Source of the DNA: Candidatus Omnitrophota bacterium | GTDB taxonomy: Bacteria > Omnitrophota > Gorgyraeia > S143-82 | NCBI GenBank assembly: GCA_015494465.1 | Contig: WGBD01000002.1 | Location: 197,267 to 261,266, forward strand | Length of the DNA: 64,000 bases | Reading direction: 5' to 3' | Shown: piece after piece, positions 1 to 64,000 of the stretch | Numbering within the stretch: position 1 is the first letter of the stretch | How the letters are laid out: each line of letters begins with the position of its first letter | Made by a program: the position numbers and the translations under genes | Notes under the pieces: model-generated | Seen by the model: only the letters and a program-made list of their open reading frames with translations | Databases searched by the model: none | Told to the model about the DNA's origin: nothing

Positions 1-460
1 AACGCGTCATAAGCTCCTTGTGGAGGCGGAGATTCTCACGAATCACCCTGATCTCTTCCTTCGACTTGCGCATCCGCATGCTTCTTATCTGGCGCTCCTG
101 TTCCCTAGCGAAGCTGACCTCTACCTTCGCCATACGCGCGAGGTCGTCTAGGAGAAAGACCCCGACCCCCCTGTCTACCAACAACTCTTCCACCCGTCTG
201 GGTAACAGACTAGCCACTGTGGAAGGCAGATCCAGCTCTATCTCCACCGGCCGCAGAAAGGGGATCCTCCCGTTGACCTGGAGCAGTTCCTCTTTATACC
301 GAGAATCGCTAATTATGTAGGCCTTATCCGAAAGGAGGAGTAGGTAAGCGTCTCCTCGGAAGTCCGATCCCGAAAGGTAAAACACGCTTGCAGGATAACC
401 GACAAGAAGGGCCTTCCGAGAAGGGAGACGAACGGATCTCAATCTTTCCTCAAAAGGCAT
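1..460 (-). CDS. M24-family metallopeptidase (Xaa-Pro aminopeptidase-like), N-terminal ~153 aa; partial, runs off the left edge of the window
   Basis: Manual minus-strand translation from the ATG at 458-460 gives MPFEERLRSVRLPSRKALLVGYPASVFYLSGSDFRGDAYLLLLSDKAYIISDSRYKEELLQ...RSMRMRKSKEEIRVIRENL with no stop before position 2. The pattern matches a creatinase/prolidase N-domain followed by the R-x-I-K-x-x-E-I-x-x-I-R motif. It is absent from the ORF track because no stop lies in the window. It abuts the BamD-like stop at 461-463. Confidence 0.5.
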   Translation of the reverse strand, partial: MPFEERLRSVRLPSRKALLVGYPASVFYLSGSDFRGDAYLLLLSDKAYIISDSRYKEELLQVNGRIPFLRPVEIELDLPSTVASLLPRRVEELLVDRGVGVFLLDDLARMAKVEVSFAREQERQIRSMRMRKSKEEIRVIRENLRLHKELMTR

Positions 461-1411
461 CTATCTTTCTCCAGGCTTGTCAATGCGCCTGAGAATCTCC
501 TTTGCCTCACGAGCCGACTTGGTCCCGGGGTAATGATCTAACACATCTTCTAAGTATATCTTCGCAGACCTACTATTCCCCTGCTTAAGGTAGAATCGGG
601 CCACCTCTAACAGGTGCTGGGCCTTCTTTTCCTCCAACCCCGCTATAAGCTCCTCTGCTCTTGGGCGGAAGGTGCTATCAGGGTACTTTTTTATAAATCT
701 GCGCAGGGCCTCAATCGCCTTTGTGGTGTATTCCTGATCGTACTGGGGGTCCAAGCTCATCTCGTAGTAGCACATGGCCAATTGATATTCTGCCTTATCC
801 GCAAAATCACTATCCGGATAACTGCGCAATAGTTTCTCAAACGCAGACTTGGCCTCGGCGAACCTCTTTTTTTTCTTGAGATAAAGCCCCTTGTAATACA
901 AGGCCGGAGGCGCATACTTGCCGTTGGGAGAGACCGATATTATGAGGTCGAAGATCTCCGGTGCGGGGTTCTCGATGGGCTTGGTGATGTCCCAGAACTT
1001 GCGCCGATAACCCTGCAAAAACTTCAGTCCCAAATTGTATTCGCGCTCTAGGGCCTTAACGAAATACGGACTAAACGGATACTTGGTGAGAAGCTCTTTA
1101 TAGGCCTTATGGGCAGCGTAATACCTGTGCAGGTCCTCGTATATCCTGCCTATGTTGTACAAGGCCTCGGCCGCCTGGGGGCTGTCAGGGAAACGCTTTA
1201 ACAGGCTCCTCCACTGCTGGAGGGCCTGCTCCGCGTCCTTTTGCTCTTTGGCAAACTTTGCCTGGGCAGATGGGGTGTCCTTTCCTACATCCTTGGCATT
1301 CTCAAATCGCCCCGTCTTGGGGGTCCAGACCCAGAACCCGAACCCATCTCCTCCGGCGAATAATAGGACAACCACTAAGATAGCCGTCAACCAGGATCTA
1401 GTCTTAACCAT
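461..1411 (-). CDS. TPR-repeat outer-membrane assembly-type protein (BamD/YfiO-like)
   Basis: 316 aa with N-terminal hydrophobic signal/anchor and multiple TPR-like repeats rich in Y/A/L/K, e.g. AEALYNIGRIYEDLHRYYAAHKAYKELLTKYP. No lipobox Cys was seen, so the BamD assignment is tentative. Confidence 0.45.
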   Translation of the reverse strand: MVKTRSWLTAILVVVLLFAGGDGFGFWVWTPKTGRFENAKDVGKDTPSAQAKFAKEQKDAEQALQQWRSLLKRFPDSPQAAEALYNIGRIYEDLHRYYAAHKAYKELLTKYPFSPYFVKALEREYNLGLKFLQGYRRKFWDITKPIENPAPEIFDLIISVSPNGKYAPPALYYKGLYLKKKKRFAEAKSAFEKLLRSYPDSDFADKAEYQLAMCYYEMSLDPQYDQEYTTKAIEALRRFIKKYPDSTFRPRAEELIAGLEEKKAQHLLEVARFYLKQGNSRSAKIYLEDVLDHYPGTKSAREAKEILRRIDKPGER

Positions 1412-2012
1412 CCCTCTCCTCCATTAAAACCTTGGCAAGGGCCTTGGCCAGCCCTGCCCTACCCCTGAAGACCTCACTCAATCTACCCGATCTGCGGACT
1501 ATGCGCGCCTGGTAACCCTCGGAAAGGGCGTTTGCCACCGCCAGTTGCACCTTAGAATCGCCCTCCCTCAAGAGGTCAAACGCGGATCGGACTGCCTCTT
1601 CAAGGCTATCCTCCAACTTAAACAAGACCATCCTCCTGCCCTTGGGCAAGAGCCTCGGCCAGAGTTTAGGGAGGGGTACCAGCTTTAACAAGACCTCTCT
1701 TCCCGAATCTAACTTCTTCGATCCTATCACCTCTGGTTGGAAGTCCGAGACCGCACTGGCCTGGACTATCCAGTCGTAACCACCTTCGCAGGCCTCTATA
1801 AGCCTGGAGAGATCCCAATAGGTGTAAAAGCTGGCATCTACCTTATCGTACCTCCAGGCTACAGCCTCTGCCACCCATACATCAACTTCTGCATCTAATT
1901 CCCGAAGGGCCTTTACCAGCTCTACCCCCAGCCGTCCCGAAGAGACATTCGTCAGGACCCTTACGGAGTCTACGGGTACCACGGTAGGACCCGCGATCAC
2001 TAGAACCCTCAT
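1404..2012 (-). CDS. coaB: phosphopantothenate--cysteine ligase (stand-alone CoaB domain)
   Basis: 202 aa. The motif VLTNVSSGRLG resembles the CoaB ITNxSSGKMG nucleotide-binding motif. Overall DFP-family C-terminal-domain layout. No CoaC flavoprotein domain is present. Confidence 0.55.
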   Translation of the reverse strand: MRVLVIAGPTVVPVDSVRVLTNVSSGRLGVELVKALRELDAEVDVWVAEAVAWRYDKVDASFYTYWDLSRLIEACEGGYDWIVQASAVSDFQPEVIGSKKLDSGREVLLKLVPLPKLWPRLLPKGRRMVLFKLEDSLEEAVRSAFDLLREGDSKVQLAVANALSEGYQARIVRRSGRLSEVFRGRAGLAKALAKVLMEERDG

Positions 2013-2491
2013 AACTTGTACCTGAGATCACGCAAGAGTTTTTTTCTGGCGATCACATCCTCCTGGCCCTCTATCCCGTCGGGCATAAAACCATCCACTA
2101 CCCCGATAACGCCCCGTCCCTGCTTGGTATGGGCAACGATCACCTCCAAGGGATTAGCGGTGGCGCAGAAGATCCTACAGACTTCTGGTACCATCTTTAT
2201 GGCGTTAAGCACATTGATCGGATAGCCTTGTTCGAGAACTATAACGAATACATGCCCTGCCCCTATGTTTATGGCGTTATTCGCAGCGACCTTCTTGAGG
2301 TTGTCGTCGTTACCTTCCACTCTAACCAATCTCTTACCTGAGGCCTCGTTAAAGGCAAGACCAAAGCGTATGTTAGGATTGGTGGTGACGATAGCCTCGT
2401 AGATGTCCTCAACCGTCTTTATGAAGTGCGCCTGTCCGATTACAACATTGGCCCCTTCTGGGACGCTGATGTGGACGATGCTAAGCTCCAT
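2009..2491 (-). CDS. small conserved protein, PF04008-like (family annotated as adenosine-specific kinase); function uncertain
   Basis: 160-aa soluble protein resembling archaeal/bacterial ~160-aa PF04008 proteins (IGQAHFIKTVEDI...NAIKMVPEV...DGF). Assignment from memory of the family, not verified. Confidence 0.3.
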   Translation of the reverse strand: MELSIVHISVPEGANVVIGQAHFIKTVEDIYEAIVTTNPNIRFGLAFNEASGKRLVRVEGNDDNLKKVAANNAINIGAGHVFVIVLEQGYPINVLNAIKMVPEVCRIFCATANPLEVIVAHTKQGRGVIGVVDGFMPDGIEGQEDVIARKKLLRDLRYKL

Positions 2492-2529
2492 AACTCCCTC
2501 CCTGGCTTATAGTTTCACCTCTAAATTAC

Positions 2530-3753
2530 TTAGATTATAACACAACCAATCCACCTGTGCCCTAAGCTATTCCACTCCAGATTACCATATATTATCCTAC
2601 CAAACGGATCGATAATACAGGAAAAACCGTCGTTGTTAACCCTGATTACCCATAAACGAAACTTGATAGCCATAACCCGGCTCATAGATAGGTGATAGAG
2701 TTGAGCGAGACCTCTTCCAAACCAATCATCATTGGAGACAACGATAATCCCGTTTACCTTGCCGACCTCTTTTATCCTTCGGGAGACGAGGTAATAAAAA
2801 CTATCTTCGTAACATATCAAGGGCAGGAATCTTTTGCCGTGTATCTCAAAGACCACATCCTCCTTACCCCCGCAATATTCTCCACCACCTTCCGGAACCA
2901 ATGTATCCACAAGACCGCGCACTGCCGGGATCCGGGCAAAAGGAATATACTCCCCAAACGGCACCAACTTTCTCTTCTTATAGGCCTCTATCCCCTCCCC
3001 AGAGATATAGACCTGCGCATTGTAATAACAACCTCCGTCGTGAAGATTTGCACCCAATACGATCCAGTCAAAACGCTTCTTCAGATTGTAGATACGATTC
3101 AATAGATCATCGTCAGGCCAGGTGTATATCGCCATGGTCTCGGGAAATATAACCCCCCTTGGGATAGCCTGTTGGGAGTGTCTATAGGAAGTTAGAACGC
3201 GATCGTACTCTGCCCATATATCGGGCGCCTTATCCATCCTCACCTTGTCCAAGTGCGGGATACCCGTCTGGAACAGACAGACCTCTCCGATACCCAACCT
3301 CCGGGGATACCTAGGTCCATCCCAAACACACAGGATCCCCCCTAATAAGCCCCACAGCCCCACTACCAGTAAGAGCTGGACGAACTTCCTCCCCTCCCAC
3401 CGCAAGAGCAACCTCCCTCCAGAAACCAACACCCACAACACCGATACCGACACCACATAGACCGGAACGATCCGCAATACCTGATTCCAAGGGAAAAACC
3501 ATACCACCCAGGAATATAGATCCCCCCAAGGGAGTCCCCCTAACATCCGGTCCTTGAGGAACTCAAACACCATCCACAATACCGCCCAGCGAACAAAGCC
3601 CCACCGGGAAAGGGGACGAGTGAGGTAGAAAGAGAGCCAAAAGAGCAATACCGCGGTTATTGCGACCAACCAAAGCGCAAGGCAAGAGACATTTATCAGG
3701 AAAGAAAAAACGAAAAAGGCAATTCCAAGGAGAAACCAGATATTTGTGATCAC
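2530..3753 (-). CDS. lnt: apolipoprotein N-acyltransferase
   Basis: 407 aa with an N-terminal polytopic membrane region followed by a CN-hydrolase domain. The catalytic-Cys motif LPLICYEDSFY is present. Confidence 0.8.
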   Translation of the reverse strand: MITNIWFLLGIAFFVFSFLINVSCLALWLVAITAVLLFWLSFYLTRPLSRWGFVRWAVLWMVFEFLKDRMLGGLPWGDLYSWVVWFFPWNQVLRIVPVYVVSVSVLWVLVSGGRLLLRWEGRKFVQLLLVVGLWGLLGGILCVWDGPRYPRRLGIGEVCLFQTGIPHLDKVRMDKAPDIWAEYDRVLTSYRHSQQAIPRGVIFPETMAIYTWPDDDLLNRIYNLKKRFDWIVLGANLHDGGCYYNAQVYISGEGIEAYKKRKLVPFGEYIPFARIPAVRGLVDTLVPEGGGEYCGGKEDVVFEIHGKRFLPLICYEDSFYYLVSRRIKEVGKVNGIIVVSNDDWFGRGLAQLYHLSMSRVMAIKFRLWVIRVNNDGFSCIIDPFGRIIYGNLEWNSLGHRWIGCVII

Positions 3754-4334
3754 CTGGCCGATACTTTGTGAGCTATAACTGGGAAAACGACGCTGAGTTC
3801 GGGATTGGTGGAGGGCTCAGCAGGTCTGCCCGGATCGTACCTACAAGTAAGGGAGACATTCACTACAAAAAAGTCCCCCGCTTGCAGGCCCCCCCGTCCC
3901 ACTGGCCTTGCGGAGATGTCCACTACCCTTCTCGAAATCACAGGTCCCCCATCGACCGACAAGGTATGGGTCGGATCGTCGAAGACATAGAAGACGGTAG
4001 TATCGTCTGAAGAATCCGCTGGGGTATCGTTCACATCCTTGCGATAACCTAGAATCCCATCCGAGGGCCAACCCACAGGGAAGCTAGAGATTCCCTCGCC
4101 CGTCCACAAACCCTCGTGCCCAGGGACCTTTGATCCAATGGCCCCATATCCAGCCTCCCTTTGGAACTGCTCCACAATCATGACGATCTCTTTTCGCACC
4201 TCTTGAAGCCTTTGCTCCCTTCCGACCCTGGTGGTGACCATGTACCAGATAGCGGCAACCGCGGACAAGACCAATCCCGAAACCCCCAAGGTCAACACCA
4301 ACTCCATTAAACTAAACGCCCTCTTTTGTCTCAT
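3750..4334 (-). CDS. prepilin-type N-terminal cleavage/methylation domain protein (minor pseudopilin)
   Basis: N-terminus MRQKRAFSLMELVLTLGVSGLVL is a class III signal. It has Ala, not Gly, at -1. Confidence 0.6.
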   Translation of the reverse strand: MRQKRAFSLMELVLTLGVSGLVLSAVAAIWYMVTTRVGREQRLQEVRKEIVMIVEQFQREAGYGAIGSKVPGHEGLWTGEGISSFPVGWPSDGILGYRKDVNDTPADSSDDTTVFYVFDDPTHTLSVDGGPVISRRVVDISARPVGRGGLQAGDFFVVNVSLTCRYDPGRPAEPSTNPELSVVFPVIAHKVSAR

Positions 4335-4675
4335 AACCGTTCTAGATAGAGGAATACCGGATCGTTAGGATCTACGCCGTTCCCATCCAGATCTGCCCTG
4401 CTCCTGAGGACCTTATACCTAGGATCGTTTATCCCAATACCGATCTGCTGGTAGGTCCCCAAGGCTGGGGCACGACCGGTTAAAGAGAGTTTACCCATCT
4501 CTGATATGGCGATGTTTAGCATGTTCAGATAATAGACCATGTCCTCTATACCGTAGCGCTTCTGCTGAAGGCGTACGGAGTATATCAGACTAGTAAGTCC
4601 GATCCAGACCACCGCTATCACTGCCATCGCAGTCAAGACCTCGAAGAGAGAGAACCCCCGCTTTAAGCTTTCCAT
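4331..4675 (-). CDS. prepilin-type pseudopilin
   Basis: Start taken at the internal Met (cat at 4673-4675), giving MESLKRGFSLFEVLTAMAVIAVV, a canonical G/F-x-x-x-E prepilin leader. The upstream part of the track ORF overlaps the neighbouring gene. Confidence 0.55.
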   Translation of the reverse strand: MESLKRGFSLFEVLTAMAVIAVVWIGLTSLIYSVRLQQKRYGIEDMVYYLNMLNIAISEMGKLSLTGRAPALGTYQQIGIGINDPRYKVLRSRADLDGNGVDPNDPVFLYLERL

Positions 4676-4676
4676 A

Positions 4677-5105
4677 TCAATTGCCCCAGGAATAACAGCA
4701 ACAGCCTCCGCTATCGTCACAAGTTACATTCGGGCTATCCGGACCGATCGACATAACCCTCTTCCTGGAGGTCAAGGTCCTCTCCGCATAGGCAGTGAAG
4801 GTGGGAGGACTGCTGGTCGTATCCACATTTACCCAAAACCGCCAATCCTTGGATTCGATGTCTAGATCGAGGTACTCGTTTACCTCATTAGTGTTAGAAG
4901 CTGTGATGTAATTACCGTTTTCACTGTCCAAGTAGTACAACCTCTCTGCGGTGCGGATAAGGCGCAAGGCAGCCACCGCTTCCCGATTCTTCGCCTCTTC
5001 TATCGACTTTATGAACATCGGGCCGCCGATGGCTGCCAATATGCCGATGATCACTAGGACAGTGACCAATTCCATCAGACTAAAGGCGTCCTCCGCCCTT
5101 CTCAT
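4677..5105 (-). CDS. type IV pilin / GspG-like pseudopilin
   Basis: N-terminus MRRAEDAFSLMELVTVLVIIGILAAIGGPMF is a pilin N-terminal helix. It has Ala at -1. C-terminal Cys-rich segment. Confidence 0.65.
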   Translation of the reverse strand: MRRAEDAFSLMELVTVLVIIGILAAIGGPMFIKSIEEAKNREAVAALRLIRTAERLYYLDSENGNYITASNTNEVNEYLDLDIESKDWRFWVNVDTTSSPPTFTAYAERTLTSRKRVMSIGPDSPNVTCDDSGGCCCYSWGN

Positions 5106-5120
5106 AGCTAGGCACTTACC

Positions 5121-5561
5121 TTAGGAACACTGTGGTATCAAGGCGCCCAATTGAGAAGGCCAGGTGCCGTCGTGACACAGATCACCTTTAGGTCCTATCT
5201 TGATCTGGTAGTTGGTGCCGTAGACATTCTGTACATTATTCCTGGTGACCGCTCCGAGGTATCCGCTGGAGCTGACAGCAGTACCTGGGGTAATACCATT
5301 CACAGAGGCAGTCAATTCCATGTTGAAGTACTTTCCATTGGATACATCTATGTCCAGCTCGTTTATATTCGGGGTAAATATGGCGTGCTCTGCATAATAT
5401 CTCATCTGGGCCATACGGATCATCCCCAACATCCTCTTGGCCTCCGCTATCCTACTGCGCTCTACCGTCTTGAAGTACATCGGACCAGCGATGGAGATCA
5501 GGATCCCGATGATCACCAGGACCATGATCAATTCTAGCAATGTGAAACCCCTCCTGTCCAT
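5121..5561 (-). CDS. type IV pilin / GspG-like major pseudopilin
   Basis: N-terminus MDRRGFTLLELIMVLVIIGILISIAGPMYFK is a canonical prepilin leader plus methylation site. Confidence 0.7.
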   Translation of the reverse strand: MDRRGFTLLELIMVLVIIGILISIAGPMYFKTVERSRIAEAKRMLGMIRMAQMRYYAEHAIFTPNINELDIDVSNGKYFNMELTASVNGITPGTAVSSSGYLGAVTRNNVQNVYGTNYQIKIGPKGDLCHDGTWPSQLGALIPQCS

Positions 5562-5648
5562 CCGACACCTCCTTTTTGTTACTGACCTATCTACCTAAGA
5601 CCGATCCCATTGAAGTATAACACAAAGCGTAAACCCCTGCCAGCGTAT

Positions 5649-6875
5649 TTACTGCCCCATTCCCAGACTCGCCATACGGAAGATGGGTATGAATATAGAG
5701 GCCACCAATACCCCCACTATCCCGGCCAACAGCACCAGGACAATGGGCTCAAGGAGACTGGTAAACTGCACTAAGCGGTTGTCCATCTCCTCTTCGTAAT
5801 ACTTGGCTACGCGATCTAACATCTCAGCTACCTCCCCCACCTCCTCCCCTACGGAGATCATCTGGGTAACGATGGGATCGAAAAAACCCGTTTCCTCTAA
5901 GGCTACGGCCAAGGGGGCCCCCTCCCTGATCATAGACCTAGCTCGCAGGAGGTAGTCCGAAACCACATAATTGTTCGTGCTTTCGGCAACTATCTCTAAT
6001 GCGGTGAGGATAGGAACTCCGCTCTCAGTTAATATGGCCAGGTTGGCAGAGACATTCTCCATGATAGCAAGGCGTACGAAGTCGCTGATAAACGGCACCT
6101 CTAATACGAATCTATCCCACAAGGCCTTTCCCACGGAAGAGGAGAGAAACAGTCTAAACAAAACTACCAACACTATCAGCCCTAATATAAGCACGAACCC
6201 ATTGTTTCTTAACATCTCGCTGAAGCCTATCACCATCTTCGTTATCTCTGGCAGATCCTGTCCAAATCCCTGAAATATTTCTTTGAACCTCGGCACTACA
6301 AACATCGACAGAAATAGGATCACCCCGATAGAAGCGACTAGGAGGAACGCAGGATATACCAAGGCACTGGTGACCTTCTTTACAAAAGAGGCCTGTTTCT
6401 CGATGTGGTCGGCAAGGCGCCTTAGTATTCTAGCCAGCTCACCCGTAGCCTCTCCAGTCCTTATCACGCTCAACCACAACTTGTCGAAGACATCCGGGTG
6501 CTTAGACATCGCCTTCTCTAAGGACCATCCTGCAGAGACTGATTCCTGTACGCTCTGGAGAACTGCCTCCATCTTCCGGCTATTGGTAGAGGACTTGAGC
6601 ACACCCAAAACCCTCAACAAGGGGACCCCTGCTCCGATCATCACCGCCATCTGCCGAGCGAGAAAGAGGTAATCCTCCAACTTGATACCGCTGTGTTTTC
6701 TCCTTGCACTCCGCCTTTTTCCGCGTAGAGAAGGTGCAACATAGGGGCGAATCGAGAGAGGAATCCATCCCTTTTCGTTTATGTAAGAAAGGACCTCGTC
6801 TTCCGAGTCTGCCTTAAAGGTGCCGGTTACCCTCTTACCCGCTTCTGTCGTAGCTACATAGGTATATATCCCCAT
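5649..6875 (-). CDS. type IV filament platform protein (PilC/GspF family)
   Basis: 408 aa with two repeated T2SSF domains and three TM segments. Typical GspF/PilC layout. Confidence 0.85.
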   Translation of the reverse strand: MGIYTYVATTEAGKRVTGTFKADSEDEVLSYINEKGWIPLSIRPYVAPSLRGKRRSARRKHSGIKLEDYLFLARQMAVMIGAGVPLLRVLGVLKSSTNSRKMEAVLQSVQESVSAGWSLEKAMSKHPDVFDKLWLSVIRTGEATGELARILRRLADHIEKQASFVKKVTSALVYPAFLLVASIGVILFLSMFVVPRFKEIFQGFGQDLPEITKMVIGFSEMLRNNGFVLILGLIVLVVLFRLFLSSSVGKALWDRFVLEVPFISDFVRLAIMENVSANLAILTESGVPILTALEIVAESTNNYVVSDYLLRARSMIREGAPLAVALEETGFFDPIVTQMISVGEEVGEVAEMLDRVAKYYEEEMDNRLVQFTSLLEPIVLVLLAGIVGVLVASIFIPIFRMASLGMGQ

Positions 6876-6885
6876 TGTCGTGTAA

Positions 6886-8577
6886 CTATAGAGTGGCCGC
6901 TACCGCCTCTTCAATAGAGGTAGTACCGTCTTTTACCTTGTTAAGTGCCGCCTTCCAGAGCGTCGTCATACCCCGCCCCACCGCTACGGACTTGATCTCC
7001 TGAGAGTCCGCCCTCTTACTTATCAACCTCCTGATCTCGTCGTCAACCACTAATATCTCGTGGATGGCCACTCGACCCTTGTATCCACTGTAATTACAAT
7101 CTTCACAGCCTTTTGGCCGATAGGCCAGATCTATCCCCTCTTCTATCAACAGCTCGTCCATCTGTCCCTTACCCGTCTGGGGTTCGTACGGTTCCTTACA
7201 CTTGGGACACAAGACCTTTACCAACCGCTGAGCAACCACGATCAAGAGGGAGGGCATCAAAAGAAACGGCTCTACACCCATGTCTATAAGACGGGTAACC
7301 GCAGACGGGGCGTCGTTGGTGTGCAGGGTGCTGAGAACCAGGTGCCCAGTTAACGCTGCCCTTATACAGATCTCCGCAGTCTCCAGGTCCCTAACCTCTC
7401 CCACCATGATTATGTCTGGGTCCTGGCGCAAGAAGGCCCTCAGGACATTAGCAAATGTCAACCCTATGGAAGGTTTGATACTTACCTGGTTTATGCCGTC
7501 CAATTGATATTCCACCGGATCCTCTACGGTCATTATGTTCTTGTGTACGCTGTTGATCTCGCTAAGCGCGGCGTACAGAGTGGTCGTCTTACCACTCCCA
7601 GTGGGCCCGGTCAGGAATACGAGGCCGTAGGGACTATGGATGGCCTTCCTGAAGGTCTCTAGATCCGTAGGGTTGAATCCCAGCTTAGAAAGGTCTAACG
7701 GTACTCTAGTCTTGTCCAAGATCCTCAACACCACCTTTTCTCCCCAGATGGTGGGCACCGTCGAGACTCTAAGATCGATGATCCTATCGTCAACTTTTAC
7801 ACTCATAGCCCCGTCCTGAGGCAACCGTTTTTCGGCTATGTCCAGACGGGACATTATCTTGATGCGGGATACTATGGGCATGTGGAGCTTCTTGGGTGGA
7901 GCGGGAATCTCGTAGAGGAGTCCGTCTATCCTGTATCGCACGACCAATCTATCCCGCTGAGGTTCTATGTGTATGTCACTAGCGTTCTGTTTAACCGCCT
8001 GTTTTATCATGAGGTCTACTAAGTGGATTACCGGCGCATCCTCACCCGAGACCTCCAGAGAATCTATCGTACGCCCGCTCAACTCCGCGGGCTCAAATCC
8101 CTCAACCTGATCTTTTACGGTATCTATCGCGGACTGAAATATCTCCGCCCCCTTGTAGAACTTGTCTATTGCCTTCTTGATGTCCGTAGGGGTGGCCACT
8201 ACCCTTTGAATTTCACATCCCGTAATCTTTGATATGTGATCCAAGGCCCATATGTCCAAGGGATCCGCCATTGCACAGGTAAGCACGGATCCTTGCTTGA
8301 TGATAGGGAAAACCAGATACTGCGTTGCAACCTCGTAGGGGATCAATTTCTCCAAACCCTGATTAGGAGCCATCTTCAACATACCAGAATTCCAGGAAAA
8401 GTAGGGGATGGAGAGCTTTTTGGCCAGGGCCATAGCTACTGCTTCTTCTGTCACATAGCCCAACTCTATCAGGATCATCCCCAGAGGACGGGGATCTTGC
8501 TTTTGGATTTCTAGTGCCTCTTTCAGCTGTTCTTCGGTCAACAAACCCTCTTGTATAAGGAGATCACCTATTCGCAT
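6886..8577 (-). CDS. type IV filament assembly ATPase (PilB/GspE family)
   Basis: 563 aa. N-terminal GSPII_E_N-like domain, Walker A GPTGSGKTT, and a tetracysteine CPKC...CEDC motif. Confidence 0.9.
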   Translation of the reverse strand: MRIGDLLIQEGLLTEEQLKEALEIQKQDPRPLGMILIELGYVTEEAVAMALAKKLSIPYFSWNSGMLKMAPNQGLEKLIPYEVATQYLVFPIIKQGSVLTCAMADPLDIWALDHISKITGCEIQRVVATPTDIKKAIDKFYKGAEIFQSAIDTVKDQVEGFEPAELSGRTIDSLEVSGEDAPVIHLVDLMIKQAVKQNASDIHIEPQRDRLVVRYRIDGLLYEIPAPPKKLHMPIVSRIKIMSRLDIAEKRLPQDGAMSVKVDDRIIDLRVSTVPTIWGEKVVLRILDKTRVPLDLSKLGFNPTDLETFRKAIHSPYGLVFLTGPTGSGKTTTLYAALSEINSVHKNIMTVEDPVEYQLDGINQVSIKPSIGLTFANVLRAFLRQDPDIIMVGEVRDLETAEICIRAALTGHLVLSTLHTNDAPSAVTRLIDMGVEPFLLMPSLLIVVAQRLVKVLCPKCKEPYEPQTGKGQMDELLIEEGIDLAYRPKGCEDCNYSGYKGRVAIHEILVVDDEIRRLISKRADSQEIKSVAVGRGMTTLWKAALNKVKDGTTSIEEAVAATL

Positions 8578-8589
8578 CTTGCATCCCGA

Positions 8590-10026
8590 TTACTTCCCTA
8601 ATGCCTCAAGTTCTCTTTCCATAGCAGAAAGCCTATCCACAGGTCCCCCTTCTTGCTTAGGGGTAACCTCTTCTTCCTCCCATATCTTTGGTGTGATAAA
8701 AATCAAGAGCTCTCTATCCAGAGACTCCTTGTAATCCTTTCCAAACAGATAGCGCAAGAACCTCTTAAACCCCGGCAAACCCGTATAAGACTTGTTCATC
8801 AAGTGCTTTATAAGACCGCCCAAAACTACCGTATCACCGTCTTTGACCCTTACCACTGTCTTGAGACCGCGCTCTTCCGGGTCACGATAATTTTCCCCTA
8901 ACTTGGATGGTTTCGTTTCCACCAATTTAGGGGTAACCACCATTGTGATCTCTTTCTTAGAGGGATTGACTAAGGGAGTTACCTCCAACAATACCCCAGT
9001 AGTGTACCTTTCTGGCTCCTCGGTAACCGGATTGCCATTATCATCAAAAGATATCTTCTGACCAATGACCTCATCGGTAGAGATACTTATCTTGGCGGGC
9101 TCTCCGTTCAAGGTAAATATCCGAGGTCTGGCAAGGTACCTAACCTCCCCGTCTACATTTCTAAGATGTAATCCTAGTGCAGGGAAGGTCACCTGAGCGA
9201 GCTCCCCAGCCTCTCTAGTGGTTTTCCAGAAGTCTAATGACCTGCCCAGAAATGGGAATTTGGTATACCTTCGAGACTCGGAGAGAGAGATAATAGGTGT
9301 AGGCCAATCAATACCGATTTGGTCCAATAGGTTTTTGCTGACATCTAACATATCAACGGAGATCAAGACCTGGGGCACAGGTTTATCCAAACTCTCTATC
9401 ACTCTGGCAATGTTATCCATGTTGGAGGCGACATCTTTCACCAATATGCTGTTCGTCCTAGGATCGCAAACTGCCGAACCCCGTTCGGACAAGACGGTCT
9501 CAAGCGCGTCAAAAAGGCCCTTTCCTGATAGGCCTCCTTCCCCCTCTGGCTCCTCAGTGTCGGAGTTCCCCAACTTTATATCTTGACTAGCTTTGTCTAT
9601 GATCTTTGCCCCCGGGACTACCGCGTGTTTCAAGGTAAAGACCCTGGTCACCAGCTGTTCTTCCTCTCGCTTTTTCACAACGAAAAGCTTATCGGAAACC
9701 TTCTCCAATTTCAGGTCATAGAGATCCAAAAAATTCCTTAGAAAATCCTCCACTGGGACCTCTTCCACCCTCAGAGTAACCCTGTAATCTCTTATATCTT
9801 TGTCCAACAAAAAATTAACCCCTGTTGTGGCAGAGACTGCCCTAAAGACAACACCGATAGGGACTTCATCTAGGTCTAGAGATATATTGCTTCCCTCGCC
9901 ACCCACCACAAAAGCGTTCAACGCAGAGAGATCGACATCCGTTTTCCCCAACGACACGCAGGATAATAGGAAAAACAGGCACACCCCTAACGCTCTAATA
10001 AATCTCATGGCCCTCCACCCCCTCAA
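8590..10026 (-). CDS. secretin (PilQ/GspD family)
   Basis: 478 aa. Signal peptide with LLSC lipobox-like site. C-terminal secretin signature VVLGGLIKHLMNKSYTGLPGFKRFLRYLFG. Confidence 0.85.
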   Translation of the reverse strand: MRGWRAMRFIRALGVCLFFLLSCVSLGKTDVDLSALNAFVVGGEGSNISLDLDEVPIGVVFRAVSATTGVNFLLDKDIRDYRVTLRVEEVPVEDFLRNFLDLYDLKLEKVSDKLFVVKKREEEQLVTRVFTLKHAVVPGAKIIDKASQDIKLGNSDTEEPEGEGGLSGKGLFDALETVLSERGSAVCDPRTNSILVKDVASNMDNIARVIESLDKPVPQVLISVDMLDVSKNLLDQIGIDWPTPIISLSESRRYTKFPFLGRSLDFWKTTREAGELAQVTFPALGLHLRNVDGEVRYLARPRIFTLNGEPAKISISTDEVIGQKISFDDNGNPVTEEPERYTTGVLLEVTPLVNPSKKEITMVVTPKLVETKPSKLGENYRDPEERGLKTVVRVKDGDTVVLGGLIKHLMNKSYTGLPGFKRFLRYLFGKDYKESLDRELLIFITPKIWEEEEVTPKQEGGPVDRLSAMERELEALGK

Positions 10027-10450
10027 CCGTATAACTCCACAAATTATTTCCGCACCTTACGATTACCTTATTTGGATTTATCCGCTTCACTACACATCCA
10101 TCCCCAATTTTGTCTCCCACTTTATAGATGCGCCTACCACTTATAAAAACACCTTTCCCTGCATCGGACCAAACGATACCATCTATCTCTAATGAGGGCT
10201 GGATGACCTCCACCTCTTCTTCCTTATCCTCATAGGAAGGGAGTCTTTCTTCCACACCCAGATTAGAGACCCGATTCTCTGACTTAGGTTGGGCTGTGGG
10301 ATGGTGCTTTACCTCTACCCTCTTCTCTTTTTTATTTTTACTTTCAGCTTCTTCCGCCCATGGCGGAAGGAAAGGATCCTTAGCAAAAGCCACTGATAAG
10401 GAGCTTGCCAATATAATCAGCATGCAAATAGTACCTCTAATATAGCTCAC
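9995..10450 (-). CDS. pilus assembly lipoprotein PilP-like (GspC HR-domain homolog)
   Basis: 151 aa. Signal peptide followed by a KDPF motif (AKDPFLPP). C-terminal beta domain IDGIVWSDAGKGVFISGRRIYKVGDKIGDGCVV. Confidence 0.55.
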   Translation of the reverse strand: MSYIRGTICMLIILASSLSVAFAKDPFLPPWAEEAESKNKKEKRVEVKHHPTAQPKSENRVSNLGVEERLPSYEDKEEEVEVIQPSLEIDGIVWSDAGKGVFISGRRIYKVGDKIGDGCVVKRINPNKVIVRCGNNLWSYTVEGVEGHEIY

Positions 10451-10968
10451 TATCTTTTTCCCCCTCCCTTAGATAACGAAAGACGGTGTAGCGTGATCTG
10501 AACCTGGTAGATCGCCTCAGAAGGCCCTTTGCTCTTCACCTCTTTGTTCACGGATATGGCCCCCACATAAGTCAATCCACCCTTGATCTGTTCTATAGCC
10601 TTCACATAACACATCAACTGCTCATAAGTGGCTTCTATCGTCAAAGATACCGTTTCCCTAATCAGCCCTGCCGTGCCTGATTCCTTTCTAGGCATCGCCA
10701 TTATTATCCGCACTCCACAGTGTTTGCCAACCGAATACCCAATCTGCTGAAGACTCTTGGGCTTATCTAACAAAAATTCGGCTTTGAGTGCGTCTCTCCT
10801 CTTCTTTGTGCCCGAAAGCATTGCCAACCTTTCTCGAAGGGCATCGATACTCGTCAACTTTCGCTGTAGACGCTCCCGCTGATGGCGGAACCTCTGCCCC
10901 TGCTGTATCCCTACCACTACGACCAGTACAGCGGTAGCCAATGCTATTGCCTTCTCGCGGGGTTCCAT
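10450..10968 (-). CDS. PilO/GspM-like inner-membrane assembly protein
   Basis: 172 aa with an N-terminal TM helix, a coiled-coil segment and a C-terminal alpha/beta domain. It sits between the PilM-N fusion and PilP. Confidence 0.5.
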   Translation of the reverse strand: MEPREKAIALATAVLVVVVGIQQGQRFRHQRERLQRKLTSIDALRERLAMLSGTKKRRDALKAEFLLDKPKSLQQIGYSVGKHCGVRIIMAMPRKESGTAGLIRETVSLTIEATYEQLMCYVKAIEQIKGGLTYVGAISVNKEVKSKGPSEAIYQVQITLHRLSLSKGGGKR

Positions 10969-12492
10969 TTATACACACCTCAAGGAAAAGGCCAAATACT
11001 CTCTCTTCCCGTCTTTTTCCCGTCTATAATACAACAAATCTATATCGTTGAAATATCCCTCAAGATCTTTGCGAAGGTTTTCGGTAAGCTCTTCTAGGGC
11101 CTTGATCTCTTTTTCAGGATCCCCAAGATAAACCCCTCCGGTCAAGGTAAGCTGTATCTTCCCGGTTCGGATGTCCAATTTTAACCGGAAGGGGAGTTTA
11201 AGCCAAAAGCTCCCTCCAAATCTCCTCTTGATCACCTCTAACACCCTATACACGCCCTTTTTGTGATCCAGATACGAAGAGAATATCTTTATCTCCCTTT
11301 CAAAATATCTCTGTTTATTATCTATATCCCTCTGGGAAACCGAGCCGGGTCTGGGGAAAACGTCCTTCGGAAGGGTTGCTATCACGGCATTATACTCCTT
11401 CCTTATAGCGTTGTACCTCTGATAATGATAAAAACTGTACCCCCCTCCTACCAAGACAGCGCCCAATACCACATAGATAAACATCTCCTCAGGGATACCT
11501 GCAAACCACGCCTCAACAGCGGCCAAAACTGGTAACCTAAAGGAAGGGCCCTTACCAGTCTGTCGTTCTTCTCTTCTCACCTCTATCATAGGTAGCCTCT
11601 GAACCACCATTGCCAAGACCGCACCATAGGCGGAGGCGAGAAAACCCACATCCTTTATCCCAGCTATCGAATCCGCGAACGGTAAGAGTTTATTCAAGGG
11701 CAAGTTTGCCTCTACCGGAAAACTGAGCGACTCGTCCAGGAGACAAAGCAATGGAATCTTATCGCCTTCAACCAAGTCCCGATGGGCCTTTTTATAATAT
11801 TCCACAATCAATGTAAGCTCAGAATCCAACTGTTTTAACGAAGAGATCTCTTTCACCAATAGATTGCTGTTTTTGTCACTCAGGGTCAAAACATACTTAT
11901 CCTCCGCAGGATAGAGGAGGGAAAAGATAGTCTTCTCAGGGAAACGGCCACTATTCTTGACCAATGTCCACATAGCTAGATCCCTAGGGCAAAAGAGAAC
12001 TCGAGCAACCCAGTCTGGCGGAACTACTTGCTGTATATAAGACCGCAATATCCCATAGAAGACTACTTCCTGTTTTTTGGCTTCCTTTGCGGTTACAAAA
12101 AAACTATACCTAATCTCTTCTAATCTCGCCGGGAGCTTCCGCTTGACGTTTAGTATAACAGCAGAGGCCAACTCTTTTGGGCTAACTATCGGCAAGGAAA
12201 GTCGTCGCAGTACAGTATATTGTTCAGGTACTATAAATAGAAACTTACAGTCTTTAAGAGGGATATTGGCTTTCCTGCTTAGCCTTTCTATTAGGCCAGG
12301 AAAAGCCGCGGAAGGAATGGTCCCGGCAAGAACTTTCTCTTCCCAAGCAAAAATAAGATTGATCTGATGAGGCTTTCTAGTCTCGAATACTCCAAATCGA
12401 AATTCTCTACGGATGTCTGAATAAGAAATAACTATTACATATTTATGGGAAAACGATAGCAGGAATGAAAACAATTTCGTGGTATCCCACAT
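10969..12492 (-). CDS. PilM-PilN fusion protein (GspL-like architecture)
   Basis: 507 aa. The N-terminal ~300 aa look like a divergent actin-like PilM/GspL cytoplasmic domain. Then a single TM helix (MFIYVVLGAVLVGGGYSFY) and a ~170-aa PilN-like periplasmic domain. Confidence 0.5.
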   Translation of the reverse strand: MWDTTKLFSFLLSFSHKYVIVISYSDIRREFRFGVFETRKPHQINLIFAWEEKVLAGTIPSAAFPGLIERLSRKANIPLKDCKFLFIVPEQYTVLRRLSLPIVSPKELASAVILNVKRKLPARLEEIRYSFFVTAKEAKKQEVVFYGILRSYIQQVVPPDWVARVLFCPRDLAMWTLVKNSGRFPEKTIFSLLYPAEDKYVLTLSDKNSNLLVKEISSLKQLDSELTLIVEYYKKAHRDLVEGDKIPLLCLLDESLSFPVEANLPLNKLLPFADSIAGIKDVGFLASAYGAVLAMVVQRLPMIEVRREERQTGKGPSFRLPVLAAVEAWFAGIPEEMFIYVVLGAVLVGGGYSFYHYQRYNAIRKEYNAVIATLPKDVFPRPGSVSQRDIDNKQRYFEREIKIFSSYLDHKKGVYRVLEVIKRRFGGSFWLKLPFRLKLDIRTGKIQLTLTGGVYLGDPEKEIKALEELTENLRKDLEGYFNDIDLLYYRREKDGKREYLAFSLRCV

Positions 12493-12524
12493 AAACCCCC
12501 CTTAGCGATCCAGTTCACAAACAG

Positions 12525-12613
12525 CGGAGAGGGCGGGATTCGAACCCGCGGGCCCCCTTACGGAGGCCAACTGCTTAGCAGGCAGCTGCTTTCAACCACT
12601 CAGCCACCTCTCC
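12525..12613 (-). tRNA. tRNA-Ser (anticodon GCU), type II with long variable arm
   Basis: The reverse complement folds as acceptor GGAGAGG/CCTCTCC, anticodon stem GCTGC/GCAGT with loop CTGCTAA, a long GGCC...GGCC variable arm, and T-arm GCGGG-TTCGAAT-CCCGC. CCA is not encoded. Confidence 0.85.
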
Positions 12614-13068
12614 ATACGCCCTATCAGGCGCCTTCTCTTAAAAAAATCCTGCAGTAGTGCCCTCGCCTCCTCTTCCAGTACATGTCTTTTTATCGTTTTC
12701 AAAGAGGTCAAACATTGACTTAGATCCAAAACTGAACCAAGGGCACCGAATTCCGGCTCGGAAGTCCCAAAAACTACGCCCTCCAATCTCGACATCAATA
12801 TCGCTCCACAACACATTATACAAGGTTCCACGGTTACATACAAGTGGCAACCGTACAAAAACTGGGACTTCAAGGCATTGCTGGCCTGGGTAATGGCCAG
12901 GATCTCCGCATGAGCAGTGGGATCGTGTAACCTTCGGGTCTGGTTGTGGGCCCGGGCGATCAGTTGTCCGTCCTTTACTACCACCGCCCCCACCGGGACC
13001 TCGTCTTCTTCAAAGGCCTTTCGGGCCTCCTTAAGGGCCTCCCGCATAAAAAACTCGTCTCTGTCCAT
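12592..13068 (-). CDS. tadA: tRNA-specific adenosine deaminase
   Basis: 158 aa. CDA-fold zinc motifs HAEILAI and PCIMCCGAI. The 3' end overlaps tRNA-Ser by 22 nt. Confidence 0.85.
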   Translation of the reverse strand: MDRDEFFMREALKEARKAFEEDEVPVGAVVVKDGQLIARAHNQTRRLHDPTAHAEILAITQASNALKSQFLYGCHLYVTVEPCIMCCGAILMSRLEGVVFGTSEPEFGALGSVLDLSQCLTSLKTIKRHVLEEEARALLQDFFKRRRLIGRMERWLSG

Positions 13069-13071
13069 AAC

Positions 13072-16000
13072 CTAAAGTACCAAATAGACATTCTCCCTAC
13101 CAACGATGTCTTCTATCTCCTCTATAAAGGCAGGGGTCGGGCTCACGAATAGATCCTGATCCGTGTACACCAGGGCATAATCCCTTCTCCCCTTCACCAT
13201 CACCAAGAGAGGGACCTGGCCTCTGTAAAGCCCCAACCTTTCCCTCAGAACCACCAGATCTCGTTTATCCATCCCCGACACATCTATCTTCACCTCTTTT
13301 ATCACCTCTGCAATCGAGCCTATGTCCCACAGCTGATCCACCACGAACTTCACTCCGTTTTCGCTAACATCCGCCCGACCCAAGGCAATTAACACCTTGC
13401 CCTCTTCTATAAGGGACTGGTACTTCCGAAATACCGAAGGGAAACACATCGCCTCCACTTCTCCGGATAAATCCTCCAGGCTCAATACCGCAAACTTATC
13501 GGACTTGTCCTTTACCAGCCTGACCTGCACCTTGTTCAACACCCCAGCGATCGTCACTTGGGAGGAATCCTTCCTCTCTCCCAATTCAGCTATAGGGGTT
13601 ACCTTCAGACGGGATATCAACCCCTCATAATTGCTCAGCGGATGGCCCGAGAGGTAAAAACCGAGAGTCTCCCTCTCGTGGGCCAACAGCTCGTGCTCAG
13701 ACCACTCCTCACCCGGGAGGTCGAACCCCTGAGGTCCAGAAGAATGGGGTTGTGCCTCAAACAAGACCAGCTGTCCTAATAACTCGTCTCTCTTCCTGGC
13801 ACTCGCCTGGGCCAAGGCATCGTCCAAGGACTCGAACATCTGTTTCCGAGACATCCCCAACAGGTCCAGGGCCCCTGCCTTTATCAAGGACTCTATCACC
13901 TTCTTGTTCACTCGCTTGCCTGCCACTCGAGAACAAAAGTCGTAAAAGTCCTTATAGGCCCCAGACCTCTTTCTCTCACTAACTATGTCCTCTATAGCCC
14001 CAGCCCCTACGTTCTTTATGGCTCCCAAACCAAACCTTATCTTGTCCCCCTCCACGGAAAACTCGTACACGCTGTGGTTCACATCTGGGGGCAGTATCTC
14101 TATACCCATCTGTCGGGCGTCCTTCAGATACTCCACCATCTTGTCGGTGTTGTTGAATTCCGAGGTCAACAGTGAGGCCATAAACTCCAGGGGATAGTTC
14201 GCCTTCAGATATGCGGTCCTGTAGGAGACCAGGGCGTAGGCGGCAGAGTGAGACTTATTGAATCCGTATCCTGAGAAGAACTCTATAAGATCGAAGATCC
14301 GCTCCGCCACATCCCTTGAGACCCCGTTGTTCACGCATCCTGAGATAAACGCTGTCCTCTGCTCCTCCATCACCTCCGGGATCTTCTTTCCCATCGCCCG
14401 CCTGAGTATGTCCGCCTGGGCGAGAGAGAATCCTGCCAAAGAACTGGCTATCTGCATGACCTGCTCCTGATAGAGGATAACGCCGTAGGTCTCCCTCAGT
14501 ATCGGCTCCAGTTTGGGGTGCAGGTAGGATATCTCGGTCTCTCCTCTCTTCCTGCGAATAAAGTCGTCCAGCATCCCACTACCTATCGGACCTGGGCGGT
14601 ACAAGGCGAGTAGGGCGATGATGTCCTCAAACTTGTCCGGTTGCATCCGCACCAAGAGATCCCGCATCCCTGCGGATTCAAGTTGAAAAATACCCTTGGT
14701 GCGGGCCTCCCGCAGGAGTTGAAAGGTCTTCTCGTCGTCCAACGGGATCTCGTCAATGTCCAATCGTCTGCCCGTCCGCTCCTCTATAAAGTTCAAGGTC
14801 TTCTCTATCACCGTAAGGGTCTTTAGGCCGAGGAAGTCCATCTTCAACAGACCTATCTTCTCCAGGGACTTCATCTCGTAAGCGGTGCAGATCTGCCCCC
14901 GATTCTTATAAAGCGGGACATACTCCGTAAGGGGCTTGTCCGCTATCACCACCCCGGCAGCGTGGGTGGAGGCGTGGCGGGTAAGGCCTTCCAGAGCCAT
15001 AGCCACATCTATCAATTCCTTTATCTGGGGGGACTCGTCGTAGACCCTGCGCAGATCGGGCTCCACCTCCAAGGCCTCCTTCAGGGACATGGATTGGGGA
15101 ATCATCTTGGCTATCTTGTCCGCCAGAGAGTAGGGCAGGGCCATCGCCCGGGCCACATCCCTGACCACCGCCCGGGCCTGCATCGTGCCGAAGGTGATTA
15201 TCTGGGCGACACTACTGCGCCCGTACTTCTCCACCACATAGTCGATCACCTTCTGGCGGTTCTCGTAACAGAAGTCTATGTCTATGTCCGGCATGGAGAC
15301 GCGCTCGGGATTTAAAAATCGCTCGAACAGTAGCCCGTACTTGAGCGGGTCTATGTTGGTTATCCCCAAGAGATAACTCACCATACTCCCCGCAGCTGAT
15401 CCCCGTCCCGGTCCGACTGGAATGCGATTCTCTTTGGCGTAGCGCACGAAGTCCCACACGATAAGGAAGTAGTTCACATAGCCCATCCTCTCTATGATGG
15501 AGAACTCGAATTTGAGCCTCTCCATTACCTCCGCCCGCCTGCCGGGATCGTGATACCGCCTCTCCAGTCCCTGCATACACAATTCCCACAGGTATTCCCT
15601 GCTCGTCTTGCCCTCGGGCGGGTGAAAGAGCGGCATGTGGTTCTTGCCGAATTCCAATATCACATTGCACCTGTCCGCTATCTCCCGGGTGTTCAACACT
15701 GCCGAGGGCAGATCTTTGAACCTCCGCTTCATCTCCTCGGGAGAGGCAAAGTAGAATAGGTTGGAACTCATCCGCATCCGCTTAGGATCGTGTATGTTGG
15801 TCTGGGTCTGGATGCAGAGGAGGATCTCGTGGGCCCGGGCGTGTTCGGGAAGTATGTAATGGACATCGTTGGTGGCCACCAACCCCAAGTCGTACTTCTT
15901 GGCCAGATCCACCAGGCCCCTGTTGGCCTTCTCCTGCTCCGGTATAGCGTTCTCCTGCACCTCCAAGTAGAAGTTCTCCCTCCCGAATATCTCCAGATAC

Positions 16001-16491
16001 TCACGCAGGGCCTTCTCCGCCAGATCCCTGCGATCCTTGAGGATCCAGTACGCGATCTCCCCCTTCAGACAGGCGCTCAAGCCGATTAATCCCTCCCCAT
16101 ACTCCCGCAGGAGGTCCTTGTCTATCCGGGGATACCGGTAAAACCCCTCAAAGACTGCCTTGGTCGTCAACTGGATGAGGTTTTTGTACCCCAGTTCGTC
16201 CTTGCACAACAGGACCAGGTGGAAGGCGGGCGGTAATCCGTTGGTCTCGCCTTTATCAAATCGGGACCTCGGGGCGACATAGACCTCACTGCCCAAGATG
16301 GGTTTCACCCCTGCCTCCATCGCCTTGGAATAGAACTGGATCGCAGCGAACATATTCCCGTGGTCGGTCACCGCCACCGCAGGCATACGAAACTCCGCCG
16401 CCTTGCTTACGATGTCCCCGAGATGGCAGGCCCCATCCAAGAGACTAAACTCACTGTGGAGGTGGAGATGAACGAAATCGGAGTGATACAT
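13072..16491 (-). CDS. dnaE: DNA polymerase III alpha subunit
   Basis: The N-terminal PHP domain begins MYHSDFVHLHLHSEFSLLDGA. Start was trimmed to the ATG at 16489-16491 because the track ORF's first 32 codons read through tRNA-Leu. ~1139 aa. Confidence 0.95.
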   Translation of the reverse strand: MYHSDFVHLHLHSEFSLLDGACHLGDIVSKAAEFRMPAVAVTDHGNMFAAIQFYSKAMEAGVKPILGSEVYVAPRSRFDKGETNGLPPAFHLVLLCKDELGYKNLIQLTTKAVFEGFYRYPRIDKDLLREYGEGLIGLSACLKGEIAYWILKDRRDLAEKALREYLEIFGRENFYLEVQENAIPEQEKANRGLVDLAKKYDLGLVATNDVHYILPEHARAHEILLCIQTQTNIHDPKRMRMSSNLFYFASPEEMKRRFKDLPSAVLNTREIADRCNVILEFGKNHMPLFHPPEGKTSREYLWELCMQGLERRYHDPGRRAEVMERLKFEFSIIERMGYVNYFLIVWDFVRYAKENRIPVGPGRGSAAGSMVSYLLGITNIDPLKYGLLFERFLNPERVSMPDIDIDFCYENRQKVIDYVVEKYGRSSVAQIITFGTMQARAVVRDVARAMALPYSLADKIAKMIPQSMSLKEALEVEPDLRRVYDESPQIKELIDVAMALEGLTRHASTHAAGVVIADKPLTEYVPLYKNRGQICTAYEMKSLEKIGLLKMDFLGLKTLTVIEKTLNFIEERTGRRLDIDEIPLDDEKTFQLLREARTKGIFQLESAGMRDLLVRMQPDKFEDIIALLALYRPGPIGSGMLDDFIRRKRGETEISYLHPKLEPILRETYGVILYQEQVMQIASSLAGFSLAQADILRRAMGKKIPEVMEEQRTAFISGCVNNGVSRDVAERIFDLIEFFSGYGFNKSHSAAYALVSYRTAYLKANYPLEFMASLLTSEFNNTDKMVEYLKDARQMGIEILPPDVNHSVYEFSVEGDKIRFGLGAIKNVGAGAIEDIVSERKRSGAYKDFYDFCSRVAGKRVNKKVIESLIKAGALDLLGMSRKQMFESLDDALAQASARKRDELLGQLVLFEAQPHSSGPQGFDLPGEEWSEHELLAHERETLGFYLSGHPLSNYEGLISRLKVTPIAELGERKDSSQVTIAGVLNKVQVRLVKDKSDKFAVLSLEDLSGEVEAMCFPSVFRKYQSLIEEGKVLIALGRADVSENGVKFVVDQLWDIGSIAEVIKEVKIDVSGMDKRDLVVLRERLGLYRGQVPLLVMVKGRRDYALVYTDQDLFVSPTPAFIEEIEDIVGRENVYLVL

Positions 16492-16506
16492 ATCCCTCAA
16501 CCTCTC

Positions 16507-16593
<87 letters not shown>

Positions 16594-16649
16594 AGTTAGG
16601 ATAGATAATTATATCACAAAACCCAAAAGGGCAAGGTAGAATCCGCGGA

Positions 16650-17402
16650 TCAGGTCCGTCCCTGTTTGGCCAAAAAGGCAGTGAAGATCTCCAACGGCAG
16701 AGGGAAGACCACCGTAGTCGTGTTCTCGGTAGAGATGTCCACCAGGGTCTGCAGGTACCTCATCTGCAGGGCAATCGGCTGGTCCTTTAACATCTCCGAG
16801 GCCTGGCGGAGTTTCTCCGCTGCCTGTAACTCGCCCTCTGCTGCGATGATCTTGGCCCTTCTCTCCCTCTCTGCCTCTGCCTGTCTGGCCATGGCCCTCT
16901 GCATCTCCTGAGGCAGGTCCACATGCTTTATCTCTACCGTGGTCACCTTCACGCCCCAAGGGTCGGTCTGGCGGTCTATTATCTCCTGCAAGCGGGTGTT
17001 TATCTTCTCCCTGTCCGAGAGCAATTCGTCCAATTCCACCTGTCCAACGATGCTCCTCAACGCGGTCTGGGATATCTGAGAGGTGGCGTAATCGTAGTTC
17101 TCCACCTCTATAACCGCCTTAACCGGATCCATCACCCGGTAATACACCACCGCATTCACCTTCACCGACACATTATCCTTGGTAATGATGTCCTGAGGAG
17201 GGACATCCAAGGTGACCAACCGCATGCTCACCACCTTCATCGTCTCGAACGGCCAGAATATCAGGATGAGTCCCGGACCGCGCGGGCCACCCAACACCCG
17301 TCCAAGGGTAAAGACCACCGCCCGTTCGTACTCCTTGAGTATCCGGGCGCACTGAAAGAGGTACCAAACCACTGCCACTAACAAGAACAACATAAACCCC
17401 AT
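16650..17402 (-). CDS. SPFH/band-7 (stomatin-like) membrane protein
   Basis: 250 aa with an N-terminal TM anchor, a band-7 domain and a C-terminal coiled coil ([22 protein letters not shown]). Confidence 0.85.
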
Positions 17403-17405
17403 ACC

Positions 17406-18749
17406 TCACCCCCTTTCTCTTACCACCAAGGTCAACCCCTCTACCCTCACGACCTCCACCTTCCTGCCGACGGGGATAACGCCCTTCCCCTCGCTACGGG
17501 CAGACCAGTAGGTACCATCTGCAAACACCTTGCCCCCGGAAGGAGACACCTCCTTTACCACCTCCCCTATCTGGCCCACGAGGGACTCCGCCCCCACCCT
17601 GGCCCGCATCCTCCTTACGCGCAGGGCCAGATAGACGATCCCAGTGGCAATAGCGCCCAACATCAACCCGGGTATGACTATCCAGGCCTTGGGGAGGGGG
17701 AAAAGGGCTCCCTCCTTATTCCACAGTATCAGGCCACCCCATACGAAGGAGATCGTCCCTGCCAAGGCCAGGATACCAAAACCGGGAGTCAAGACCTCGC
17801 CAAAGAAGAATGCCACCCCCAGGAGTATGAGGAGCAGGCCAAAGTAGTTTACCGGGAGCAGGCCGTATCCGTATAGACACAGTCCCAAGCCGATCAGTCC
17901 CACTACGCCAGGCACGCCAAATCCAGGATGAGTCAGTTCAAACAGTATCAACAGGAGGGAAAGCGAATACAGGACATAGAGGACATAGGGATGGGTAAGG
18001 TAGTACATCAAGAGGTCCATCCCCTCGAGGCGTTTGTACACAAGATTTACTCTATTGCTGGGGGAAAGAACCCCCTTCTCCTCGGCCACCGCAATCAACT
18101 CCCGCACATCGGTGCATATCGCATCAATTATACCGTACTTTAGGGCCTCCTCCTCGGTGAGGGCACGACTCCTGGTAATCAACTCCTTGGCAATCTCCTC
18201 GTCAGCACTGGGATGCTTATTGCGGACATAGGAGAGGAAAAAGGCAATCGTATCGTTGACTACCTTCTCCTGAAGCAGATCTTCTTTTTCATCCTCACTT
18301 CCCAACATCACCGGATGGGCTGCCCCTATGTGGGTGCTCGGTGCCATAGCGACGAAGTCGCAAGCAAGGGCCAGGAGTGCCCCTGCGGATCCCGCCCGGG
18401 CCCCTTTGGGATAGACGAAGGCAAGGGTAGGGACCGGCGAGGCCAGGATCTCCTTGACTATCTTTCGACAGGACTCCAAAAATCCCCCGGGGGTATCGAT
18501 CAAGAATATCACGCCTTGATACTCCTCGGCGTGTTCCATCTCCCTCTGAACGAGGGACACCAACGGCGGAGATATAACCTTATCGTCTATCTCTATAACC
18601 AGATAATTCGCACTGGAAAGGAACGGCCTGAGAATTTGAGAACCCGAATCCGAAGCGAAGAGAAGGCAACCTATGGACAGAGAAAAAGCAAAAAGGAGAA
18701 AAACGGACTTCCACCTAATCCCAGCGATCCCCGGCCTCCTTAAAAACAA
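17406..18749 (-). CDS. NfeD-family membrane-bound serine protease (stomatin operon partner)
   Basis: 447 aa with a ClpP-like N-terminal domain, a multi-TM middle region and a C-terminal OB-like domain. Classic nfeD-stomatin gene pair. Confidence 0.8.
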   Translation of the reverse strand: MFLRRPGIAGIRWKSVFLLFAFSLSIGCLLFASDSGSQILRPFLSSANYLVIEIDDKVISPPLVSLVQREMEHAEEYQGVIFLIDTPGGFLESCRKIVKEILASPVPTLAFVYPKGARAGSAGALLALACDFVAMAPSTHIGAAHPVMLGSEDEKEDLLQEKVVNDTIAFFLSYVRNKHPSADEEIAKELITRSRALTEEEALKYGIIDAICTDVRELIAVAEEKGVLSPSNRVNLVYKRLEGMDLLMYYLTHPYVLYVLYSLSLLLILFELTHPGFGVPGVVGLIGLGLCLYGYGLLPVNYFGLLLILLGVAFFFGEVLTPGFGILALAGTISFVWGGLILWNKEGALFPLPKAWIVIPGLMLGAIATGIVYLALRVRRMRARVGAESLVGQIGEVVKEVSPSGGKVFADGTYWSARSEGKGVIPVGRKVEVVRVEGLTLVVRERG

Positions 18750-18752
18750 AAA

Positions 18753-18825
18753 TGGACCGGAGGGGAGTCGAACCCCCGACCTTCGGTATGCCGAACCGAC
18801 GCTCTCCCAACTGAGCTACCGGCCC
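18753..18825 (-). tRNA. tRNA-Ala (anticodon GGC)
   Basis: Reverse complement GGGCCGGTAGCTCAGTTGGGAGAGCGTCGGTTCGGCATACCGAAGGTCGGGGGTTCGACTCCCCTCCGGTCCA. It has a G3:U70 pair. Anticodon arm TCGGT-TCGGCAT-ACCGA, with an unusual C at position 33. Confidence 0.75.
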
Positions 18826-18840
18826 ATGTCTTACAAATCC

Positions 18841-18912
18841 TGCCCCTGGCAGGACTCGAACCTGCGCACCAGGCTCCGGAGGCCTGTGCTCTATCCCCTG
18901 AGCTACAGGGGC
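18841..18912 (-). tRNA. tRNA-Arg (anticodon CCG)
   Basis: Reverse complement GCCCCTGTAGCTCAGGGGATAGAGCACAGGCCTCCGGAGCCTGGTGCGCAGGTTCGAGTCCTGCCAGGGGCA. Anticodon loop CTCCGGA. Confidence 0.85.
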
Positions 18913-19499
18913 GATGTATATATTTTCAACAAATCTCGGGCCTTTTCAAGGGCAATCTTGCGATGGCTGATCCTGTGCTTCACCCCTGCCCCCAACTGGG
19001 CAAAGGTCTTGTCGTAACCATCGGGGATAAAGATGGGATCGTAACCGAACCCCTCCCTGCCGAGCATCCGCTCGGACAATCTGCCCCGCACCTCTCCCCG
19101 GACCACGCCGATTAACCCCTGAGGATCGGCTACAGCGATGCAGCAGACGAACCGGGCCCGCCTGTTGGCCTTGCCCCTCATAAGGGACAAGACCAACCGA
19201 TTGTTCGCCAGATCGTCCTTCTCCGGCCCTGCAAACCGGGCAGAATAGACCCCGGGCCTGAAACCCAGGGCCTCCACCTCCAGACCGGAATCGTCGGCCA
19301 AGGTGAGCATACCTGCCACCTTGGCGGTCCAGACAGCCTTCTTCACCGCGTTCCCCACGAAGGTGCCCACATCCTCCTCTACCTCGGGGAGGTCCCGTCC
19401 GAGGTCGTTCAAGGACAGGGCCATCCAATCCGGACCCAGTATCTCCTTCAACTCGACAAGTTTCTTCGGATTCCTGGTCGCCAACAATATCCTCTTCAT
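18903..19499 (-). CDS. rdgB: non-canonical purine NTP pyrophosphatase (RdgB/HAM1 family)
   Basis: Start taken at the internal ATG (19497-19499), giving MKRILLATRNPKKLVELKEIL with HAM1 motifs. The upstream track extension is spurious. The 3' end overlaps the tRNA-Arg 5' end by ~10 nt. Confidence 0.85.
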   Translation of the reverse strand: MKRILLATRNPKKLVELKEILGPDWMALSLNDLGRDLPEVEEDVGTFVGNAVKKAVWTAKVAGMLTLADDSGLEVEALGFRPGVYSARFAGPEKDDLANNRLVLSLMRGKANRRARFVCCIAVADPQGLIGVVRGEVRGRLSERMLGREGFGYDPIFIPDGYDKTFAQLGAGVKHRISHRKIALEKARDLLKIYTSPL

Positions 19500-20230
19500 C
19501 CTGACACCCAGCTCAACAGCCCCGCACAATAACCCACCGCTGTCTCCACCCGCAAGACGAACCTCCCGAGCGTTACCTCTATAGCCCCTTTCTCCCGAGC
19601 CAACTCCACCTCTTCTGGGGTAAAGTCCCCCTCGGGACCGATCAGGACCACTATCCAATCGCAATCGCAGGATCGCTTTAGAGGGAACAAATCCTCGAGA
19701 AGATCCTTACTCCCAGCGCTAAGGTGGGGGATGTACACGCGAGTCCTAGCCCGAGAAAACTCCTCCAGTACCCGGGGAAAATCCATAACCCCGCTTATCT
19801 CGGGGACAAACGGATTACCAGTCGTCCTGCAGACCTGCCTGGCCTTCCTCAGCCACCTCTCCTTTACCGTACCCTCGGGTAGGCGCACCACGCTACGCTT
19901 GGTCACCATCGGGATGAGGCGAGTTATCCCAAACTCAGCGCAGAAGCCTACAAGCTCGTCAAACCGATTGGCGGAGACCAAGGCACAGGCAATAGCGGTC
20001 TTCACCCGTCCTTTTGGGAGCTCAGCCACCTCAAAGACCTTTACCCTGGCAAGGCGATCCTCGAGGGAGATCAAGTTCCCCTTCAATACCTTGCCACCCA
20101 GCATGATGACATCAATCCGCTCCCCCGCCTCGGCCCTCGCCACCTTGAGGTGATGTAGGGTCTCCGAATCGCAGATCAACACCTCGTCACCCTCAAAGAT
20201 GTCCCCTTCGCTGAACAGGATTCGTATCAT
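19496..20230 (-). CDS. rsmE: 16S rRNA (uracil1498-N3)-methyltransferase
   Basis: 244 aa with a PUA-like N-domain and a SPOUT C-domain. Motif LIGPEGDFTPEE. Confidence 0.8.
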   Translation of the reverse strand: MIRILFSEGDIFEGDEVLICDSETLHHLKVARAEAGERIDVIMLGGKVLKGNLISLEDRLARVKVFEVAELPKGRVKTAIACALVSANRFDELVGFCAEFGITRLIPMVTKRSVVRLPEGTVKERWLRKARQVCRTTGNPFVPEISGVMDFPRVLEEFSRARTRVYIPHLSAGSKDLLEDLFPLKRSCDCDWIVVLIGPEGDFTPEEVELAREKGAIEVTLGRFVLRVETAVGYCAGLLSWVSG

Positions 20231-20946
20231 AAACTCACCCCGGCAATAGAAAGGACCTCCGCAGACGGAAACTTTCCCTTGTCGGTAATAAGGACGCCGT
20301 TGCGATCCACTCCCTTCACCTGCACCAGCTCTTCCCTATCACCTACCAATATACGCCAAGGCTCTCCCACTCCCCACAACCCCTTTAGATATCCCTGATA
20401 GACCTCTTCTTCTCCCAAAGCCAAGGTCTCGTTCACGCTATCCATTATCCCAAACAAGGCCTCCCAGGGCGAGACTTCCATTCCCAGATCCGCTAAAGAG
20501 ATTACCCTCTTGTCCTCCACTGCTGGCCGGCCTTGTACATTGACACCTATCCCGCAGAGGTAGAGGGCTTCAACCGGCCCCTCGACAAGAACCCCACCCA
20601 GTTTCGCCGACCTGCAGTAGAGATCGTTGGGCCACTTTATCACCACATCGTCCAAAAGATAGCCCAACCACCGGTGCACCGCAAGGGCAAGGGACATACC
20701 CAGGACCGCGGGCCGGCCCGCCCAACCCAAAGAGAAGGAAAGATACAGCCCACCCGCTGGGGAGGCCCACCTCCTTCCCCTGCGCCCCCGACCGGCAGAC
20801 TGGGCACCAGCCACGCAGACGAGTCCCTCCACGGGATAACTCCGGACGAGATCCCGCAACCAGTCCTGGGTAGAGGTTACTTCCTCCAAGTAAAATATCC
20901 TATCCCCGAGGAGGTTGGACCTCACCATCGCCTCCTCCCCGGCCAC
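20227..20946 (-). CDS. birA: biotin--[acetyl-CoA-carboxylase] ligase (class I, no DNA-binding domain)
   Basis: 239 aa. Signature motifs GRGRRGRRW and KWPNDL. Confidence 0.8.
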   Translation of the reverse strand: MAGEEAMVRSNLLGDRIFYLEEVTSTQDWLRDLVRSYPVEGLVCVAGAQSAGRGRRGRRWASPAGGLYLSFSLGWAGRPAVLGMSLALAVHRWLGYLLDDVVIKWPNDLYCRSAKLGGVLVEGPVEALYLCGIGVNVQGRPAVEDKRVISLADLGMEVSPWEALFGIMDSVNETLALGEEEVYQGYLKGLWGVGEPWRILVGDREELVQVKGVDRNGVLITDKGKFPSAEVLSIAGVSL

Positions 20947-21803
20947 TTCCTATTGGCCCTCACCTCTACCCTTCCCCCCGCCCCCAAAAAGGCCACCAAG
21001 GCCCCTATTCCGCTGCGCTCACTTACCTCAAGGCCCTTTAGTCCCAACACATACACCGCAGTCGCCCAGGCGTCCGCAAGGGCACAATTAGGTGCATAAC
21101 AGGAGGCGCTGACCAAATCCCCTACCTTCCTTCCTGAGCGGGGGTCCCAGATGTGCCTGCCCCGTTCGTAACTGCCCGAGGTGGCAATCGCCCCTCCCCG
21201 CAGACGCACCCTATCCAACGGCCTCCTACCCAGGGGATTGCGCACCTCCACCCAGACCCCCATCTGCCTCTTATCGAACAACCCCACATCACCGCCGGCG
21301 TTCACCATCAGAAACTCCATCCCCTCACCCTCTGCCCTCTCAATAAGGCGATCCACTATGTAGCCCTTAGCAACCCCGGAGAAGTCGTACCTTCCTCCCT
21401 CCGGGGCCCTGATCCCCTCCTCAAGGACCTCTATCCCCATCGCCGAGGCCCTACCTTTGTAGCCCGGATCAAAGGCCCCACCGCTCCCCTTGCAGACCTC
21501 CTTGCTCACCTCTATCACATCCCTCAACACCGGATAACAGGGATCACCGCTCGGTATCCATCCCCCCCTGTTGAGTCTCCCCACGCAGGAATCAGCCCGA
21601 TAGAAGGACAACTTCCCCTCGAGATCCCGGGCAAGGGCAAGCAAGTCCCTGAGTTTGCCCCTATCCTGTTTAGGAAGGACGAAGTCCACATAGGTATCCA
21701 TCAGGACGAAGGATTCCCTGACGAGGCCTGCCCCCTGTATCCGGACCAAGGCAACGGCCACCAAGACCAGTCCTAATAAGACAGCAACGGCGTACCGCTT
21801 CAT
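20922..21803 (-). CDS. apbE: FAD:protein FMN transferase
   Basis: 293 aa with a signal/anchor and ApbE-family layout (LMDTYV...SGSYERG...). Confidence 0.75.
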   Translation of the reverse strand: MKRYAVAVLLGLVLVAVALVRIQGAGLVRESFVLMDTYVDFVLPKQDRGKLRDLLALARDLEGKLSFYRADSCVGRLNRGGWIPSGDPCYPVLRDVIEVSKEVCKGSGGAFDPGYKGRASAMGIEVLEEGIRAPEGGRYDFSGVAKGYIVDRLIERAEGEGMEFLMVNAGGDVGLFDKRQMGVWVEVRNPLGRRPLDRVRLRGGAIATSGSYERGRHIWDPRSGRKVGDLVSASCYAPNCALADAWATAVYVLGLKGLEVSERSGIGALVAFLGAGGRVEVRANRKWPGRRRW

Positions 21804-22014
21804 GACCTCCCCTACAGATCAACGATTCTCCCTAAAATATACCACCGTTCCCACAACGACCCAAAGTCATATCCTTAGGCCAAAACATATGCGGGTTTAC
21901 TTGCATTGAAGATTCAATTGCAACCTAAAGAAATTTCCAGGAATCTGAGGTCTAAAAGAATGGCGCCAATATGGAAAAACCGGCATCTCCCGAGCAACCA
22001 ACCTTTACTCACCA

Positions 22015-22042
22015 GATCCTACCTGAAAGATCCTACCTGAAT
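22015..22042. repeat. perfect tandem 14-mer AGATCCTACCTGAA x2 in the apbE upstream region
   Basis: Read directly from the sequence at 22015-22028 and 22029-22042. It lies in an unusually long (255-bp) AT-rich intergenic region. Confidence 0.5.
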
Positions 22043-22058
22043 CCGAAAACTCCCCATC

Positions 22059-22904
22059 TCAAGCGATGCAGTCCACTAGCGGAGAGATATCGACAAGAGC
22101 CTTAGGCAGAACCGCATTAGCGTAGAGGCAGGCTATGTCAGGACTAAAGGGGATCCTGAGGGCCAGAGGTACGGACTCCTCCTCGAGCCAGGCCTGCAGA
22201 CGCCCATCCAGTTCCCCGGAAATGCCACTCTTGTTTGCCACCGCAACGACCTCCACATCGAACCTGCGCACCAAAGCCAGCAGCCTCTCCGCATCCGACA
22301 GACCGGACAACGAGGCCTCCACGACCAACACCACCACATCCGCCCCGGATATCGCAGATATCACCGGGCATCCCAACCCCGGCGGTCCGTCCACCAACAG
22401 CCACCTGCATCCCAAGGCCATTGCCCTCTTTCTGGCCCTGCCCTTTAACTCGCTTACCAGACGCCCGGAACTCCCCCGGCCCGGGAGGAGTTCTGCGTAG
22501 AACAGCTCTCCCCAATCGGTCCGTCCGAAAAACACATCCCCGGTATCCTCCTCCACCATCTCTATCGCCGAGGCAGGACACACAAAGGCACACACCCCAC
22601 AGCCCTCGCACAGTTCGGGCACGACATAGGCCTTGCCATCCCTATCCTCTATCGCCGAAAACCTGCAGGCCTGCCAGCATCTGCCACAACCCCTGCAAAC
22701 ATCCCTCTTCACCCGAGCCACCGTGCCCAGATGGAGGCGCTGGGAAGATTCAATCTTCGGGCCGAGAAGGAGGTGGAGGTTGGACGCCTCCACATCGCAG
22801 TCGCATATCACCTTGCTCTCAGGTGTAGAGGCCAAGAGAGCGGTAATCAGCGTCTTGCCGGCTCCTCCCTTGCCACTTGCGACCACTATCTCCTTCGGCC
22901 TCAT
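22059..22904 (-). CDS. MinD/ParA-superfamily P-loop ATPase with inserted 2x[4Fe-4S] ferredoxin domain
   Basis: 281 aa. Deviant Walker A SGKGGAGKT and CxxCxxC...C clusters (CRGCGRCWQAC, CEGCGVCAFVC). Confidence 0.75.
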   Translation of the reverse strand: MRPKEIVVASGKGGAGKTLITALLASTPESKVICDCDVEASNLHLLLGPKIESSQRLHLGTVARVKRDVCRGCGRCWQACRFSAIEDRDGKAYVVPELCEGCGVCAFVCPASAIEMVEEDTGDVFFGRTDWGELFYAELLPGRGSSGRLVSELKGRARKRAMALGCRWLLVDGPPGLGCPVISAISGADVVVLVVEASLSGLSDAERLLALVRRFDVEVVAVANKSGISGELDGRLQAWLEEESVPLALRIPFSPDIACLYANAVLPKALVDISPLVDCIA

Positions 22905-23755
22905 CCCCTCACCCTCGCCATCAGCGCATCCCTCAGGGAATCCAAGATTGCCCGCAACTCCCCCGATGCGGAATAGGGATCAATACCCCGGGCCAGTGAA
23001 CGATGCACCTCCTCCCTGAAAGGGACCTTGGCCAAGACCTCTATCCCTTCCTCCTCGCACACCCGCAGGACCTCTCCATTGCCCATCCCGTAGCGATTTA
23101 CCACCACCAGGACATCTATACCCATCTCCCTAGCCACCCTCACCGCCTTGCGGAAGTCGTGGGCCCCGAAGGGGGTATCCTCAACCACGCCCAGAAGGAG
23201 GTCCGCCCCCTCAACCGACTCCACGAAGGCACAGCCACTACCGGGAGGGCAATCCAACACCAACCACTGCCCACCCACTCCTTCCGCCTTCACCTCCCTT
23301 ATCACCGGCCCGGGATTTGCCTGCCCCACCTTAAGCCACCCGCTAACCAACTCCAGACCTCCACCCACCGCCTTTACCACCTCCCCTATAACCACCTCTC
23401 TTTCCTCAATTGCCCCTTCCGGACAGACCAACACGCACCCCCCACAGCGATGGCAGAACTCCTCCAGAACGATCGCTTTGTCGAATACCACTATCGCGTT
23501 GAACCGGCAGAAGTCCCGACACCTACCGCAGGCAGTACAGTCCTCCTGCCTCACCACCGGCACAGAGGAAAGGACCTCTCGGCGACTTACCTCCCGAAGG
23601 TCCTTGAAAAACAGGTGGGCGTTTGGCTCCTCGACATCCAGATCCAAGAGGGATACCCTCTCCCCCGCAGAGACGAAGGCACGGGCCAGCCCCACCGCCA
23701 AGGTGGTCTTGCCCGTGCCCCCTTTTCCTCCTGCCAGAGCGATCCTGACTGCCAA
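22901..23755 (-). CDS. MinD/ParA-superfamily P-loop ATPase with 4Fe-4S ferredoxin domain (paralog)
   Basis: 284 aa. Motifs GGKGGTGKTT, CTACGRCRDFC and CHRCGGCVLVC. Confidence 0.75.
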   Translation of the reverse strand: MAVRIALAGGKGGTGKTTLAVGLARAFVSAGERVSLLDLDVEEPNAHLFFKDLREVSRREVLSSVPVVRQEDCTACGRCRDFCRFNAIVVFDKAIVLEEFCHRCGGCVLVCPEGAIEEREVVIGEVVKAVGGGLELVSGWLKVGQANPGPVIREVKAEGVGGQWLVLDCPPGSGCAFVESVEGADLLLGVVEDTPFGAHDFRKAVRVAREMGIDVLVVVNRYGMGNGEVLRVCEEEGIEVLAKVPFREEVHRSLARGIDPYSASGELRAILDSLRDALMARVRG

Positions 23756-23757
23756 AC

Positions 23758-24084
23758 CTACCTGCTCCCCTGTGAGGTCAGGAATTCCCTAATCGCGTCC
23801 TCGCCCCGGCCGGAGTAGTCCTCGTAGGCCTTTATCCCTGCCACGGCCAAGAGGTCCTTGGCCTTGGGCCCTATGTTTTCCGCCAGAAGCACATCCACAG
23901 AGTGATTCCTGAGGGTCTGGACCGCTGCGGGCCCTGCTCCGCTGGAGGCCTCAAAACCGGGATTTTCTACAACCTCGTATCGGCCGGACTGCGAATCGTA
24001 TATCAGGAACCACTGCGCCCGGCCGAACTTCTCGTCCATCAAGGCCTCCTTGCTCGGGGCAGAGACCGGCACCGCTATCCTCAT
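23758..24084 (-). CDS. NifX/NafY-like dinitrogenase FeMo-cofactor-binding-domain protein
   Basis: Start taken at the internal ATG (24082-24084), giving MRIAVPVSAPSKEALMDEKFGRAQWFLIYD... (~108 aa). This is a typical Nitro_FeMo-Co fold sequence. The start overlaps the DUF5320-like stop by 4 nt. Confidence 0.7.
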   Translation of the reverse strand: MRIAVPVSAPSKEALMDEKFGRAQWFLIYDSQSGRYEVVENPGFEASSGAGPAAVQTLRNHSVDVLLAENIGPKAKDLLAVAGIKAYEDYSGRGEDAIREFLTSQGSR

Positions 24085-24377
24085 TCCTGACCCTCCTCGA
24101 GTTGCTTCCTCAACCACTCCCTCTGGGCATCTAGGGCAGAAAGTTGGGCCCGGAGGATGTCCTTTCTCTCCTCCTCGGACAGCGGTGCGGAAGCGGTCCT
24201 CCAAAACCACTGCCAGCCCATACCTCTGCCCCAGCCTCGCCCGAGGCCTCTGCCCCAACCGCCTCCAAGGCCTCTACCCCAGGTAAAGCCCGGGGCTCCT
24301 GCGCCAGAGCAGAACCCGAGTCCTCGTCCGGTCCTCGGGCCCAGGCCCATCGGTCCGGTTCCGTCTCCCCAAGGCAT
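24081..24377 (-). CDS. Gly/Arg-rich DUF5320-like small protein
   Basis: 98 aa: MPWGDGTGPMGLGPRTGRGLGFCSGAGAPGF...GRGLGRGWGRGMGW followed by a C-terminal coiled-coil/acidic tail. The pattern is that of DUF5320 proteins, which co-occur with DUF134 genes. Confidence 0.55.
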   Translation of the reverse strand: MPWGDGTGPMGLGPRTGRGLGFCSGAGAPGFTWGRGLGGGWGRGLGRGWGRGMGWQWFWRTASAPLSEEERKDILRAQLSALDAQREWLRKQLEEGQE

Positions 24378-24392
24378 AGTCTCACCTCCTCG

Positions 24393-24824
24393 TTAACACC
24401 TTCCTCTTCTCCTGCGCCTTCGGCCAAATCCACCTCCCCACACCGAGAGGTGGGTTGATCCGCACTCCGGACAGACATCGCTCTCCTTTGCGGTCCAGGT
24501 GGACTCACAGTCCTCGCAGAAAAACCTCTCCGCCTGCAGGCTCACCGGTCCCTTCTCCACCACCAAGGCCCACCCTTCGACCAAGGCCTTGGCCACCTTT
24601 TCGTGGGCACCGGCAAGCAATCTCGTGAGCGTGGGCCGGGAGACCCCCATCCTCTCTGCTGCCTCCTCGTGGCTCAGGCCACAGAGGTCCACCAACCTCA
24701 TCGCCTCGCACTCGTCCAGGGTCATCCTCAACATCCCCAAGGCCCTGACGGGTATCCCCTGAGGCTTAAAGACCCTGACCACCGGTGGACTTCCCACTAT
24801 CCTGTCCTTCTTTGGCCTGCTCAT
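24393..24824 (-). CDS. DUF134/UPF0251 predicted DNA-binding protein (sigma-70 region-4-like HTH plus C-terminal Cys4 zinc ribbon)
   Basis: 143 aa. HTH segment LDECEAMRLVDLCGLSHEEAAERMGVSRPTLTRLL. C-terminal CEDC...CPEC zinc ribbon. Confidence 0.7.
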   Translation of the reverse strand: MSRPKKDRIVGSPPVVRVFKPQGIPVRALGMLRMTLDECEAMRLVDLCGLSHEEAAERMGVSRPTLTRLLAGAHEKVAKALVEGWALVVEKGPVSLQAERFFCEDCESTWTAKESDVCPECGSTHLSVWGGGFGRRRRRRGRC

Positions 24825-24837
24825 CTTCCGATCCCGA

Positions 24838-24857
24838 TTTTGAACTATAGTTCAAAA
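24838..24857. promoter_or_regulatory. perfect 20-bp palindrome TTTTGAACTATAGTTCAAAA just upstream of the DUF134 start codon; candidate operator
   Basis: Read directly. It is 14 nt upstream of the ATG at 24824. A second palindrome GTCAAATTGAC sits at 24889-24899, with a TTGACT -35-like hexamer on the minus strand. Confidence 0.45.
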
Positions 24858-24911
24858 CTATGATACAAACAACCTCCAAGATTTTCAAGTCAAATTGACA
24901 AAAATAGGCAG

Positions 24912-26624
24912 TTACGACTTTCTAAGAAAGGCCAGCAACCGATCCGGATCCCAGGCGTTGATAACATCCTCCCTGCTCAGCCACCCCCGACGGGCAGTAC
25001 CCACGCCGAAGAAGATGTAGTCCAACTGCTGATGGGAATGGGCGTCGGTGTTGATGCAGACCTTCACGCCCATCTCCTTTGCCATCCGGCAGTGGTCCGC
25101 ATTCAGGTCCAGACGGAACGGAGAGGAGTTCAACTCCAGGGCAACGCCCTTTTTTTTGGCGGCCTCCATTATCCGCTCCATGTCCACCTCGTAGGCCTCG
25201 CGCTCACCCAACAACCTCCCGGTGGGGTGGGCGAGGATGTTTACCTCGGGATGGGATATCGCCCTGACGATCCTCTCGGTCATCTCCTCCCTGTCCATCT
25301 TGAATCGGGAGTGGACCGCCACTATCACCACATCCAACTCCTTCAGTATGTCCTCGTCGCAGTCCAGACTTCCGTCGGCAAGGATGTCCACCTCCATCCC
25401 TGCGAGGATGCGCACCCGAGGATACAACCTCTGCAAGCGCCTTATCTCCTCCCTCTGGGCCTTGACCTTCTCCCGGGTCATACCCTTCGCCACCGCCAGG
25501 GAAGGGGAGTGATCGGTTATCGCTATGTACTTATACCCCTTTTCCAAGGCCTTCTTCACCATCGCCTCTATCTCGTCCACTCCGTCGCTGTAGGTGGTGT
25601 GCATGTGCAGATCCCCGCAAACATCTTCCACCTCTATCAACTCCGGCAGGTCGTGGGCGAGGGCGAGTTCCACCTCTCCCTGATCTTCCCGGATCTCCGG
25701 AGGGATCCAATCCATCCCCAGGCAGTCGTAGACCTCCTCTTCCGACCTGCCCGCTACCATCTTCTCACCCTTGAATAGGCCGTATTCGTTGAGTTTCAGG
25801 CCCTTATCTATGCAGATCTGACGGAGTTTTATGTTGTGTTCCTTGGAACCGGTGAAGTAGAGCATCGCTGCGCCGTAGGAATCCTCGTCGAACACCCTCA
25901 AGTCCATCTGCAGGCCGGAGATAATCACGCTGGACTTCTTCTCCCCCCGGGCCAGGACCTCCTCCACCTCGGGATACCTTACGAAGTGGTCCATCACCTT
26001 GGCGGGATTATCCGCCACCACCAGTATGTCCACATCGTGGACGGTCTCCTTGAACCTCCGGATGGAACCCACCACATCCACCCGCTTTACCCCCTTAAAC
26101 CCCGCGATGTAGTCCCTCACCTCGTAGGCCAGAGGCAGGACCTTGCCCAGCGGACTCCTTCCCTTGCTCCTGCGCAGAAACTCTATCCCTTTCAGGATGT
26201 TCTCCTCCGTTTTCGGACCAAACCCCGGCAGGGACCGCAACTTTCCCGCCCTGGCAGCGGTCTCCAACTCGTCGATACTGGATATCCCCAACTTATCGTA
26301 TATCACCTTCACCTTCTTGGGGCCCAGGCCCGGGATGTTCATCATCTCCAACAGACCCGGAGGCAGTTTCGCCTTCAGTTCCTCGTACTGGGCAAGGGTC
26401 CCGGTGCGATAGATCTCCTTTATCTTCTCCGCCAGGTCCTTGCCTATCCCCGGCAATTCCTCCAGCCTGTCCTGAAGGACATACTCTTCAAGGTCCTCGG
26501 GCAGGGACTCTATCCGCATCGCTGCCCGCTCGTAGGCCCTTACGCGAAAGGGATTGTCCCCCAAGAGGTCCAAGAGTTGGGCTATCTCGTAGAATATCTG
26601 GGCGACCTTCTTGTTCAGTATCAT
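24912..26624 (-). CDS. family X DNA polymerase with C-terminal PHP domain (PolX)
   Basis: 570 aa with N-terminal helix-hairpin-helix and Pol-beta-like domains. PHP motif HMHTTYSDG. Confidence 0.9.
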   Translation of the reverse strand: MILNKKVAQIFYEIAQLLDLLGDNPFRVRAYERAAMRIESLPEDLEEYVLQDRLEELPGIGKDLAEKIKEIYRTGTLAQYEELKAKLPPGLLEMMNIPGLGPKKVKVIYDKLGISSIDELETAARAGKLRSLPGFGPKTEENILKGIEFLRRSKGRSPLGKVLPLAYEVRDYIAGFKGVKRVDVVGSIRRFKETVHDVDILVVADNPAKVMDHFVRYPEVEEVLARGEKKSSVIISGLQMDLRVFDEDSYGAAMLYFTGSKEHNIKLRQICIDKGLKLNEYGLFKGEKMVAGRSEEEVYDCLGMDWIPPEIREDQGEVELALAHDLPELIEVEDVCGDLHMHTTYSDGVDEIEAMVKKALEKGYKYIAITDHSPSLAVAKGMTREKVKAQREEIRRLQRLYPRVRILAGMEVDILADGSLDCDEDILKELDVVIVAVHSRFKMDREEMTERIVRAISHPEVNILAHPTGRLLGEREAYEVDMERIMEAAKKKGVALELNSSPFRLDLNADHCRMAKEMGVKVCINTDAHSHQQLDYIFFGVGTARRGWLSREDVINAWDPDRLLAFLRKS

Positions 26625-26636
26625 AGAAAGATTATA

Positions 26637-27581
26637 CTACCTCCTGGCGGGGGTCTGCATCAGGGAAAGGACCGCCTCCTTCAGGCCCTCCCGCACCGGG
26701 ACCTTCTGGCGGAACCCGATGGACCTCATCCCGGATGTGTCGTAAACACGGGCCTTCTTAAGGAACCTAACCACCTTGCCCAGGTACGGCAGGAGAGAGA
26801 AGATCCTTACCAGACCCTCCGGAACCTCCCTCAACTCCACTCCCATCGTACCCGCAATGGCAAGGAATATCTCTCTGGCAGTGAGGACCTCCTCGTCCGC
26901 GACATTGAAGGTCCTCCCCAACACATCGTCGCGGATGAGGGCGGAGTAGATCACCTCGTTCAGGGTGCTTATCCCACACAGGTGCCAGGGATTGTCCATC
27001 CTGCCCAACAGGACCTTAAACCTGCGCAGGAACGAGCACAACCTGCCCAGCAGGTGGGGCTCACCCGGACCGTAGACCATCGCCGGGCGCAAAATCACCC
27101 CGCTCAGTCCCCGCTTGATTGCCCCCCTCACTATCACTTCCGCCTCCAACTTGGACTGTCCGTAGGGCATAGAGGCCTTGAGGGGCATGTCCTCGCGCAA
27201 CGGCAGTTCGGTGTTCCCGCTTATCACCGCTATGGAACTCATGTGCACGAAGCGAGAGACACCCCTGCGCACCGCTACGTCTACCACGTACTGCGTCCCC
27301 AAGACGTTTACCCGCCACAGCAACTCCTGATTCGTCCCCACATATCCTGCGCAGTGGAGGAGTATCGCATCCCTCTCAACGAACCCCTCCAGAGAGGCCG
27401 GATCCCTCACATCTCCTACCACCAGATCGCACCCCATCTCCCTTGCCCAATCGCAGATAGAGGTCGGGCGGACCAGCAACCTTACATCCTTGGCGGGCCA
27501 CCTGCCACTCCGCACGAGGTCCTCCACTATAGACCTGCCTAGGAACCCGGTACCACCGGTAACCAACAGCAGCCTGCTCAA
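26637..27581 (-). CDS. NAD-dependent epimerase/dehydratase (extended SDR)
   Basis: 314 aa. Rossmann motif VTGGTGFLG. Its start overlaps the NeuB-like stop. Confidence 0.8.
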   Translation of the reverse strand: MSRLLLVTGGTGFLGRSIVEDLVRSGRWPAKDVRLLVRPTSICDWAREMGCDLVVGDVRDPASLEGFVERDAILLHCAGYVGTNQELLWRVNVLGTQYVVDVAVRRGVSRFVHMSSIAVISGNTELPLREDMPLKASMPYGQSKLEAEVIVRGAIKRGLSGVILRPAMVYGPGEPHLLGRLCSFLRRFKVLLGRMDNPWHLCGISTLNEVIYSALIRDDVLGRTFNVADEEVLTAREIFLAIAGTMGVELREVPEGLVRIFSLLPYLGKVVRFLKKARVYDTSGMRSIGFRQKVPVREGLKEAVLSLMQTPARR

Positions 27582-28588
27582 TCCTCCAAGACCTCCTGAC
27601 CCAGCATCTGGCCTGCCTCGTAGTCCTCGGGAGAGGTCCTCCCCAGTATCTTGGGAAGGAGCATGGGAGATATCCCATCCCCCGGTCTAAGGGCGATCAG
27701 GTTGTCCATAGAAAGGACCTCGCCTTTCTTTATCCGCCTGCGGGCAAAGAGGGACTTGCGGGCAAAGGGAAGGTTCTTCAACTCCGAAGGGGCCGGTCTT
27801 TTAATCCCATCTCCCAAGGCCCTTTCTACCTTCCGTATTGCGGAGACCATCTCCCGGAATTCCTCTGGCTCCAGACTGGCCTTGTGGTCCGGCCCGGGCA
27901 AACCCCTGTCCAAGGTAAAGTGCTTCTCTATCACCTCCGCCCCCAAGGCCACCGCAGCCACGGGCACCTCCCAGCCCAAGGTATGGTCCGAATAGCCCAC
28001 GCGCACCCCAAAGGCATGCCGCATCGCAACCATTGCCCTGAGGTTGACCTCTTCTACAGGGGCGGGATACTCAGTAAGGCAGTGGAGGAGCGTAATCTGA
28101 TCCCTATCCAGACCCGACAACAGGACCTCCAAGGCGCCCTTCACCTCCTCCATAGTGGCCATACCGGTGGAGAGGATGACCGGACGGCCGAATTGCGCGA
28201 CCTGCTTGAGAAGGGGATAGTCGGTGAGGTTGCCCGAACCTATCTTGAACCTTTCCATACCCAATTCGTACAGGAAGCGGGCGGATTCCTCGTCGAAGGG
28301 GGTAACCATAAACTCTATCCCCACCGCATCGCATCTCTCTTTTATCCGAACGAAATCCTCCCGGGACAGTTCCAATGCCTTTAACATCTCCCACTGCGAG
28401 CCCTCTCCTACCGTCCTCTTCTGATACTCCGGCCTGCCCGCAGATGGCGATACCAGTGTCTCTGCCCTGAACAACTGGAACTTCACTGCAGAGGCACCCA
28501 CTTCCTTTGCCACCTCTACCATCTCCAGTGCCCGCTCGACGGAGCCATTGTGGTTTACTCCCGCCTCCGCGATTACGAATACGCCCAT
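27578..28588 (-). CDS. N-acetylneuraminate/pseudaminic/legionaminic acid synthase family (NeuB-like) with C-terminal SAF domain
   Basis: Start trimmed to the ATG at 28586-28588 (MGVFVIAEAGVNHNGSVERALEMV...). SD GGAGGTG lies 9 nt upstream. The longer track ORF overlaps the helicase gene. Confidence 0.8.
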   Translation of the reverse strand: MGVFVIAEAGVNHNGSVERALEMVEVAKEVGASAVKFQLFRAETLVSPSAGRPEYQKRTVGEGSQWEMLKALELSREDFVRIKERCDAVGIEFMVTPFDEESARFLYELGMERFKIGSGNLTDYPLLKQVAQFGRPVILSTGMATMEEVKGALEVLLSGLDRDQITLLHCLTEYPAPVEEVNLRAMVAMRHAFGVRVGYSDHTLGWEVPVAAVALGAEVIEKHFTLDRGLPGPDHKASLEPEEFREMVSAIRKVERALGDGIKRPAPSELKNLPFARKSLFARRRIKKGEVLSMDNLIALRPGDGISPMLLPKILGRTSPEDYEAGQMLGQEVLED

Positions 28589-28672
28589 CTTATCTGCCAC
28601 CTCCGCTTTAAGATCGGCCAGCCCAATATAATGATAACCAAAACTCCCCTTTAAAGGTATAATTAACTGCAT

Positions 28673-30613
28673 ATGGAAGAGATATTTTCGTTTCAGTTGG
28701 ACGAATTCCAGAAGCAAGCACTCTCCGCCGTGGACGAGGGCTGTTCCCTGTTGGTCTCTGCACCCACTGGTGCGGGGAAGACGGTGATAGCGGAGTATGT
28801 GATTCATCGGTGTCTGGAGAAGGGGCTCGGGGTAATATACTGCGCACCCATAAAGGCCCTGAGCAACCAAAAGTTTCGGGACTTCCGCCAGAGGTACGGA
28901 GAGGACAAGATAGGGATACTCACCGGAGATGTCTCCCTCAATCCCGAGGCGCCGGTCCTGATAATGACCACCGAGATATTCCGCAACACCATCTTGGACT
29001 GTCCTTACCGGCTTGACTCCAAGTTCTGGGTGATATTCGACGAGATCCACTACATAGACGATGTGGAACGGGGGACGGTGTGGGAGGAGTCGATTATAAT
29101 GATGCCCAAGCACATGCGCCTCTTGGGATTGAGTGCAACCATCCCGAATGTAGAGGAACTGGGGGAGTGGATCCGCAAGATACACCCATTCCCCCTAAAG
29201 ATAATCGTGGAAGAACACCGCCCCGTCCCTTTGGAGTTCCGCTTCCAGTGCCACAACGAGATATTCACCTCGGTATCCGCACTAAAGGACCAGTGCTACC
29301 CTTGGATGGCCAACAAGCGCATCCCCCGTGCCTGGGATGTGGGGGCAAAGCCCAACAAACTGATTACCCTGATAAAACACCTGAGGGAGGAAGACCTCCT
29401 GCCCTGCATATACTTCGCCTTCAGCCGAAGGCGGTGTGAGATCCTCGCCTGGGAGGTGCGGAGGATGAACTTCCTCTCGCCCAGCGAGGCGGAAGAGATA
29501 ACCACCCGCTATTACGAATTACTGGAGCGCTTCGGGCTCATCGGAGACAAGTTCGCGGAAGACATGTACGACCTCGTGAGGCGGGGAATTGCCTTCCATC
29601 ACGCGGGCATGCTTCCGACGATGAAGGAGGTGATAGAGCAGTTGTTCACCTCCCGCCTGATAAAGGTGATATTCACCACCGAGACCTTTGCTCTGGGGAT
29701 AAACATGCCTGCCCGCACGGTGGTGTTCGACGAATTGCGGAAGTACTACGGCACCCACTTCGGCGAACTGCGCACCCGGGACTTCTACCAGATGGCGGGC
29801 AGGGCAGGGCGACGGGGGATAGACGAGAAGGGATATGTGTACTGCCGGATAAATCCCCATCACATAGACTTCTACACCCTGAAGCGCATAATATTCGGTC
29901 AGCCTGAGAAGGTAATCAGTCAGTTCAACATGTCCTACGCCTCCATCCTCCACCTCTACAAGGACCTTCAGGACCGGTTGGTAGACATATACCCGCTCTC
30001 CTTTGCCCACTTCCAGTCCAGCAAACGGGAGCACAGAGAGGACATCCGCATCATCCGGGCAAAGGTGCGCCTCCTCAAGGAACTGGGGTACATCCGAAAG
30101 AACCAGTTGACCGAAAAGGGAATCTTCGCCTCCCATGTTTACGGATACGAACTGCCCACTACCGAACTCTACTTTGCCGGCCTGTTCCGGGACCTCAACC
30201 CCAAAGAGCTCCTGGCCTTGGCCTCTGCTATCGTCTTCGAGCCCCGCAAGGGTCAACACAAACCACCCCTGCCAAAAGGGATTAAGTACCTGCAGAAACA
30301 ATCCAACCGGATCCTGCGCAGGATCATCCGCATGGAGAGGAAGTTTCAGCTCCTGCCCGTGACCAAACGCCTCCACTTCCACCTGGCCCTGGCGATAGTG
30401 CGCTGGGCCGAAGGGGAGAGCTTCGAGCGACTCAACCGCTACACCGACACCGATCCGGGCGAGATAGTGCGTTACTTCCGCATGGTAATCCAGTTGCTCA
30501 AGGACATCTGCGAGGTCCCACTCATAGATCCGAGACTGAAAGAGACCATCCACTCCGCCATAGAGAAGATAAATCGGGACGAGGTGGACGCGGAAAGGCA
30601 ACTGCGGGCCTGA
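28673..30613 (+). CDS. Ski2-like DEAD/DEAH-box helicase (HelY/Mtr4-like, short form)
   Basis: 646 aa. Motif I SAPTGAGKT, motif II FDEIHYIDD, SAT and HAGM motifs. Confidence 0.8.
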   Translation: MEEIFSFQLDEFQKQALSAVDEGCSLLVSAPTGAGKTVIAEYVIHRCLEKGLGVIYCAPIKALSNQKFRDFRQRYGEDKIGILTGDVSLNPEAPVLIMTTEIFRNTILDCPYRLDSKFWVIFDEIHYIDDVERGTVWEESIIMMPKHMRLLGLSATIPNVEELGEWIRKIHPFPLKIIVEEHRPVPLEFRFQCHNEIFTSVSALKDQCYPWMANKRIPRAWDVGAKPNKLITLIKHLREEDLLPCIYFAFSRRRCEILAWEVRRMNFLSPSEAEEITTRYYELLERFGLIGDKFAEDMYDLVRRGIAFHHAGMLPTMKEVIEQLFTSRLIKVIFTTETFALGINMPARTVVFDELRKYYGTHFGELRTRDFYQMAGRAGRRGIDEKGYVYCRINPHHIDFYTLKRIIFGQPEKVISQFNMSYASILHLYKDLQDRLVDIYPLSFAHFQSSKREHREDIRIIRAKVRLLKELGYIRKNQLTEKGIFASHVYGYELPTTELYFAGLFRDLNPKELLALASAIVFEPRKGQHKPPLPKGIKYLQKQSNRILRRIIRMERKFQLLPVTKRLHFHLALAIVRWAEGESFERLNRYTDTDPGEIVRYFRMVIQLLKDICEVPLIDPRLKETIHSAIEKINRDEVDAERQLRA

Positions 30614-31408
30614 TTAGAGGAGTATGTAGAGACCCGCAAGGACGAAGGTTATCGCCACGCTCACCGGCAGGTCCATCCTCAAGGCCAACCAGAGCCCCAC
30701 GCAGACGGTGAACAGGTTTATCCCCAGGGTCCAAAGGAACATCCCCAAGATGCCCCTGCTTTTCCTCTCACCTATCGCCGGAGGCACGAGGAGCATGGCG
30801 ATCATCAGTATCACCCCCAAGGACTTCACCAGAGACAAGACCGCCAAGGATATGATGACCAACAGCAGGTAATACAGGCCCCTTGCCGGCAGACCCTGGG
30901 ATACCGCAAACTCCTCGTCTACCGCACAGGCGAGCAACCCCCTGAAAAAGAGGAGCACTGCAAGGGAGGCAGATAGAGACAGACCCCAGGCAAAAAGGAC
31001 ATCCGATCCCGACAGGAGAAAGGCATTACCGAAGAGATAACTCATCGCATCCGGGACATAGCCCTTCACCTGACGCAGGGCGGTTATACCGATGGCCATA
31101 CCCACCGTCCAGGTAAGGGCAACCGCTACCTCCGGCGCCCCTGACCTGCTCCTCCTCTCGAGCATACCCATAAACAATCCCAACACCACAGTGGCAGGCA
31201 CCAACACCGCTGAAAGGGGCAGGCCGAACAGTAAGGCCACACCGATCACCCCCAACAGGGCGTGGGATATACCCGCAGAGACGAACCCCAGCCGGCGCAT
31301 AAACATAAACGGCCCCACTAGTGCGGAGACCAAGGCCCCGCCTAACAAACTAAGGAAGGCATTCTTGACCAATCCAAGTCCTGACCAATCCAAGGGTATC
31401 TCAATCAT
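30614..31408 (-). CDS. metal (Zn/Mn) ABC transporter permease
   Basis: 264 aa with 8 or more TM segments. ZnuB/MntB-like. Confidence 0.85.
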   Translation of the reverse strand: MIEIPLDWSGLGLVKNAFLSLLGGALVSALVGPFMFMRRLGFVSAGISHALLGVIGVALLFGLPLSAVLVPATVVLGLFMGMLERRSRSGAPEVAVALTWTVGMAIGITALRQVKGYVPDAMSYLFGNAFLLSGSDVLFAWGLSLSASLAVLLFFRGLLACAVDEEFAVSQGLPARGLYYLLLVIISLAVLSLVKSLGVILMIAMLLVPPAIGERKSRGILGMFLWTLGINLFTVCVGLWLALRMDLPVSVAITFVLAGLYILL

Positions 31409-32174
31409 CTTCGTGCCTCTTCAATACCCTGTGGGGCATACCGTGGGCGATGAGGTCCACCGGACAACTATAAGCAGAGGTAATGGCCGAGGACAGCTCC
31501 TCTCCCCCCTTGCCGTGATAGACCAGCGTACGATTCAGACAGGCTATCTCGTCCACGAACTGGGACAGTACCCCTATGTCGTGGGAGATCATCACTATCG
31601 TCATCCCCTGCCCCTTGAGTTGGTTAAGGAGATAAAATACATTCGTCTCGGTGGGCTCGTCCACACTGGCAGTAGGCTCGTCCAAGAAGAGGATCTGAGG
31701 ATCCTTTACCAAGGCCCGGGCGATAAGGACCCGCTGTTTCTGCCCCACCGAGGCGGTCTTGTAGGGAACAGTAAACAGGTCCTCTATCCCCAATAAGGCC
31801 ATGGCCCGCCTCACCTTATCTTCGGTGCTTCCGCTAAGGACCCTCACACCCCAGGGCCGGGCAACCAGCCCCATCGCTACCATCTCTCCGCAGGTCAAAG
31901 GGACCATCGGATTGGTCTCTACCATCTGGGGGACATAGCCGATTCTGTCCCTGACCCTATCTACATCCTCGCCGAAGACCCGCACCTTTCCCCTCTTTAC
32001 CGGAATTATCCCCAGTATCGCCTTAAACAGAGTGGTCTTACCCGCCCCGTTGGGCCCTATTATCCCGATGAATCTGCCCCTCTCTACGCGGAAGGAGACC
32101 GCCTCTAATACCACACTCTCCCCATAGGAGACCCACAGGTCCTCCACCTCCAAGGCGATTTTCCGCTCACTCAT
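31401..32174 (-). CDS. metal (Zn/Mn) ABC transporter ATP-binding protein
   Basis: 257 aa. Walker A GPNGAGKTT and ABC signature. Confidence 0.85.
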   Translation of the reverse strand: MSERKIALEVEDLWVSYGESVVLEAVSFRVERGRFIGIIGPNGAGKTTLFKAILGIIPVKRGKVRVFGEDVDRVRDRIGYVPQMVETNPMVPLTCGEMVAMGLVARPWGVRVLSGSTEDKVRRAMALLGIEDLFTVPYKTASVGQKQRVLIARALVKDPQILFLDEPTASVDEPTETNVFYLLNQLKGQGMTIVMISHDIGVLSQFVDEIACLNRTLVYHGKGGEELSSAITSAYSCPVDLIAHGMPHRVLKRHEDD

Positions 32175-32943
32175 TCAGGGCCTCCAGTCTCCCTGTCAAG
32201 TTCCGGAACTGGCCAACGATGTCCTCCGAGAGGGGATCAACCGCTATCAGGGGAAGGGTCGGACAGGCCCCCACCAAGGCCTTCAGTCTGTCCCGGGCGA
32301 ACTGGGATTCCATCAACACGAAACGGTACCTTCCCTGCCGGCATCCGGAGATCGCCTGCCTTAGGCGGGAGAACCTCACCTCTCCGCTGGGATCGCTTAT
32401 GCTTACCATCTTCAGATTATAATCCCGGCAGAAGTACCTCCAGGCAGGGTGAAAGCACAAAAGATACTTTATCCCCTGTCTCCGGAAGAAGGCGCTGAGC
32501 CTGCGGTCCAGATCCCGGAGGTCCTTCAAGAGAGGATTGGGATCCCTTCCTAGGATCTGCCCCGCCCGACTGACCATCGCTTGGAGGTTGCGCAGAGAGA
32601 GCCACTGGTGTGGATCCGACTCCAGGAACTCCAGGCCCTCCGCCAAGAATACCACCTCCATTTGAGGGAAGTTCTCCCTTATCACAGCCAATAGCCTCCT
32701 CTCTACCTCCAGCCTCCCGTTGACCATCCAGACCCGAGATGCCTTGGCCAGCACCTGTATGTGGCTGGGTGAGATAGCAACCGTGTGGGGATCGGTACCC
32801 GGATGGATTATACTTACGACCTCTTTAAGTCCCAAATCCTCAAGCAATCCCTTGAGTGGCGGTATAGAGACGACCTCCAAGGCCCGCAACGGCAAGGAGA
32901 TCCCCAGTAAAAGGAAAGAAAACAAGCAAAGGATCCGCTTCAT
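32167..32943 (-). CDS. metal ABC transporter substrate-binding protein (ZnuA/TroA family)
   Basis: 258 aa with a signal peptide and a cluster-9 SBP layout. Confidence 0.8.
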   Translation of the reverse strand: MKRILCLFSFLLLGISLPLRALEVVSIPPLKGLLEDLGLKEVVSIIHPGTDPHTVAISPSHIQVLAKASRVWMVNGRLEVERRLLAVIRENFPQMEVVFLAEGLEFLESDPHQWLSLRNLQAMVSRAGQILGRDPNPLLKDLRDLDRRLSAFFRRQGIKYLLCFHPAWRYFCRDYNLKMVSISDPSGEVRFSRLRQAISGCRQGRYRFVLMESQFARDRLKALVGACPTLPLIAVDPLSEDIVGQFRNLTGRLEALNE

Positions 32944-32984
32944 GGAACCGTCCCCCTATAAATTAAAAACCCCACCATTGCCGT

Positions 32985-33099
32985 GGGGACAGGCATAGTC
33001 TGAACCCCAAAACTAGGTGGGCACCTGCCGACTACCCCACGGGGTAGCCGGACTCCGGCTCCCAGTTTCGAGGTGTTGGTTCAGCTACTTGCCTTCCCC
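32985..33099. other. GC-rich structured intergenic element (candidate small RNA or regulatory RNA), strand unknown
   Basis: 115 nt. Its ends form a long interrupted helix (GGGACAGGCATAGTCTGAACC with GGTTCAGCTACTTGCCTTCCCC). Internal hairpins TACCCCACGGGGTA and GCCGGACTCCGGC. GC-rich, unlike other intergenic regions here. Confidence 0.25.
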
Positions 33100-33168
33100 T
33101 CACGCGCATGGTAGGGACCGCTTCCAACACCAATTTAATGATAGCAGAAGGCAGGCAAAAAGGCAAGT

Positions 33169-33462
33169 TTACATCTGCAGGCGCATCAGTTCCTGATAGG
33201 CGTCTATCAACTTGTTGCGGATCTCCATCATGGTCATAAAGGCCAGGTTCGCCTCCTCCACCGCGACCAGGACCTGGTGGATGTCCTTGACCTGGCCCTT
33301 GGCGAGTTTCTCCATGGCGTTCTCTGCGTTCAGCTGGAGCTGGTTCACCTTATCTATACTCTCTTTCAGGATGGAGGCAAAGTCAACATCTCCGGAGACC
33401 TTTCCCGAGGGCTTAGGGGTCAAGGGCCCTATACCACCAACTCCAATCTTATCTATCGCCAT
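33169..33462 (-). CDS. fliE: flagellar hook-basal body complex protein FliE
   Basis: 97 aa with FliE-family C-terminal helices. SD GAGGTGA upstream. Confidence 0.8.
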   Translation of the reverse strand: MAIDKIGVGGIGPLTPKPSGKVSGDVDFASILKESIDKVNQLQLNAENAMEKLAKGQVKDIHQVLVAVEEANLAFMTMMEIRNKLIDAYQELMRLQM

Positions 33463-33468
33463 ACCTCA

Positions 33469-33867
33469 TCACCTCAACATGTCCAGCGTCCTTATGTAGT
33501 TCTGCTTCTGCAGGTTGAAGGCTGCGATGTTCGCCTCGTAGGCTCGGGAGGCGGTTATCATCTTCGTCCACTCCTCTACCAGATTTATCCTCGGATAGTG
33601 GACATAACCGTACTGGTCCGCATCGGGGTGGTCGGGATCGTACACCAGACGATAGGAATCCTGCTCCTGTATCCCGATAACCCTTACCCCCTGGGCATCG
33701 GGGGCGCTCTGGAGGATCACCTCCTGCCGTTTATAAGGCCCTCCTTCCGGGGTGCGGGTGGTGTTGATGTTGGCCAGGTTGTTGGCGTAGGTCTCTATGC
33801 GCCGTTTCTCCGCACGCAGACCACTCACCGATATCTCCATCCCGGAAAACACGCTGGAAACCTGCAT
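33469..33867 (-). CDS. flgC: flagellar basal-body rod protein FlgC
   Basis: Start at ATG 33865-33867 (MQVSSVFSGMEISVSGL...) with SD GAGGTG upstream. Conserved N-terminal rod motif ANNLANINTT. Confidence 0.85.
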   Translation of the reverse strand: MQVSSVFSGMEISVSGLRAEKRRIETYANNLANINTTRTPEGGPYKRQEVILQSAPDAQGVRVIGIQEQDSYRLVYDPDHPDADQYGYVHYPRINLVEEWTKMITASRAYEANIAAFNLQKQNYIRTLDMLR

Positions 33868-33894
33868 TATCACACCTCGTCCCGCCTAGTTATT

Positions 33895-34275
33895 CTATTC
33901 CGGCCTACCTCTTATTATACTCTCGAACAGGTCAAACCGCGACCTCAAAAGTTGGACCATGGACTGGTAATCCATGGAATCCTCGGTAATCTTCACTAAT
34001 TCTTCGTCCAACTCCACCGGCCTGCCCGTGTCCTTTATCGGAATCTTTTCCAGGCCCGGCGAAGAGATTCGTGCCGGGATGTGGCGAGGGTTGGTCCGCT
34101 CCAGCTCCAAGCGCATCTGCTCCTTCTCCAAGACCTTGGCAAAGTCCACCCGCTTAGCGGTGTATCCGGGGACATTCACATTGGCGATGTTGTTGGCCAA
34201 CACCTTGATCTCCCGGGAAAGGACCGTCATACGATCTACCACTGCGGACTCTGTCTTACCTACGAACATACCCAT
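33895..34275 (-). CDS. flgB: flagellar basal-body rod protein FlgB
   Basis: Start at ATG 34273-34275 (MGMFVGKTES...) with SD AGGAGGG 5 nt upstream. The upstream track extension is spurious. Confidence 0.8.
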   Translation of the reverse strand: MGMFVGKTESAVVDRMTVLSREIKVLANNIANVNVPGYTAKRVDFAKVLEKEQMRLELERTNPRHIPARISSPGLEKIPIKDTGRPVELDEELVKITEDSMDYQSMVQLLRSRFDLFESIIRGRPE

Positions 34276-34298
34276 AACATCCCTCCTACCTAATAGGA

Positions 34299-34314
34299 TG
34301 CAAAATGCGTGCCA
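34299..34314 (-). promoter_or_regulatory. sigma-54 (RpoN) -24/-12 promoter for flgB-flgC-fliE
   Basis: The minus strand reads TGGCACGCATTTTGCA, a perfect match to TGGCAC-N5-TTGCA. It lies ~25 nt upstream of the flgB start. Confidence 0.6.
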
Positions 34315-34359
34315 ATATGCTGGATTGACACGGGGACATCCCTCTATTAGAATCACCTC

Positions 34360-35301
34360 ATGAAGACATCCAAAAGAGCAACCGAGATCGCCTTAGTTTT
34401 TATCCCCTTGGGTGCGTTATTCTTTTACCTCTCCTCCAAACACCTGGTCACCGCAGATGTAAACCTATACTACGACATCGGAAGGAACCTCCTATCCCTC
34501 AAACCCTACTGCAGTTTTGACATCTACGCAACCAGCCCTGAGGCCTACTTCCCTGCCCTGCCCTTCACTGCACCCCTCTGGCCATTGGTGGCTGGGATAA
34601 GCATAAGGCTCCTTGGCACCTACGGGCCGTGGATGATCAACCCACTGCTCTTGCTCGCAAGCGCCTTCGTCTTTTACCGGATAGCCCACAGATTCCTCGC
34701 CCATGAACAGGCCCTGATGGCAACCGCCTTGGCCTTTACCTCCCTGCCCATACTCCTGATTGCAATGTATCCTTGGACGGAGACCCTGGGCCTACTCCTA
34801 TTGCTGCTAATAGTCCATCAAGTCCTCTCCGGGGCCCGGCCCCTCCACACCGGCCTGTTATTGGCCTTGGAGGGTCTAACCCGACCCCACTACCTCCTGC
34901 CCGCCCTGATAATCACCGCCATTTGGAGCAAGCGAAAAAGGGACCTTTTGACCGCATTACTGACCAGTGCAGTCTTGCTTCTCACCTACGAGGGAGTGTG
35001 TCTGGTGCTTTGGAAACTGCCCTACCCCAGTATGTACCTATTGCCCCTGAACAACTTCTCGCCTCCGATTGGCAAGACAGATCTGGGGGAGGCAGTGATA
35101 GGCTACCTACACACATTAAAAGACCTCCTGCTCAACACCCCAACCCTCCCAATAGGAGTCCTTGCCCTTCTCCTCGGATTCTGGCTCAAGCAGGCCCAAG
35201 GGCTGGACGGACGGGTAGTAAAACTCCTCTGGACCTATCTGGTATTGGTCGTTACCTATCCCGTTTTATTCCTGATATTGATCCTCAAGGGGGTATGGTA
35301 G
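34360..35301 (+). CDS. polytopic integral membrane protein (~9-10 TM), possibly the N-terminal part of a GT-C/ArnT-like glycosyltransferase
   Basis: 313 aa, very hydrophobic. It ends at TAG 35299-35301, overlapping the next ATG. Confidence 0.45.
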   Translation: MKTSKRATEIALVFIPLGALFFYLSSKHLVTADVNLYYDIGRNLLSLKPYCSFDIYATSPEAYFPALPFTAPLWPLVAGISIRLLGTYGPWMINPLLLLASAFVFYRIAHRFLAHEQALMATALAFTSLPILLIAMYPWTETLGLLLLLLIVHQVLSGARPLHTGLLLALEGLTRPHYLLPALIITAIWSKRKRDLLTALLTSAVLLLTYEGVCLVLWKLPYPSMYLLPLNNFSPPIGKTDLGEAVIGYLHTLKDLLLNTPTLPIGVLALLLGFWLKQAQGLDGRVVKLLWTYLVLVVTYPVLFLILILKGVW

Positions 35302-35744
35302 TGAGGTTGCTTCCCATAGACACCATACGATTTGCCTCCCTCCACGCACCGTTCGCCATCCTCATCGCAATGGTACTCGTATCCAAGGTCCGCAACCGCC
35401 TGCTTCCCAACATACTGACGATACTCCTGTGCCTGTACTCTGCCTACTCTCTCATCGCATCCATCCTCATCTCCCAGATACTAGCCACTAAACAGAGACC
35501 CGGTTATCTCTTCGTCGAGAAGATACGCCCTTACCTCCGATCCCAAGAGGTCATTTGCAGCCAGGACATACAACTGCCCTGGTATCTGGTAGACAATCCC
35601 GTAGGAAAGGTCTCTCGGGATAGACAAGGAGAATACCTGCAGTGGAAAGGCTGTAAAGCCCTGGTCATAAGGAGGGAAAAGGGTCAGTGGGTCCTCTTGA
35701 AACCCAAGGAGTACGGGAAGGACACCAAATCATCCCCTAAGTAA
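35295..35744 (+). CDS. membrane protein (3 TM plus soluble C-terminal domain); may be a continuation of the preceding gene
   Basis: ATG at 35295 (MVVRLLPIDTIRF...). ATGGTAG overlap with the upstream gene. Different frame. Confidence 0.4.
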   Translation: MVVRLLPIDTIRFASLHAPFAILIAMVLVSKVRNRLLPNILTILLCLYSAYSLIASILISQILATKQRPGYLFVEKIRPYLRSQEVICSQDIQLPWYLVDNPVGKVSRDRQGEYLQWKGCKALVIRREKGQWVLLKPKEYGKDTKSSPK

Positions 35745-36874
35745 TCTCCCTCGCACAACACGACCGCCCGGTGGATGCAGTTCTCCAGTTCCCGCACATT
35801 GCCCGGCCAATCGTAGTCCAAAAGGACCCTCATAGCGGAGTCAGTGATGCCCTTTATCTCCTTGCCCACCTTCTTGCTATACCGACGGAGAAAGGCCTCT
35901 GCCAACAGGGGGATGTCTTCTTTCCTTTCCCGCAAGGGCGGGACATATATAGGCACCACATTCAACCTAAAGAACAGGTCTTCCCGGAACCTTCCTTCCT
36001 TCACCTCCTGGGCCAGATCCCGATTGGTGGTAGCCACCACCCTCACATCCACCTCGACAGGGGAACTTCCCCCTATCCTATCCACCTCTCCCTCCTGAAG
36101 GACCCGCAACAACTTCGCCTGCAGGTGGAGGGGCATCTCCCCTATCTCGTCCAAAAGTATCGTTCCCCCGTGGGCGAGTTCAAACTTTCCCTTGCGGGTG
36201 TAGACCGCTCCGGTAAAGGCCCCCTTCTCGTGGCCAAACAACTCCGCTTCCACGAGGGTATCGGGTATTGCCGCGCAGTTCACCCTCACATAGGGCCCAT
36301 CTGCCCGCTGGCTCAAGGCGTGGATCCTGCGGGCGATTAATTCCTTCCCCGTACCGGTCTCACCCATTATGAGGACCGTCGCATCACTGCAGGCAATCTT
36401 CTCCAACTCCCTTTTGAGGGCCCTTATAGGAGCGGACTCCCCTATGAACTCCTCCCCCACCTCCGACTGGCACCTAACCAGTTCCTTCAACCGGACATTT
36501 TCCTCTTTCAGCCTGTGGGCCTCCAGGGTCTTCTCCACCACCACCTCAAGTTCGTCGGCGGAGAAGGGCTTCATGATGTAATCGCTGGCGCCCTTCTTCA
36601 TGGCGGTCACCGCGGTGTCCACCGTTCCGTAGGCGGTAATCATTATCACCGGCAGGTTGGGGAATTTCTCCTTCACCTTCTCCAGGAACTCTATCCCCGA
36701 CATCTCGGGCATACGCATGTCGGTAATCACCAGATCGCAACCGCCCTTATCCAAAAGGGAAAGCCCCTTCTTCGGCGAATTCACCGCCCTAACCTTGTGG
36801 CCCGCCTCCTTAAGGACCATCCTCAAGGACTCCAAGACCAGATCGTCGTCGTCCACGACTAATATGGAAGCCAT
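35684..36874 (-). CDS. sigma-54-dependent response regulator lacking a C-terminal DNA-binding domain (FlgR-like)
   Basis: Start at ATG 36872-36874 ([11 protein letters not shown]), with SD GGAGGT. REC domain plus AAA+ sigma-54 activator domain ([21 protein letters not shown]). The protein ends ~25 aa after the AAA+ domain. No Fis-type HTH. Confidence 0.8.
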
Positions 36875-37686
36875 ATAACGACCTCCGCCCCTTTTTCCCA
36901 ATTCCCGAACTCCACCTCTCCCCCGTGGGCCTCCACTATCCGGCTGGTTATCGCCAGCCCCAACCCGGTCCCTTTGGTCTTAGTGGTGAAGAAGGGCTCG
37001 CACAACCTTCCCATCACCCCTTCGGGGAATCCCGGGCCGGTATCCCTTACGGATATCCCAACCCTGCCTCCCCTCACCTCGCAGGACAACCAGATCTGAC
37101 CTTTATCCCCAACCGCATCCACCGCGTTGTCCAATACATTCAACAGGGCCCTCTCCAGATAATCCGGATCCGCGGAGAACCTCACCTCCTCGTCGGAGAC
37201 GGAAAGGGTTATATCCTTGCCCTCCAAGGCAGGGACCAGAAACTTCTGCATCCTTCGGGAAAGGTTCCGCCAGGAGACCTGCACCTTGTTGAGGGATATG
37301 TCCTGGGCGAAGTTCAGGATGTCCCCTATTATCGACTCCATCCTATTAACGCCCGCCCGGATGTTCTCTATCAGCTCCCTCGCACCCGGATCTCGAACCT
37401 TCTTCTCCAACATAGATACCGACAAGGAGATCCCTGCCAGCGGATTCCTTATCTCGTGGGCAAGGGTGGCCGCCATCTCCCCGATGGCTGCAAGACGCCG
37501 GGAACGCTCCAACTGCTCGGTAAGCTCTGCGATCCTGCGCTCCAGGACCGCGTAGTACTCTATCAACTCCGCGCTGGTCTTGGAAAAGGCGTCAAAGGCC
37601 TTTATCAGCTCCTCAGGTGGGGTCTCTCTTGCCAGATCACCGCCGGCGATCGACGAATCTGGCCTCTTTACCGGTTCCCTTTCCAT
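36859..37686 (-). CDS. cytoplasmic sensor histidine kinase (FlgS/FleS-like)
   Basis: 275 aa, no TM segments. HisKA H-box LAHEIRNPLAGI. HATPase_c N/G boxes. It overlaps the regulator start by 16 nt. Confidence 0.75.
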   Translation of the reverse strand: MEREPVKRPDSSIAGGDLARETPPEELIKAFDAFSKTSAELIEYYAVLERRIAELTEQLERSRRLAAIGEMAATLAHEIRNPLAGISLSVSMLEKKVRDPGARELIENIRAGVNRMESIIGDILNFAQDISLNKVQVSWRNLSRRMQKFLVPALEGKDITLSVSDEEVRFSADPDYLERALLNVLDNAVDAVGDKGQIWLSCEVRGGRVGISVRDTGPGFPEGVMGRLCEPFFTTKTKGTGLGLAITSRIVEAHGGEVEFGNWEKGAEVVIWLPY

Positions 37687-38068
37687 AGTACGCCTTCACC
37701 GCCTTCTTGCCCGCGTTCACCTGGGAAAGGTCCGCCTCCAGACGATCCTTACTTTTCTGGACCTGTTCCACCAACACCCCTTCCAACTCCAACAGCCTCT
37801 TCACCACCGCCTCTATCTCCTCGAAAAGGGCCGCGATCCTCTCCTTTTCCTCTCTAGGGAGATCCCCCCGATTTTGCTTCCACCACATCTTCAGTTCGGC
37901 GAGCCTGTCGTCTATCGACTGTATCTTCAATACCAATTCTTGCTTTTTCTTCAGGGCAGAGAACAAAAAATCCACATCCCCGCCCCGTTCCACCTGCTGG
38001 TTGGAGATCTCCAGCATCTGCCTGTACAGGTCCAGTTCCTCCTCCAGCCCTGCTATCAGGGCCACCAC
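37637..38068 (-). CDS. small coiled-coil protein, FlgN-like/flagellar chaperone-like (tentative); start uncertain
   Basis: Candidate GTG starts at 38065/38068 or the ATG at 38017. Sequence ...LVLKIQSIDDRLAELKMWWKQ...EEKERIAALFEEIEAVVKRLLELE. It overlaps the kinase start by 50 nt. The longer track ORF overlaps the upstream TPR gene. Confidence 0.35.
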   Translation of the reverse strand: MVALIAGLEEELDLYRQMLEISNQQVERGGDVDFLFSALKKKQELVLKIQSIDDRLAELKMWWKQNRGDLPREEKERIAALFEEIEAVVKRLLELEGVLVEQVQKSKDRLEADLSQVNAGKKAVKAYYGKGTGKEARFVDRRR

Positions 38069-38076
38069 CTCTTTAT

Positions 38077-41000
38077 TCACTTCTTCAACTCCTCCAAAAG
38101 CTCCTTTGCCTGATCCAGTTTCTGCCGGATCTGGGCCTCGTTCTTCTGCCAGTGGGCCTCCTTCGCCCATATGCTATCCGGGTACTTCTCTATAACCGCG
38201 TCGAAGTAGACATTCGCCTTGCCGATGTTCCCCTGCATCTTGTAGCACATCCCTATCTGATACAGGACCCAATCCGGGACATCCTTGCCTTTGTCCTCGT
38301 ACACCTGCTTGATCTTCTTGTACATCTTCAAGGCGCTCTTAAAGGCCCCCATGCGGTAATTGGTGTCTGCCAGCTTCAGCAAGGCATTCATTATAGCATC
38401 GAAGGCCTCGGGATCCTTACCCCCTATTTTTAGAGAAATCCTGCCGCCTACATCCTTCAGATCCGCGTCGTAATAGCGGAGCAGACGGGTCAGATACTTG
38501 GCGTACAACTTGACCGCAGGACCGTAATCGCCCTTTCCCACCAAGGCATCCGCCTCGAGTCTCAACAGCTCCGTGAGGCGCTCCCAGTCCGTGGTCAAGG
38601 CCCGGGCGTTCTTGAAGGCCTCGTAGGCCTCCTCGTACTTCTCCAAGCGCATGTAGATCTTCCCCAAGGACTCCCAGGCCAAGGCCTTTAGGGCCCTGTC
38701 GCCCAGAAAGCGGTTCCTGGCTATGCGTTGGTACTGATCTATCGCCTCTTGGATCTGGCCTGCCTCTTCGTAGGTCCGTCCCAGCATGTACCTGCACTTG
38801 AACCTCCAAGGACTCAAGGGAGAACTGCGGATAGCATCTTTGAAACTCTCTATTGCCTTGGCATAATCTTGGTTATAAAAATAAGCAATGCTGAGACGGT
38901 ACATGATCTTGCCCCTGTCCAGGGCCTTGTACTTCTTGAATTCGGTAAGCACCCCAACGAAGACACCAATCGCCTTCTGATACTCGCCTGACCGCAGTAG
39001 GGCATCTGCCTTGGCGAGGTATATCTTGAGCCTCAATCTCTTCTCGTCTTTGGGGATCTTTCTCAAGAGCTTGTCGTAGACCTTCACCGCGGAGATGTAG
39101 TCCCCTCCCAACTCGTACATTCTCGCAAGGTACCAATAGGCCTTCCTTACCTCGGGGTAGTCGGGATACTTCTCTACCAGCGTCCGCAACCACCTCTGGG
39201 CATCCTTGAACCTGACTTGATGGGCCAAGGTCTGGGACAAGAGGAACAAGGCAGAGGGAAGTTTCTCCCACTTGTAAAACCTCTCCTTTAGATCGTACAA
39301 TAGGCGCTCCGCTCGCTTGAAGTCCCTCTTCTCAAAGGCAAGGAGCCTGGCAGCGTCGTAAAGGGCCTGCGCAGACAACTCGTCGTACTTAAACCTGGTC
39401 GCCAACTCGATGTAGGTATCGATTGCGGAATCGATGTCTCCTTTCAGTTCGTAGGCCTGGCCCTTCCTCAACAACAGCTCTGGCAAGAGGTCCTTGGGCA
39501 GATCCTGCTCAGCCGCGCTGTAGACCGAGATCGCCTTGTCGATCTGCCCCGACTTTATCAAGGCATCCGCATAGCGGAACAGGACCTCGGAAAGGTGGGG
39601 ATCATTCTTATAGTCCTCAATGAACAACGGGGCGGTCTCTATTATCCTATCCCAACGCTTATCCTCGGTATACCACCTAACCAATTCGTAGAGGGCCAAG
39701 GGCCGGTAGGGGCTACTGCCTTGCTCCTTAATCAACCGCCACAACTCCTTTTCAGCGGACTCCTCGTCACCGCTGTGCTTGTAGGACAGGGCCAGATAAT
39801 ACCTGGCCTCGTCTATCATGTTGGAGAACGAGAACCTCTCCAAGAACTCCTTGTAGTGCTGGATCGCGGTAGGATAGTCCCCCATTCTATAAGCACTGTG
39901 GGCGATCCGCAAGAGTGCCTTTTCCTTGTTGAGCATCCTGGGAGAGTGCTCGTAGGCAAATCGATAATACTCCATCGCCTTTGCGTACCTCTCTTCTTCC
40001 GGGAGATCTGCCCGCTTATCGAAAAAGGCATCGCCCAATACTATACTGGCATCGTCCAGGAACTTGCTATCTGGAAAGCGGGTCTTGAGTTCCTGAAATA
40101 GATCCTCCGCGGTGGCGTAGTTCTCCTTCTCCACCATCTTATACATCAGGGCAAACAGGTCCGAATCGCTGTAGCCAGCGAATTGGCGGGACTCGGTGGC
40201 CGTGGGTTCCTTCTTGGAAACGGACAAAAGCCTGACCACCCCGATAGCGATCAACAAGAAGGACAATAAGGATAAGGCAAAGATACCATAGGCCAAGAGC
40301 GGAGGGAACGCAGGCACTGCCTTGCTCTCAGATGGAGATGACTCTTGGGAGGAAACATCCTGCACGGTCTCGACCGGAACTGCGGAATCGGTTATCTCTG
40401 TAGAGGGGACATCCTGAGGGACCTCTATGTCCTTGTTGGTATCTACGACCTCTTCCTTTATCTCTACTTCGTCTATGCTTATCTTCTCTTCCGAGGACTG
40501 CTCTTTTTCAGAGGAAGCCGACGGCGCAGGGCCCTCTCCCAGCAGAAGGGCGCGTTCGTCCCCCACGCCCTCAGGGACCTCTTCGCCACCTGGAATCTCC
40601 TCCTGCGCCGTCTCTTCCTCACCCCCCTTTGTGCTACTGTCAACAGCAGCCTCTTGGTGCGGAGAACCCTGCACCTCTCCGACATCCTCAGCGGTCCCTA
40701 CCTCTTCGACCTCGCTCTTATCACCTCCTTCCTCCTTTGCCTCTTCGGTGCCTTCCGTTTCCTCTCTGCCCTCTCCGGACTCTGGTTTGGCCTCCGCCTC
40801 CCCCTCGGAGGCCTCCCCCTCTGCCTCTGAAGTCTCCTTTTCCTTATCACTCCGGCCCTCGTCTTCTAAGACCTCTTTAGGGCCTTTATCTTCCTGCTCC
40901 CCTTCGTTCTCCCGTTTCTCCTCTTGCCCTTCCTCCTCTTCTGGCGCGGGTTCCTCTCCCACCGTCTCTCCCTGCCCCGCAACCCTATCTTCTCCCTTAT

Positions 41001-41217
41001 CCCCTTTCGCCTCCTCCCTTTCCTCCTCAGGCTGGGCAGACTCCGGACCCCCTGCCTCTATCTCAACCCCCAAAAAGTCCTTTATCCCAGCCACTACTTC
41101 GGGAGTAAGTTCTATCTCGTCGTCGCCGGTCAACTCCTGTCCCACTACCACGCTGATGGCGCAGGAGAGTTCGGTCAGGTCCAGATTGTACTTCTCCGCC
41201 AGTTCCCTTAACTTCAT
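38077..41217 (-). CDS. 1046-aa membrane protein: N-terminal SAP/HeH-like segment, ~250-aa acidic low-complexity linker, one TM helix, ~700-aa TPR-repeat domain
   Basis: N-terminus MKLRELAEKYNLDLTELS. Linker E/G/K-rich. TM helix AFPPLLAYGIFALSLLSFLLIAIGVV. More than 15 TPR-like repeats. Translationally coupled (ATGA) to the upstream MerR gene. Confidence 0.6.
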   Translation of the reverse strand: MKLRELAEKYNLDLTELSCAISVVVGQELTGDDEIELTPEVVAGIKDFLGVEIEAGGPESAQPEEEREEAKGDKGEDRVAGQGETVGEEPAPEEEEGQEEKRENEGEQEDKGPKEVLEDEGRSDKEKETSEAEGEASEGEAEAKPESGEGREETEGTEEAKEEGGDKSEVEEVGTAEDVGEVQGSPHQEAAVDSSTKGGEEETAQEEIPGGEEVPEGVGDERALLLGEGPAPSASSEKEQSSEEKISIDEVEIKEEVVDTNKDIEVPQDVPSTEITDSAVPVETVQDVSSQESSPSESKAVPAFPPLLAYGIFALSLLSFLLIAIGVVRLLSVSKKEPTATESRQFAGYSDSDLFALMYKMVEKENYATAEDLFQELKTRFPDSKFLDDASIVLGDAFFDKRADLPEEERYAKAMEYYRFAYEHSPRMLNKEKALLRIAHSAYRMGDYPTAIQHYKEFLERFSFSNMIDEARYYLALSYKHSGDEESAEKELWRLIKEQGSSPYRPLALYELVRWYTEDKRWDRIIETAPLFIEDYKNDPHLSEVLFRYADALIKSGQIDKAISVYSAAEQDLPKDLLPELLLRKGQAYELKGDIDSAIDTYIELATRFKYDELSAQALYDAARLLAFEKRDFKRAERLLYDLKERFYKWEKLPSALFLLSQTLAHQVRFKDAQRWLRTLVEKYPDYPEVRKAYWYLARMYELGGDYISAVKVYDKLLRKIPKDEKRLRLKIYLAKADALLRSGEYQKAIGVFVGVLTEFKKYKALDRGKIMYRLSIAYFYNQDYAKAIESFKDAIRSSPLSPWRFKCRYMLGRTYEEAGQIQEAIDQYQRIARNRFLGDRALKALAWESLGKIYMRLEKYEEAYEAFKNARALTTDWERLTELLRLEADALVGKGDYGPAVKLYAKYLTRLLRYYDADLKDVGGRISLKIGGKDPEAFDAIMNALLKLADTNYRMGAFKSALKMYKKIKQVYEDKGKDVPDWVLYQIGMCYKMQGNIGKANVYFDAVIEKYPDSIWAKEAHWQKNEAQIRQKLDQAKELLEELKK

Positions 41218-41546
41218 TGCCCATCGCTCGCTTCACCCTTTTTCCGCTCGCTGTCGAACTCCTGCTCCAAGATGTCCCGTATCTGCAACAGACTGTACCC
41301 TTGTGCCTTCAACTCCTTTATCCGCTTCAGGCGGGGGAAGACATCCTCCCCGTAAAGCCTGTGCCCCGAGGGGGTGCGAGAGTGCTCTTTTATCAACCCT
41401 AACTGAGTGTAGTTGTGGAGGATCTGACGAGAAAGCCCGGTGTAGTACATCACCTCGCCGATCTTGTAGAGCTTGGGAGGGATGAGCACATCGTCCGGAG
41501 ATCCCGGTGGTTGGTTTTGCAAGTTATCTTTTTCGTTATTCAACAT
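41214..41546 (-). CDS. MerR-family transcriptional regulator
   Basis: ATG at 41544-41546 (MLNNEKD...). The track start at 41564 is a TTG. HTH KLYKIGEVMYYTGLSRQILHNYTQLGLI. The stop overlaps the start of the next gene. Confidence 0.7.
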   Translation of the reverse strand: MLNNEKDNLQNQPPGSPDDVLIPPKLYKIGEVMYYTGLSRQILHNYTQLGLIKEHSRTPSGHRLYGEDVFPRLKRIKELKAQGYSLLQIRDILEQEFDSERKKGEASDGQ

Positions 41547-41581
41547 AAACTTTGCCTTTGGCAAATTGCTATGTGAATAAT

Positions 41582-41605
41582 GACATGTACATTATACCTC
41601 ATGTC
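41582..41605. promoter_or_regulatory. inverted repeat GACATG-N12-CATGTC spanning a TATAAT -10 box on the minus strand; candidate MerR promoter/operator
   Basis: Read directly. The minus-strand TATAAT is at 41591-41596. A second palindrome TTTGCCtttGGCAAA sits at 41551-41565, abutting the MerR start. Confidence 0.35.
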
Positions 41606-41740
41606 TTTTTTGTATTGTATCAGAAAAATTGTCTAATACCAAAAATTTTTTCTCTTTTACGATATACATTTTATGAATTGTAAAAATAAAGCGCAAAGGC
41701 TAGTGAGGCAACTTAAAAGGCTGGAATTGGCCTGTACTAG

Positions 41741-42421
41741 CTACCTTCTCCTGCGCCGGAAAGAGAAGAGGACGGGAAGGGCGAGCCCCAACAGGGACAG
41801 CGAAGCGGGTTCGGGGACGATCCCTTGCAGGCCCCCTTCACCCTTTTTGGCGAGGATCCAGGCGGAGGTATAGGGGTCGCTCACCGCGTCGTCCGCAATA
41901 TAGCCCTTCTTTCCTCCGTAGGTATACACATTCCCCGACATGGTAGAATAAGAGGTGATCCTGTATATGTACCGCCTAGTACTCGGCCCAGTCCCTGAGG
42001 CCACATCAGCGATCCTGCCTATCCAGTACCTGTAATAGGTCATACCCGAGAGCTTGTCCCTAGTGTAGGGGAATACCGACCAATCCTCGTCTATCACTGG
42101 GACGAGGGTAGCGACCTCATCTTCCCTCGCTAGGCGCCACGATCCGTACCCTGAAAAGTCGTACCCGCTTACCGCCATCTCACTTGCAGGGACTATGGCA
42201 TCCAAGATAGACTGGATGTCAAACAGCGTCTTCTGGGTAAAGAGGCCCAGATTCCGCAACCACACCACCTCGTTGGTGTCGTCGTAGACCACGCTTAGCT
42301 GTCTTCCGTTATAGATAAGGTTGGAGGGCGTTAAGATGGCTATCGAGGCATAACCTGTTAGCACCACCCCACTGAGCAACCAGACTGCCACACCCACGGA
42401 GGAAAGCACCAACCTCTTCAT
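41741..42421 (-). CDS. PEP-CTERM sorting-domain protein (exosortase substrate)
   Basis: 226 aa with a signal peptide. C-terminus VPEPASLSLLGLALPVLFSFRRRRR, i.e. PEP motif, TM helix and Arg cluster. Confidence 0.65.
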   Translation of the reverse strand: MKRLVLSSVGVAVWLLSGVVLTGYASIAILTPSNLIYNGRQLSVVYDDTNEVVWLRNLGLFTQKTLFDIQSILDAIVPASEMAVSGYDFSGYGSWRLAREDEVATLVPVIDEDWSVFPYTRDKLSGMTYYRYWIGRIADVASGTGPSTRRYIYRITSYSTMSGNVYTYGGKKGYIADDAVSDPYTSAWILAKKGEGGLQGIVPEPASLSLLGLALPVLFSFRRRRR

Positions 42422-42433
42422 GGCCTACCTCCT

Positions 42434-42449
42434 TGTGAAAAATTTCACT
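42434..42449. promoter_or_regulatory. CRP/FNR-type site TGTGA-N6-TCACT upstream of the PEP-CTERM gene
   Basis: TTGTGAAAAATTTCACTA read directly; 9 of 10 positions match TGTGA-N6-TCACA. It lies 13 nt upstream of the start codon, which is unusually close. Confidence 0.3.
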
Positions 42450-42660
42450 ATCACTTGTACCAAAGACCCTGATTCTCATGCGGTCTTTAAATGATTCTAA
42501 AGCAAAACCACTCCACTTTCAAGTGTTTTTACATGTTTAACATAACATTAACATAACCATGAGAGAAACAAGGGGTATCAATCCTGCCCGATGCGAATCC
42601 TTTCCGTTGCGTTCCCAGCGAATACCCGATATACTATCTTCAACGCGCGAGGAGGTCCCG

Positions 42661-43749
42661 ATGGCACTCCCTGCTCTACGCATCAAGGACTTTACTTTGA
42701 AGATCCCCATCATCCAAGGAGGGATGGGGGCTGGTATCTCCATGGCCCCCTTGGCCAAGGCGGTGGCACGGGAAGGGGGTATGGGGGTCATCTCCAGCGT
42801 GGCCCTTGACCAACTTACTAGTGCTCGGGTAGGTAAGAAGCTGAACATATACGAGGCGGTCATCCGGGAGATCCGAGACGCCAAAGAAGACGGGGGCGTG
42901 ATCGGGATCAACATTATGGTGGCCTTGTTCCGGGACTACATCCCTTCGGTGCAAGGGGCCCTGGACGCAGAGGTGGACGCAATAATATCCGGGGCGGGCC
43001 TGCCCCTGCAACTACCAGAGATCGCCAGAAAACACCGCAAGGACTTCCGCACCGCCCTAATCCCTATCGTCTCTTCGGACAGGGCCTTGGAGATAGTGTG
43101 TAAGCGTTGGAAGCGCTTCGGATACCTGCCTGACGCGGTGATCTTGGAAGGGCCCAAGGCAGGTGGGCACCTAGGCTGGAGGAAAGTTCAGGACATACAA
43201 AAGGAAGAAAATTCCCTCGAGAACCTCCTACCCCCCGTACTCAAGGTGGCGAAGAGGTACGGCAGGATTCCAGTGATAGTAGCGGGTGGTATCTACTCCC
43301 ACGAGGACATCGTACGCTTTCTCGAGATGGGTGCCAGCGGAGTACAGATAGGCACTCGGTTCCTCGCCACCTACGAGAGCGGTGCAAGCGAGGAATTTAA
43401 GCGAATGGTGGTCTCCGCCACAAAAGAGGACATAATCGTTGCGGAACGCCCGGGATCGCCTTGCGGTATGTTGTTCCGACTCCTCAAATATTCTCCCATG
43501 TACCAAGAAACCTTAAGGCAGGCCCGCCCACCAAAGTGCGATCAGGGCTATGTACTGTACAACAACTATTGTCCTGCCATGGACGACAACAAAGACTTCT
43601 TCTGCATATGCAACGGACTTCTGGGGGCGACGATATACGCTAACACCAGGGAGAAACCGCTCTTTACCGTGGGAGAAAATGCCTGGAGAATCGACAAGAT
43701 AATGTCAGTGAAAGAGCTGATCCATGATCTGGTTAATCCTGAAAAATAG
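42661..43749 (+). CDS. nitronate monooxygenase / FabK-like FMN-dependent oxidoreductase
   Basis: Start at ATG 42661 (MALPALRIKDF...) with SD GAGGAGGT 5 nt upstream. Motif IIQGGMGAGIS and TIM-barrel NMO-family layout. Confidence 0.7.
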   Translation: MALPALRIKDFTLKIPIIQGGMGAGISMAPLAKAVAREGGMGVISSVALDQLTSARVGKKLNIYEAVIREIRDAKEDGGVIGINIMVALFRDYIPSVQGALDAEVDAIISGAGLPLQLPEIARKHRKDFRTALIPIVSSDRALEIVCKRWKRFGYLPDAVILEGPKAGGHLGWRKVQDIQKEENSLENLLPPVLKVAKRYGRIPVIVAGGIYSHEDIVRFLEMGASGVQIGTRFLATYESGASEEFKRMVVSATKEDIIVAERPGSPCGMLFRLLKYSPMYQETLRQARPPKCDQGYVLYNNYCPAMDDNKDFFCICNGLLGATIYANTREKPLFTVGENAWRIDKIMSVKELIHDLVNPEK

Positions 43750-44572
43750 CATCTCTTATTCCCTATTCTTCGGATTCCTTGCCTACTTCGCTATCCTCTT
43801 GTACCTCTACTTCAACCAAGATCGACTCATATTCCTCCCCACACCCGGTACCCCGATCATCACCCCCGCGAACTACGGTATAGATTACGAATCCCACATC
43901 CTACCCATCAACGACAAAGAAAGCGTCCACCTCTGGTTCATCCCCGGCAAGGAAGAACAGAGCCCCGTTCTCCTGTTCTGCCACGGGAATTCAGGCAACC
44001 TCGGTTCTCGGTTAGAGATACTAAGGGTCCTCTATCAACTTGGGATCCCTATAGCCATCTTTGACTACCGCGGATACGGGGAGAGTCGGGGGCGTCCTTC
44101 GGAAAAACACCTCTACGAAGACGGGGAACGGGTGCTAAGGTTCCTGAAGACCGAAAAGGGATACCCCCTCAAGGAGACCATCGTCATGGGAAGATCCTTG
44201 GGAGGGGCGGTGGCCTGTGAACTCGCCTACCGCCACCCCGATCTCTCAGGCCTTATACTGGACTCCGCCTTTACCTCTCTGGCAGAGATAGCCCAGATAC
44301 GCTATCCCTATGTCCCGGTATCGCTCTTATTAAAGTACCGCTTCGACAATCTATCCAAGGTCCAAGCAATCTCCATTCCAAAGCTGATAATCCACTCTCT
44401 TCAGGACGAGGTGATCCCCTTCTCCCTGGGACAGAGGCTATTCCAACGAGCCCGGCCTCCTAAGAGGTTCCTCTCCCTGCCCGCAGGTGGGCACAACGAT
44501 GCCTTCCTAGAATCCCAGGAAAGGTACCTTCAGGGGCTGAAAGAATTCCTGAGCGAAATAAGATCCCACTAA
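43724..44572 (+). CDS. alpha/beta-fold hydrolase
   Basis: 282 aa with an N-terminal TM segment, nucleophile elbow GRSLGG and a C-terminal His. Confidence 0.7.
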   Translation: MIWLILKNSISYSLFFGFLAYFAILLYLYFNQDRLIFLPTPGTPIITPANYGIDYESHILPINDKESVHLWFIPGKEEQSPVLLFCHGNSGNLGSRLEILRVLYQLGIPIAIFDYRGYGESRGRPSEKHLYEDGERVLRFLKTEKGYPLKETIVMGRSLGGAVACELAYRHPDLSGLILDSAFTSLAEIAQIRYPYVPVSLLLKYRFDNLSKVQAISIPKLIIHSLQDEVIPFSLGQRLFQRARPPKRFLSLPAGGHNDAFLESQERYLQGLKEFLSEIRSH

Positions 44573-45159
44573 TCCCGAAAGGGGCGGAAAAAGGGATGCG
44601 TAGCTAAGGCGAGCATCTCCCTGTCACCCCTGGAATCCCCGTAGGCGTAGATCTCGTCGTATTGGGATAGATCGAAGACCTCCCGAATCCTCCTCGTCTT
44701 CTCTGCCCCGTAACAATTCTTGCCCAAGATCTTCCCGGTAACTATCCCGTCCCTTTCCTCTAACTCCACCCCGATCACCCTTCGTATCCCTACCCCCTTG
44801 GCCCAGGGCCGGAGATAAACCTCCAAAGAGGCAGAAACGATCGCCACCTCGTCCCCTCTAGACTGATGCCAGGTTATTCTATCTAACGCCTTTGGTCTTA
44901 CCAAGGCAGGCAACCGCTCCTTCGCGAACCTCTGCCCCAAATCCGCCACCTCCTTTAGGGTCCTGCCAGAGAGGGTAGCGGTAAGTACCCTTTCCTTTAC
45001 GCTTTGATTATCAACCAACCCCAAGAAGTATCCGAGGAGATAAGGCCACTGACCCAATAAGCGAGGATAGAAATCCCACCCCAATGCATAGCGCAAGAAC
45101 TCAGAGATACTCTCTCGATAGGTAATAGTACCGTCGAAGTCAAAGAGGGCTAGATTCAT
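44569..45159 (-). CDS. HAD-superfamily hydrolase (subfamily IB-like)
   Basis: 196 aa. Motif I LFDFDGTIT. Distal Asp motif YGDSRGD. Confidence 0.65.
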   Translation of the reverse strand: MNLALFDFDGTITYRESISEFLRYALGWDFYPRLLGQWPYLLGYFLGLVDNQSVKERVLTATLSGRTLKEVADLGQRFAKERLPALVRPKALDRITWHQSRGDEVAIVSASLEVYLRPWAKGVGIRRVIGVELEERDGIVTGKILGKNCYGAEKTRRIREVFDLSQYDEIYAYGDSRGDREMLALATHPFFRPFRD

Positions 45160-45394
45160 CCGGTCCGGCTCTCTTGTTTAGGAGCTCACTGATCTCCTCT
45201 AAGGAGAGCTCGCTCTCTGCAGATACGAGGTTCTCGTTCCTTATCTGCTCGAATATCTCTTTTCTATAGACCGGGATCGAGGCGGGAGCCTTTATGCCCA
45301 ACTTCACCACCTCTCCCCTTACATCGAGAACGACGACCTCCACATCGCTCCCGATCATTAGGCTCTCCTGTTTCTTCCTGGTCAATACCAGCAT
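45140..45394 (-). CDS. csrA: carbon storage regulator CsrA
   Basis: 84 aa: MLVLTRKKQESLMIGSDVEVVVLDVRGEVVKLGIKAPASIPVYRKEI. Classic CsrA. Confidence 0.9.
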   Translation of the reverse strand: MLVLTRKKQESLMIGSDVEVVVLDVRGEVVKLGIKAPASIPVYRKEIFEQIRNENLVSAESELSLEEISELLNKRAGPDESSPL

Positions 45395-45847
45395 CTATCC
45401 TACAGCCTCTTCTTCCCGCTGGGTCTCTACTCTAAGGACCTCAAACTGGAGAGGATACTCTTCAGGATCGAGAACTACTTGCTTGGCCTTTTTGTTAATC
45501 CTATTCACCAGTATAGGGCCTTGCAGGTTAAGCGTCACCCGCAAGGGATTCTTCCTAATAGAGACCAACACCCATATCTCTCCGTTTGACAGCTCGGTAA
45601 GCCCGATGTCCTCCAGCTGACTCCTATGGAGTCGGATCTTGTAATCGGGAACGAACACCAAGGGATTCGTGATTACGAAGGCCAAGGCGGGATTCTCTAC
45701 CGACTGCATCCAATAAAAAGGGCCGTTGTCCTCTCGCAATATCACATACCTGCGCTCAGAGGGAAAACCCAGTATTCCCTGGGGGAAATCTATTATCTCA
45801 TCCTTGGATATCCTTATCTCCCCAAACCTCGTGGTGTGGATCTTCAT
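45395..45847 (-). CDS. fliW: flagellar assembly factor FliW
   Basis: 150 aa: MKIHTTRFGEIRISKDEIIDFPQGILGFP. FliW family, directly upstream of csrA. Confidence 0.9.
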   Translation of the reverse strand: MKIHTTRFGEIRISKDEIIDFPQGILGFPSERRYVILREDNGPFYWMQSVENPALAFVITNPLVFVPDYKIRLHRSQLEDIGLTELSNGEIWVLVSIRKNPLRVTLNLQGPILVNRINKKAKQVVLDPEEYPLQFEVLRVETQREEEAVG

Positions 45848-45877
45848 AGCCTAATCCTTTCCTCAAATATTCTACCC

Positions 45878-47104
45878 TTACTTCAGAAAATCTAAAAGGG
45901 ATGGTTGAATGACGGTAGTTAAGGACTTTAAGAGAGATTGGTATATGTTTTGCTCCTTCGTCAGCTTCACCGTCACATCTGCCATGTCCGCATCTTCCAC
46001 TTCGGAAAGGAGATTAGTTATGTTCACCAACTCACTGTCCAATTTGGATCGCGTCATCTCCAGTCTTTGGGCACGAGTCCCCACCTCAACCCAGGCCTGC
46101 AAGGCCTTGTCTATGACGGAGTCTATCTCTCCTGCCACCTGAAGGATCTTATTTGCGTCGTTTCCCTCCAACCCCTCTTTTAACCTCAACAACACCCCAA
46201 ATATGTCGTCGGATTCATCTAAGCCCACTATGCCCAGATCCTGGGCGGTCTGGGTACTCTCTACCGACAAGGTCGTTCCACTCACGGTGGAGCGAAGATT
46301 TATACCCGTACCCGCCTCGTTTATCTCCGCAACCACATTTATACCCGCAGAGTTTATTGCATTGAGGACATCGCCTACCGTGTCGGTAGGATTTACCGAT
46401 ATAGTAGCGGTTTGATTGCCATTGTGTATAATTACCGTCCCAGCGTGGACTCCGCTACCTGAATTGAAGGTAGACAACAGAGTAGTTTCGGTGATAGGGG
46501 TTACGGTTGCATTCACATTGGCTCCCCTTATCATCGTCTGGGGATCGGCAAAGATGTTCCTCCCAATCTGATTCAACTGCATCTGGATCCCCTTGCTGAT
46601 CTCCACATACATCGCACCTTCGTCGCCGTTGTACCTGACGACCTCCTTGCCCCCCACGATTTCCCGAGTAAAAGGCTGGGTCCGAGTACGATATCCGCCG
46701 AATATGTACCTATTGCCATGCTTGGTATTGGCCAACTGCACTATCTGGCCTATTATGCTGTCGACCTGCAGGGCTGCACTCCTGCGGGTCTGTTCGTCTG
46801 CGGAATCGCTCCCCTGCTCAAGGGCTATGGCCTTGGCGTTGTTCAACAACTGGGTAACATTAGAGAGGGCGGTATCCGCAACCGACATCCAGGACTGGGC
46901 GTATCCAATGTTGCTTTGATACTGGGCTATGTCGTCGAGCTCTTTTCGATATAAGAGATCCTGGGTCACATCTGCAGGGGCGTCTGAAGGACGATTGATC
47001 CGCTTACCCGTAGCGATCTGCTCCTGCAGGCGTATAAACCGATCAAAGGCCAAGGTGAGATTGCGGTAGGCCTTCTCGTATATCATGTTAGTGGATATCC
47101 TCAT
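45878..47104 (-). CDS. flgL: flagellar hook-associated protein 3 FlgL
   Basis: 408 aa with flagellin-like N- and C-terminal helical domains. N-terminus MRISTNMIYEKAYRNL. Confidence 0.8.
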   Translation of the reverse strand: MRISTNMIYEKAYRNLTLAFDRFIRLQEQIATGKRINRPSDAPADVTQDLLYRKELDDIAQYQSNIGYAQSWMSVADTALSNVTQLLNNAKAIALEQGSDSADEQTRRSAALQVDSIIGQIVQLANTKHGNRYIFGGYRTRTQPFTREIVGGKEVVRYNGDEGAMYVEISKGIQMQLNQIGRNIFADPQTMIRGANVNATVTPITETTLLSTFNSGSGVHAGTVIIHNGNQTATISVNPTDTVGDVLNAINSAGINVVAEINEAGTGINLRSTVSGTTLSVESTQTAQDLGIVGLDESDDIFGVLLRLKEGLEGNDANKILQVAGEIDSVIDKALQAWVEVGTRAQRLEMTRSKLDSELVNITNLLSEVEDADMADVTVKLTKEQNIYQSLLKSLTTVIQPSLLDFLK

Positions 47105-48807
47105 CCCGCCACCTCGTTTATCAGGATGTCCAAGAGCTCGTCAACCGCGTTGATGTACTTCGCCGCTGCCTCGTAGGCCCGCTGGAACCGCATGAGGTTC
47201 ATCGCCTCTTCGTCAAGTGAAACCCCGGAGATCTCTTCTATGCTGTTCTTGATGTGCGTAATAAGGGTCTCCTGGGCCTCCTTCATGTTGTCTGCCTCTC
47301 TCTTATCCACTCCCATCATGCCCAGGGTAGAGGCATAATAGTCGTATATCGTAGCAGATCCTCCCTCCATTAGATCTGCATCCTTAAGCCTTGCGATAGC
47401 TATGGCATTGTTGCCGTCACCGATTTCCCCAGAGGCCGAGGCGGAGATGTACTTCACATTGCTGGCGATCGGATCGCTAACCGCAATAGTACCTGCAGAG
47501 TTGCCTTTGAAGAAGACATTCAATCCTAAGGCAGTCAAGGCCCCACTGCCATCCTGATTGAGGAAGAACCTATATCCGTCTTCTGCCTCAACATGGAGGT
47601 GGCCATCGCTATCTAGGTAGGCCCTGAGATGGGATATACCACTGGAGAAATCCGAACCTATAGCAGTGATTATGTCGTTTGCACTGGTCCCACCCGCACC
47701 ACTGGTAATGCTAATGGTATTGGCGGAGAGGGTATTCCCCGCGGTGTCCTTGACCGTGATCACGAACGAGCCATCCGAGACCACATCGTAAAAGTCCAAC
47801 CCGCTATCGCTGCTGCTGATACTCGCGTCTGCATCCTGCAGGGCATAGCTAGATGTCAAGGAGCTGAAGCCCTCCAATCCCCATCCTTGGGTGTGCTGTC
47901 GGTTGACCTCCACTATGAGGGTCCTGGCTATCTGATTAACCCTATCTAGGTAGGCAGGTATTTTTACATCTCTGGCTATCATAGCGCCCTTTAACTTGCC
48001 AGCGCGGGCCTGGACCGGAGCATTGTTCATCTCCCATATGGGAACTACGTGTCCCTCTTCGTTATAACGGTAGGTAATCGTCGTCGCAGAGACCCTATCT
48101 ACCAGATTCACCCCACCAACGCTTACCAAGACCGTTCCGTCGGGCTGTTCCTCGGTGGTGAAGTCTATCAGTTCTGATAGCCGTCTCAACATCTCGTCCC
48201 TCTGATCGCGAAGATCGTTAGCGACGAAATCTCCTACCTCGTAGAACCTGATCCTGTCGTTAAGGGAGGCGATGTTGCTGGCTAGGCTGTTTATTTCCTG
48301 GATGTAGGCCTTTATGGCCTCGTCCGCGTCGTACCTGAGCCCTTGTATCTTTTCGTACAACATGTTTAGGTGTGCGGTTAACATCTCCGACTGGTGCAGC
48401 ACATTGCTCCGCGAGGTCTGTTCTTCGGGCGTAAGAGAGAGGTCTTCCCATCTACCCCAAAACTCTGACAACAACTTGTTCAGACCCTCGTCTGAAGGCT
48501 CGTTAAAGTAGAGTTCCAAGCGCGACAAAAACTTCTCTATCTCCTCCCACTGCCCCAATAGCTTGGTCTCGTTGCGCAATTGTATGTCCAAAAAACCCTC
48601 TCTTATCCTGGCTATACGGGCAATTTCTACGCCGGTCCCCTTGACTCCCCAGGGAGTCAGATCGGGCAATGCCTCTACTAACTCCACCCTCTGACGGGAA
48701 TAACCAGGGGTATTGGCATTGGCTATGTTATGGCCAGTGGTCTCAAGGGCCAGTTGGGCAGCCCGCAATGCCCTTATACCTGCGGTAAATCCGGAAAATC
48801 CTCCCAT
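47101..48807 (-). CDS. flgK: flagellar hook-associated protein 1 FlgK
   Basis: 568 aa. N-terminal rod/hook motif GIRALRAAQLALETTGHNIANANTPGYSRQ. Confidence 0.85.
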   Translation of the reverse strand: MGGFSGFTAGIRALRAAQLALETTGHNIANANTPGYSRQRVELVEALPDLTPWGVKGTGVEIARIARIREGFLDIQLRNETKLLGQWEEIEKFLSRLELYFNEPSDEGLNKLLSEFWGRWEDLSLTPEEQTSRSNVLHQSEMLTAHLNMLYEKIQGLRYDADEAIKAYIQEINSLASNIASLNDRIRFYEVGDFVANDLRDQRDEMLRRLSELIDFTTEEQPDGTVLVSVGGVNLVDRVSATTITYRYNEEGHVVPIWEMNNAPVQARAGKLKGAMIARDVKIPAYLDRVNQIARTLIVEVNRQHTQGWGLEGFSSLTSSYALQDADASISSSDSGLDFYDVVSDGSFVITVKDTAGNTLSANTISITSGAGGTSANDIITAIGSDFSSGISHLRAYLDSDGHLHVEAEDGYRFFLNQDGSGALTALGLNVFFKGNSAGTIAVSDPIASNVKYISASASGEIGDGNNAIAIARLKDADLMEGGSATIYDYYASTLGMMGVDKREADNMKEAQETLITHIKNSIEEISGVSLDEEAMNLMRFQRAYEAAAKYINAVDELLDILINEVAG

Positions 48808-48808
48808 A

Positions 48809-49285
48809 TCACGCCCTCAGGTTATACACCCTCCCAAAGGTCCTCTCCTTCTTCCCCGTACAGCTGTAGCCTACGAAATCGAGCGAGGCAAACATCCCTA
48901 TCAGCTCTTCAACATAACACAACACGGTCCTCACGGTGTAACGCATCAGCCTGCTTTGGAGACGGATGTCTTCCAATACCTCCTTTAAGCGATCCTGCAG
49001 GTGTCTAAGGCCATTCCTTTCCTCGGGAGGGGCCATCCGTATCAGGTCTGACAACCTATCCGATCCTGCCAGACCAACACCTTTTCCCAATCGCCTACAG
49101 ATCTGCACTCTCTCTGCCTCCAGTTCCCGCAACCTCTCCTGTATCTTGGCCTGCATGCCGACAGTTTTCTCCAAACTATCCACATCCCTCTTAACCAAGG
49201 CCTCTTTGACCTTGCCGAGGGTCTCCCCAAACTCCTTGTATAGGCTCAATTGCTGGGTCAGTATTCGCTTTAGTTCCTTCCACAT
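48809..49285 (-). CDS. flgN: FlgN-like flagellar export chaperone
   Basis: 158 aa, helical. Immediately upstream of flgK, the classic position. Confidence 0.5.
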   Translation of the reverse strand: MWKELKRILTQQLSLYKEFGETLGKVKEALVKRDVDSLEKTVGMQAKIQERLRELEAERVQICRRLGKGVGLAGSDRLSDLIRMAPPEERNGLRHLQDRLKEVLEDIRLQSRLMRYTVRTVLCYVEELIGMFASLDFVGYSCTGKKERTFGRVYNLRA

Positions 49286-49323
49286 CCCGCTCTCGACCTC
49301 CTAACCACCTTATCGTCTCTCTT

Positions 49324-49620
49324 CTACCGCTCCTTTACCAAAAACTTCTCCATAGACCTGTAAACCAGATCCCCCAACCCCAAGACCGAGCGTTGAGACA
49401 AATAGCGTGACAACTCCAAGTTTTTTATGTCGCGGTAGATCTCTTCCCCCTCCCCACCAAACAAGATGTCAGCGGGTCCTAATCCCTTTTCCATCTCCTT
49501 CAATAACATATACACAAACATCGATTCTACCTCCTTAGAGGCAGCCCTCAAGCGTTGAGACTCACTCCCCCGCACCTCTAAAGTAGATAGATTTAAACCC
49601 AGGCCTAATACGCTATTCAC
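49324..49620 (-). CDS. rod-binding protein (FlgJ N-terminal domain homolog, no glucosaminidase domain)
   Basis: 98 aa. Rod_binding motif EVESMFVYMLLKEMEK. Confidence 0.6.
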   Translation of the reverse strand: MNSVLGLGLNLSTLEVRGSESQRLRAASKEVESMFVYMLLKEMEKGLGPADILFGGEGEEIYRDIKNLELSRYLSQRSVLGLGDLVYRSMEKFLVKER

Positions 49621-49629
49621 ATCCCCTCC

Positions 49630-50727
49630 TCAAATAATCACCAACTCTGCAGAAAGCGCCCCTGCGGACTTTATCGCCTGGAAGATGGATATGATGTCTC
49701 TGGGGCTTACCCCCAAGGCATTCAAGGCAGAGGCAAGGGTCCCGACCGTCGGCGTAGAGTTCACCACGACCATCTTCCCCTCTTGCTCCACCACCTTTAC
49801 CCCGTTCTGGGGCATCACCTCGGTAGACCCCGCGGACAAGGGCATCGGCTGGGATACCAACCACTGGGACTTCACCTCTATAGAGAGGCTTCCGTGGGAT
49901 ATCGCAACCGTATCTATCTTCACATCCTTGCCCGCAACGACCGTACCGGTGCGCTCGTTTATCACCACCCGGGCATTCACATCCGGCTCTACCTTCACCT
50001 GCTCCAGCAGGGAGATGAAGTCCACTGCGGAATCCCTAAACTCCTTCGGCATCTGCACCATAACCCTCGAGGCAGAGATGGGATGGGCTATCTTCCCCCA
50101 CTGCTCGTTTATCGCCTCTGCAAGTCTGGAGGCAGTAGTAAAGTCGGGCTGATTCAGTGAGATTATCACCCTATCCGTATGCACGAACTCCACTGGTATC
50201 TCCCTTTCCACGATCGCGCCGTTTGGGATGCGACCTACCGTGGGATGGTTCTTCTGGGTCTTGCTCCTGCCCTGTCCGGCGCTGTAGCCACCCAGAGAAA
50301 GGGGGCCCTGGGCCACCGCGTATACCTTCCCATCCGGTCCCATCAACGGGGTCATCAACAGGACCCCGTTGGAGAGATCCGTCGCATCCCCGATAGAGGA
50401 TACCAGACAGTCTATTTTCGTGCCCGGGGTAACGAAGGCAGGGATCCTTGCAGTAACGACCACCGCTGCGACATTCTTCATCTTGATGTCCTTGGGGGAT
50501 AGGTTTATCCCCATCTCCTTCATCATGTTAGCAATGGCTCGGGAGGAAAATATTGCAGAGGACTTATCCCCGGTCCCGTTGAGGCCTACCACCACACCGT
50601 AGCCTATCAGCTGGTTCTCCCTTACCCCTTCTACGCGGGCTATGTCCTTCAAGCGCACGGAGTAGACACCTGCTTGGGACAGGGAAGTCCCGAGCAACAC
50701 CAACGAGAGTACCAACCACCTCTTCAT
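49630..50727 (-). CDS. flgI: flagellar P-ring protein FlgI
   Basis: 365 aa with signal peptide. Motif GYGVVVGLNGTGDK. Confidence 0.9.
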   Translation of the reverse strand: MKRWLVLSLVLLGTSLSQAGVYSVRLKDIARVEGVRENQLIGYGVVVGLNGTGDKSSAIFSSRAIANMMKEMGINLSPKDIKMKNVAAVVVTARIPAFVTPGTKIDCLVSSIGDATDLSNGVLLMTPLMGPDGKVYAVAQGPLSLGGYSAGQGRSKTQKNHPTVGRIPNGAIVEREIPVEFVHTDRVIISLNQPDFTTASRLAEAINEQWGKIAHPISASRVMVQMPKEFRDSAVDFISLLEQVKVEPDVNARVVINERTGTVVAGKDVKIDTVAISHGSLSIEVKSQWLVSQPMPLSAGSTEVMPQNGVKVVEQEGKMVVVNSTPTVGTLASALNALGVSPRDIISIFQAIKSAGALSAELVII

Positions 50728-50742
50728 CGTATCGTCACCCCT

Positions 50743-51399
50743 TTAGAACAACCACGCCAGATCGAAGAACCACTCCAGCAACCCCTTGTTATTCTGCTTA
50801 TCACCGAGCGTGCCAAGGCCCTTACAACTGATCTTGGCATTGGCAATGCGGGAGGATTCCACCGTGTTGTCCGAAGTAATGTCTTCGGGTCTAACCTCTC
50901 CGGTCAGGGTTACATACTGCCTCTCCCCGTTTATCTCTATCTCCTTCTGCCCTTCGATAACGAAGACCCCATTCGGCAGGATGTCTATTATCTTTGCGGA
51001 CATCTTGGCCACGAACTTCTGGGAACGGGTGGTCTTGCCCTTGGACTTGTACTCGTGAGAGGCGCTCGTGTCTATCTTGGGCAGATTCGCGTTGGGAAGG
51101 GAATAGGCCTTTACATCCGGGAGGATCCCCAAGCTATTCAATATTACTTTAATCCAACTCTTCACCTCGTCCTTTATGGTGGTCTCCCGCTTGGTCTTGG
51201 TGTCCGCGTCCGTCTCTGCGGTTGAGGTCTCGGTTATAACGATAGTGAGGATGTCCCCTATCTGCCTTGCCCTCCTGTCCATAAACATGGAGCCCTTGCC
51301 CATACGCTCTCTCTCCATCCACAAGGACCCTGCAATCCCTTCTCCTGCGAAAATCAAGGTAAAGACCAAGAAGACCATAGACAACCCTATCCTCTTCAT
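50743..51399 (-). CDS. flgH: flagellar L-ring protein FlgH
   Basis: 218 aa with signal peptide. Motif GDILTIVITE. Confidence 0.85.
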   Translation of the reverse strand: MKRIGLSMVFLVFTLIFAGEGIAGSLWMERERMGKGSMFMDRRARQIGDILTIVITETSTAETDADTKTKRETTIKDEVKSWIKVILNSLGILPDVKAYSLPNANLPKIDTSASHEYKSKGKTTRSQKFVAKMSAKIIDILPNGVFVIEGQKEIEINGERQYVTLTGEVRPEDITSDNTVESSRIANAKISCKGLGTLGDKQNNKGLLEWFFDLAWLF

Positions 51400-52331
51400 C
51401 TCCTCACCACCACCTCTCCCGGACCGACGACTTCTGCCAGAAATCGCTTACCGGTGGAAACATTTGCCACCACTATATCCTCCGCAGGCAGACCGTTTTC
51501 CTGCGCAATGCCAACTGTGGATACGACCACGCCACCCGAGCGATAACAGACCTTCACCTCCTGGCCCTTCTTTATCACATACCTTCTGGTTACATCCCTG
51601 CGCATCAGTATGTGGCCCCTCTTCAGCGGATACCTCACCGTCCAGCCGACCGGTGATTCCCGTCCCGGAAAGGCTCCTGCATGTCCACCATCACCATCTT
51701 CCGCCGGCTCAAGATCTTCCCTCTTCAACACCTCACCTGCCGGCACATCTCTGGTGAGTCTCCACAATTTCCCCCTCACGATAGGCACCACCTTTACCGG
51801 TATCACCCTGCCCCTGCACATCAACCGGACATAACAATGGCCAGCGCAATCTTCGGGCAAGGATACTTCGATCTGCGAAAGGTCCTCACAGCCTATGTTG
51901 GGCAATGTCTGCTGTTCCAAACGATAGCCCATAGACGAAAGGCGTCCCTTCAACCAAGTCAGGACCTCACCTCCTGACAAGACCGCCTCTCTCCGATAGA
52001 TCTCGACCTTACCCTCCACCTTTACCCCTACTCCTCTCAAGGCGAGCATCCGGGAGACATCCTCTCCAGTCCAGCGGAACACATCTCCCTCCTCCGGTGC
52101 GGGCGAAAGTATCACATCATCTATCCCTGAAAGATCCTCCACCACATCCGAGAGTCTGACGAATCGAGAATTCAACACGACCTTATCCTTCAACCGAAGC
52201 GATTGCCTCTCTTCCGCCCATCCAGGCAGGATGAACAAGAGGACCAGCCAGAAGACCGCCATCGCAAGGAGCGAGATGGCTATGGACCTTATTACCTCTA
52301 CCCAGTACAGCCCTACATTCTTATTACTCAT
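51396..52331 (-). CDS. flgA: flagellar basal-body P-ring formation protein FlgA (SAF domain)
   Basis: 311 aa with an N-terminal TM/signal and a C-terminal SAF-like domain. Position between flgG and flgH. Confidence 0.6.
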   Translation of the reverse strand: MSNKNVGLYWVEVIRSIAISLLAMAVFWLVLLFILPGWAEERQSLRLKDKVVLNSRFVRLSDVVEDLSGIDDVILSPAPEEGDVFRWTGEDVSRMLALRGVGVKVEGKVEIYRREAVLSGGEVLTWLKGRLSSMGYRLEQQTLPNIGCEDLSQIEVSLPEDCAGHCYVRLMCRGRVIPVKVVPIVRGKLWRLTRDVPAGEVLKREDLEPAEDGDGGHAGAFPGRESPVGWTVRYPLKRGHILMRRDVTRRYVIKKGQEVKVCYRSGGVVVSTVGIAQENGLPAEDIVVANVSTGKRFLAEVVGPGEVVVRR

Positions 52332-52334
52332 AGA

Positions 52335-53132
52335 TCACCTCTTGAGGGTATTGGCGATCTGGAGCATCTCGTCCGCAGTCTGCACTGCCTTGGAGTTCAT
52401 CTCGTAGGCCCTTTGGGCCACGATCATATTCACCATCTCGTCCACCACCTTCACATTGGACATCTCCAGGAACCCCTGCCTTATCATACCGAAGTCGTCC
52501 TGACCCGGGGTCCCGGTTATCGGATCACCCGAAGCCTCGGTGGGGAGAAACAGGTTCATACCAATCGCCTTAAGGCCTGCAGGATTGACGAATTTCACCA
52601 GCTCTATGTTCCCAACCACCTGCGGGGTGGTCTCCCCCGGGACGACCACCGAGACCGTTCCGTCAATACCTATGGTAATCTCGGTCGCGTCCTCAGGGAT
52701 GGTAATCTCCGGCTCCAGATACATCCCTTCAGAGTTGACTATCTTTCCATCCTGATCTATCTTGAAGGACCCGTCCCGGGTGTAGGCTATCGTCCCGTCG
52801 GGCATAACTACCTGGAAAAAACCCTTGCCTTCGATGAGCATATCCAAGGGATTGCCCGTCTCCACGAAGTCCCCTTGAGAGAACTGTTTGGCTATCGCCA
52901 CCACCCGCACGCCGTGTCCCAACTGTATCCCGGTAGGCACCACCTGAGAACCTGCCACCGGCGTACCGGGGGACTTCATCACCGTATATAGTAGGTCCTC
53001 GAAGTCCGCCCGACTCTTCTTAAAGCCGGTGGTATTCACATTAGACAGGTTGTTGGCAATCACATCTACATTCGTCTGCTGAGCAGCCATCCCGCTGGCA
53101 GCGGTCCATAAGGCACTGATCATCTCCTGCAC
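52335..53132 (-). CDS. flgG: flagellar basal-body rod protein FlgG
   Basis: 265 aa. Motifs [13 protein letters not shown] at the N-terminus and [18 protein letters not shown] at the C-terminus. Confidence 0.9.
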
Positions 53133-53142
53133 CTCCGCTTAC

Positions 53143-53877
53143 TTACAGCCTCGGCACCTCCGCCAAGACCCTGCCCAACAACTCGTCGATCAGGCGTATC
53201 CCGTTGGCAGAGGCCTCGTAGGCCCTGTGGGCCACTATCATGTTGACCATCTCCTGGACGGGATTTACCGAACTGTCCTCCAAGTAGCCCTGATATATCC
53301 TGTAATTCTTGGGCTCAAATCCCGACTCCTCGGATACGAACAGATTCGCACCCTCTTTGCGGAGTCTGTACGGCTTGGGGAAGTCCACTATACGCAATCT
53401 ATCCACCATCTCCCCGTCCACCAAGACCTCGCCGAGGTAATTAATCACCACGCTACTCCCCTTTATCTGTATCGGACCGTTCAGTCCCAAGACCCTATTC
53501 CCCTCCGGGGTCGTTAGATAACCCTCCCTATCCAGCACGAAGTTCCCCGCACGGGTATACTTCTCTCCGGAAGGCGTCTGCACCACGAAAAAACCCTTCC
53601 CTGATATGGCCAGATCCAAGGGGTTGTCGGTGCGCCGCAGTTCCGCTTGCTTGATTATGGTATGATTGCCGTCAATGCGGACCCCGTAAGGGATGTTCTT
53701 CACGAATACTTCGCCCCCGGACACTGCTTGGGCCAACACCGAACCGAAACTGGAGAACACGGTCTCATCTCGTTTATAGCCAACGGTATTGGCGTTGGCC
53801 AGATTGTTGGATATGTCGTCAAGCCTCAGCATCTGAGAGACCGCGGACTGGGCCAACAGACCTGCGATCTTAAGCAT
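53143..53877 (-). CDS. flgF: flagellar basal-body rod protein FlgF
   Basis: 244 aa. Motifs SNNLANANTVGYK and [27 protein letters not shown] upstream. Confidence 0.8.
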   Translation of the reverse strand: MLKIAGLLAQSAVSQMLRLDDISNNLANANTVGYKRDETVFSSFGSVLAQAVSGGEVFVKNIPYGVRIDGNHTIIKQAELRRTDNPLDLAISGKGFFVVQTPSGEKYTRAGNFVLDREGYLTTPEGNRVLGLNGPIQIKGSSVVINYLGEVLVDGEMVDRLRIVDFPKPYRLRKEGANLFVSEESGFEPKNYRIYQGYLEDSSVNPVQEMVNMIVAHRAYEASANGIRLIDELLGRVLAEVPRL

Positions 53878-53900
53878 ACGCCACCTCCACCCCGGAAAGA

Positions 53901-53916
53901 TGCAAATACCGTGCCA
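53901..53916 (-). promoter_or_regulatory. sigma-54 (RpoN) -24/-12 promoter for the flgF-G-A-H-I...csrA operon
   Basis: The minus strand reads TGGCACGGTATTTGCA, a match to TGGCAC-N5-TTGCA. It lies ~25 nt upstream of the flgF ATG. Confidence 0.6.
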
Positions 53917-53988
53917 AAGAAATGAGAGGATACCAATTTAAGGTCAATTTAAGGTAAGGTAAAGGCGAGGAAGTAAGAAATCAAAAAC

Positions 53989-54061
53989 TGGACCGGAGGG
54001 GAGTCGAACCCCCGACCCCCACGTTGCGAACGTGGTGCTCTCCCAACTGAGCTACCGGCCC
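53989..54061 (-). tRNA. tRNA-Ala (anticodon CGC)
   Basis: Reverse complement GGGCCGGTAGCTCAGTTGGGAGAGCACCACGTTCGCAACGTGGGGGTCGGGGGTTCGACTCCCCTCCGGTCCA. G3:U70 pair. Anticodon arm CCACG-TTCGCAA-CGTGG. The backbone is identical to the tRNA-Ala at 18753-18825 outside the anticodon arm. Confidence 0.85.
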
Positions 54062-54072
54062 ATGTCTAAGGA

Positions 54073-54957
54073 TCAGATGTCCACTCCCAAGAGGGCACGG
54101 GCCAATAGACCCACGCCGAAGGAGATTATTATAACAGTTAAATTAATCGAAAGCATCTCAAAAACAATGGAGCGAAACTCCTTATCCTTGACCACCGAGA
54201 CGAAGAAACTGAACACCCAGACCGCAAGGACGCCGTTCAATATGGACCACACCAGCGCCCCTATGTAATTGGCCAATAAAAGATACGGAAATACCAACAG
54301 GATAACCGTTATTATGTAGGCCACCCCGGTAAAGAACGCCGCCACCAGCGGGCTCTTGCCTTCCGCAGATTCCGACTTCTGGGATAGATATTCCGCTGCG
54401 GCCATAGAGAGTGCAGCAGCGACTCCGGTGATGATCCCCGCCAGACCTATAAGACGGGTGTTCCTCAAGGCAAAGGTCAGACCTGCCAGAGTACCGCTGA
54501 GTTCCACCAAGGCGTCGTTGAGGCCCAACACCATAGACCCGACGTACTCCACCTTCTTCTCCTCTATCATTCCCAAGATCAGGTCCTCGTGGGCCATCTC
54601 GTCCCGGAGGATAGGCTCCGCCTCCTCGAACCTGGCTATCTGGGCCTTGTACTTCTCCTCCGCCTTGCTCTCTCCCCTCTCCATCAACTTAGCGGTAAAG
54701 GACAGCCCCAAAAGCCGGGCCAGGAGGGTATAGAAGAGGATCTTCTTCTTATCCGGAGGGACATCCTGCCCGGAGTACTTCCTCCATATCTCGTAGTGTA
54801 GGAGCTCGTCCTTGGCTATCTTCAGCAGGACATCTCGGTTCTTGCCAGTGGCAAGTCTTGCCAGCTCACTGTAGACATAGTGCTCGGTTATCTCACTTCT
54901 TTGAAATCCCCGAATCATCTCCAGATCCTTTGGAGACAGCCTTATCTGCTCCGCCAT
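54073..54957 (-). CDS. VIT1/CCC1-family iron/manganese transporter with N-terminal ferritin-like (Er) domain
   Basis: 294 aa. N-terminal rubrerythrin-like segment EITEHYVYSELA...EAEP. C-terminal 5-TM VIT domain. The start may be the downstream Met at 54918, because the first 65 nt overlap the ankyrin gene. Confidence 0.7.
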   Translation of the reverse strand: MAEQIRLSPKDLEMIRGFQRSEITEHYVYSELARLATGKNRDVLLKIAKDELLHYEIWRKYSGQDVPPDKKKILFYTLLARLLGLSFTAKLMERGESKAEEKYKAQIARFEEAEPILRDEMAHEDLILGMIEEKKVEYVGSMVLGLNDALVELSGTLAGLTFALRNTRLIGLAGIITGVAAALSMAAAEYLSQKSESAEGKSPLVAAFFTGVAYIITVILLVFPYLLLANYIGALVWSILNGVLAVWVFSFFVSVVKDKEFRSIVFEMLSINLTVIIISFGVGLLARALLGVDI

Positions 54958-56680
54958 GATCTCCCTCCTTTTTCTTTAAGACCGATACCAGCCTTTGGCA
55001 ATCTATGTTCAGGCCGTTTTCCCTCCAGGCCTTACAATGCCTTATCCACGCTTCGTTCAACGACCTGTTCTTCAGCAACAGATCCTCGTAAGAGGCCCTA
55101 GCCCTGGACAAGGGGCTCCTGCTCCCCCTCCCCGCCCCCGCGGAGAGAAGGATATCCACTATCTCCGGCTTCACCGCAAACATCAACCCATACTCCAGAA
55201 CAGAGAACCCCCGGTAATCCCTCTCTTGAACATCCGCCCCTGCCTTTATTAGCCAAGCTATCACCTCCTCGTCCCAGCCCCCCCGAATGGCCACCATCAA
55301 TGGGGTCTTACCAAATATGTCCTTGTGATTGACTCCCACCTTCTTTTCCGCCAACACCTCAAGGACCTTCATTAGGTCGGCCTTTCTCCCTCTCGAGGCC
55401 AAGGCAAGGGAATAGAGACCGTAGCCCTCTGCCTCCCGCACATAAAACGGATTGGCCCCCGCGGAGAAGAGGATGCGAAGTATCTCTGCATCGTGTCTGG
55501 AGGCCGCTATAGCGACGGGTTGGGTGTAATTGGGCCCTGCCTTGGGATAAGCCCCTACAGAGATGAGGGCCTTCACTGCCTCAACCGCACCGTTGGCAGT
55601 AGCTATACCGAGCAAGGTGATCCCCACATCTCTGCCCCTGACCTTGAACGGCAGGACCTGGTTGGGATTGATCTTGAAACGCTCCTTCAACACCTTTACA
55701 TCCCTCTCCACATGGCGGTTCTCTCGGGAGAGGATGTATTCCCAGAACCGAATGTCCCGAAACAACCTCATACGCCTATCCGCAGATAAACCAGAAAGGA
55801 TCTCCGCCAACATCTCAGTAGAGCCATACCGAGAAATAAGACGGAATAAGAGCACATCATCACCAACCTTTTCCGGTATCCAGCGGTACTCCAGCCCACC
55901 CTTATCAACTATCCACTTGACCTTGTCCGCTCGACCGCTCATCACGCAGGCGCTCACCGGGCAAAAACCCGCCGAGCAATCCCGAAGGCTGGCCCCACTC
56001 TTGAACATGAGCTCCAGCAGGTCCACCCCTATGGAGGGGGAGGCACAGGCGAATATGAACGGCGAAGGGTTACCATTTACCGCCAGATTGGGGTCCGCCC
56101 CAGAACGGAGCAGCATCTCTACCGCTCGGATCTTTACCGGGGGCTTTGCCATGGCAACCAACAAGGGGACCCTCCCTTTGGGATCGGGGGCGTTCACATC
56201 CACCCCTGAAGAGATCATCTTCTGCAGGAGTTCTTCACTGTAACACCTCTCCAAGACCAGGGCCAAGGCATCCTCGGGAAGCGGAAAGCCCCGCTCCAAG
56301 AGCCCTTTCACGCAAGCGGGTCTACAATGGTAAAGACTCCAACCCAAGGCCTTCTGTCTCCACTTCGCATCGAGGACCCCGAGGGTAATAAAGTCGTCTA
56401 AAATGTCGCACCTCTGCCACGAGAGCATAGCTGAGACCAAGGCGTCCTTAAAAGAGGCGCGTTGTTCTGGGGTAAGCCCCTTGACCAAGCTCACCACCTC
56501 TTCTGCAGGTGTGGATCTCCAGAATGTATCGGACCGAAACCTTTCAATCGTCGAAGGCGCTGGATTAATGGTATCCCTATGGAACCACGGCCTGCGATAA
56601 AGTCCCCACAGCAGGACAAGGAGTATCCCTAGCAGGACCAGACCTAGGATCGGTTTGAAAAACTTGCCTCTCCTACTCAA
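54893..56680 (-). CDS. membrane-anchored ankyrin-repeat protein
   Basis: 595 aa with an N-terminal TM helix (ILGLVLLGILLVLLWGLY) and at least 8 ankyrin-like repeats, e.g. GADVNAPDPKGRVPLLVAMA, GADPNLAVNGNP, GVNHKDIFGKTPLMVAIRGG, GADVQERDYRGFSVL. Confidence 0.7.
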   Translation of the reverse strand: MSRRGKFFKPILGLVLLGILLVLLWGLYRRPWFHRDTINPAPSTIERFRSDTFWRSTPAEEVVSLVKGLTPEQRASFKDALVSAMLSWQRCDILDDFITLGVLDAKWRQKALGWSLYHCRPACVKGLLERGFPLPEDALALVLERCYSEELLQKMISSGVDVNAPDPKGRVPLLVAMAKPPVKIRAVEMLLRSGADPNLAVNGNPSPFIFACASPSIGVDLLELMFKSGASLRDCSAGFCPVSACVMSGRADKVKWIVDKGGLEYRWIPEKVGDDVLLFRLISRYGSTEMLAEILSGLSADRRMRLFRDIRFWEYILSRENRHVERDVKVLKERFKINPNQVLPFKVRGRDVGITLLGIATANGAVEAVKALISVGAYPKAGPNYTQPVAIAASRHDAEILRILFSAGANPFYVREAEGYGLYSLALASRGRKADLMKVLEVLAEKKVGVNHKDIFGKTPLMVAIRGGWDEEVIAWLIKAGADVQERDYRGFSVLEYGLMFAVKPEIVDILLSAGAGRGSRSPLSRARASYEDLLLKNRSLNEAWIRHCKAWRENGLNIDCQRLVSVLKKKEGDHGGADKAVSKGSGDDSGISKK

Positions 56681-57071
56681 ACTTGAACTCCATATCTATC
56701 TCATCAGCCCTGTCCATGTGCCGTTTTACCGCACACAGCTCCATGGCCCTAACCAGGGCGTCCTTGTACCTCTCAGGGAAACCCTCAGGAAGGGTTACCA
56801 AGAACTCCATACGGGAGAAAAGCCTCTTATCCTTATCCCAATGGCAGACCAGCCTTAAACCCAAGCCATTGGTAGGAATCCCTCTCCGCTGGCAGAAGTT
56901 CAGGGCGTATACCCCAGCGCAGGCGAGCAAAGAGGCCAAGAAGTAATCAAACGGCTCGGGATAGGCCCCCTCACCTCCGCCCTCCGGAGACTGATCGGTG
57001 TTTATTACGAACCCATCCACCTCAACATCAATGCGTTTCCTGCCGGAAAAAACCAACTTCAGTTCCTTCAT
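56673..57071 (-). CDS. OsmC/Ohr-family peroxiredoxin-like protein
   Basis: Start at ATG 57069-57071 (MKELKLVFSG...). OsmC fold motifs FLASLLACAGVYALNFC. Confidence 0.75.
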   Translation of the reverse strand: MKELKLVFSGRKRIDVEVDGFVINTDQSPEGGGEGAYPEPFDYFLASLLACAGVYALNFCQRRGIPTNGLGLRLVCHWDKDKRLFSRMEFLVTLPEGFPERYKDALVRAMELCAVKRHMDRADEIDMEFKFE

Positions 57072-57149
57072 ACAGCCCCTCCTCCACGGAAAATCGACCA
57101 CCGATTCGGCTCAATGACAGCCACTATAGGATACCACCAAACGAACGGG

Positions 57150-57190
57150 ATAAACAAAACAAAAGAGGGAGGACGAACCTCCCTCTTTTA
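57150..57190 (-). terminator. Rho-independent terminator downstream of hsp20
   Basis: The minus strand reads AAAGAGGGAGG-ttcgt-CCTCCCTCTTTT followed by GTTTTGTTT. It is a perfect 11-bp stem with a 5-nt loop and a U-rich tail. Confidence 0.6.
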
Positions 57191-57215
57191 AGGGTTGGGA
57201 TCCGGCAGGCGGATC

Positions 57216-57683
57216 TTACTTGACCTTGAGTTTTATCTGCTTCGGCTTGGACTCCTCCTTCTTCGGGAGGACGATCTCAAGCACGCCGTCCTTGTAATTG
57301 GCCTCCGCCTTGTCCACCTCCACCTCAGCGGGCAAGGCAATGGAGCGCTCGAAGGTGCCATAGAAGCACTCCCGGCGGTAATAATTCTTGTCCTTCTCCT
57401 CCTTTTCCTCCTTACGCTCTCCCCGGATGGTGAGCACTCCATCCTCGATGTTGATCTCCACATCGTTCTTGTCCACACCCGGCAGATCCGCCTTGATGCG
57501 GATCTTGTCCTTATCGTCGATGATGTCCACCGATGGCATCCATTCACCGCCGGCAGACTCTATGGCCTCCCTCGGCAGTCTCGCCAGAGATAGGTCAAAA
57601 AGCCTGTTCATGTCCTCCTGCAACTCCGCAAGATACCGGAATGGATCCCAAACCTCTCTCCTTCTCCACTTGATAAGCGCCAT
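57216..57683 (-). CDS. Hsp20/alpha-crystallin small heat-shock protein
   Basis: 155 aa with an ACD domain. SD GGGAGGTGA upstream. Confidence 0.9.
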   Translation of the reverse strand: MALIKWRRREVWDPFRYLAELQEDMNRLFDLSLARLPREAIESAGGEWMPSVDIIDDKDKIRIKADLPGVDKNDVEINIEDGVLTIRGERKEEKEEKDKNYYRRECFYGTFERSIALPAEVEVDKAEANYKDGVLEIVLPKKEESKPKQIKLKVK

Positions 57684-57779
57684 ACTATCACCTCCCTAGA
57701 TCGTTTAAATTTAGCACTCCAAAATCCCAACTGCTATCTTCTTCCCAAAATAAACTCACCCTTATCGGGCGACTTCATT

Positions 57780-57806
57780 TTAGCACTCCAACTATGCGAG
57801 TGTCAA
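57780..57806. promoter_or_regulatory. CIRCE-like HrcA operator (TTAGCACTC-N9-GAGTGTCAA) upstream of hsp20
   Basis: Read directly; 16 of 18 positions match the consensus TTAGCACTC-N9-GAGTGCTAA. An extra half-site TTAGCACTC sits at 57711-57719. Confidence 0.55.
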
Positions 57807-57811
57807 GAATT

Positions 57812-59242
57812 TTATCTTTCTGGTTTCCAATTAGTTATGTAATCTATCGCCTCCTCCCGGGTGCGGATTCGGCCCAGCTCCTGCAGTTCGCGGACCTCCC
57901 TCAGTATCCGGCCCACGACCGGCCCCGGCCCTATCCCCCTTATCCGCATCACATCGTGGCCGTCCACCAGCTTGGGCAGGGAGGTCTTGCGGAGCCAATC
58001 GGCGTAAAGGTTGATCATGTCTATGATCCGCTTGCGATGGGAATAGAAGTTCCTCCAAGGATTCAACTTTCCCCGGGTGGCCCAGGCATCCGCCCAGGAG
58101 ACCAAGAGGATCCCCAAGGCCTCGCCCTGGCACTGGCGGAAGAAGCGGTACAGGGCCTTCTCCGTTACACCTTCCTTGGTAAGATCGCCGGGGCGCATGT
58201 GCATAGCCACCACGGTGGAGACCACCTTTATCTGCCTCCGGGAGAACCTGAGGTTCTTCATTATGCTCTCTATCAATCTCGCCCCCACCACCTCGTGCCT
58301 GTAGAACACGACCCTGCCGTCCTCCACCTGCCTCTGCACCGCAGGTTTGCCGATGTCGTGGAAGAACTCCGCCCACTTGAGCAAGGCATATCTGCTCCAA
58401 CTCCCTATCTTTTCCTCCAGATACTTTTGCAGACCCCTTTTATCCCTTATCCTCCCGATCCTCTTCAATCTGGGCAACAGGTCCTCCATCCTGCGCAGGG
58501 CCAACATGCTGTGCTCCAATACATCCAGATGGTGATAGGGGCCCTGCTCCACCCCCGCCATGGAATCCAACTCCGGAATCAACAAGGGAGATATCCCCTT
58601 CAGATACATAGCCCACCACCAATTGAAGCAGGAAGGGGAGGAAAAGAGGCGCGACAGCTCCTGATTGATGCGCTCTGCCTTCACCCAGACCAGTCGCTTG
58701 GCATCCCTACCGGAAAGGGCCCCGATAACACTCCTGCCCCAGCGCAGTCCACACTGGGCAGGTAGCGAGAAGGCCCGCAACACCCTAAGGGGATCCAATC
58801 CAAACGCCCGGGGGGAACAAACCTCCAAGGTACGGGCGGTGAGTGCCCCCAAGCCATTTAGGGGATCGACTACCTCACCCGAGTGCAGGTCCACCGCTAT
58901 CGCGTTGAGGGTAAAGTCCCGCCTCCGCAGATCCTGGCGAAGGTTTCCCTGCATCTGGGCCACATCCACCGTGCAATCCCTACCCAAGACCAAACGGTAA
59001 AGCCCCATTCCCTCGTCCAAGACCACCACGACCCCACCAAGCCTCTCGCGTAGGAGATTCACATCCTCCCAGGCCTGAGGAGATACGATGTCCACATCCA
59101 GTTTTGACCTAGGAAGACCCAAGAGGGCATCCCTTACGAGCCCACCAACCAGATAACGCCCCTTTGGCAGGACATCCCTGATATGCCTAACCTGTTCCCA
59201 TTCCTGAGGAGACAGTGTCTCAAAAGGAAAGACCTTCATCAA
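57812..59242 (-). CDS. cca: CCA-adding enzyme / polyA-polymerase-family tRNA nucleotidyltransferase with HD domain
   Basis: 476 aa. Head-domain motif GGLVRDALLG...DVDI. HD motif FHDIGKP. Confidence 0.75.
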   Translation of the reverse strand: MMKVFPFETLSPQEWEQVRHIRDVLPKGRYLVGGLVRDALLGLPRSKLDVDIVSPQAWEDVNLLRERLGGVVVVLDEGMGLYRLVLGRDCTVDVAQMQGNLRQDLRRRDFTLNAIAVDLHSGEVVDPLNGLGALTARTLEVCSPRAFGLDPLRVLRAFSLPAQCGLRWGRSVIGALSGRDAKRLVWVKAERINQELSRLFSSPSCFNWWWAMYLKGISPLLIPELDSMAGVEQGPYHHLDVLEHSMLALRRMEDLLPRLKRIGRIRDKRGLQKYLEEKIGSWSRYALLKWAEFFHDIGKPAVQRQVEDGRVVFYRHEVVGARLIESIMKNLRFSRRQIKVVSTVVAMHMRPGDLTKEGVTEKALYRFFRQCQGEALGILLVSWADAWATRGKLNPWRNFYSHRKRIIDMINLYADWLRKTSLPKLVDGHDVMRIRGIGPGPVVGRILREVRELQELGRIRTREEAIDYITNWKPER

Positions 59243-59718
59243 AGCAGAGGAAGAATCTGAGCCTCCATGGCCTCGGTATCCAAGACCGCAAATGTGGGAT
59301 TACCGGTAAGATAACCGCAGAGCTCGCCGGGATTTACCACCAGACAAGCACCTTCCTTGCGAATCTCCTTCTGGTGGGTGTGGCCGTAAACGACCACATC
59401 CTGAGAGGCATAGAACTCCGGGGATACCTCCTCGGGCTTGTGGACCACCACTATCTTCTTACCGTCCAATTCCAAGGATAGCGGTGGTTCGCTTATTCGC
59501 CCTGAGGAGACCTTGACCAAACCGTTCTTCTCCCCGTCGTTGTTGCCAAAGACCCCCTTCCACTCTATCCCCGAATCCATCAAGGGGCGGAGGGAAAACG
59601 GGGCGACGAAATCCCCCGCGTGGAGCACGAACTCGACCCCCAGTTCCCTGAAGCGCTCCACGGCCCGCTTTATCAAGGGCATGTTATCGTGGCTGTCGGA
59701 GATGATCGCTACCTTCAT
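59239..59718 (-). CDS. YfcE/MJ0936-family metallophosphoesterase
   Basis: 159 aa. Motifs IISDSHDN, GDFV and GHTH. Confidence 0.8.
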   Translation of the reverse strand: MKVAIISDSHDNMPLIKRAVERFRELGVEFVLHAGDFVAPFSLRPLMDSGIEWKGVFGNNDGEKNGLVKVSSGRISEPPLSLELDGKKIVVVHKPEEVSPEFYASQDVVVYGHTHQKEIRKEGACLVVNPGELCGYLTGNPTFAVLDTEAMEAQILPLL

Positions 59719-59724
59719 AAGGGA

Positions 59725-60129
59725 TCAGATCTCGAATATGTCTGCAGAGTCCAGGACCTCTTCCTCTACGAAGATCGGGACACCCACCCTTAAGGCTAAG
59801 GCTATGCTGTCCGAGGGCCGGGCATCCACCCACACCTCCGAGCCGTCCTCCTTTTCCAGAACGATCTTGGCGTGGAAGGTATTGAACTGCAGTTTGTCCA
59901 CCACCACGAACTTCACCTTTGCCCCGAGGGACTCTATCACCGACTTCAACAGGTCGTGGGTAAGAGGACGCGGTGGCTCAAAACCGCTTATCTTCATCTT
60001 GATAGAGGTGGCCTCCGGGAGGCCAATCACTATGGGTAGAAAGCGCTCGCCGTCTATCTCCTTCAGGACTATCACCTGATCGTGGCGCTTCTCGTCAATG
60101 ATTATCTTGGAAAGCTCAACCTGGACCAT
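59725..60129 (-). CDS. DUF151 bifunctional-nuclease-family protein
   Basis: 134 aa. Motifs VLKEIDGERFLPIVIG...ESLGAKV...DARPSDSIALALR. Confidence 0.65.
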   Translation of the reverse strand: MVQVELSKIIIDEKRHDQVIVLKEIDGERFLPIVIGLPEATSIKMKISGFEPPRPLTHDLLKSVIESLGAKVKFVVVDKLQFNTFHAKIVLEKEDGSEVWVDARPSDSIALALRVGVPIFVEEEVLDSADIFEI

Positions 60130-60170
60130 ATTGCAATTTTAACAGATATCCCCGCAGGTGTAAACCGCCC

Positions 60171-62195
60171 CTACGCAGTGGCGAAGGCTTTGTCCACTTC
60201 CCATATCTTGTTGAGGTAGTCGTGGACCATCCGATAGGTGTTAAAGTAGGAGGCCTGGGCAATCGCGTTTATCATCTTGTCTATCCACGGGGAGCTCAGG
60301 TCCACTTCACCTTGGCGATTGGTGGAGTAATAGAGAGAGACTACTTCCTCCAGGGCAGAGTAAAGGGCCTCCGCATCCTCGTCCAACCTCAGGTTCAGCT
60401 CGTTGCTGGCGTCGTTGGTCTCGTCCCTGTAGCCGAATATCCAGCCGATGTCCTTGTCCTCCGCCTCCACTACCCATCCGTCCAAGGTGGTCAACTGCAG
60501 GACACCGTTCAATATCGCCTTCATCCCACTGGTGCCCGAGGCCTCAAACGGAGGCAGGGGATTGTTGAGCCAGACATCCACGCTGTTCGTCAGCAACTTA
60601 CCAAAATAGGTGTCGTAGTTCTCCAGCATCATTATCCGTATGTAGGCCCGGTGCTCGTAGAGGGCGTCTATCTTGTCCATCATCTCCCGGATGAAGGTGA
60701 ATCCGAGGTTGTCCTGAGGATGGGCCTTCCCCGCCATGATGATCTGTATCTTGCCCAGTCTTCTTGCGATCTCCACCAGCCTGTCAGGATTCCTGAGGAT
60801 GAGGCTCGGCCGTTTGTAGGCCGCTATCCTTCGGGCCCAGGCAAGGGTAAAGACATTCTCGTCCACCCCCCACTTCCAGAGCAGGTCCACCAACTGGCGC
60901 TTGTTCTTCTGGTGGGCCTGCCAGAGGTCCCTGCGGAACTCCTGATTGGACCTCAACTGCTCCACATTCTGCAGTCTCGTCGGATCCTTCTCCCAATCAC
61001 CAAAGACATCCCGGTACTTGTCAAACAGGTTGCGGAAGGCATCGGAGACCCAGGTGAGGGTGTGCACCCCGTTGGTTATGGCCACTATCCTGTCCTTGTA
61101 ATCCGGGAACTGATTGTGCATCACCCAGGAGTGCTTCAGGGCAACCGCGTTTATGTGAGAAGAGGCGTTCATAGCCACCAATGTAAGGTTTATTATCCCC
61201 GGCCTGTCGGGTTCGGTGCCCAACCGCTCCAGTATAGAGATGTCCTCCTCGTTCAACACCGCCCGCAGGTCGTTCACATGGAACCTGTCGTGGCCAGCGG
61301 AGACCGGAGTATGACAGGTGTAGACGAACCTCTTCTTCTCTTCCTCTATCTCCCCATCCGACCGTCCCCTGGCCCGCTCCAAGAAGGCAAACGCAGCGTG
61401 GCCCTCGTTCAGGTGATAACGCACCACATTGTAACCCAGCTCATCTATTGCCTTCATCCCCCCCAGCCCGAGGATGACCCTCTGGTATATCTTCCACCAG
61501 GGATTATCACTGCGATACAACTGATCCGTGAGTTTCCGCAGGGGCTCGGGGTTCTTCTCCAGATTAGCGTCCAGCAATATGAGAGGGACCACGAATCGGT
61601 GATCGTAACTGTAGACATAGTACTTCCACAGCCTTAAGTGGAGCTCGTCGTTTCGCATCTTTAGGCATATCTCTTTGTCGAGAGGAATAAGGCCGGGATA
61701 GTGCCAAGGATCCCAGTGCATCTCCTCGGGCAACTGGCCATATCTGAACCAGAAGTTCTGCTTAAAGTATCCCTTGTTCCAGAGGATGCCTATCGCAACT
61801 ACCGACATTCCCAGGTCTGCCATAGACTTGGTCGTGTCCCCTGCCAGGACTCCCAGACCACCGCTGTATATCGGCAGGTCCAGCATCTTATCTATCTGGA
61901 TGTCCAGAAAGTAATCCAAGGCCCGCATGTTGGAGAAGACCTCGTGGCGCCGGAACATGTTCGCCTCCGGGATCTCTCCCGAGACGGGAAAGGAATTGTA
62001 TATGCTGGGTGCCAGACCGTATTCCATAGAGAAGTAGGCTATAGAGGTGAGATCTGGTGAGGCAAGGGCCTCCTCCGCCTTCAGTATGGGCTCCAAAGGA
62101 AAACCGTAGAAACTGTCCTCGGTGATGTACTTGGCGTAATTCTCCTGAAAGGATTCTATCGGATTGATTTCCAGAAATCTGGCCAACCTGCTCAC
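60171..62195 (-). CDS. alpha-glucan phosphorylase (GT35, short glycogen/maltodextrin phosphorylase type)
   Basis: 674 aa with GT35 features (EGHAAFAFLER..., pyridoxal-Lys region MAGKAHPQD). Confidence 0.8.
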   Translation of the reverse strand: MSRLARFLEINPIESFQENYAKYITEDSFYGFPLEPILKAEEALASPDLTSIAYFSMEYGLAPSIYNSFPVSGEIPEANMFRRHEVFSNMRALDYFLDIQIDKMLDLPIYSGGLGVLAGDTTKSMADLGMSVVAIGILWNKGYFKQNFWFRYGQLPEEMHWDPWHYPGLIPLDKEICLKMRNDELHLRLWKYYVYSYDHRFVVPLILLDANLEKNPEPLRKLTDQLYRSDNPWWKIYQRVILGLGGMKAIDELGYNVVRYHLNEGHAAFAFLERARGRSDGEIEEEKKRFVYTCHTPVSAGHDRFHVNDLRAVLNEEDISILERLGTEPDRPGIINLTLVAMNASSHINAVALKHSWVMHNQFPDYKDRIVAITNGVHTLTWVSDAFRNLFDKYRDVFGDWEKDPTRLQNVEQLRSNQEFRRDLWQAHQKNKRQLVDLLWKWGVDENVFTLAWARRIAAYKRPSLILRNPDRLVEIARRLGKIQIIMAGKAHPQDNLGFTFIREMMDKIDALYEHRAYIRIMMLENYDTYFGKLLTNSVDVWLNNPLPPFEASGTSGMKAILNGVLQLTTLDGWVVEAEDKDIGWIFGYRDETNDASNELNLRLDEDAEALYSALEEVVSLYYSTNRQGEVDLSSPWIDKMINAIAQASYFNTYRMVHDYLNKIWEVDKAFATA

Positions 62196-62274
62196 ATCTC
62201 CCCCCTGATTTGCGCCACCCCTTCTACACGGTCCCTATTATAACATCGCCCTAATGAATAGGGAATAAGAAAAC

Positions 62275-63990
62275 CTATAATGTATAGGTCAGCAATACTC
62301 CCCCTATCTTCTTAGGCTGGCTAATGTTATCTCCATAACCAGTGCTACGAACCAAAACTCGGGATAAGTCCTTTTGCTCAACACCTCCCTCTGCTATACC
62401 CGCTTCCAACAATTCCTTCAAACCTGGCCCCTCTTCTTCAGGAAATACTTCCTCGCCCAAGTACAGCTGGCCTCCTGCGATGTACTGCAGAAGTGCCTTT
62501 ATCTCTTCATCTTCCCTGACTGCAGCTACTATCTCCTTATAGGTCTCTTTAACCGCCTGGCTTTCCTTGGTATCCAAGGCCTCGTCGTCCATTCCCAGCA
62601 TCTCCTCCAAGAGACTCCCTCTCAATCCCATCGCCTCAAAGGCCCTCAAGATAACGCCATCCCCTATTCCCTCTGATTTAAGCCTCATCACGATCTTCCA
62701 CAGCCTCACCAATCCACTCAACTGTACATCTTCCTCCCCAAACACCTGCCTCTGAAGAACCCGCAAGGCATAGTGGACATTTCCCATCTTTGCCTTTTCG
62801 ACCCAATCGTCGTCGATCGCACTCTCATCTATCCGCACCTCCACCAGAACATTCCCATCCTTATCTTTCACGAACACCTTATTTCCATCAATCCCGGAGC
62901 TGATCAACCCTTCCCTAGCCAACCATTCCATCACCTCGTGGAATACCGCAATGGGATCCTGCAACAGGGGTTCGGTTATCAAGATCTCCCCTTCATCTGA
63001 CCTGGCCAACAGTATCCGGTTATCCCTATACCTCGGATCCCGGAAGGTGTAGATCTTAAGATTCATAGAAGATAATTTCTCTTGGGCATAATCTAATAAG
63101 CCACCAAGGGCCTCACTATACTTGTCACCCAATCTGGACAGAGCATCCGATATAACCGAAACATCCACTGTATTCTCTTTAAGGGCTCTTACCTCTGAGC
63201 CATCCAAATCCAAGTCACCGATGTTGGACCTAGGCCTCAAGGTCTCCAAGAAATCTCTTAGCCACAACCGGTACATCTCATCATTGCTCGGGACTCCGAG
63301 CTCTTTTGGGTTATCTAGAACTTCCAAAAGATAGGAGATAAACCTGTACTCTTCTGAATCCGCAGAGATCTTTGCAAGTCTATCCTTTATTGCCACTAAA
63401 CTGTTGCGTGCATTAAAATCCATAGCAGGATGCCTATTGCCGTCCAGCCTTGCCTTCATCAAGGCACGCGAAATGCGATAAAGCTGTCCCGGATCCGACT
63501 CCTTTTCCTCGGAATAAGTCGACATCTTCATCAAGATCCGAGTTACTGCTACTAGTTCCTCATTGGAGAGTTCCTCGTGTGCCTCTAAGAAGGCGGGAAG
63601 CAACAACGTCGGATCCGAACCGATATATCTACCCGCTTCGGCACAGGGTCTGAGTACCTCATTTGCGAGGACCTCCCCAGTATAATTCCTAGCCCAAGTG
63701 TTGTCCTTAGCGTAAAACGCCAACTCGTAAAGGGCCACCGCAAACTCGTACTTATCCTTCGATGGAAATGGTGGAGGCCCTACCTTTTCCATCTCTGCCT
63801 TCGCCCGACGCAAAATTGCCTTCCCAAAGCCCAATTCCGGAGCAACGATCTGCGTTGCAATCAGGTTGATCAGATGAGCCAAAACGCCATCAAAGGCCTT
63901 TATCTCATCGTCCGACCACAGGCCAGGGGAGTAGTTCTTAATGGCATCCAAAAGGGCCTGCCTTATCAGGAGCTCACCAAGGGATTCCAT
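62275..63990 (-). CDS. hypothetical soluble protein (571 aa, helical); may extend beyond the right edge
   Basis: ORF with no recognisable motifs. No in-frame stop lies upstream within the window, so the true start may be beyond 64000. Confidence 0.35.
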   Translation of the reverse strand: MESLGELLIRQALLDAIKNYSPGLWSDDEIKAFDGVLAHLINLIATQIVAPELGFGKAILRRAKAEMEKVGPPPFPSKDKYEFAVALYELAFYAKDNTWARNYTGEVLANEVLRPCAEAGRYIGSDPTLLLPAFLEAHEELSNEELVAVTRILMKMSTYSEEKESDPGQLYRISRALMKARLDGNRHPAMDFNARNSLVAIKDRLAKISADSEEYRFISYLLEVLDNPKELGVPSNDEMYRLWLRDFLETLRPRSNIGDLDLDGSEVRALKENTVDVSVISDALSRLGDKYSEALGGLLDYAQEKLSSMNLKIYTFRDPRYRDNRILLARSDEGEILITEPLLQDPIAVFHEVMEWLAREGLISSGIDGNKVFVKDKDGNVLVEVRIDESAIDDDWVEKAKMGNVHYALRVLQRQVFGEEDVQLSGLVRLWKIVMRLKSEGIGDGVILRAFEAMGLRGSLLEEMLGMDDEALDTKESQAVKETYKEIVAAVREDEEIKALLQYIAGGQLYLGEEVFPEEEGPGLKELLEAGIAEGGVEQKDLSRVLVRSTGYGDNISQPKKIGGVLLTYTL

Positions 63991-64000
63991 TTCGGCACTG

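What the first reader, a model, noticed from the sequence alone, without database searches (positions are those of the whole stretch)
22059..24899. Conserved cluster of unknown function: DUF134 HTH regulator, DUF5320-like Gly/Arg protein, NifX-like FeMo-cofactor-domain protein and two MinD-type 4Fe-4S ATPases, with a perfect palindromic operator
Five co-directional, tightly packed or overlapping genes on the minus strand. In order: DUF134 (HTH plus Cys4 zinc ribbon), a 98-aa GxGRG-repeat protein, a ~108-aa NifX/NafY-like domain protein, and two paralogous MinD/ParA ATPases carrying CxxCxxC ferredoxin inserts. The neighbourhood is known from anaerobic genomes (established knowledge of Pfam family co-occurrence), but no biochemical function is assigned. 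Here it has its own promoter region: an 87-bp intergenic with a perfect 20-bp palindrome 14 nt from the DUF134 start, consistent with autoregulation. The adjacent genes apbE (flavin transferase), birA and rsmE are probably unrelated. The composition suggests a metallocluster or cofactor handling, insertion or trafficking module rather than nitrogen fixation, since no nif structural genes are present.
Basis: partly seen in the sequence, partly recalled or inferred. Interest (0 to 1): 0.65.

Follow-up and report, generated by a model that had tools for sequence, protein, structure and literature searches.

The report
Self-regulated orange-protein (ORP) metal-sulfide operon

Summary
Five co-directional, translationally coupled minus-strand genes are present: DUF134, DUF5320, a Cys-free NifX-like protein, and two paralogous P-loop ATPases, each with a 2x[4Fe-4S] insert. 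A perfect 20-bp palindrome lies 13 nt before the DUF134 ATG.

This is the core of the ORP (orange protein) cluster studied in Desulfovibrio. There, Orp3/Orp4 (ATPases) and Orp8 (orange protein) co-purify as an Fe-S complex. A locus whose NifX-like protein is 75% identical to crystallised D. gigas ORP has the same gene order, headed by DUF134.

New here: the palindrome core TGAAC-N4-GTTCA recurs within 150 nt upstream of DUF134 in 44 of 80 loci from several phyla. That is 45 of the 76 sites found in 885 kb. It tracks with the presence of NifX-like neighbours. In the window it starts 3 nt after a -10 box. This supports DUF134 as an autorepressor.

Elsewhere the same module sits behind Fur boxes, or under sigma54/OrpR control in Desulfovibrio. 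DUF5320 has the W/G/R cationic character of the thioferrate-binding tail of IssA and is sometimes fused to NifX-like domains.

The physiological role is still unproven. Interest is moderate.

The parts
24883..24888 (-). -35-like hexamer TTGAAA of the operon promoter
   Evidence: Consensus scan: TTGAAA, 17 nt spacer, TATCAT; 10 of 12 matches and the only promoter-like hit in 21700-25000. TTG(A/T)AA is kept at the same place in L019, L016 and L001.
24860..24865 (-). -10-like hexamer TATCAT
   Evidence: TATCAT or TATTAT is conserved in L019, L016 and L001 (alignment A3).
24838..24857 (.). Operator: perfect 20-bp palindrome TTTTGAACTATAGTTCAAAA (core TGAAC-N4-GTTCA). It starts 3 nt after the -10 box, so it covers the expected transcription start, and ends 13 nt before the DUF134 ATG.
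   Evidence: Sequence. It is the only such site in the window. The core recurs upstream of DUF134 genes in 44 of 80 loci from several phyla and is associated with NifX-like neighbours (38/45 vs 6/35). Consensus wwTwwTGAACATAwGTTCAwAA.
24393..24824 (-). DUF134/UPF0251 protein. It has a sigma70-region-4/DeoR-like HTH (invariant SRPT..R), a C-terminal CxxC-x11-CxxC ribbon and an Arg-rich tail. It is the predicted autorepressor.
   Evidence: PF02001 5e-23. Alignments A1 and A2. AF2 model pLDDT 78.7. The HTH superposes on the DeoR DNA-binding domain and sigma region 4, and the ribbon weakly resembles HypA.
24081..24377 (-). DUF5320 protein. It has the N-terminal motif MPWGDGTGPMGLGPRTGRGLGFC, then W/G/R repeats (first 60 aa: 23 G, 7 R, 7 W, 1 C; pI 12), then an acidic C-terminal helix.
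   Evidence: PF17253 1e-25. Composition. Homologues. Fusion to PF02579 in L041.
23758..24084 (-). Cys-free NifX-like (PF02579) protein of the ORP/TM1290/MTH1175 type; Orp8 equivalent
   Evidence: PF02579 3e-20. PDB matches: TM1290 1rdu 6e-18, D. gigas ORP 2wfb 2e-13, MTH1175 4e-11. 0 Cys.
22901..23755 (-). ATPase A: MinD/Mrp-class deviant Walker A P-loop ATPase with an inserted 2x[4Fe-4S] ferredoxin domain (the 'first' paralogue; Orp3/Orp4 class)
   Evidence: CbiA, ParA and Fer4 hits. It matches the first member in all 26 tandem pairs examined.
22059..22904 (-). ATPase B: the paralogous 'second' ATPase with a 2x[4Fe-4S] insert
   Evidence: 35% identical to A. It matches the second member in 26 of 26 pairs.
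21964..21985 (-). Weak terminator-like hairpin in the 255-bp gap before apbE; possible end of the operon
   Evidence: Consensus scan only: 7 pairs, 3 of them G-C, and no more such hits than in shuffles. Low confidence.

Best explanation
The region is a five-gene, single-promoter version of the anaerobe-specific ORP (orange protein) cluster, placed under a regulator of its own.

Shown:
- The genes are tightly packed and probably translationally coupled: two ATGA overlaps, and gaps of 2 and 15 nt at the other two junctions.
- The NifX-like protein belongs to the ORP/TM1290/MTH1175 group.
- The two ATPases are an ancient paralogue pair that always occurs in the same order.
- A sigma70-type promoter is followed at once by a 20-bp palindrome, whose core TGAAC-N4-GTTCA is conserved upstream of DUF134 genes in many phyla.

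Inferred:
- A DUF134 dimer binds the palindrome through its SRPT..R helix-turn-helix and blocks initiation. It thereby represses its own gene and the four downstream genes.
- Repression is relieved by a metal or metal-sulfide signal. The sensor could be the Cys4 ribbon and Arg-rich tail of DUF134, or its NifX-like or DUF5320 partners.
- The two ATPases form an ATP-dependent Fe-S heterodimer that docks the NifX-like protein, as Orp3-Orp4-Orp8 do in Desulfovibrio.
- DUF5320 supplies in trans the cationic Trp/Gly/Arg segment that IssA carries as a tail. It would hold an anionic inorganic species (thioferrate, thiometallate or an Fe-S precursor) on the Cys-free NifX-like scaffold.
- The module would therefore store, assemble or hand over metal-sulfide clusters in anaerobes.
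For: Family assignments.

ORP link:
- PDB hits to TM1290, D. gigas ORP and MTH1175.
- L013, whose NifX-like protein is 75% identical to D. gigas ORP, has the order DUF134, G/R-rich protein, ORP, ATPase, ATPase. It carries TGAACATACGTTCA 17 nt before its DUF134 start.
- Literature on the Orp3-Orp4-Orp8 Fe-S complex: PMC6345978.

Module conservation:
- The identical five-gene order occurs in L001 and L016 with unrelated flanks.
- Among 80 DUF134 loci, 45 have a NifX-like gene, 25 a DUF5320 gene and 25 both Fd-ATPases nearby.
- 26 of 26 ATPase pairs keep the A-then-B order.

Operator:
- 45 of 76 sites in 885 kb lie within 150 nt upstream of DUF134.
- A site is present in 38 of 45 loci with a NifX-like neighbour and 6 of 35 without, Fisher p = 1e-9.
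- Extra sites precede separate NifX-like-led sub-operons.
- Promoter and operator are co-conserved with a DUF134 protein only 57% identical.
- A Bacillota variant, TGACATATGTCA, occurs twice around the promoter.

DNA-binding fold.

Protein fusions: DUF134+PF02579 and DUF134+DUF5320; PF02579+PF17253.

Iron link: in two cultured thermophiles, the best Fur-box match of each locus lies on the promoter of the DUF5320 / NifX-like / Mrp / Fd-ATPase operon.

IssA parallel: DUF5320 composition against the tail description in PMC5524996.
Against: - No binding experiment exists. The assignment of the site to DUF134 rests on co-occurrence.
- The core is nearly the Gram-positive LexA box (my own knowledge).
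- The Fisher test ignores phylogenetic relatedness among loci.
- Desulfobaccales DUF134 genes carry the same recognition helix but have no nearby site.
- The window cluster lacks the MrpORP and Orp5-like genes of the Desulfovibrio system.
- The window NifX-like protein is closer to TM1290 than to ORP.
- The IssA-tail analogy rests on composition only; I could not obtain the IssA sequence.
- Among the 150 best DUF5320 relatives nearly all are stand-alone, so fusions are rare.
- The Cys4 ribbon is missing in 12 of 44 operator-associated DUF134 proteins.
Confidence: 0.7

Rival explanations
1. The palindrome is a LexA (SOS) operator of the Gram-positive 'Cheo box' type (CGAAC-N4-GTTCG), not a DUF134 site.
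For: The consensus TGAACATATGTTCA differs from the B. subtilis LexA consensus CGAACATATGTTCG (my own knowledge) only at the two outer bases. A DNA repair polymerase gene (PolX-PHP) lies just upstream.
Against: - The outer bases are T (37/41) and A (40/41), not C and G. The conservation extends to a 20-bp wwTww...wAA pattern.
- The site travels with DUF134 across phyla, whereas LexA motifs are known to differ between phyla (established knowledge; not checked for these lineages), and flanking genes differ between loci.
- It tracks NifX-like neighbours and precedes other sub-operons of the same module.
- It lies downstream of polX, so it cannot control that gene.
- There is no second GAAC-N4-GTTC in the 64 kb.
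Confidence: 0.05
2. The palindrome works as an RNA hairpin: a terminator of the upstream polX gene or a leader structure.
For: The RNA folds at -10.8 kcal/mol, z = -2.5. It lies 54 nt after the polX stop.
Against: - There is no U-tract, and the stem is AT-rich.
- Across phyla the stem sequence itself is invariant, without compensatory changes, while the flanks change. That pattern fits a protein site.
- It recurs in loci that have no polX.
- The predicted -10 box lies upstream of it, so a transcript from this promoter would hold only part of the palindrome.
Confidence: 0.05
3. The module is a MinD/ParA-like positioning or cell-division system, as proposed for the Desulfovibrio ORP complex, rather than a metal-sulfide handling system.
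For: The ATPases have the MinD/ParA deviant Walker A motif. Desulfovibrio cells lacking OrpR show altered morphology. MrpORP is polar, and a link to Z-ring positioning was suggested (PMC8359166, PMC6345978, PMC4672049).
Against: - No MinC/MinE or ParB partner is present (not seen among the annotated neighbours).
- Each ATPase carries 2x[4Fe-4S].
- The partners are a cofactor-binding NifX-like domain and an IssA-tail-like protein.
- Related clusters sit behind Fur boxes and include Mrp Fe-S carriers.
- The Desulfovibrio papers themselves call the cell-division role a hypothesis.
Confidence: 0.15
4. DUF5320 is an RGG-type nucleic-acid-binding protein, for example a co-repressor working with DUF134, not a binder of inorganic metal-sulfide.
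For: RG-rich repeats are classical nucleic-acid-binding motifs. A survey of archaeal proteomes flagged both DUF134 and DUF5320 proteins as carrying a G-quadruplex-binding-like motif (PMC7565180). DUF5320 lies next to DUF134, and its N-terminal motif is fused to DUF134 in L006. Several DUF134 proteins end in G/R tails.
Against: - DUF5320 is also fused to the NifX-like domain (L041, L055).
- It occurs in Fur-controlled clusters that have no DUF134.
- It is rich in Trp, like the IssA tail (PMC5524996).
Confidence: 0.25
5. The genes take part in maturation of nitrogenase-type FeMo-cofactor.
For: PF02579 is the NifB/NifX/NafY domain.
Against: - There are no other nif-type genes in the window. My HMMs found no further NifX-like or ATPase ORFs, and the neighbours are housekeeping genes.
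- The best structural relatives are TM1290, ORP and MTH1175, not NifX/NafY.
- The NCBIfam nifB hit is far below its cutoff.
Confidence: 0.02

Closest known systems
[quoted passage not shown]
   Same: Both have a small PF02579 protein plus two paralogous P-loop ATPases, each with two [4Fe-4S] motifs, encoded together. Both are restricted to anaerobes. Orp3-Orp4-Orp8 co-purify as an Fe-S complex (PMC6345978). A locus with a 75%-identical ORP orthologue has the window's gene order, including DUF134.
   Different: The window has one sigma70-type operon with DUF134 and an operator, not two divergent sigma54/OrpR/IHF operons. It has no MrpORP and no Orp5-like Cys-rich protein in the cluster. It has DUF5320. 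The window protein scores better against TM1290 than against ORP.
IssA of Pyrococcus furiosus (thioferrate storage protein)
   Same: IssA has an IPR003731/PF02579 globular domain plus a cationic, Gly/Trp/Arg-rich, single-Cys segment proposed to wrap anionic thioferrate (PMC5524996). The window's DUF5320 N-terminal 60 aa have 23 G, 7 R, 7 W, 1 C and pI 12. Natural PF02579+PF17253 fusions exist.
   Different: Here the cationic segment is a separate polypeptide with a conserved MPxGDGTGP...GRGxGxC motif and a C-terminal helix. No sequence comparison with IssA was possible. No evidence of nanoparticles.
TM1290 (1RDU) and MTH1175 (1EO1), structural-genomics NifX-like proteins
   Same: They are the best sequence matches to the window NifX-like protein (6e-18 and 4e-11). 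They are single-domain proteins of about 110-125 aa.
   Different: No function is known for them, so they add a fold but not a mechanism.
Mrp/NBP35/ApbC Fe-S carrier ATPases and MinD
   Same: They share the deviant Walker A motif (GKGGxGKT) and the SIMIBI fold, with ATP-dependent dimerisation expected.
   Different: The window ATPases carry an inserted 2x[4Fe-4S] ferredoxin domain. They score far below the family cutoffs (minD_arch 55 vs 202 bits; MrpORP 49 vs 450 bits). No solved structure has this architecture.
Gram-positive LexA operator (Cheo box, CGAAC-N4-GTTCG)
   Same: Same GAAC-ATAT-GTTC core and spacing.
   Different: The outer bases are T/A, and the flanks extend the palindrome. The genomic association is with DUF134/ORP modules, not SOS genes.
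DeoR (B. subtilis) DNA-binding domain and sigma70 region 4
   Same: The DUF134 HTH superposes at rmsd 0.6-0.8 A over 40-48 residues, with 42% identity to the DeoR DNA-binding domain. DeoR also binds a palindromic operator.
   Different: Only the HTH matches. No whole-protein match was found (0 hits at E <= 1e-3). DUF134 adds an N-terminal RPxKxR...FKPxGIP motif and a Zn-ribbon-like C-terminus.

Membership tests
ORP (orange protein) gene cluster / complex | Small single-domain PF02579 protein related to D. gigas/D. vulgaris orange protein (Orp8) | tested here: met
   PF02579 3e-20. 2wfb (D. gigas ORP) 2e-13 over the full length, although TM1290 scores higher.
ORP (orange protein) gene cluster / complex | Two adjacent paralogous P-loop ATPases, each with two [4Fe-4S] ferredoxin motifs (Orp3/Orp4) | tested here: met
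   The positional orthology matches the pairs next to true ORP orthologues in L013 and L015.
ORP (orange protein) gene cluster / complex | MrpORP (Orp9): Mrp/NBP35 domain fused to a Di-Nase domain, encoded in the cluster | tested here: not met
   NCBIfam MrpORP gives only partial, sub-cutoff hits (27 and 49 bits vs 450). There is no further ATPase or NifX-like ORF anywhere in the 64 kb.
ORP (orange protein) gene cluster / complex | Orp5-type small Cys-rich [2Fe-2S] protein in the cluster | tested here: inconclusive
   No such ORF lies among the five genes. In L013 and L015 a Zn_ribbon_8 protein of 82-84 aa follows the ATPases. I could not verify that this is the Orp5 family because Fievet 2011 is not held.
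ORP (orange protein) gene cluster / complex | sigma54 promoter with OrpR enhancer-binding protein and IHF | tested here: not met
   A sigma70-like -35/-10 is present. No EBP gene lies next to the cluster. By eye there is no GG-N10-GC element in the 87-bp spacer.
ORP (orange protein) gene cluster / complex | Physical complex carrying Fe-S and a Mo-Cu-S cluster | not testable with these tools
   Needs purification and metal analysis.
DUF134 / UPF0251 (PF02001) | Profile match above the gathering score, with the conserved N-terminal FKPxGIP and SRPT..R HTH motifs | tested here: met
   81.8 bits vs cutoff 27. Invariant columns in A1 and A2.
DUF5320 (PF17253) | Profile match above the gathering score over the full length | tested here: met
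   90.8 bits vs cutoff 27, residues 1-95.
IssA-type thioferrate storage protein | PF02579/IPR003731 domain and a cationic Gly/aromatic tail in one polypeptide | tested here: not met
   The window NifX-like protein has 108 aa and no tail. The W/G/R segment is on the separate DUF5320 protein. Fused forms exist elsewhere.
IssA-type thioferrate storage protein | Binds thioferrate and forms nanoparticles | not testable with these tools
   Needs XAS or EM on purified protein.
NifX / NafY (nitrogenase cofactor carriers) | Encoded with nif structural or assembly genes; NifX/NafY-clade sequence | tested here: not met
   The neighbours examined (about 8.6-41 kb of the window) are housekeeping genes with no nif genes among them, and my HMMs found no further NifX-like or ATPase ORF anywhere in the 64 kb. 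The closest solved relatives are TM1290, ORP and MTH1175.
MinD cell-division ATPase | MinD-family score above cutoff, with MinC/MinE partners | tested here: not met
   minD_arch 55.5 and 51.4 bits vs cutoff 201.75; minD_bact 29 and 44.7 vs 212.9. No min partners are adjacent.
LexA (Cheo-box) operator | CGAAC-N4-GTTCG consensus upstream of SOS genes, several per genome | tested here: not met
   The outer bases are T/A in 37/41 and 40/41 sites. There is a single site in 64 kb. The association is with DUF134/NifX-like genes. No whole-genome test was possible.

The most novel reading that the evidence does not exclude
DUF134 is the dedicated sensor-repressor of a widespread anaerobe system that stores or hands over inorganic metal-sulfide (thioferrate, thiometallate or Fe-S precursors). 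In that system DUF5320 acts as a free-standing 'IssA tail' that wraps the anionic polymer on a Cys-free NifX-like scaffold. The Orp3/Orp4-type Fe-S ATPase heterodimer drives loading or release. Lineages have swapped the controller between DUF134, Fur and the redox-sensing OrpR.
Probability: 0.25. Interest if true: 0.75.

Novelty: new variant of a known kind. Interest (0 to 1): 0.5.

Why it matters
The ORP complex is one of the few anaerobe-specific protein machines that is widespread yet has no settled role. DUF134 and DUF5320 are large families with no literature. DUF5320 alone has 3,587 cluster representatives at 50% identity.

A conserved operator gives DUF134 a concrete, cheaply testable function: a transcription factor with a defined 20-bp site. 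It also gives a handle for finding the signal that turns ORP genes on.

The regulator swapping (DUF134, Fur box, redox-sensing OrpR) and the IssA-tail-like nature of DUF5320 point to iron-sulfur or metal-sulfide handling rather than cell division. That narrows the experiments needed to settle the function of the complex. Cultured hosts are available, including Thermodesulfobacterium hydrogeniphilum, Petrimonas sulfuriphila and probably Thermodesulfovibrio aggregans (the locus read, L217, is a metagenome-run contig carrying the protein named for that species).

Tried and rejected
1. Fievet et al. 2011 (PMC3133258), the paper defining the orp cluster, is not held. I therefore could not verify which Pfam families Orp5 and Orp7 belong to. 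I used a locus with a 75%-identical ORP orthologue instead.
It was repeated with 14 sequences.
3. The reverse search for TTTTGAACN4GTTCAAAA in metagenomes gave 120 hits, of which only 5 lie next to DUF134. The rest look like chance. The window's exact 20-mer also occurs between ribonucleotide reductase genes in L116 and in non-coding DNA in L201. This search was not useful for defining a regulon.
4. I looked for covariation between the recognition helix and the operator. The SRPT..R helix is the same in loci with and without the site, so this gave no discrimination.
5. The IssA tail sequence is not in the paper's text or supplement, so only composition was compared.
6. A fold search with the DUF134 model found no whole-protein relative.
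7. Literature searches for DUF134, DUF5320, UPF0251, COG1342, PF02001, PF17253 and COG1149 found nothing relevant.
8. Rejected: a nif function, a MinD proper, an IS or REP element (single copy in the window), and a sigma54 promoter.

Full report
**1. What is in the sequence**

Five ORFs lie head to tail on the minus strand:
- DUF134, 24393-24824, 143 aa.
- DUF5320, 24081-24377, 98 aa, starting 15 nt after the DUF134 stop.
- NifX-like, 23758-24084, 108 aa. Its ATG overlaps the DUF5320 stop as ATGA.
- ATPase A, 22901-23755, 284 aa, with a TTG start 2 nt after the previous stop.
- ATPase B, 22059-22904, 281 aa, with an ATGA overlap with A.

DUF134 has CxxC-x11-CxxC at residues 103-121 and ends in GGGFGRRRRRRGRC. 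Each ATPase has GKGGxGKT and two CxxCxxC...CP motifs. The two ATPases are 35% identical.

The spacer to the upstream PolX-PHP gene (24912-26624) is 87 bp. It holds TTTTGAACTATAGTTCAAAA at 24838-24857, 13 nt before the ATG. A promoter-like pair precedes it: TTGAAA at 24888-24883, a 17-nt spacer, and TATCAT at 24865-24860 (10 of 12 matches). The palindrome therefore begins 3 nt after the -10 box and should cover the transcription start.

It is the only perfect 20-bp palindrome and the only GAAC-N4-GTTC in the 64 kb. However, 3 of 30 shuffles also produce one 20-bp palindrome. The window alone does not prove function.

**2. The cluster is the ORP cluster**

The best solved relatives of the NifX-like protein are TM1290 (6e-18), the Desulfovibrio gigas orange protein ORP 2WFB (2e-13) and MTH1175 (4e-11).

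The literature describes the D. vulgaris ORP complex:
- Orp3 and Orp4 are paralogous ATPases, each with two [4Fe-4S] motifs.
- Orp8 is the orange protein, whose homologues carry a non-covalent S2MoS2CuS2MoS2 cluster.
- Orp5 is a small [2Fe-2S] protein.
- Orp9 (MrpORP) transfers Fe-S clusters to apo-Orp3-Orp4-Orp8, which co-purify (PMC6345978).
- The genes form two divergent operons driven by sigma54, IHF and the Fe-S redox sensor OrpR. The role is 'still unclear', with cell division as a hypothesis (PMC8359166, PMC3897727, PMC4672049).

I searched with the D. gigas ORP sequence and looked up a 75%-identical orthologue. Its locus, L013, reads DUF134, a 112-aa G/R/Q-rich protein, ORP, Fd-ATPase, Fd-ATPase, a second NifX-like gene, and a Zn-ribbon Cys-rich protein. 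That is the window's order. 'No biochemical function assigned' is out of date, although the physiological role is still open.

**3. The module is conserved and the flanks are not**

The closest relatives are Candidatus Omnitrophota MAGs: L016, with DUF134 90% identical and the other four proteins 76-88% identical to the window's, and L019 (DUF134 95% identical, on a truncated contig). L016 and a more distant genome, L001 (DUF134 57% identical), keep all five genes in order. Their neighbours are a histidine kinase, a response regulator and a decarboxylase in L016, and ClpB and a two-component system in L001. They are not PolX, ApbE, BirA or RsmE.

I built iterated HMMs from the window proteins and annotated 80 genome loci centred on DUF134 relatives:
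- 45 loci have a NifX-like gene on the same strand within 6 kb.
- 25 have DUF5320.
- 25 have both Fd-ATPases.
- 17 have all three.
- 31 have none of these partners. Most are Desulfobaccales 'orphan' DUF134 genes or cut contigs; a few (for example L017, L043, L067) instead have an Mrp-type ATPase without a ferredoxin insert beside DUF134.

By record title, the lineages include Omnitrophota, Bacteroidales/Paludibacter, Cloacimonadota, Planctomycetota, Ignavibacteria and Neomarinimicrobiota. Separate look-ups added a Bacillota locus (L218).

In all 26 tandem ATPase pairs, the first gene is closer to window ATPase A and the second to ATPase B. This includes the pairs beside true ORP orthologues. 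The pattern indicates an old duplication kept as an obligate pair, which fits the Orp3-Orp4 co-purification.

**4. The palindrome is a conserved operator**

The upstream regions of DUF134 genes carry the same inverted repeat:
- TTTTGAACAATAGTTCAAAA in L001.
- TTTTGAACATATGTTCAAAA in Bacteroidales.
- TTATGAACGTAGGTTCATAA in Planctomycetota.
- TGAACATATGTTCA in several other lineages.

Across the 80 loci (885 kb) there are 76 matches to TGAAC-N4-GTTCA with at most 1 mismatch. Of these, 45 lie within 150 nt upstream of the DUF134 start, in 44 loci. That zone is about 1.4% of the sequence.

The site is present in 38 of 45 loci with a NifX-like neighbour and in 6 of 35 without one. Four of those six are truncated contigs. 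Fisher p = 1e-9, not corrected for relatedness.

The consensus from 41 distinct sites is wwTwwTGAACATAwGTTCAwAA. Further sites precede NifX-like-led sub-operons where the module is split (L042, L062, L072, L089). The ORP-orthologue locus L013 has TGAACATACGTTCA 17 nt before its DUF134 start, and L008 has a one-mismatch site 18 nt before.

An alignment of the window, L019, L016 and L001 shows the -35 box, the -10 box and the palindrome conserved in register while the surrounding DNA diverges. A Bacillota version of the module carries TGACATATGTCA twice, one copy overlapping the -35 box and spacer and one just downstream of the -10 box.

The stem bases are invariant, without compensatory changes, and there is no U-tract. 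The element therefore behaves as a protein site, not an RNA hairpin.

**5. Who binds it**

DUF134 is the obvious candidate.
- It is the one DNA-binding protein that travels with the site.
- Its AF2 model (pLDDT 78.7) has an HTH that superposes on the operator-bound DeoR DNA-binding domain (42% identity over 40 residues, rmsd 0.6 A) and on sigma70 region 4. A HypA-like ribbon follows. No whole-protein relative is in the PDB.
- A palindrome fits a dimer.

The position over the start site argues for repression. This step is inferred, not shown.

The main rival is LexA, because the core equals the Gram-positive SOS box apart from the outer bases (my own knowledge). Several points argue against it:
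- The outer bases are T (37/41) and A (40/41), not C and G.
- The flanks extend the palindrome.
- The site persists across phyla, whereas LexA motifs are known to differ between phyla (established knowledge; not checked for these lineages).
- It is tied to NifX-like neighbours.
- There is only one site in 64 kb.

A whole-genome scan, which I could not run, would settle it.

**6. What the proteins may do**

Protein fusions link all three small proteins:
- DUF134+PF02579 (P0054, P0059, P0073/L009).
- DUF134+DUF5320 (P0075/L006).
- PF02579+PF17253 (L041, L055; both domains above cutoff in L041).
- A NifX-like protein with a (MGRGGG)n tail (L083).

Many loci consist of just DUF134 plus a NifX-like gene. 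This suggests the NifX-like domain can serve as the ligand-binding partner of the regulator.

The window's DUF5320 has a conserved N-terminal motif, MPWGDGTGPMGLGPRTGRGLGFC. The first 60 residues, which include that motif, hold 23 Gly, 7 Arg, 7 Trp and 1 Cys, with pI 12. An acidic helix ends the protein. The IssA paper describes a 70-residue tail with 15 Gly, 7 cationic residues, 14 aromatic residues and the protein's single Cys, pI 10.7. It has a conserved Trp/Gly/Arg repeat pattern and is proposed to wrap anionic thioferrate made on the Cys-poor PF02579 domain. MTH1175 belongs to the same clade (PMC5524996). The window NifX-like protein has no Cys.

I therefore propose that DUF5320 is an IssA-type tail supplied in trans. 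This rests on composition and fusions only.

An iron link comes from two further loci. In Thermodesulfobacterium hydrogeniphilum (L216) and a locus carrying a DUF5320 protein named in one source for Thermodesulfovibrio aggregans (L217), the operon DUF5320, NifX-like x2, Mrp, then Fd-ATPase x2 further downstream has no DUF134. Instead, the single best Fur-box match of each 10-kb locus (16 of 19) lies on its promoter. L216 also has a fur gene next door and three tandem W/G/R genes. So the module appears under DUF134, Fur or OrpR in different lineages.

**7. Verdict**

- The window is a variant of a known kind of system.
- As far as the searchable literature shows, two things are new: the cross-phylum operator that assigns DUF134 a role, and the DUF5320/IssA-tail link.
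- Confidence that this is an ORP-type module is about 0.85. Confidence that DUF134 binds the palindrome is about 0.75. Confidence that the module handles thioferrate-like species through DUF5320 is about 0.25-0.3.

Noticed in passing
L216 4687-4705 and L217 4947-4965: The best Fur-box match of each locus (16 of 19 to GATAATGATAATCATTATC) lies on the promoter of a DUF5320 / NifX-like / Mrp / Fd-ATPase operon that lacks DUF134. L216 also has a FUR-family gene at 4142-4576.
   Followed up: partly
L216 4736-5567: Three tandem small genes encode W/G/R-rich DUF5320-type proteins (82, 107 and 73 aa) in Thermodesulfobacterium hydrogeniphilum. The first lacks the MPWGDxTGP motif but keeps the coiled-coil end.
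   Followed up: no
L218/L219 4927-4938 and 4966-4977: A Bacillota module (DUF5320, DUF134, NifX-like, ATPase, ATPase, Mrp, NifX-like) has two copies of TGACATATGTCA: one overlapping the TTGACA -35 box and spacer, the other just downstream of the TATAAT -10 box. The half-site is one base shorter than in the window. The DUF134 there is a short, ribbon-less form with ARTT instead of SRPT in the helix.
   Followed up: partly
L041 2719-3465, L055 9520-10260, L083 9195-9782, L009 6001-6687, L006 6001-6459: Natural fusions: NifX-like+DUF5320 (with a His-rich insert), NifX-like+(MGRGGG)n tail, DUF134+NifX-like, and DUF134+DUF5320 N-terminal motif.
   Followed up: partly
L018, L020-L027, L029, L031, L033-L036, L045, L046, L070: Desulfobaccales and other 'delta proteobacterium' DUF134 genes are orphans. 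They have no NifX-like, DUF5320 or Fd-ATPase gene on the same strand (a few have a ferredoxin-motif ORF on the opposite strand that my ATPase HMMs also hit) and no TGAAC-N4-GTTCA nearby, yet they keep the same SRPT..R helix. Their target is unknown.
   Followed up: no
L217 1329-4874: Divergent from the DUF5320 operon lie a short HTH_1 (LysR/ModE-type) gene and an ABC transporter with PBP_like_2/SBP_bac_11 binding proteins. This may be a molybdate or tungstate link, given that ORP binds a Mo-Cu-S cluster.
   Followed up: no
window 22380-22400 and 23235-23255 (approx.); L-loci pairs: Both ATPase paralogues keep a Cys just after the Walker B-like motif D-x-P-P-G-x-x-C (A: LDCPPGSGC; B: VDGPPGLGC). 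It is conserved in nearly all pairs printed (absent in the L077 second paralogue), and could ligate a cluster at the dimer interface.
   Followed up: no
L003/L017 7001-8292: A 'Candidatus Methylomirabilis' MAG has DUF134 followed by a plain Mrp-type ATPase (no ferredoxin insert) and a 67-aa ORF. A one-mismatch site, TAGAACTATAGTTCAG, lies 14 nt before the start.
   Followed up: no
L116 5664-5683: The window's exact 20-mer, TTTTGAACTATAGTTCAAAA, also occurs between class I ribonucleotide reductase alpha and beta genes in an unrelated metagenome contig. This is probably chance.
   Followed up: partly
window 27578-29185: The mechanical ORF is 535 aa, but the NeuB domain starts at residue 222. The real start is probably internal, and the upstream part overlaps the epimerase gene region.
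   Followed up: no
window 18752-18912: A tRNA-Ala(GGC) and tRNA-Arg(CCG) pair lies just downstream of the RdgB/HAM1-like ORF. The plus-strand ORF 18673-19017 is an artefact that reads through these tRNAs.
   Followed up: no
window 30614-32943: An ABC-3 (Znu/Mnt-type) permease is followed by two further co-directional ORFs of about 257 aa that I did not annotate; together they may form a metal transporter, about 6 kb from the cluster. No evidence of linkage.
   Followed up: no

What the first reader, a model, noticed from the sequence alone, without database searches (positions are those of the whole stretch)
24838..24899. Perfect 20-bp palindrome and a second 5-1-5 palindrome at the DUF134 promoter
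TTTTGAACTATAGTTCAAAA (24838-24857) is an exact inverted repeat lying between a TTGACT -35-like hexamer and the DUF134 start codon on the minus strand. GTCAAATTGAC (24889-24899) is a second palindrome 30 nt further upstream. Exact 20-bp palindromes are rare by chance, and the position is typical of a repressor operator for the adjacent HTH protein.
Basis: seen in the sequence. Interest (0 to 1): 0.5.

Follow-up and report, generated by a model that had tools for sequence, protein, structure and literature searches.

The report
Conserved operator of the DUF134 regulator
The 20-bp palindrome is a real control site, conserved across more than ten bacterial phyla, that sits on the promoter of an uncharacterised DNA-binding protein (DUF134) and is most likely read by that protein to shut off its own iron-sulfur-related operon; the second small palindrome is most likely chance.

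Summary
The 20-bp perfect palindrome TTTTGAACTATAGTTCAAAA (24838-24857) is real. It starts 2 nt after the -10 of a good sigma-70-type promoter (TTGAAA-17-TATCAT, minus strand), so it covers the predicted transcription start of a five-gene operon: DUF134, DUF5320, a NifX-like protein and two MinD/Fer4 ATPases.

On its own it is only moderately rare: 7% of shuffled windows hold one as long. The decisive evidence is comparative:
- **Conservation.** The same box, TGARC-N4-GYTCA, lies on the core promoter of DUF134 genes in 40 distinct loci from more than 10 phyla. It is about 130-fold enriched there and at chance level elsewhere.
- **Covariation.** Half-site position 4 follows one residue of the adjacent DUF134 recognition helix. 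Thr goes with A in 30/30 half-sites and Gly with G in 23/24.
- **Homology.** The nearest solved HTH, B. subtilis DeoR, contacts the same TTGAAC half-site at the same spacing, and its contact arginines are conserved.

Best reading: this is the autoregulatory operator of DUF134, acting as a repressor. Binding itself is untested.

The second palindrome GTCAAATTGAC is at chance frequency and is not conserved. TTGACT is not the -35. LexA box, RNA hairpin and REP-like readings are disfavoured. I found no published function for DUF134.

The parts
24838..24857 (.). DUF134 box: perfect 20-bp palindrome TTTTGAACTATAGTTCAAAA. The conserved core TGAAC-TATA-GTTCA is 24841-24854. Read as TTGAA-N6-TTCAA it has the geometry of the DeoR OL18 palindrome.
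   Evidence: Sequence. Scores 27.1 bits against the 22-bp family PWM and is the only site in the window. Conserved in L001, L002, L005 and L008 and in 40 distinct DUF134 loci. Covaries with the DUF134 recognition helix.
24883..24888 (-). Predicted -35 hexamer TTGAAA
   Evidence: Promoter scan: TTGAAA-17-TATCAT, 10 of 12 matches, against 0.2 expected in shuffles. Conserved as TTGAAA, TTGAAA and TTGTAA in L001, L002 and L008. Not mapped experimentally.
24860..24865 (-). Predicted -10 hexamer TATCAT, 2 nt upstream of the palindrome
   Evidence: Invariant in WIN, L008, L001 and L002.
24852..24854 (-). Inferred transcription start, 6-8 nt after the -10, inside the 5' arm of the palindrome
   Evidence: Inference from the usual spacing between the -10 and +1 of sigma-70 promoters. 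Not measured.
24393..24824 (-). DUF134/UPF0251 gene (143 aa). It has an N-terminal basic arm, a sigma-70-region-4/DeoR-like HTH with recognition helix S62-R63-P64-T65-L66-T67-R68, and a C-terminal CxxC-x11-CxxC ribbon (C103, C106, C118, C121).
   Evidence: Pfam PF02001, 81.8 bits. Alignment invariants. AF2 model, pLDDT 81.6. HTH is 46% identical to the DeoR DNA-binding domain.
24081..24377 (-). DUF5320 gene, 15 nt after the DUF134 stop
   Evidence: PF17253, 90.8 bits. Same gene order in L002 and many other loci.
23758..24084 (-). NifX-like (Nitro_FeMo-Co domain) gene. Its ATG overlaps the DUF5320 stop codon (ATGA).
   Evidence: PF02579, 71.8 bits. Translation from the internal ATG. The L002 homologue is 107 aa.
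22901..23755 (-). CbiA/MinD-type P-loop ATPase with an inserted 2x[4Fe-4S] ferredoxin domain
   Evidence: PF01656, PF10609 and PF00037.
22059..22904 (-). Second CbiA/MinD-Fer4 ATPase, overlapping the previous gene by 4 nt. Last gene of the operon.
   Evidence: Followed by a 255-nt gap containing a weak terminator-like hairpin at 21985-21964.

Best explanation
The 20-bp palindrome is the operator ('DUF134 box', family consensus ATTATGAAC-ATAT-GTTCATAAT) of the DUF134/UPF0251 protein encoded immediately downstream. A DUF134 dimer places its two DeoR/sigma-region-4-like HTH motifs in successive major grooves on the TTGAAC half-sites. These lie 2 nt after the -10 hexamer and cover the predicted +1 of the promoter TTGAAA-17-TATCAT. 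Occupancy blocks RNA polymerase and so represses the operon DUF134-DUF5320-NifX-like-2x MinD/Fer4 ATPase, including DUF134 itself (negative autoregulation).

Release is presumably controlled through the C-terminal Cys4 ribbon, perhaps by metal, Fe-S or redox status. That last step is speculation.

Shown by computation: conservation, promoter overlap, protein-DNA covariation, and homology to a solved HTH-DNA complex. Inferred: dimer binding, repression rather than activation, position of the transcription start, and the signal.
For: 1. Close relatives keep only the -35, the -10 and the box in an otherwise diverged intergenic region with a different upstream gene. The relatives are L008 and L001 (95-96% aa) and L002 (57% aa).
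2. TGARC-N4-GYTCA with at most 1 mismatch lies within 200 nt upstream of DUF134 in 40 distinct loci. Record titles name Omnitrophota, Spirochaetota, Bacteroidales, Cloacimonadota, Marinimicrobia, Planctomycetota, Lentisphaeria, Calditrichaceae, Actinomycetota, Acidobacteriota, Hydrogenedentota and others.
3. The strict form TGAAC-N4-GTTCA (at most 1 mismatch) gives 32 hits in 12.45 kb of upstream sequence, against 16 in 794 kb elsewhere, where about 23 are expected by chance.
4. Four of four further loci reached by an independent route also carry a palindrome of this form (three score 24-36 bits; L211, with a divergent helix, 9.5 bits).
5. In 37 of 40 loci the site overlaps a sigma-70-like core promoter. 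It lies in the -35/-10 spacer in 16 and directly after the -10 in 21. These are classical repressor positions.
6. Covariation: helix residue 6 of S-R-x-T-x-[X]-R is Thr with A at half-site position 4 in 30/30 half-sites. It is Gly with G in 23/24, and Ser is mixed at 9 A and 3 G. Fisher p = 2e-14, not corrected for phylogeny. The switches are scattered over a helix-masked NJ tree.
7. The closest solved relative of the HTH is B. subtilis DeoR: profile E = 5e-7, rmsd 0.6 A over 40 residues, 46% identity. Its crystal structures show base contacts by R34 and R39 to 5'-TTGAACA-3' in the palindrome ATTGAA-CAAAAT-TTCAAT, and its operator also contains ACATATGTTCAA (PMC11229326). The matching arginines R63 and R68 are invariant or nearly invariant in DUF134.
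8. The window holds a single site of 27.1 bits, with the next best at 4.1 bits. Extra strong sites in other loci precede DUF5320, Fer4, NifX-like and ZIP-transporter genes.
Against: - There is no experimental binding, footprint or transcription-start data for any DUF134 protein.
- The promoter is a consensus prediction in a phylum (Omnitrophota) whose promoters are not characterised.
- About half of the 80 fetched loci, mainly the Desulfobacca-type clade with helix SRPTVTRML, lack the box. Autoregulation through this box is therefore not universal in the family.
- The covariation statistic is not phylogenetically corrected. Position 3 (A/C) does not follow a simple residue rule: L053 and L208 share the helix SRPTVSR but have GAAC and GCAC sites.
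- The GAAC-N4-GTTC core is shared with LexA boxes of Firmicutes and Actinobacteria (PMC4951493).
- Dimerisation of DUF134 was not modelled.
Confidence: 0.75

Rival explanations
1. The box is bound by DUF134, but as an activator or dual regulator rather than an autorepressor.
For: Direction of regulation was not measured. The HTH resembles sigma-70 region 4. In 16 loci the site sits in the -35/-10 spacer, as for MerR-type activators.
Against: The promoters have near-consensus hexamers and the optimal 16-18 nt spacing, so they need no activator or MerR-like untwisting. In the window and 20 other loci the site lies downstream of the -10, over +1, where bound proteins normally repress (established promoter-architecture knowledge).
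Confidence: 0.1
2. The palindrome is an SOS (LexA, 'Cheo') box. Its core GAAC-N4-GTTC is the LexA motif of Firmicutes and Actinobacteria, and a DNA-repair polymerase (PolX) lies next to it.
For: The core is identical to the published LexA motif (PMC4951493). The PolX gene ends 55 nt before the palindrome.
Against: - The box lies downstream of polX and upstream of DUF134, and polX is not the neighbour in L008 or L002.
- It tracks DUF134 in Bacteroidales, whose SOS motifs are GGA-N5-TCC and CTAA-N5-TTAG (PMC8565304), and in many other phyla.
- Its variants covary with the DUF134 helix.
- The flanks are T/A, not the C/G of CGAAC...GTTCG.
- The downstream genes are not SOS genes.
- No lexA or recA lies in the window or loci, so their promoters could not be compared.
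Confidence: 0.04
3. Another transcription factor binds the site, for example a SorC/DeoR-type or global regulator with a TTGAAC-type specificity, and its association with DUF134 genes reflects membership of that factor's regulon.
For: DeoR-type HTHs bind TTGAAC half-sites. Only 64 kb of the genome is available here.
Against: The association holds across more than 10 phyla, with DUF134 as the only constant neighbour. The half-site changes follow substitutions in the DUF134 recognition helix itself. No SorC-family gene was seen among the genes scanned around the site, but most of the 64-kb window was not scanned.
Confidence: 0.06
4. The palindrome acts at the RNA level, as a 5'-UTR hairpin or as a terminator or stabiliser hairpin for the upstream polX transcript. 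Alternatively it is a chance or REP-like AT-rich palindrome.
For: It can fold as a 9-bp stem with a 4-nt loop. The exact 18-mer TTTGAACNATAGTTCAAA also occurs in at least 120 unrelated metagenome contigs with no DUF134 gene. Some of these lie between convergent or tandem genes.
Against: - Folding energy is unremarkable: -8.2 kcal/mol, z = -1.39, with 21 of 200 shuffles as good.
- There is no U-tract, no terminator call and no Rfam hit.
- The predicted +1 lies inside the 5' arm. In 16 loci the box is in the untranscribed -35/-10 spacer.
- Asymmetric half-sites that would break pairing are common, for example TGCAC...GTTCA and TGAAC...GCTCA.
- There is one copy in the window and chance density in the flanks.
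Confidence: 0.04

Closest known systems
Operator and DNA-binding domain of Bacillus subtilis DeoR (SorC family; PDB 7bhy, 8r7y)
   Same: - It is the closest solved relative of the DUF134 HTH: profile E = 5e-7, 46% identity over 37 aa, rmsd 0.6 A.
- The recognition helix is SRPTVSR in DeoR and SRPTLTR here, and both base-contacting arginines are kept.
- The half-site and geometry match: DeoR ATTGAA-CAAAAT-TTCAAT and ...ACATATGTTCAA against window TTGAA-CTATAG-TTCAA.
- DeoR is a repressor whose operator overlaps the promoter.
   Different: - DUF134 has no SorC sugar-phosphate effector domain. Instead it has an N-terminal basic arm and a C-terminal Cys4 ribbon.
- No full-length structural match exists in the PDB.
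- The window has one 20-bp dyad, not a 39-bp bipartite operator bound by a tetramer.
- The regulated genes are Fe-S/NifX-like, not nucleoside catabolism.
LexA 'Cheo'/SOS box GAAC-N4-GTTC of Firmicutes and Actinobacteria
   Same: Identical 12-bp core with an AT-rich centre. It is a repressor site overlapping promoters (PMC4951493).
   Different: The flanking bases differ. The gene context is DUF134 and Fe-S ATPases rather than lexA, recA or uvr. The box occurs in phyla with other SOS motifs (PMC8565304). Its variants covary with DUF134.
Autoregulated regulators that head Fe-S or metal-homeostasis operons, such as IscR-iscSUA (comparison from my own knowledge)
   Same: The regulator is the first gene of the operon. 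A palindromic site lies on its own promoter. The regulator carries a Cys-rich motif. The operon encodes Fe-S-related proteins. In one locus a ZIP metal transporter is under the same box.
   Different: The fold differs (sigma-r4/DeoR-like HTH plus zinc ribbon, not an Rrf2 winged helix) and so does the motif. There is no evidence that DUF134 binds a cluster or metal as a signal. This is a 'works like' comparison only.

Membership tests
DUF134 / UPF0251 (PF02001) protein, adjacent gene | Match to the Pfam model above the gathering threshold | tested here: met
   81.8 bits against a cut-off of 27, residues 2-93. 77 homologues found. 5,447 cluster representatives at E <= 1e-3.
Autoregulatory operator of a dimeric HTH repressor | Dyad-symmetric site overlapping the core promoter of the regulator's own gene | tested here: met
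   Perfect dyad. It starts 2 nt after the predicted -10. The promoter is predicted, not mapped.
Autoregulatory operator of a dimeric HTH repressor | Site conserved upstream of orthologous regulators and enriched there over background | tested here: met
   40 distinct loci. 32 hits in 12.45 kb against 16 in 794 kb. Four of four extra loci carry it.
Autoregulatory operator of a dimeric HTH repressor | Specificity link between the regulator and the site | tested here: met
   Helix residue Thr with A in 30/30 half-sites, Gly with G in 23/24, p = 2e-14 uncorrected. Several independent switches on the tree. The homologous DeoR HTH contacts TTGAAC.
Autoregulatory operator of a dimeric HTH repressor | Direct binding, and repression in vivo or in vitro | not testable with these tools
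   Needs EMSA, footprinting and reporter assays. No literature on DUF134 function was found.
LexA / SOS box (Firmicutes-Actinobacteria type) | GAAC-N4-GTTC core | tested here: met
   GAACTATAGTTC at 24842-24853, the only instance in the window.
LexA / SOS box (Firmicutes-Actinobacteria type) | Located at promoters of SOS genes (lexA, recA, uvr, error-prone polymerases), and confined to clades whose LexA uses this motif | tested here: not met
   The site lies upstream of DUF134 and Fe-S genes. No lexA or recA is present in the window or the DUF134 loci (L001-L087). The same box occurs in Bacteroidales, whose SOS motifs differ.
SorC/DeoR-family regulator-operator pair | DeoR-type HTH recognising a TTGAA(C)-type palindrome | tested here: met
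SorC/DeoR-family regulator-operator pair | C-terminal SorC sugar-phosphate effector domain, with a tetramer on a bipartite operator | tested here: not met
   The 143-aa protein has a Cys4 ribbon and no SorC domain. The window has a single dyad.
Intrinsic terminator / structured RNA | G+C-rich stem followed by a U-tract, or a match to an RNA family | tested here: not met
   No terminator call at the site. No Rfam hit. Fold z = -1.39.
REP-like dispersed palindrome | Many copies scattered in intergenic regions of the same genome | tested here: not met
   One copy in 64 kb, including with up to 3 mismatches. Chance-level density in 794 kb of related loci. The whole genome is not available.

The most novel reading that the evidence does not exclude
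DUF134/UPF0251 is a widespread family with about 5,400 clusters at 50% identity. On this reading it is a family of Cys4-containing, metal-, Fe-S- or redox-responsive autorepressors. Their conserved box (TGARC-N4-GYTCA) controls an uncharacterised cofactor-handling module of anaerobes: DUF5320, NifX-like, MinD/Fer4 ATPases and sometimes ZIP transporters. A one-residue recognition code (helix Thr reads A, Gly reads G) lets regulons be predicted from sequence.
Probability: 0.35. Interest if true: 0.65.

Novelty: new member of a known kind. Interest (0 to 1): 0.5.

Why it matters
DUF134/UPF0251 is a common protein family with no published function. It heads a conserved gene cluster, also without published function: DUF5320, NifX-like and MinD/Fer4 ATPases in anaerobic bacteria.

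Assigning it a conserved operator does three things:
- It turns a 'predicted DNA-binding protein' into a testable autorepressor with a defined binding site.
- It gives a PWM for predicting its regulon in any genome.
- It suggests a simple amino-acid-to-base recognition rule that could be tested by helix swaps.

The mechanism itself, an HTH repressor on a palindrome over its own promoter, is ordinary.

Tried and rejected
1. **Copies in the window.** I searched for other copies of the 16-mer (up to 3 mismatches), TGAAC-N2-10-GTTCA, GAAC-N4-GTTC and the family PWM. Only the one site turned up.
   - 69 hits lie inside long ORFs, including one abundant coding sequence, AAGTTTGAACTATCGTTCAAACTTG, found partly in human-gut contigs.
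   - Others are AT-rich intergenic hairpins or a 22-bp satellite.
   - The pattern was too short for a database of that size. The scan shows only that the exact 18-mer is not exclusive to DUF134 loci.
3. **Direct LexA test.** The LexA rival therefore had to be judged from published motifs.
4. **First locus search.** A 9-sequence alignment worked.
5. **Structure and RNA searches.** Rfam found no relevant family. The PDB sequence and fold searches found no full-length DUF134 relative.
6. **Literature.** Searches for DUF134, UPF0251, COG1342, PF02001, DUF5320 and the motif string returned nothing on function.
7. **A Pro-to-Ser rule for GCAC half-sites.** This looked promising. L208 contradicted it: helix SRPTVSR with GCAC on both halves.
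8. **The second palindrome and TTGACT as functional elements.** Rejected as above.

Full report
**Observation.** The window reads TTTTGAACTATAGTTCAAAA at 24838-24857, an exact 20-bp inverted repeat. It reads GTCAAATTGAC at 24889-24899, a 5-1-5 palindrome. The 20-mer is the longest zero-spacer palindrome in the 64 kb; the next best arm is 8. Length alone is weak evidence. The expected number of arms of 10 or more is 0.054 per window, and 21 of 300 dinucleotide-preserving shuffles (7%) contain one. The 5-1-5 palindrome is unremarkable, with 65 such palindromes in the window against 59 expected.

**Local anatomy (minus strand).** The PolX gene (24912-26624) ends, and an 87-nt AT-rich spacer follows (38-39% G+C against about 60% around it).
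- The genes after the spacer are DUF134 (24393-24824), DUF5320 (24081-24377), a NifX-like Nitro_FeMo-Co protein (23758-24084, its ATG overlapping the preceding stop) and two CbiA/MinD-type ATPases with inserted 4Fe-4S ferredoxin domains (22901-23755 and 22059-22904, overlapping by 4 nt). The tight spacing indicates one operon. A weak terminator-like hairpin follows at 21985-21964.
- The promoter scan finds one sigma-70-type promoter in the spacer: TTGAAA (24888-24883), 17 nt, TATCAT (24865-24860), 10 of 12 matches against 0.2 expected in shuffles.
- The palindrome begins 2 nt after the -10. The usual +1 (6-8 nt after the -10, about 24852-24854) therefore falls inside its 5' arm. This placement is inferred, not measured.

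**Close relatives.** The DUF134 protein has a 96%-identical relative on a 654-bp ENA contig (L001) and a 95% relative in a Candidatus Omnitrophota MAG (L008). More distant relatives are at 57% (L002-L004) and 47% (L005-L007). The window is therefore most likely from an Omnitrophota bacterium.
- All of these carry the box directly upstream of the start codon. L008 has TTTTGAACTATAGTTCAAAA, L001 TTTTGAACCATAGTTCAAAA, L002 TTTTGAACAATAGTTCAAAA and L005 TTAGAACTATAGTTCAGTT.
- Aligning WIN, L008, L001 and L002 leaves three conserved blocks: TTG.AA (-35), TATCAT (-10) and the box. Everything upstream has diverged, including the position of the second palindrome.
- The upstream gene also differs. It is polX here, a divergent 1056-aa ORF in L008 and clpB in L002.

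**Wider family.** A genome scan with a DUF134 alignment returned 80 loci.
- TGAAC-N4-GTTCA with at most 1 mismatch occurs 32 times in the 12.45 kb lying within 150 nt upstream of DUF134. It occurs 16 times in the remaining 794 kb, where 31/4^10 per position predicts about 23 (my arithmetic). That is roughly 130-fold enrichment, with background at chance level.
- Allowing the variant TGAGC/GCTCA, 40 distinct loci including the window have a site within 200 nt. By the record titles, these MAGs are labelled Omnitrophota, Spirochaetes/Sediminispirochaeta/Leptospirales, Bacteroidales/Marinilabiliales, Cloacimonadota, Marinimicrobia, Planctomycetota/Brocadiaceae/Phycisphaerae, Lentisphaeria, Calditrichaceae, Actinomycetota, Acidobacteriota, Hydrogenedentota, Mcinerneyibacteriota and Thermodesulfobacteriota.
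- The 22-bp consensus is ATTATGAACATATGTTCATAAT, with 27.5 bits of information.
- Four further loci reached through protein look-ups all carry a palindrome of the same form. L208 has TGCAC-ATAC-GTGCA, L209 TGAAC-ATAT-GCTCA, L210 two sites 23 bp apart, and L211 TGAAA-TATG-TTTCA, which scores only 9.5 bits on the family PWM (the other three score 24-36).
- Loci with the box mostly have DUF5320, NifX-like or MinD-Fer4 genes downstream. The Desulfobacca-type clade (helix SRPTVTRML, 23 loci) lacks both the box and those genes.

**Position.** In 37 of the 40 loci the best sigma-70-like promoter overlaps the site. In 16 the site lies in the -35/-10 spacer (centre about -20). In 21, including the window, it lies immediately after the -10 (centre 0 to +6). 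In Bacteroidales it lies between a TTG and a TAnnTTTG element. That reading rests on the known Bacteroidetes promoter consensus, from my own knowledge. These are positions at which bound proteins normally repress.

**Who binds it.** Two independent lines point to DUF134 itself.
- *Covariation.* The operator variant follows the recognition helix of the adjacent protein. With helix S-R-x-T-x-[X]-R, X = Thr goes with A at half-site position 4 (TGAAC) in 30 of 30 half-sites. X = Gly goes with G (TGAGC) in 23 of 24. X = Ser is mixed at 9 A and 3 G, and Ala is mixed. Fisher p = 2e-14 for Thr against Gly, over 36 non-redundant helix/site pairs and not corrected for phylogeny. On an NJ tree built with the helix masked, Thr/Ser/His-type and Gly-type proteins are interleaved in the lower clade, so the switch happened several times. 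L211, with the divergent helix SKPTICR, has GAAA/TTTC half-sites.
- *Homology.* The closest solved relative of the HTH is the DNA-binding domain of B. subtilis DeoR, with profile E = 5e-7, Foldseek rmsd 0.6 A over 40 residues and 46% identity over 37 aa. In its DNA complexes DeoR makes base-specific contacts to 5'-TTGAACA-3' of the palindrome ATTGAACAAAATTTCAAT, with R34 and R39 contacting bases. The natural operator also contains ACATATGTTCAA (PMC11229326). From the SEQRES offset, R34 and R39 are the arginines of SRPT and SR-LL. The equivalents R63 and R68 are nearly invariant and invariant in DUF134. Read as TTGAA-N6-TTCAA, the window box has the same half-site and spacing as DeoR OL18.

**The protein.** The AF2 model (pLDDT 81.6) shows a three-helix HTH followed by a beta-rich C-terminal domain carrying CxxC-x11-CxxC (C103, C106, C118, C121). 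The C-terminal part weakly resembles HypA and MCM zinc ribbons. No full-length match exists in the PDB.

**Rivals.**
- *LexA.* GAAC-N4-GTTC is the LexA motif of Firmicutes and Actinobacteria (PMC4951493). However, the box follows DUF134 into Bacteroidales, whose SOS motifs are GGA-N5-TCC and CTAA-N5-TTAG (PMC8565304). Its flanks are T/A, the downstream genes are not SOS genes, and its variants follow the DUF134 helix. No lexA or recA is present in the DNA held here for a direct comparison.
- *RNA hairpin or terminator.* Folding energy is ordinary (-8.2 kcal/mol, z = -1.39). There is no U-tract and no Rfam hit. The predicted +1 lies inside the arm, and in 16 loci the site is in the untranscribed spacer. 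Asymmetric half-sites that would break pairing are frequent.
- *REP-like repeat.* One copy in the window and chance density in the flanks.
- *Exclusivity.* The exact 18-mer is not exclusive to DUF134 loci. A metagenome scan hit its 120-locus limit with no DUF134 neighbour, mostly in coding sequence or AT-rich eukaryote- or virus-like DNA. This reflects the short pattern and the size of the database, and says nothing about the lineages that carry DUF134.

**What is regulated, and the signal.** The window has a single site (27.1 bits, next best 4.1), so locally the target is the operon itself. Elsewhere, additional strong sites precede a ZIP transporter followed by DUF134 (L032), a NifX-like gene (L038), Fer4 proteins (L049, L016) and DUF5320 genes (L061, L020). 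That gene set and the Cys4 ribbon suggest a metal, Fe-S or redox signal. This is conjecture.

**Comparison with what is known, and novelty.** The mechanism is the classical one of a dimeric HTH repressor on a dyad over its own promoter. What appears new is the assignment.
- Full-text searches for DUF134, UPF0251, COG1342, PF02001 and the motif string found no functional study.
- The family is large, with 5,447 cluster representatives at E <= 1e-3.
- I therefore rate it a new member of a known kind, of moderate interest.

**Limits.**
- Everything here is computational.
- The promoter and +1 are predicted.
- MAG taxonomic labels are taken as given.
- The covariation test is not phylogenetically corrected.
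- Only open-access literature was searched.

Noticed in passing
L021, L027, L028, L030, L040, L042, L048, L073, L075: nucleotides +314 to +335 of the DUF134 coding sequence: In Bacteroidales and Sediminispirochaeta loci a second box-like sequence lies at the same place inside the DUF134 gene, for example ATTGTGGACATATGTTCAATAC, scoring 16-26 bits. It encodes C-G-H-M-F-N of the zinc ribbon. It could be an auxiliary internal operator or a coding coincidence. It is absent from the window gene.
   Followed up: partly
L032:5190, L038:9350, L049:6499, L016:697, L061:5697, L020:5678 and 6618: Extra strong DUF134 boxes precede a ZIP metal transporter (then DUF134), a NifX-like gene, Fer4 proteins with RG-rich tails, and DUF5320 genes. 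These are candidate regulon members beyond the regulator's own promoter.
   Followed up: partly
L009-L011, L014, L015, L017, L019, L026, L031, L034, L035, L039, L054, L058, L067, L069, L074, L076, L078, L079, L084, L085, L087 (upstream 160 nt): The Desulfobacca-type DUF134 clade (helix SRPTVTRML) lacks both the box and the Fe-S ATPase genes. It shares a different upstream pattern: GTTCGTCAATG about 90 nt upstream, then CCTTGACAG as the -35. This may be a different regulatory arrangement for a paralogous subfamily.
   Followed up: no
L023 (two TGAACCATGGTTCA copies), L210 (two sites 23 bp apart), L046, L082: Some loci carry two boxes in tandem upstream of DUF134. This hints at cooperative or tetrameric binding, as in DeoR. 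The window has only one.
   Followed up: no
L008:6001-6314: In the Omnitrophota MAG S143_82 the DUF134 reading frame departs from the window protein after about residue 60 (…ERMGSPGPRSRD…). This is probably a frameshift or assembly error near the contig end.
   Followed up: no
L151:154-315, L099:577-616, L204:352-391: The 18-mer recurs as a 22-bp tandem satellite (ACATTTGAACCATAGTTCAAATACA, 6 or more copies) in soil metagenome contigs. L151, the one inspected, has no convincing ORFs. The satellite is unrelated to DUF134.
   Followed up: partly
L088, L089, L094, L102, L104 and about 30 other metagenome loci: A 25-nt palindromic coding sequence, AAGTTTGAAC(T/G)AT(C/A)GTTCAAACTT(G/A), recurs in many metagenome contigs, several of them labelled human gut, and mostly inside a long ORF. 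The gene was not identified.
   Followed up: no
window 461-12492, 13072-16587, 20227-21803, 24912-26624, 28673-30613, 45395-53877: Domains confirmed by Pfam scan: DnaE (DNA polymerase III alpha), ApbE and a biotin/lipoate ligase-family gene just downstream of the operon, PolX with a PHP domain just upstream, and a Ski2-like DEAD/DSHCT helicase. By eye from N-terminal sequences only, not scanned: a run of pseudopilin-like small proteins with possible GspE/GspF-type neighbours, and a flagellar rod/hook-associated gene cluster.
   Followed up: partly

What the first reader, a model, noticed from the sequence alone, without database searches (positions are those of the whole stretch)
34299..34314. 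Textbook sigma-54 promoter (TGGCACGcattTTGCA) driving flgB-flgC-fliE
This is an exact match to the -24 GG and -12 GC consensus with correct spacing. It lies ~25 nt upstream of the flgB ATG and is followed by the SD AGGAGGG. It implies RpoN-dependent class II rod gene expression.
Basis: seen in the sequence. Interest (0 to 1): 0.5.

Follow-up and report, generated by a model that had tools for sequence, protein, structure and literature searches.

The report
Sigma-54 promoter of flagellar rod operon
The flagged 16 bases are very probably a real sigma-54 promoter, on the minus strand, for the flagellar rod genes flgB-flgC-fliE; this is a long-known way of switching on rod genes, so the finding is correct but ordinary.

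Summary
The motif is confirmed. TGGCACGCATTTTGCA lies at 34314->34299 on the minus strand, 23 nt before the flgB ATG (34275). An AGGAGG ribosome-binding site lies in between.

It is not chance. TGGCAC-N5-TTGCW occurs twice in 64 kb against 0.02 expected. The second copy (53916->53901) lies 23 nt before flgF, the first gene of the flgF-to-flgL operon. No other site in the window rises above shuffled-sequence noise.

The element is conserved. All seven independent relatives with 56-86% identical FlgB, or an orthologous activator gene, carry a -24/-12 element just upstream of flgB, or of fliE in one case. The flgF site recurs in two relatives.

A matching activator lies 1.4 kb upstream. It is a response regulator with a sigma-54-interaction AAA+ domain (GAFTGA) and no DNA-binding domain. 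A soluble histidine kinase gene sits beside it. This resembles Helicobacter FlgS/FlgR, and it fits the 84-bp control region, which has no room for an enhancer.

rpoN is not in the window, so its presence in the genome could not be checked. The transcription start (about 34288) and the "class II" label are inferences.

Verdict: a new member of a known kind, in an uncultivated lineage whose DnaE is closest (about 55%) to Omnitrophota genomes. Low interest.

The parts
34299..34314 (-). Sigma-54 -24/-12 promoter element TGGCACGCATTTTGCA. GG is at 34313-34312 and GC at 34301-34300.
   Evidence: maximum score; 2 sites against 0.02 expected. Conserved in relatives.
34286..34290 (-). Predicted transcription start, about 34288 +/- 2. 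This is an inference from the usual distance of about 12 nt from the GC element. The leader would be about 13 nt.
   Evidence: Geometry read. Not measured.
34281..34287 (-). Ribosome-binding site AGGAGGG, 6 nt before the flgB ATG.
33895..34275 (-). flgB, proximal rod protein, 126 aa.
   Evidence: Pfam Flg_bb_rod. NCBIfam TIGR01396, 71.3 bits against a cut-off of 59.05. Start codon fixed by orthologues.
33469..33873 (-). flgC, proximal rod protein, 134 aa.
   Evidence: TIGR01395, 131.3 bits against 102.1.
33169..33462 (-). fliE, 97 aa, last gene of the unit.
   Evidence: TIGR00205, 91.2 bits against 30.
53901..53916 (-). Second sigma-54 promoter, TGGCACGGTATTTGCA, 23 nt before the flgF ATG (53877). 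It heads flgF-flgG-flgA-flgH-flgI-flgJ-flgN-flgK-flgL, followed by fliW and csrA.
   Evidence: Conserved as TGGCACGATTGTTGCA in L093 and L094.
35684..36874 (-). Candidate activator, 396 aa: a response regulator with a sigma-54-interaction AAA+ domain. It has GAFTGA at residue 218, Walker A and B motifs and an arginine finger. It has no C-terminal HTH DNA-binding domain.
   Evidence: aligns only to about position 380 of 430-463-residue profiles; 14 orthologues of 394-397 aa, none with HTH_8.
36859..37686 (-). Cognate histidine kinase, 275 aa. It is soluble and has no sensor domain. The H-box HEIRNP is at residue 77. The gene overlaps the activator gene.
   Evidence: no hydrophobic segment.
37637..38170 (-). 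Gene for a FlgN/FliT-like protein that overlaps the kinase gene. It belongs to a conserved module: merR, TPR protein, FlgN-like protein, kinase, activator.
   Evidence: Same gene order in L001, L086, L087, L089 and L091.

Best explanation
The element at 34314->34299 (minus strand) is the sigma-54 (RpoN) promoter of a flgB-flgC-fliE transcription unit. RNA polymerase carrying sigma-54 binds the -24 GG and -12 GC elements as a closed complex. That complex cannot open DNA by itself. An ATP-dependent AAA+ activator opens it.

The most likely activator is the response regulator encoded 1.4 kb upstream in the same flagellar cluster (35684-36874). It would be phosphorylated by the adjacent soluble histidine kinase (36859-37686). 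This activator has no DNA-binding domain. It would therefore contact the promoter-bound polymerase from solution, without an enhancer, as described for Helicobacter pylori FlgR.

This fits the local layout. The promoter sits in an 84-bp divergent control region with no room for upstream activator sites. The same pair would also switch on the identical promoter before flgF. The rod, ring and hook-junction genes would then be expressed together.

Transcription is predicted to start near 34288, giving a leader of about 13 nt that begins with the ribosome-binding site.

Shown: the motif, its excess over chance, its position, its conservation, the gene identities and the activator's domain make-up.
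Inferred: that sigma-54 binds here, the start point, which activator acts, and the signal the kinase senses. By analogy with Campylobacter FlgS, that signal may be completion of the export apparatus, MS ring and rotor.
For: - The motif matches the consensus perfectly, with GG-N10-GC spacing.
- Two sites are found against 0.02 expected, both 23 nt before the first gene of a flagellar rod operon and in the sense orientation.
- The weight-matrix scan gives these two sites at 18.6 and the rest at or below 13.9, which is noise level.
- No sigma-70-like site lies on the minus strand upstream of flgB, and the upstream neighbour is divergent.
- Each relative's flgB upstream region holds the best or near-best sigma-54 site of its locus within 90 nt. 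These are L004, L003, L005, L001/L002, L089 and L091; in L086 the site lies before fliE. The chance expectation is 0.002-0.03 per locus.
- The flgF site is conserved in L093 and L094.
- The pattern is widespread. 51 of 85 flgB loci from many phyla carry a site scoring at least 13 upstream, against 4 on the antisense control strand.
- The activator has REC, Sigma54_activat and AAA_lid domains, a GAFTGA motif and no HTH.
- The kinase is soluble.
- Literature: sigma-54 together with a flagellum-associated two-component system drives the flgB, flgF and flgK operons in Campylobacter, Vibrio and Pseudomonas (PMC7064773). [quoted passage not shown]
Against: - rpoN is not among the genes of the window. 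All ORFs of about 140 aa or more were screened. The source genome could not be retrieved.
- No transcript data exist, so the start site and the dependence on sigma-54 are unmeasured.
- The activator does not reach the NCBIfam cut-off for Campylobacter FlgR (349 bits against 750). Its link to these promoters rests on gene neighbourhood and analogy only.
- In two relatives (L089, L091) the element has a weaker -24 half (TGGTAT) and ends only 12-14 nt before the start codon. That would leave almost no leader. The element may not work in the same way everywhere in the clade.
- The weight matrix is my own approximation of the published consensus.
Confidence: 0.88

Rival explanations
1. The promoter is a real sigma-54 promoter, but a different activator encoded outside the window fires it. 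That activator would be a DNA-binding master regulator of the FleQ/FlrA or FlbD type. The neighbouring activator without a DNA-binding domain would serve other targets or play only a minor role.
For: - Many bacteria carry several sigma-54 activators.
- Only 64 kb of the genome is visible.
- The neighbouring regulator does not reach any NCBIfam equivalog cut-off.
- In Vibrio and Pseudomonas two flagellar sigma-54 activators coexist (PMC7064773).
Against: - The 84-bp control region leaves no room for the usual binding sites at -80 to -150, unless they lie inside the divergent gene.
- The kinase-activator pair is linked to flgB throughout the clade. In L001, L089 and L091 it sits directly in front of flgB.
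- All 14 orthologues lack a DNA-binding domain, which suits enhancer-less promoters.
Confidence: 0.1
2. The motif is a chance look-alike. flgB would be transcribed from an unrecognised sigma-70 or sigma-28 promoter, or by read-through.
For: Short consensus motifs can arise by chance. A one-mismatch copy at 42390-42375 is indeed a chance match, inside the signal-peptide coding region of a PEP-CTERM protein gene.
Against: - 0.02 exact matches are expected and 2 are found, both at the same distance before rod operons.
- The element is conserved in seven independent relatives, and the second site in two more.
- No sigma-70-like site lies on that strand.
- Read-through is unlikely because the upstream genes are on the opposite strand.
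Confidence: 0.02

Closest known systems
RpoN / FlgS-FlgR regulon of Helicobacter pylori and Campylobacter jejuni (class 2 rod and hook genes)
   Same: - Sigma-54 -24/-12 promoters lie directly before rod genes.
- A cytoplasmic kinase is paired with a REC-AAA+ activator encoded among the flagellar genes.
- The activator lacks a DNA-binding domain, as H. pylori FlgR does, so activation is expected to need no enhancer (PMC3372290, PMC3162934, PMC7064773).
   Different: - The activator is not an orthologue by NCBIfam score: 349 bits against a cut-off of 750 for Campylobacter FlgR. It scores higher against the AtoC and NtrC models.
- Its nearest outgroup proteins (at most 57% identity) all carry HTH_8. 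The domain loss is therefore probably independent.
- The host is an uncultivated lineage related to Omnitrophota, not a member of the Campylobacterota.
- The kinase is shorter (275 aa). It is preceded by genes for a FlgN-like protein and a TPR protein of about 1050 aa.
FlrBC (Vibrio cholerae) and FleSR (Pseudomonas aeruginosa) class III promoters of flgBCDE, flgFGHIJ and flgKL
   Same: - The same genes, flgB and flgF, head sigma-54-dependent operons controlled by a flagellum-associated two-component system (PMC7064773).
- Gammaproteobacterial flgB loci in my survey carry the same motif roughly 24-45 nt (estimated) before flgB.
   Different: - FlrC and FleR bind DNA; the activator here has no DNA-binding domain.
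- In V. cholerae, fliE belongs to the earlier class (PMC7064773); here it follows flgC.
- No FlrA/FleQ-type master regulator is visible in the window.
Chlamydia CtcB/CtcC
   Same: A kinase is paired with a sigma-54 activator that lacks a DNA-binding domain (PMC3162934, PMC3372290). From my own knowledge, Chlamydiae are usually placed in the same broad group of phyla (PVC) as Omnitrophota.
   Different: The chlamydial system has no flagellar targets. No sequence comparison was made here.
Aquifex aeolicus NtrC1 and NtrC4 (solved structures 1NY5, 4L4U, 3DZD)
   Same: These are the closest solved relatives of the activator over the REC and AAA+ domains (372 bits).
   Different: [quoted passage not shown] The crystallised constructs lack it, whereas the protein here lacks it natively.

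Membership tests
Sigma-54 (RpoN) -24/-12 promoter | TGGCAC-N5-TTGCW core, with GG and GC separated by 10 nt | tested here: met
   TGGCACGCATTTTGCA at 34314->34299 on the minus strand. It reaches the maximum weight-matrix score of 18.6.
Sigma-54 (RpoN) -24/-12 promoter | Lies in non-coding DNA, in sense orientation, a short distance before a gene start | tested here: met
   It lies 23 nt before the flgB ATG, in an 84-bp divergent intergenic region. The start codon is fixed by orthologues.
Sigma-54 (RpoN) -24/-12 promoter | More frequent than chance and conserved at orthologous positions | tested here: met
   2 sites against 0.02 expected. Present before flgB or fliE in 7 of 7 independent relatives. 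The flgF site is present in 2 of 2 close relatives.
Sigma-54 (RpoN) -24/-12 promoter | The genome encodes sigma-54 (rpoN) | not testable with these tools
   No Sigma54 domain protein is in the window. The source genome could not be fetched. Indirect support: an activator with a GAFTGA motif is present. By established knowledge, such activators work only with sigma-54.
Sigma-54 (RpoN) -24/-12 promoter | The genome encodes an AAA+ activator with a GAFTGA loop | tested here: met
   Gene at 35684-36874: Sigma54_activat E = 4e-72; GAFTGA at residue 218.
Sigma-54 (RpoN) -24/-12 promoter | Transcript starts about 12 nt after the GC element and depends on rpoN and an activator | not testable with these tools
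   Needs 5' end mapping or in vitro transcription.
FlgS/FlgR-type flagellar two-component system (enhancer-independent) | REC plus sigma-54 AAA+ activator without a DNA-binding domain | tested here: met
   The Pfam domains end at residue 389 of 405 in the TTG-start ORF that was scanned, about residue 380 of the 396-aa protein. No HTH_8 is found. NCBIfam profiles are matched only to about position 380 of 430-463. All 14 orthologues are 394-397 aa and lack HTH_8.
FlgS/FlgR-type flagellar two-component system (enhancer-independent) | Adjacent cytoplasmic histidine kinase, linked to flagellar genes | tested here: met
   HisKA and HATPase_c domains. No hydrophobic segment. Gene order conserved next to flgB in relatives.
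FlgS/FlgR-type flagellar two-component system (enhancer-independent) | Sequence orthology to Campylobacter FlgR and FlgS (NCBIfam NF049963 and NF049962) | tested here: not met
   349 bits against a cut-off of 750, and 88 bits against 600. It works like FlgSR but should not be filed as an orthologue.
FlgS/FlgR-type flagellar two-component system (enhancer-independent) | Kinase activated by assembly of the export apparatus, MS ring and rotor | not testable with these tools
   Known for C. jejuni (PMC7064773). Here it is only an analogy.
flgB-flgC-fliE proximal rod gene cluster | The three products reach the curated equivalog cut-offs | tested here: met
   FlgB 71.3 bits against 59.05; FlgC 131.3 against 102.1; FliE 91.2 against 30.

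The most novel reading that the evidence does not exclude
In this Omnitrophota-related clade the rod operons may be fired from enhancer-less sigma-54 promoters by an activator that lost its DNA-binding domain independently of Helicobacter FlgR and Chlamydia CtcC. That activator belongs to a conserved five-gene module not described so far as I could find: merR, a TPR protein of about 1050-1100 aa, a FlgN/FliT-like protein, a sensor-less soluble kinase, and the activator. In this reading the chaperone-like protein or the TPR protein, rather than a sensor domain, tells the kinase how far flagellar assembly has progressed. The sigma-54 closed complex sits back-to-back with a probably leaderless sigma-70 promoter, so it could also hinder transcription of the divergent membrane-protein genes.
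Probability: 0.2. Interest if true: 0.4.

Novelty: new member of a known kind. Interest (0 to 1): 0.15.

Why it matters
It extends a well-known regulatory design to an uncultivated lineage near Omnitrophota. In that design, sigma-54 and a flagellum-linked two-component system switch on the rod genes. The finding also gives a clean, testable two-promoter regulon for annotating such genomes. It does not change what is known about sigma-54 or about flagellar hierarchies. The only aspects with some wider interest are the apparently independent loss of the activator's DNA-binding domain and the conserved module of TPR protein, FlgN-like protein, kinase and activator.

Tried and rejected
- **Retrieving the source genome, to look for rpoN and name the organism.** Exact look-ups of the window's FlgB, FlgC and DnaE found no record. 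The cluster look-up gave no names. Taxonomy therefore rests on DnaE similarity alone: about 55% to many Candidatus Omnitrophota genomes, with closer relatives unnamed.
- **A third sigma-54 site.** The one-mismatch match at 42390-42375 lies inside the signal-peptide codons of a PEP-CTERM protein gene, downstream of its own ribosome-binding site and ATG. I rejected it as chance. The other weight-matrix hits, at or below 13.9, are within the noise.
- **The 'terminator-like' hairpin at 34332-34308 that overlaps the promoter.** No gene ends there on that strand. The stem arises because the -24 element (TGGCACG) is partly complementary to the -35 box of the divergent sigma-70-like promoter. The stem is shorter in L004. 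I rejected it as a terminator.
- **The 'terminator' after fliE (32988-32970).** It turned out to be the 3' end of a 6S RNA gene. No separate terminator for the flgB unit was found.
- **The original papers on H. pylori FlgR (PMC93415, PMC438555).** They are not held, so they are cited second-hand through PMC3372290 and PMC3162934.
- **Pfam and NCBIfam searches for the divergent membrane ORFs.** They found nothing.

Full report
**1. The observation**

GG (34313-34312) and GC (34301-34300) are separated by the canonical 10 nt. Read on the minus strand, the motif is followed by tcctattaggtAGGAGGGatgtt and then ATG GGT ATG TTC. The ATG at 34275 is in frame with the flgB ORF and lies 23 nt after the motif. 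The ribosome-binding site AGGAGG(G) ends 6 nt before it.

The mechanical longest ORF starts at a GTG at 34356 and would swallow the motif. That start is wrong. The protein database holds exactly the 126-aa product, and all five orthologues start M-G-x-F at this position.

The three genes downstream are flgB, flgC and fliE. They are identified by Pfam and by NCBIfam equivalog cut-offs.

**2. Is it more than chance?**

- TGGCACNNNNNTTGCW has 2 matches in the 64-kb window against 0.02 expected. None of 100 shuffles reaches 2.
- I built a weight matrix as my own approximation of the published consensus. With it, both sites reach the maximum possible score of 18.6.
- The next best site in the window scores 13.9. 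Shuffled windows give maxima of 11.3-17.2.
- The second site (53916->53901, TGGCACGGTATTTGCA) also lies 23 nt before an ATG. That ATG starts flgF, which heads flgF-flgG-flgA-flgH-flgI-flgJ-flgN-flgK-flgL, followed by fliW and csrA.
- The two perfect sites in the window thus sit in the same geometry before the two rod operons.
- A one-mismatch site at 42390-42375 lies inside the signal-peptide codons of a PEP-CTERM protein gene and is a chance match.

**3. Surroundings**

The gene upstream of flgB is divergent (34360-35301, + strand). It encodes a multi-pass membrane protein with no family match, and a second membrane ORF follows at 35295-35744. flgB therefore needs its own promoter within the 84-bp intergenic region.

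The sigma-70 consensus scan finds nothing on the minus strand there. On the + strand it finds a near-perfect TTGACA-17-TAGAAT that ends 6 nt before the divergent ATG.

Further upstream on the minus strand lies an operon-like run of five genes:
- merR (41564-41214);
- a 1046-aa TPR protein;
- a FlgN/FliT-like protein;
- a 275-aa histidine kinase;
- a 396-aa response regulator with a sigma-54-interaction AAA+ domain.

The regulator has the phospho-acceptor region, Walker A and B motifs, GAFTGA at residue 218 and an arginine finger. It aligns to the AtoC, NtrC, ZraR and FlgR profiles only up to about position 380 of 430-463, so it has no C-terminal HTH domain. The kinase has no hydrophobic segment and no sensor domain.

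rpoN itself is not in the window.

**4. Relatives**

Four FlgB relatives at 56-86% identity were found and their contigs were read.

| Locus | Element before flgB (or fliE) | Intervening nt to the start codon |
|---|---|---|
| L004 | TGGCACGCATTTTGCA | 23 |
| L003 | TGGCACATCTTTTGCT | 25 |
| L005 | TGGCATAGTTTTTGCA | 26 (overlaps the 3' end of the activator gene) |
| L001/L002 | TGGCATAATATTTGCA | 30 |
| L089 | TGGTATGATTTTTGCA | 12 |
| L091 | TGGTATAAGTTTTGCT | 14 |
| L086 (flgB and flgC absent) | TGGCATACTAATTGCT | 64, before fliE |

- The first four loci come; their flanking non-coding sequence differs between loci.
- The activator has a tight orthologue group: 14 proteins at 62-100% identity, all 394-397 aa, none with HTH_8. 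The next-best hits have at most 57% identity, are 448-470 aa long and do carry HTH_8.
- Contigs of four of these orthologues show the same module of merR, TPR protein, FlgN-like protein, kinase and activator.
- In L001, L089 and L091 the activator gene is followed directly by flgB-flgC-fliE-fliF-fliG-fliH-fliI and further flagellar genes.
- L089 and L091 carry the element with the weaker TGGTAT half.
- In every locus the site is the best or near-best of the locus. The chance expectation in 90 nt is 0.002-0.03.
- L089 and L091 also carry strong sites upstream of fliK-flgD-flgE. That is the regulon expected by analogy with Campylobacter.
- The flgF promoter is conserved too. The two close FlgF relatives (66-67% identity) carry TGGCACGATTGTTGCA 26-27 nt before flgF.

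Wider survey:
- Of 85 flgB loci from many phyla, 51 carry a site scoring at least 13 within 300 nt upstream on the sense strand, against 4 on the antisense control strand.
- The site is present in Gammaproteobacteria, anammox Planctomycetota, Cloacimonadales and Fibrobacteraceae.
- It is absent in Firmicutes, Actinomycetota and Alphaproteobacteria.
- Of 80 metagenomic flgF loci, 19 carry such a site, against 0 on the control strand.

**5. Mechanism**

The best explanation is the textbook one.
- Sigma-54 polymerase binds the -24/-12 element as a closed complex, and an AAA+ activator opens it.
- The neighbouring activator lacks a DNA-binding domain, and the control region is only 84 bp long.
- The most economical model is therefore enhancer-independent activation from solution by this activator after phosphorylation by its soluble kinase. 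This is how H. pylori FlgR is described (PMC3372290 and PMC3162934, which cite Brahmachary et al. 2004).
- The same pair would serve the flgF promoter.
- The design matches the 'polar flagellar transcriptional program' of PMC7064773. In that program sigma-54 and a flagellum-associated two-component system drive the flgB, flgF and flgK operons in Campylobacter, Vibrio and Pseudomonas.

The transcription start is predicted at about 34288 for flgB and about 53890 for flgF. Both leaders would be about 13 nt long, with the ribosome-binding site at +2 to +7. This is inference from geometry only.

What the kinase senses is unknown. The link to export-apparatus assembly is only an analogy.

**6. Comparison, membership and novelty**

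As a promoter, the element meets every defining feature that could be tested: core sequence, spacing, position, excess over chance, conservation and a cognate activator. Two features could not be tested: rpoN in the genome and the mapped start site.

The kinase-activator pair works like FlgS/FlgR but fails the curated orthology cut-offs (349 bits against 750, and 88 against 600). I therefore do not file it as FlgSR. The closest solved relatives of the activator are the Aquifex proteins NtrC1 and NtrC4.

The host is uncultivated. Its DnaE has unnamed relatives at 63-96% identity, followed by many Candidatus Omnitrophota genomes at about 55%. A search of the held literature for sigma-54 and flagella in Omnitrophota turned up no paper whose title or abstract deals with it; I did not read the hits.

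The finding is correct but ordinary: a new member of a known kind. 'Class II' is a naming convention that cannot be settled from sequence.

**7. Open points**

- rpoN in the genome and the transcription start are unverified.
- In L089 and L091 the element would leave a leader of only 2-4 nt. This is unexplained.
- No terminator separates fliE from a 6S RNA gene that begins 49 nt downstream. The flgB transcript may run into it.

Noticed in passing
window 32965-33120 (- strand): A full-length 6S (SsrS) RNA gene (Rfam RF00013, 55.3 bits against a gathering score of 46.4) lies 49 nt after the fliE stop and just before znuA. It has its own sigma-70-like promoter, TTGCCT-17-TATCAT, at 33166-33138. 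Its 3' hairpin with T-run (32988-32970) is the only terminator-like site after fliE, so the sigma-54 transcript may read into it.
   Followed up: partly
window 34325-34360 (+ strand): A near-consensus sigma-70-type promoter, TTGACA-17-TAGAAT, ends 6 nt before the ATG of the divergent membrane-protein gene. No ribosome-binding site lies between, so the mRNA is probably leaderless. The same TAGAAT-6 nt-ATG layout is kept in the 86% relative L004. The -35 box lies only 10 bp from the upstream edge of the sigma-54 element, so the two polymerases would overlap on the DNA.
   Followed up: partly
window 34360-35301 and 35295-35744 (+ strand): Two multi-pass membrane protein genes (313 and 149 aa) with no Pfam or NCBIfam match are inserted, in the opposite orientation, between the activator gene and flgB. 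A similar pair sits in the same place in L086 and L087. In L001, L089 and L091 flgB follows the activator gene directly.
   Followed up: partly
window 35684-41564 (- strand); L001, L086, L087, L089, L091: A conserved five-gene module: merR, a TPR protein of about 1050-1100 aa, a FlgN/FliT-like protein, a sensor-less soluble histidine kinase, and a sigma-54 activator without a DNA-binding domain. Neighbouring genes overlap. None of the members I saw carries a source-given name.
   Followed up: partly
L089 11187-11217; L091 7549-7581: In two relatives the sigma-54-like element before flgB has a weaker -24 half (TGGTAT) and ends only 12-14 nt before the start codon (GTG in L089). The predicted leader would be 2-4 nt, and the ribosome-binding site would lie upstream of the transcription start.
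   Followed up: no
L091 14145-14160; L089 18015-18030; L091 16061-16076: Relatives carry strong sigma-54 sites (one scores 19.5) inside the start of a LysM-domain ORF upstream of fliK-flgD-flgE, and another before flgD. This suggests that the hook genes belong to the same regulon.
   Followed up: no
window 53988-54062 (- strand): A tRNA-Ala (CGC) gene lies about 70 nt upstream of the flgF sigma-54 promoter. Four more tRNA genes lie at 12524-18912.
   Followed up: no
window 44569-45847 (- strand): fliW and csrA follow flgL at the end of the flgF operon, and a HAD hydrolase gene overlaps csrA. The same order, flgL-fliW-csrA-HAD, is kept in L086 and L087. This points to FliW-CsrA control of flagellin translation in this lineage.
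   Followed up: no
window 5121-12492 (- strand): A type IV pilus or type II secretion cluster lies here: secretin, T2SSE ATPase, T2SSF platform protein and a pilin-like protein. Several adjacent ORFs, including one of 507 aa, have no family match.
   Followed up: no
window 41741-42421 (- strand): A PEP-CTERM sorting-signal protein gene with its own sigma-70-like promoter, TTGAAA-17-TAGAAT (read by eye, not from the promoter scan). A one-mismatch sigma-54 look-alike inside its signal-peptide codons is a chance match.
   Followed up: yes
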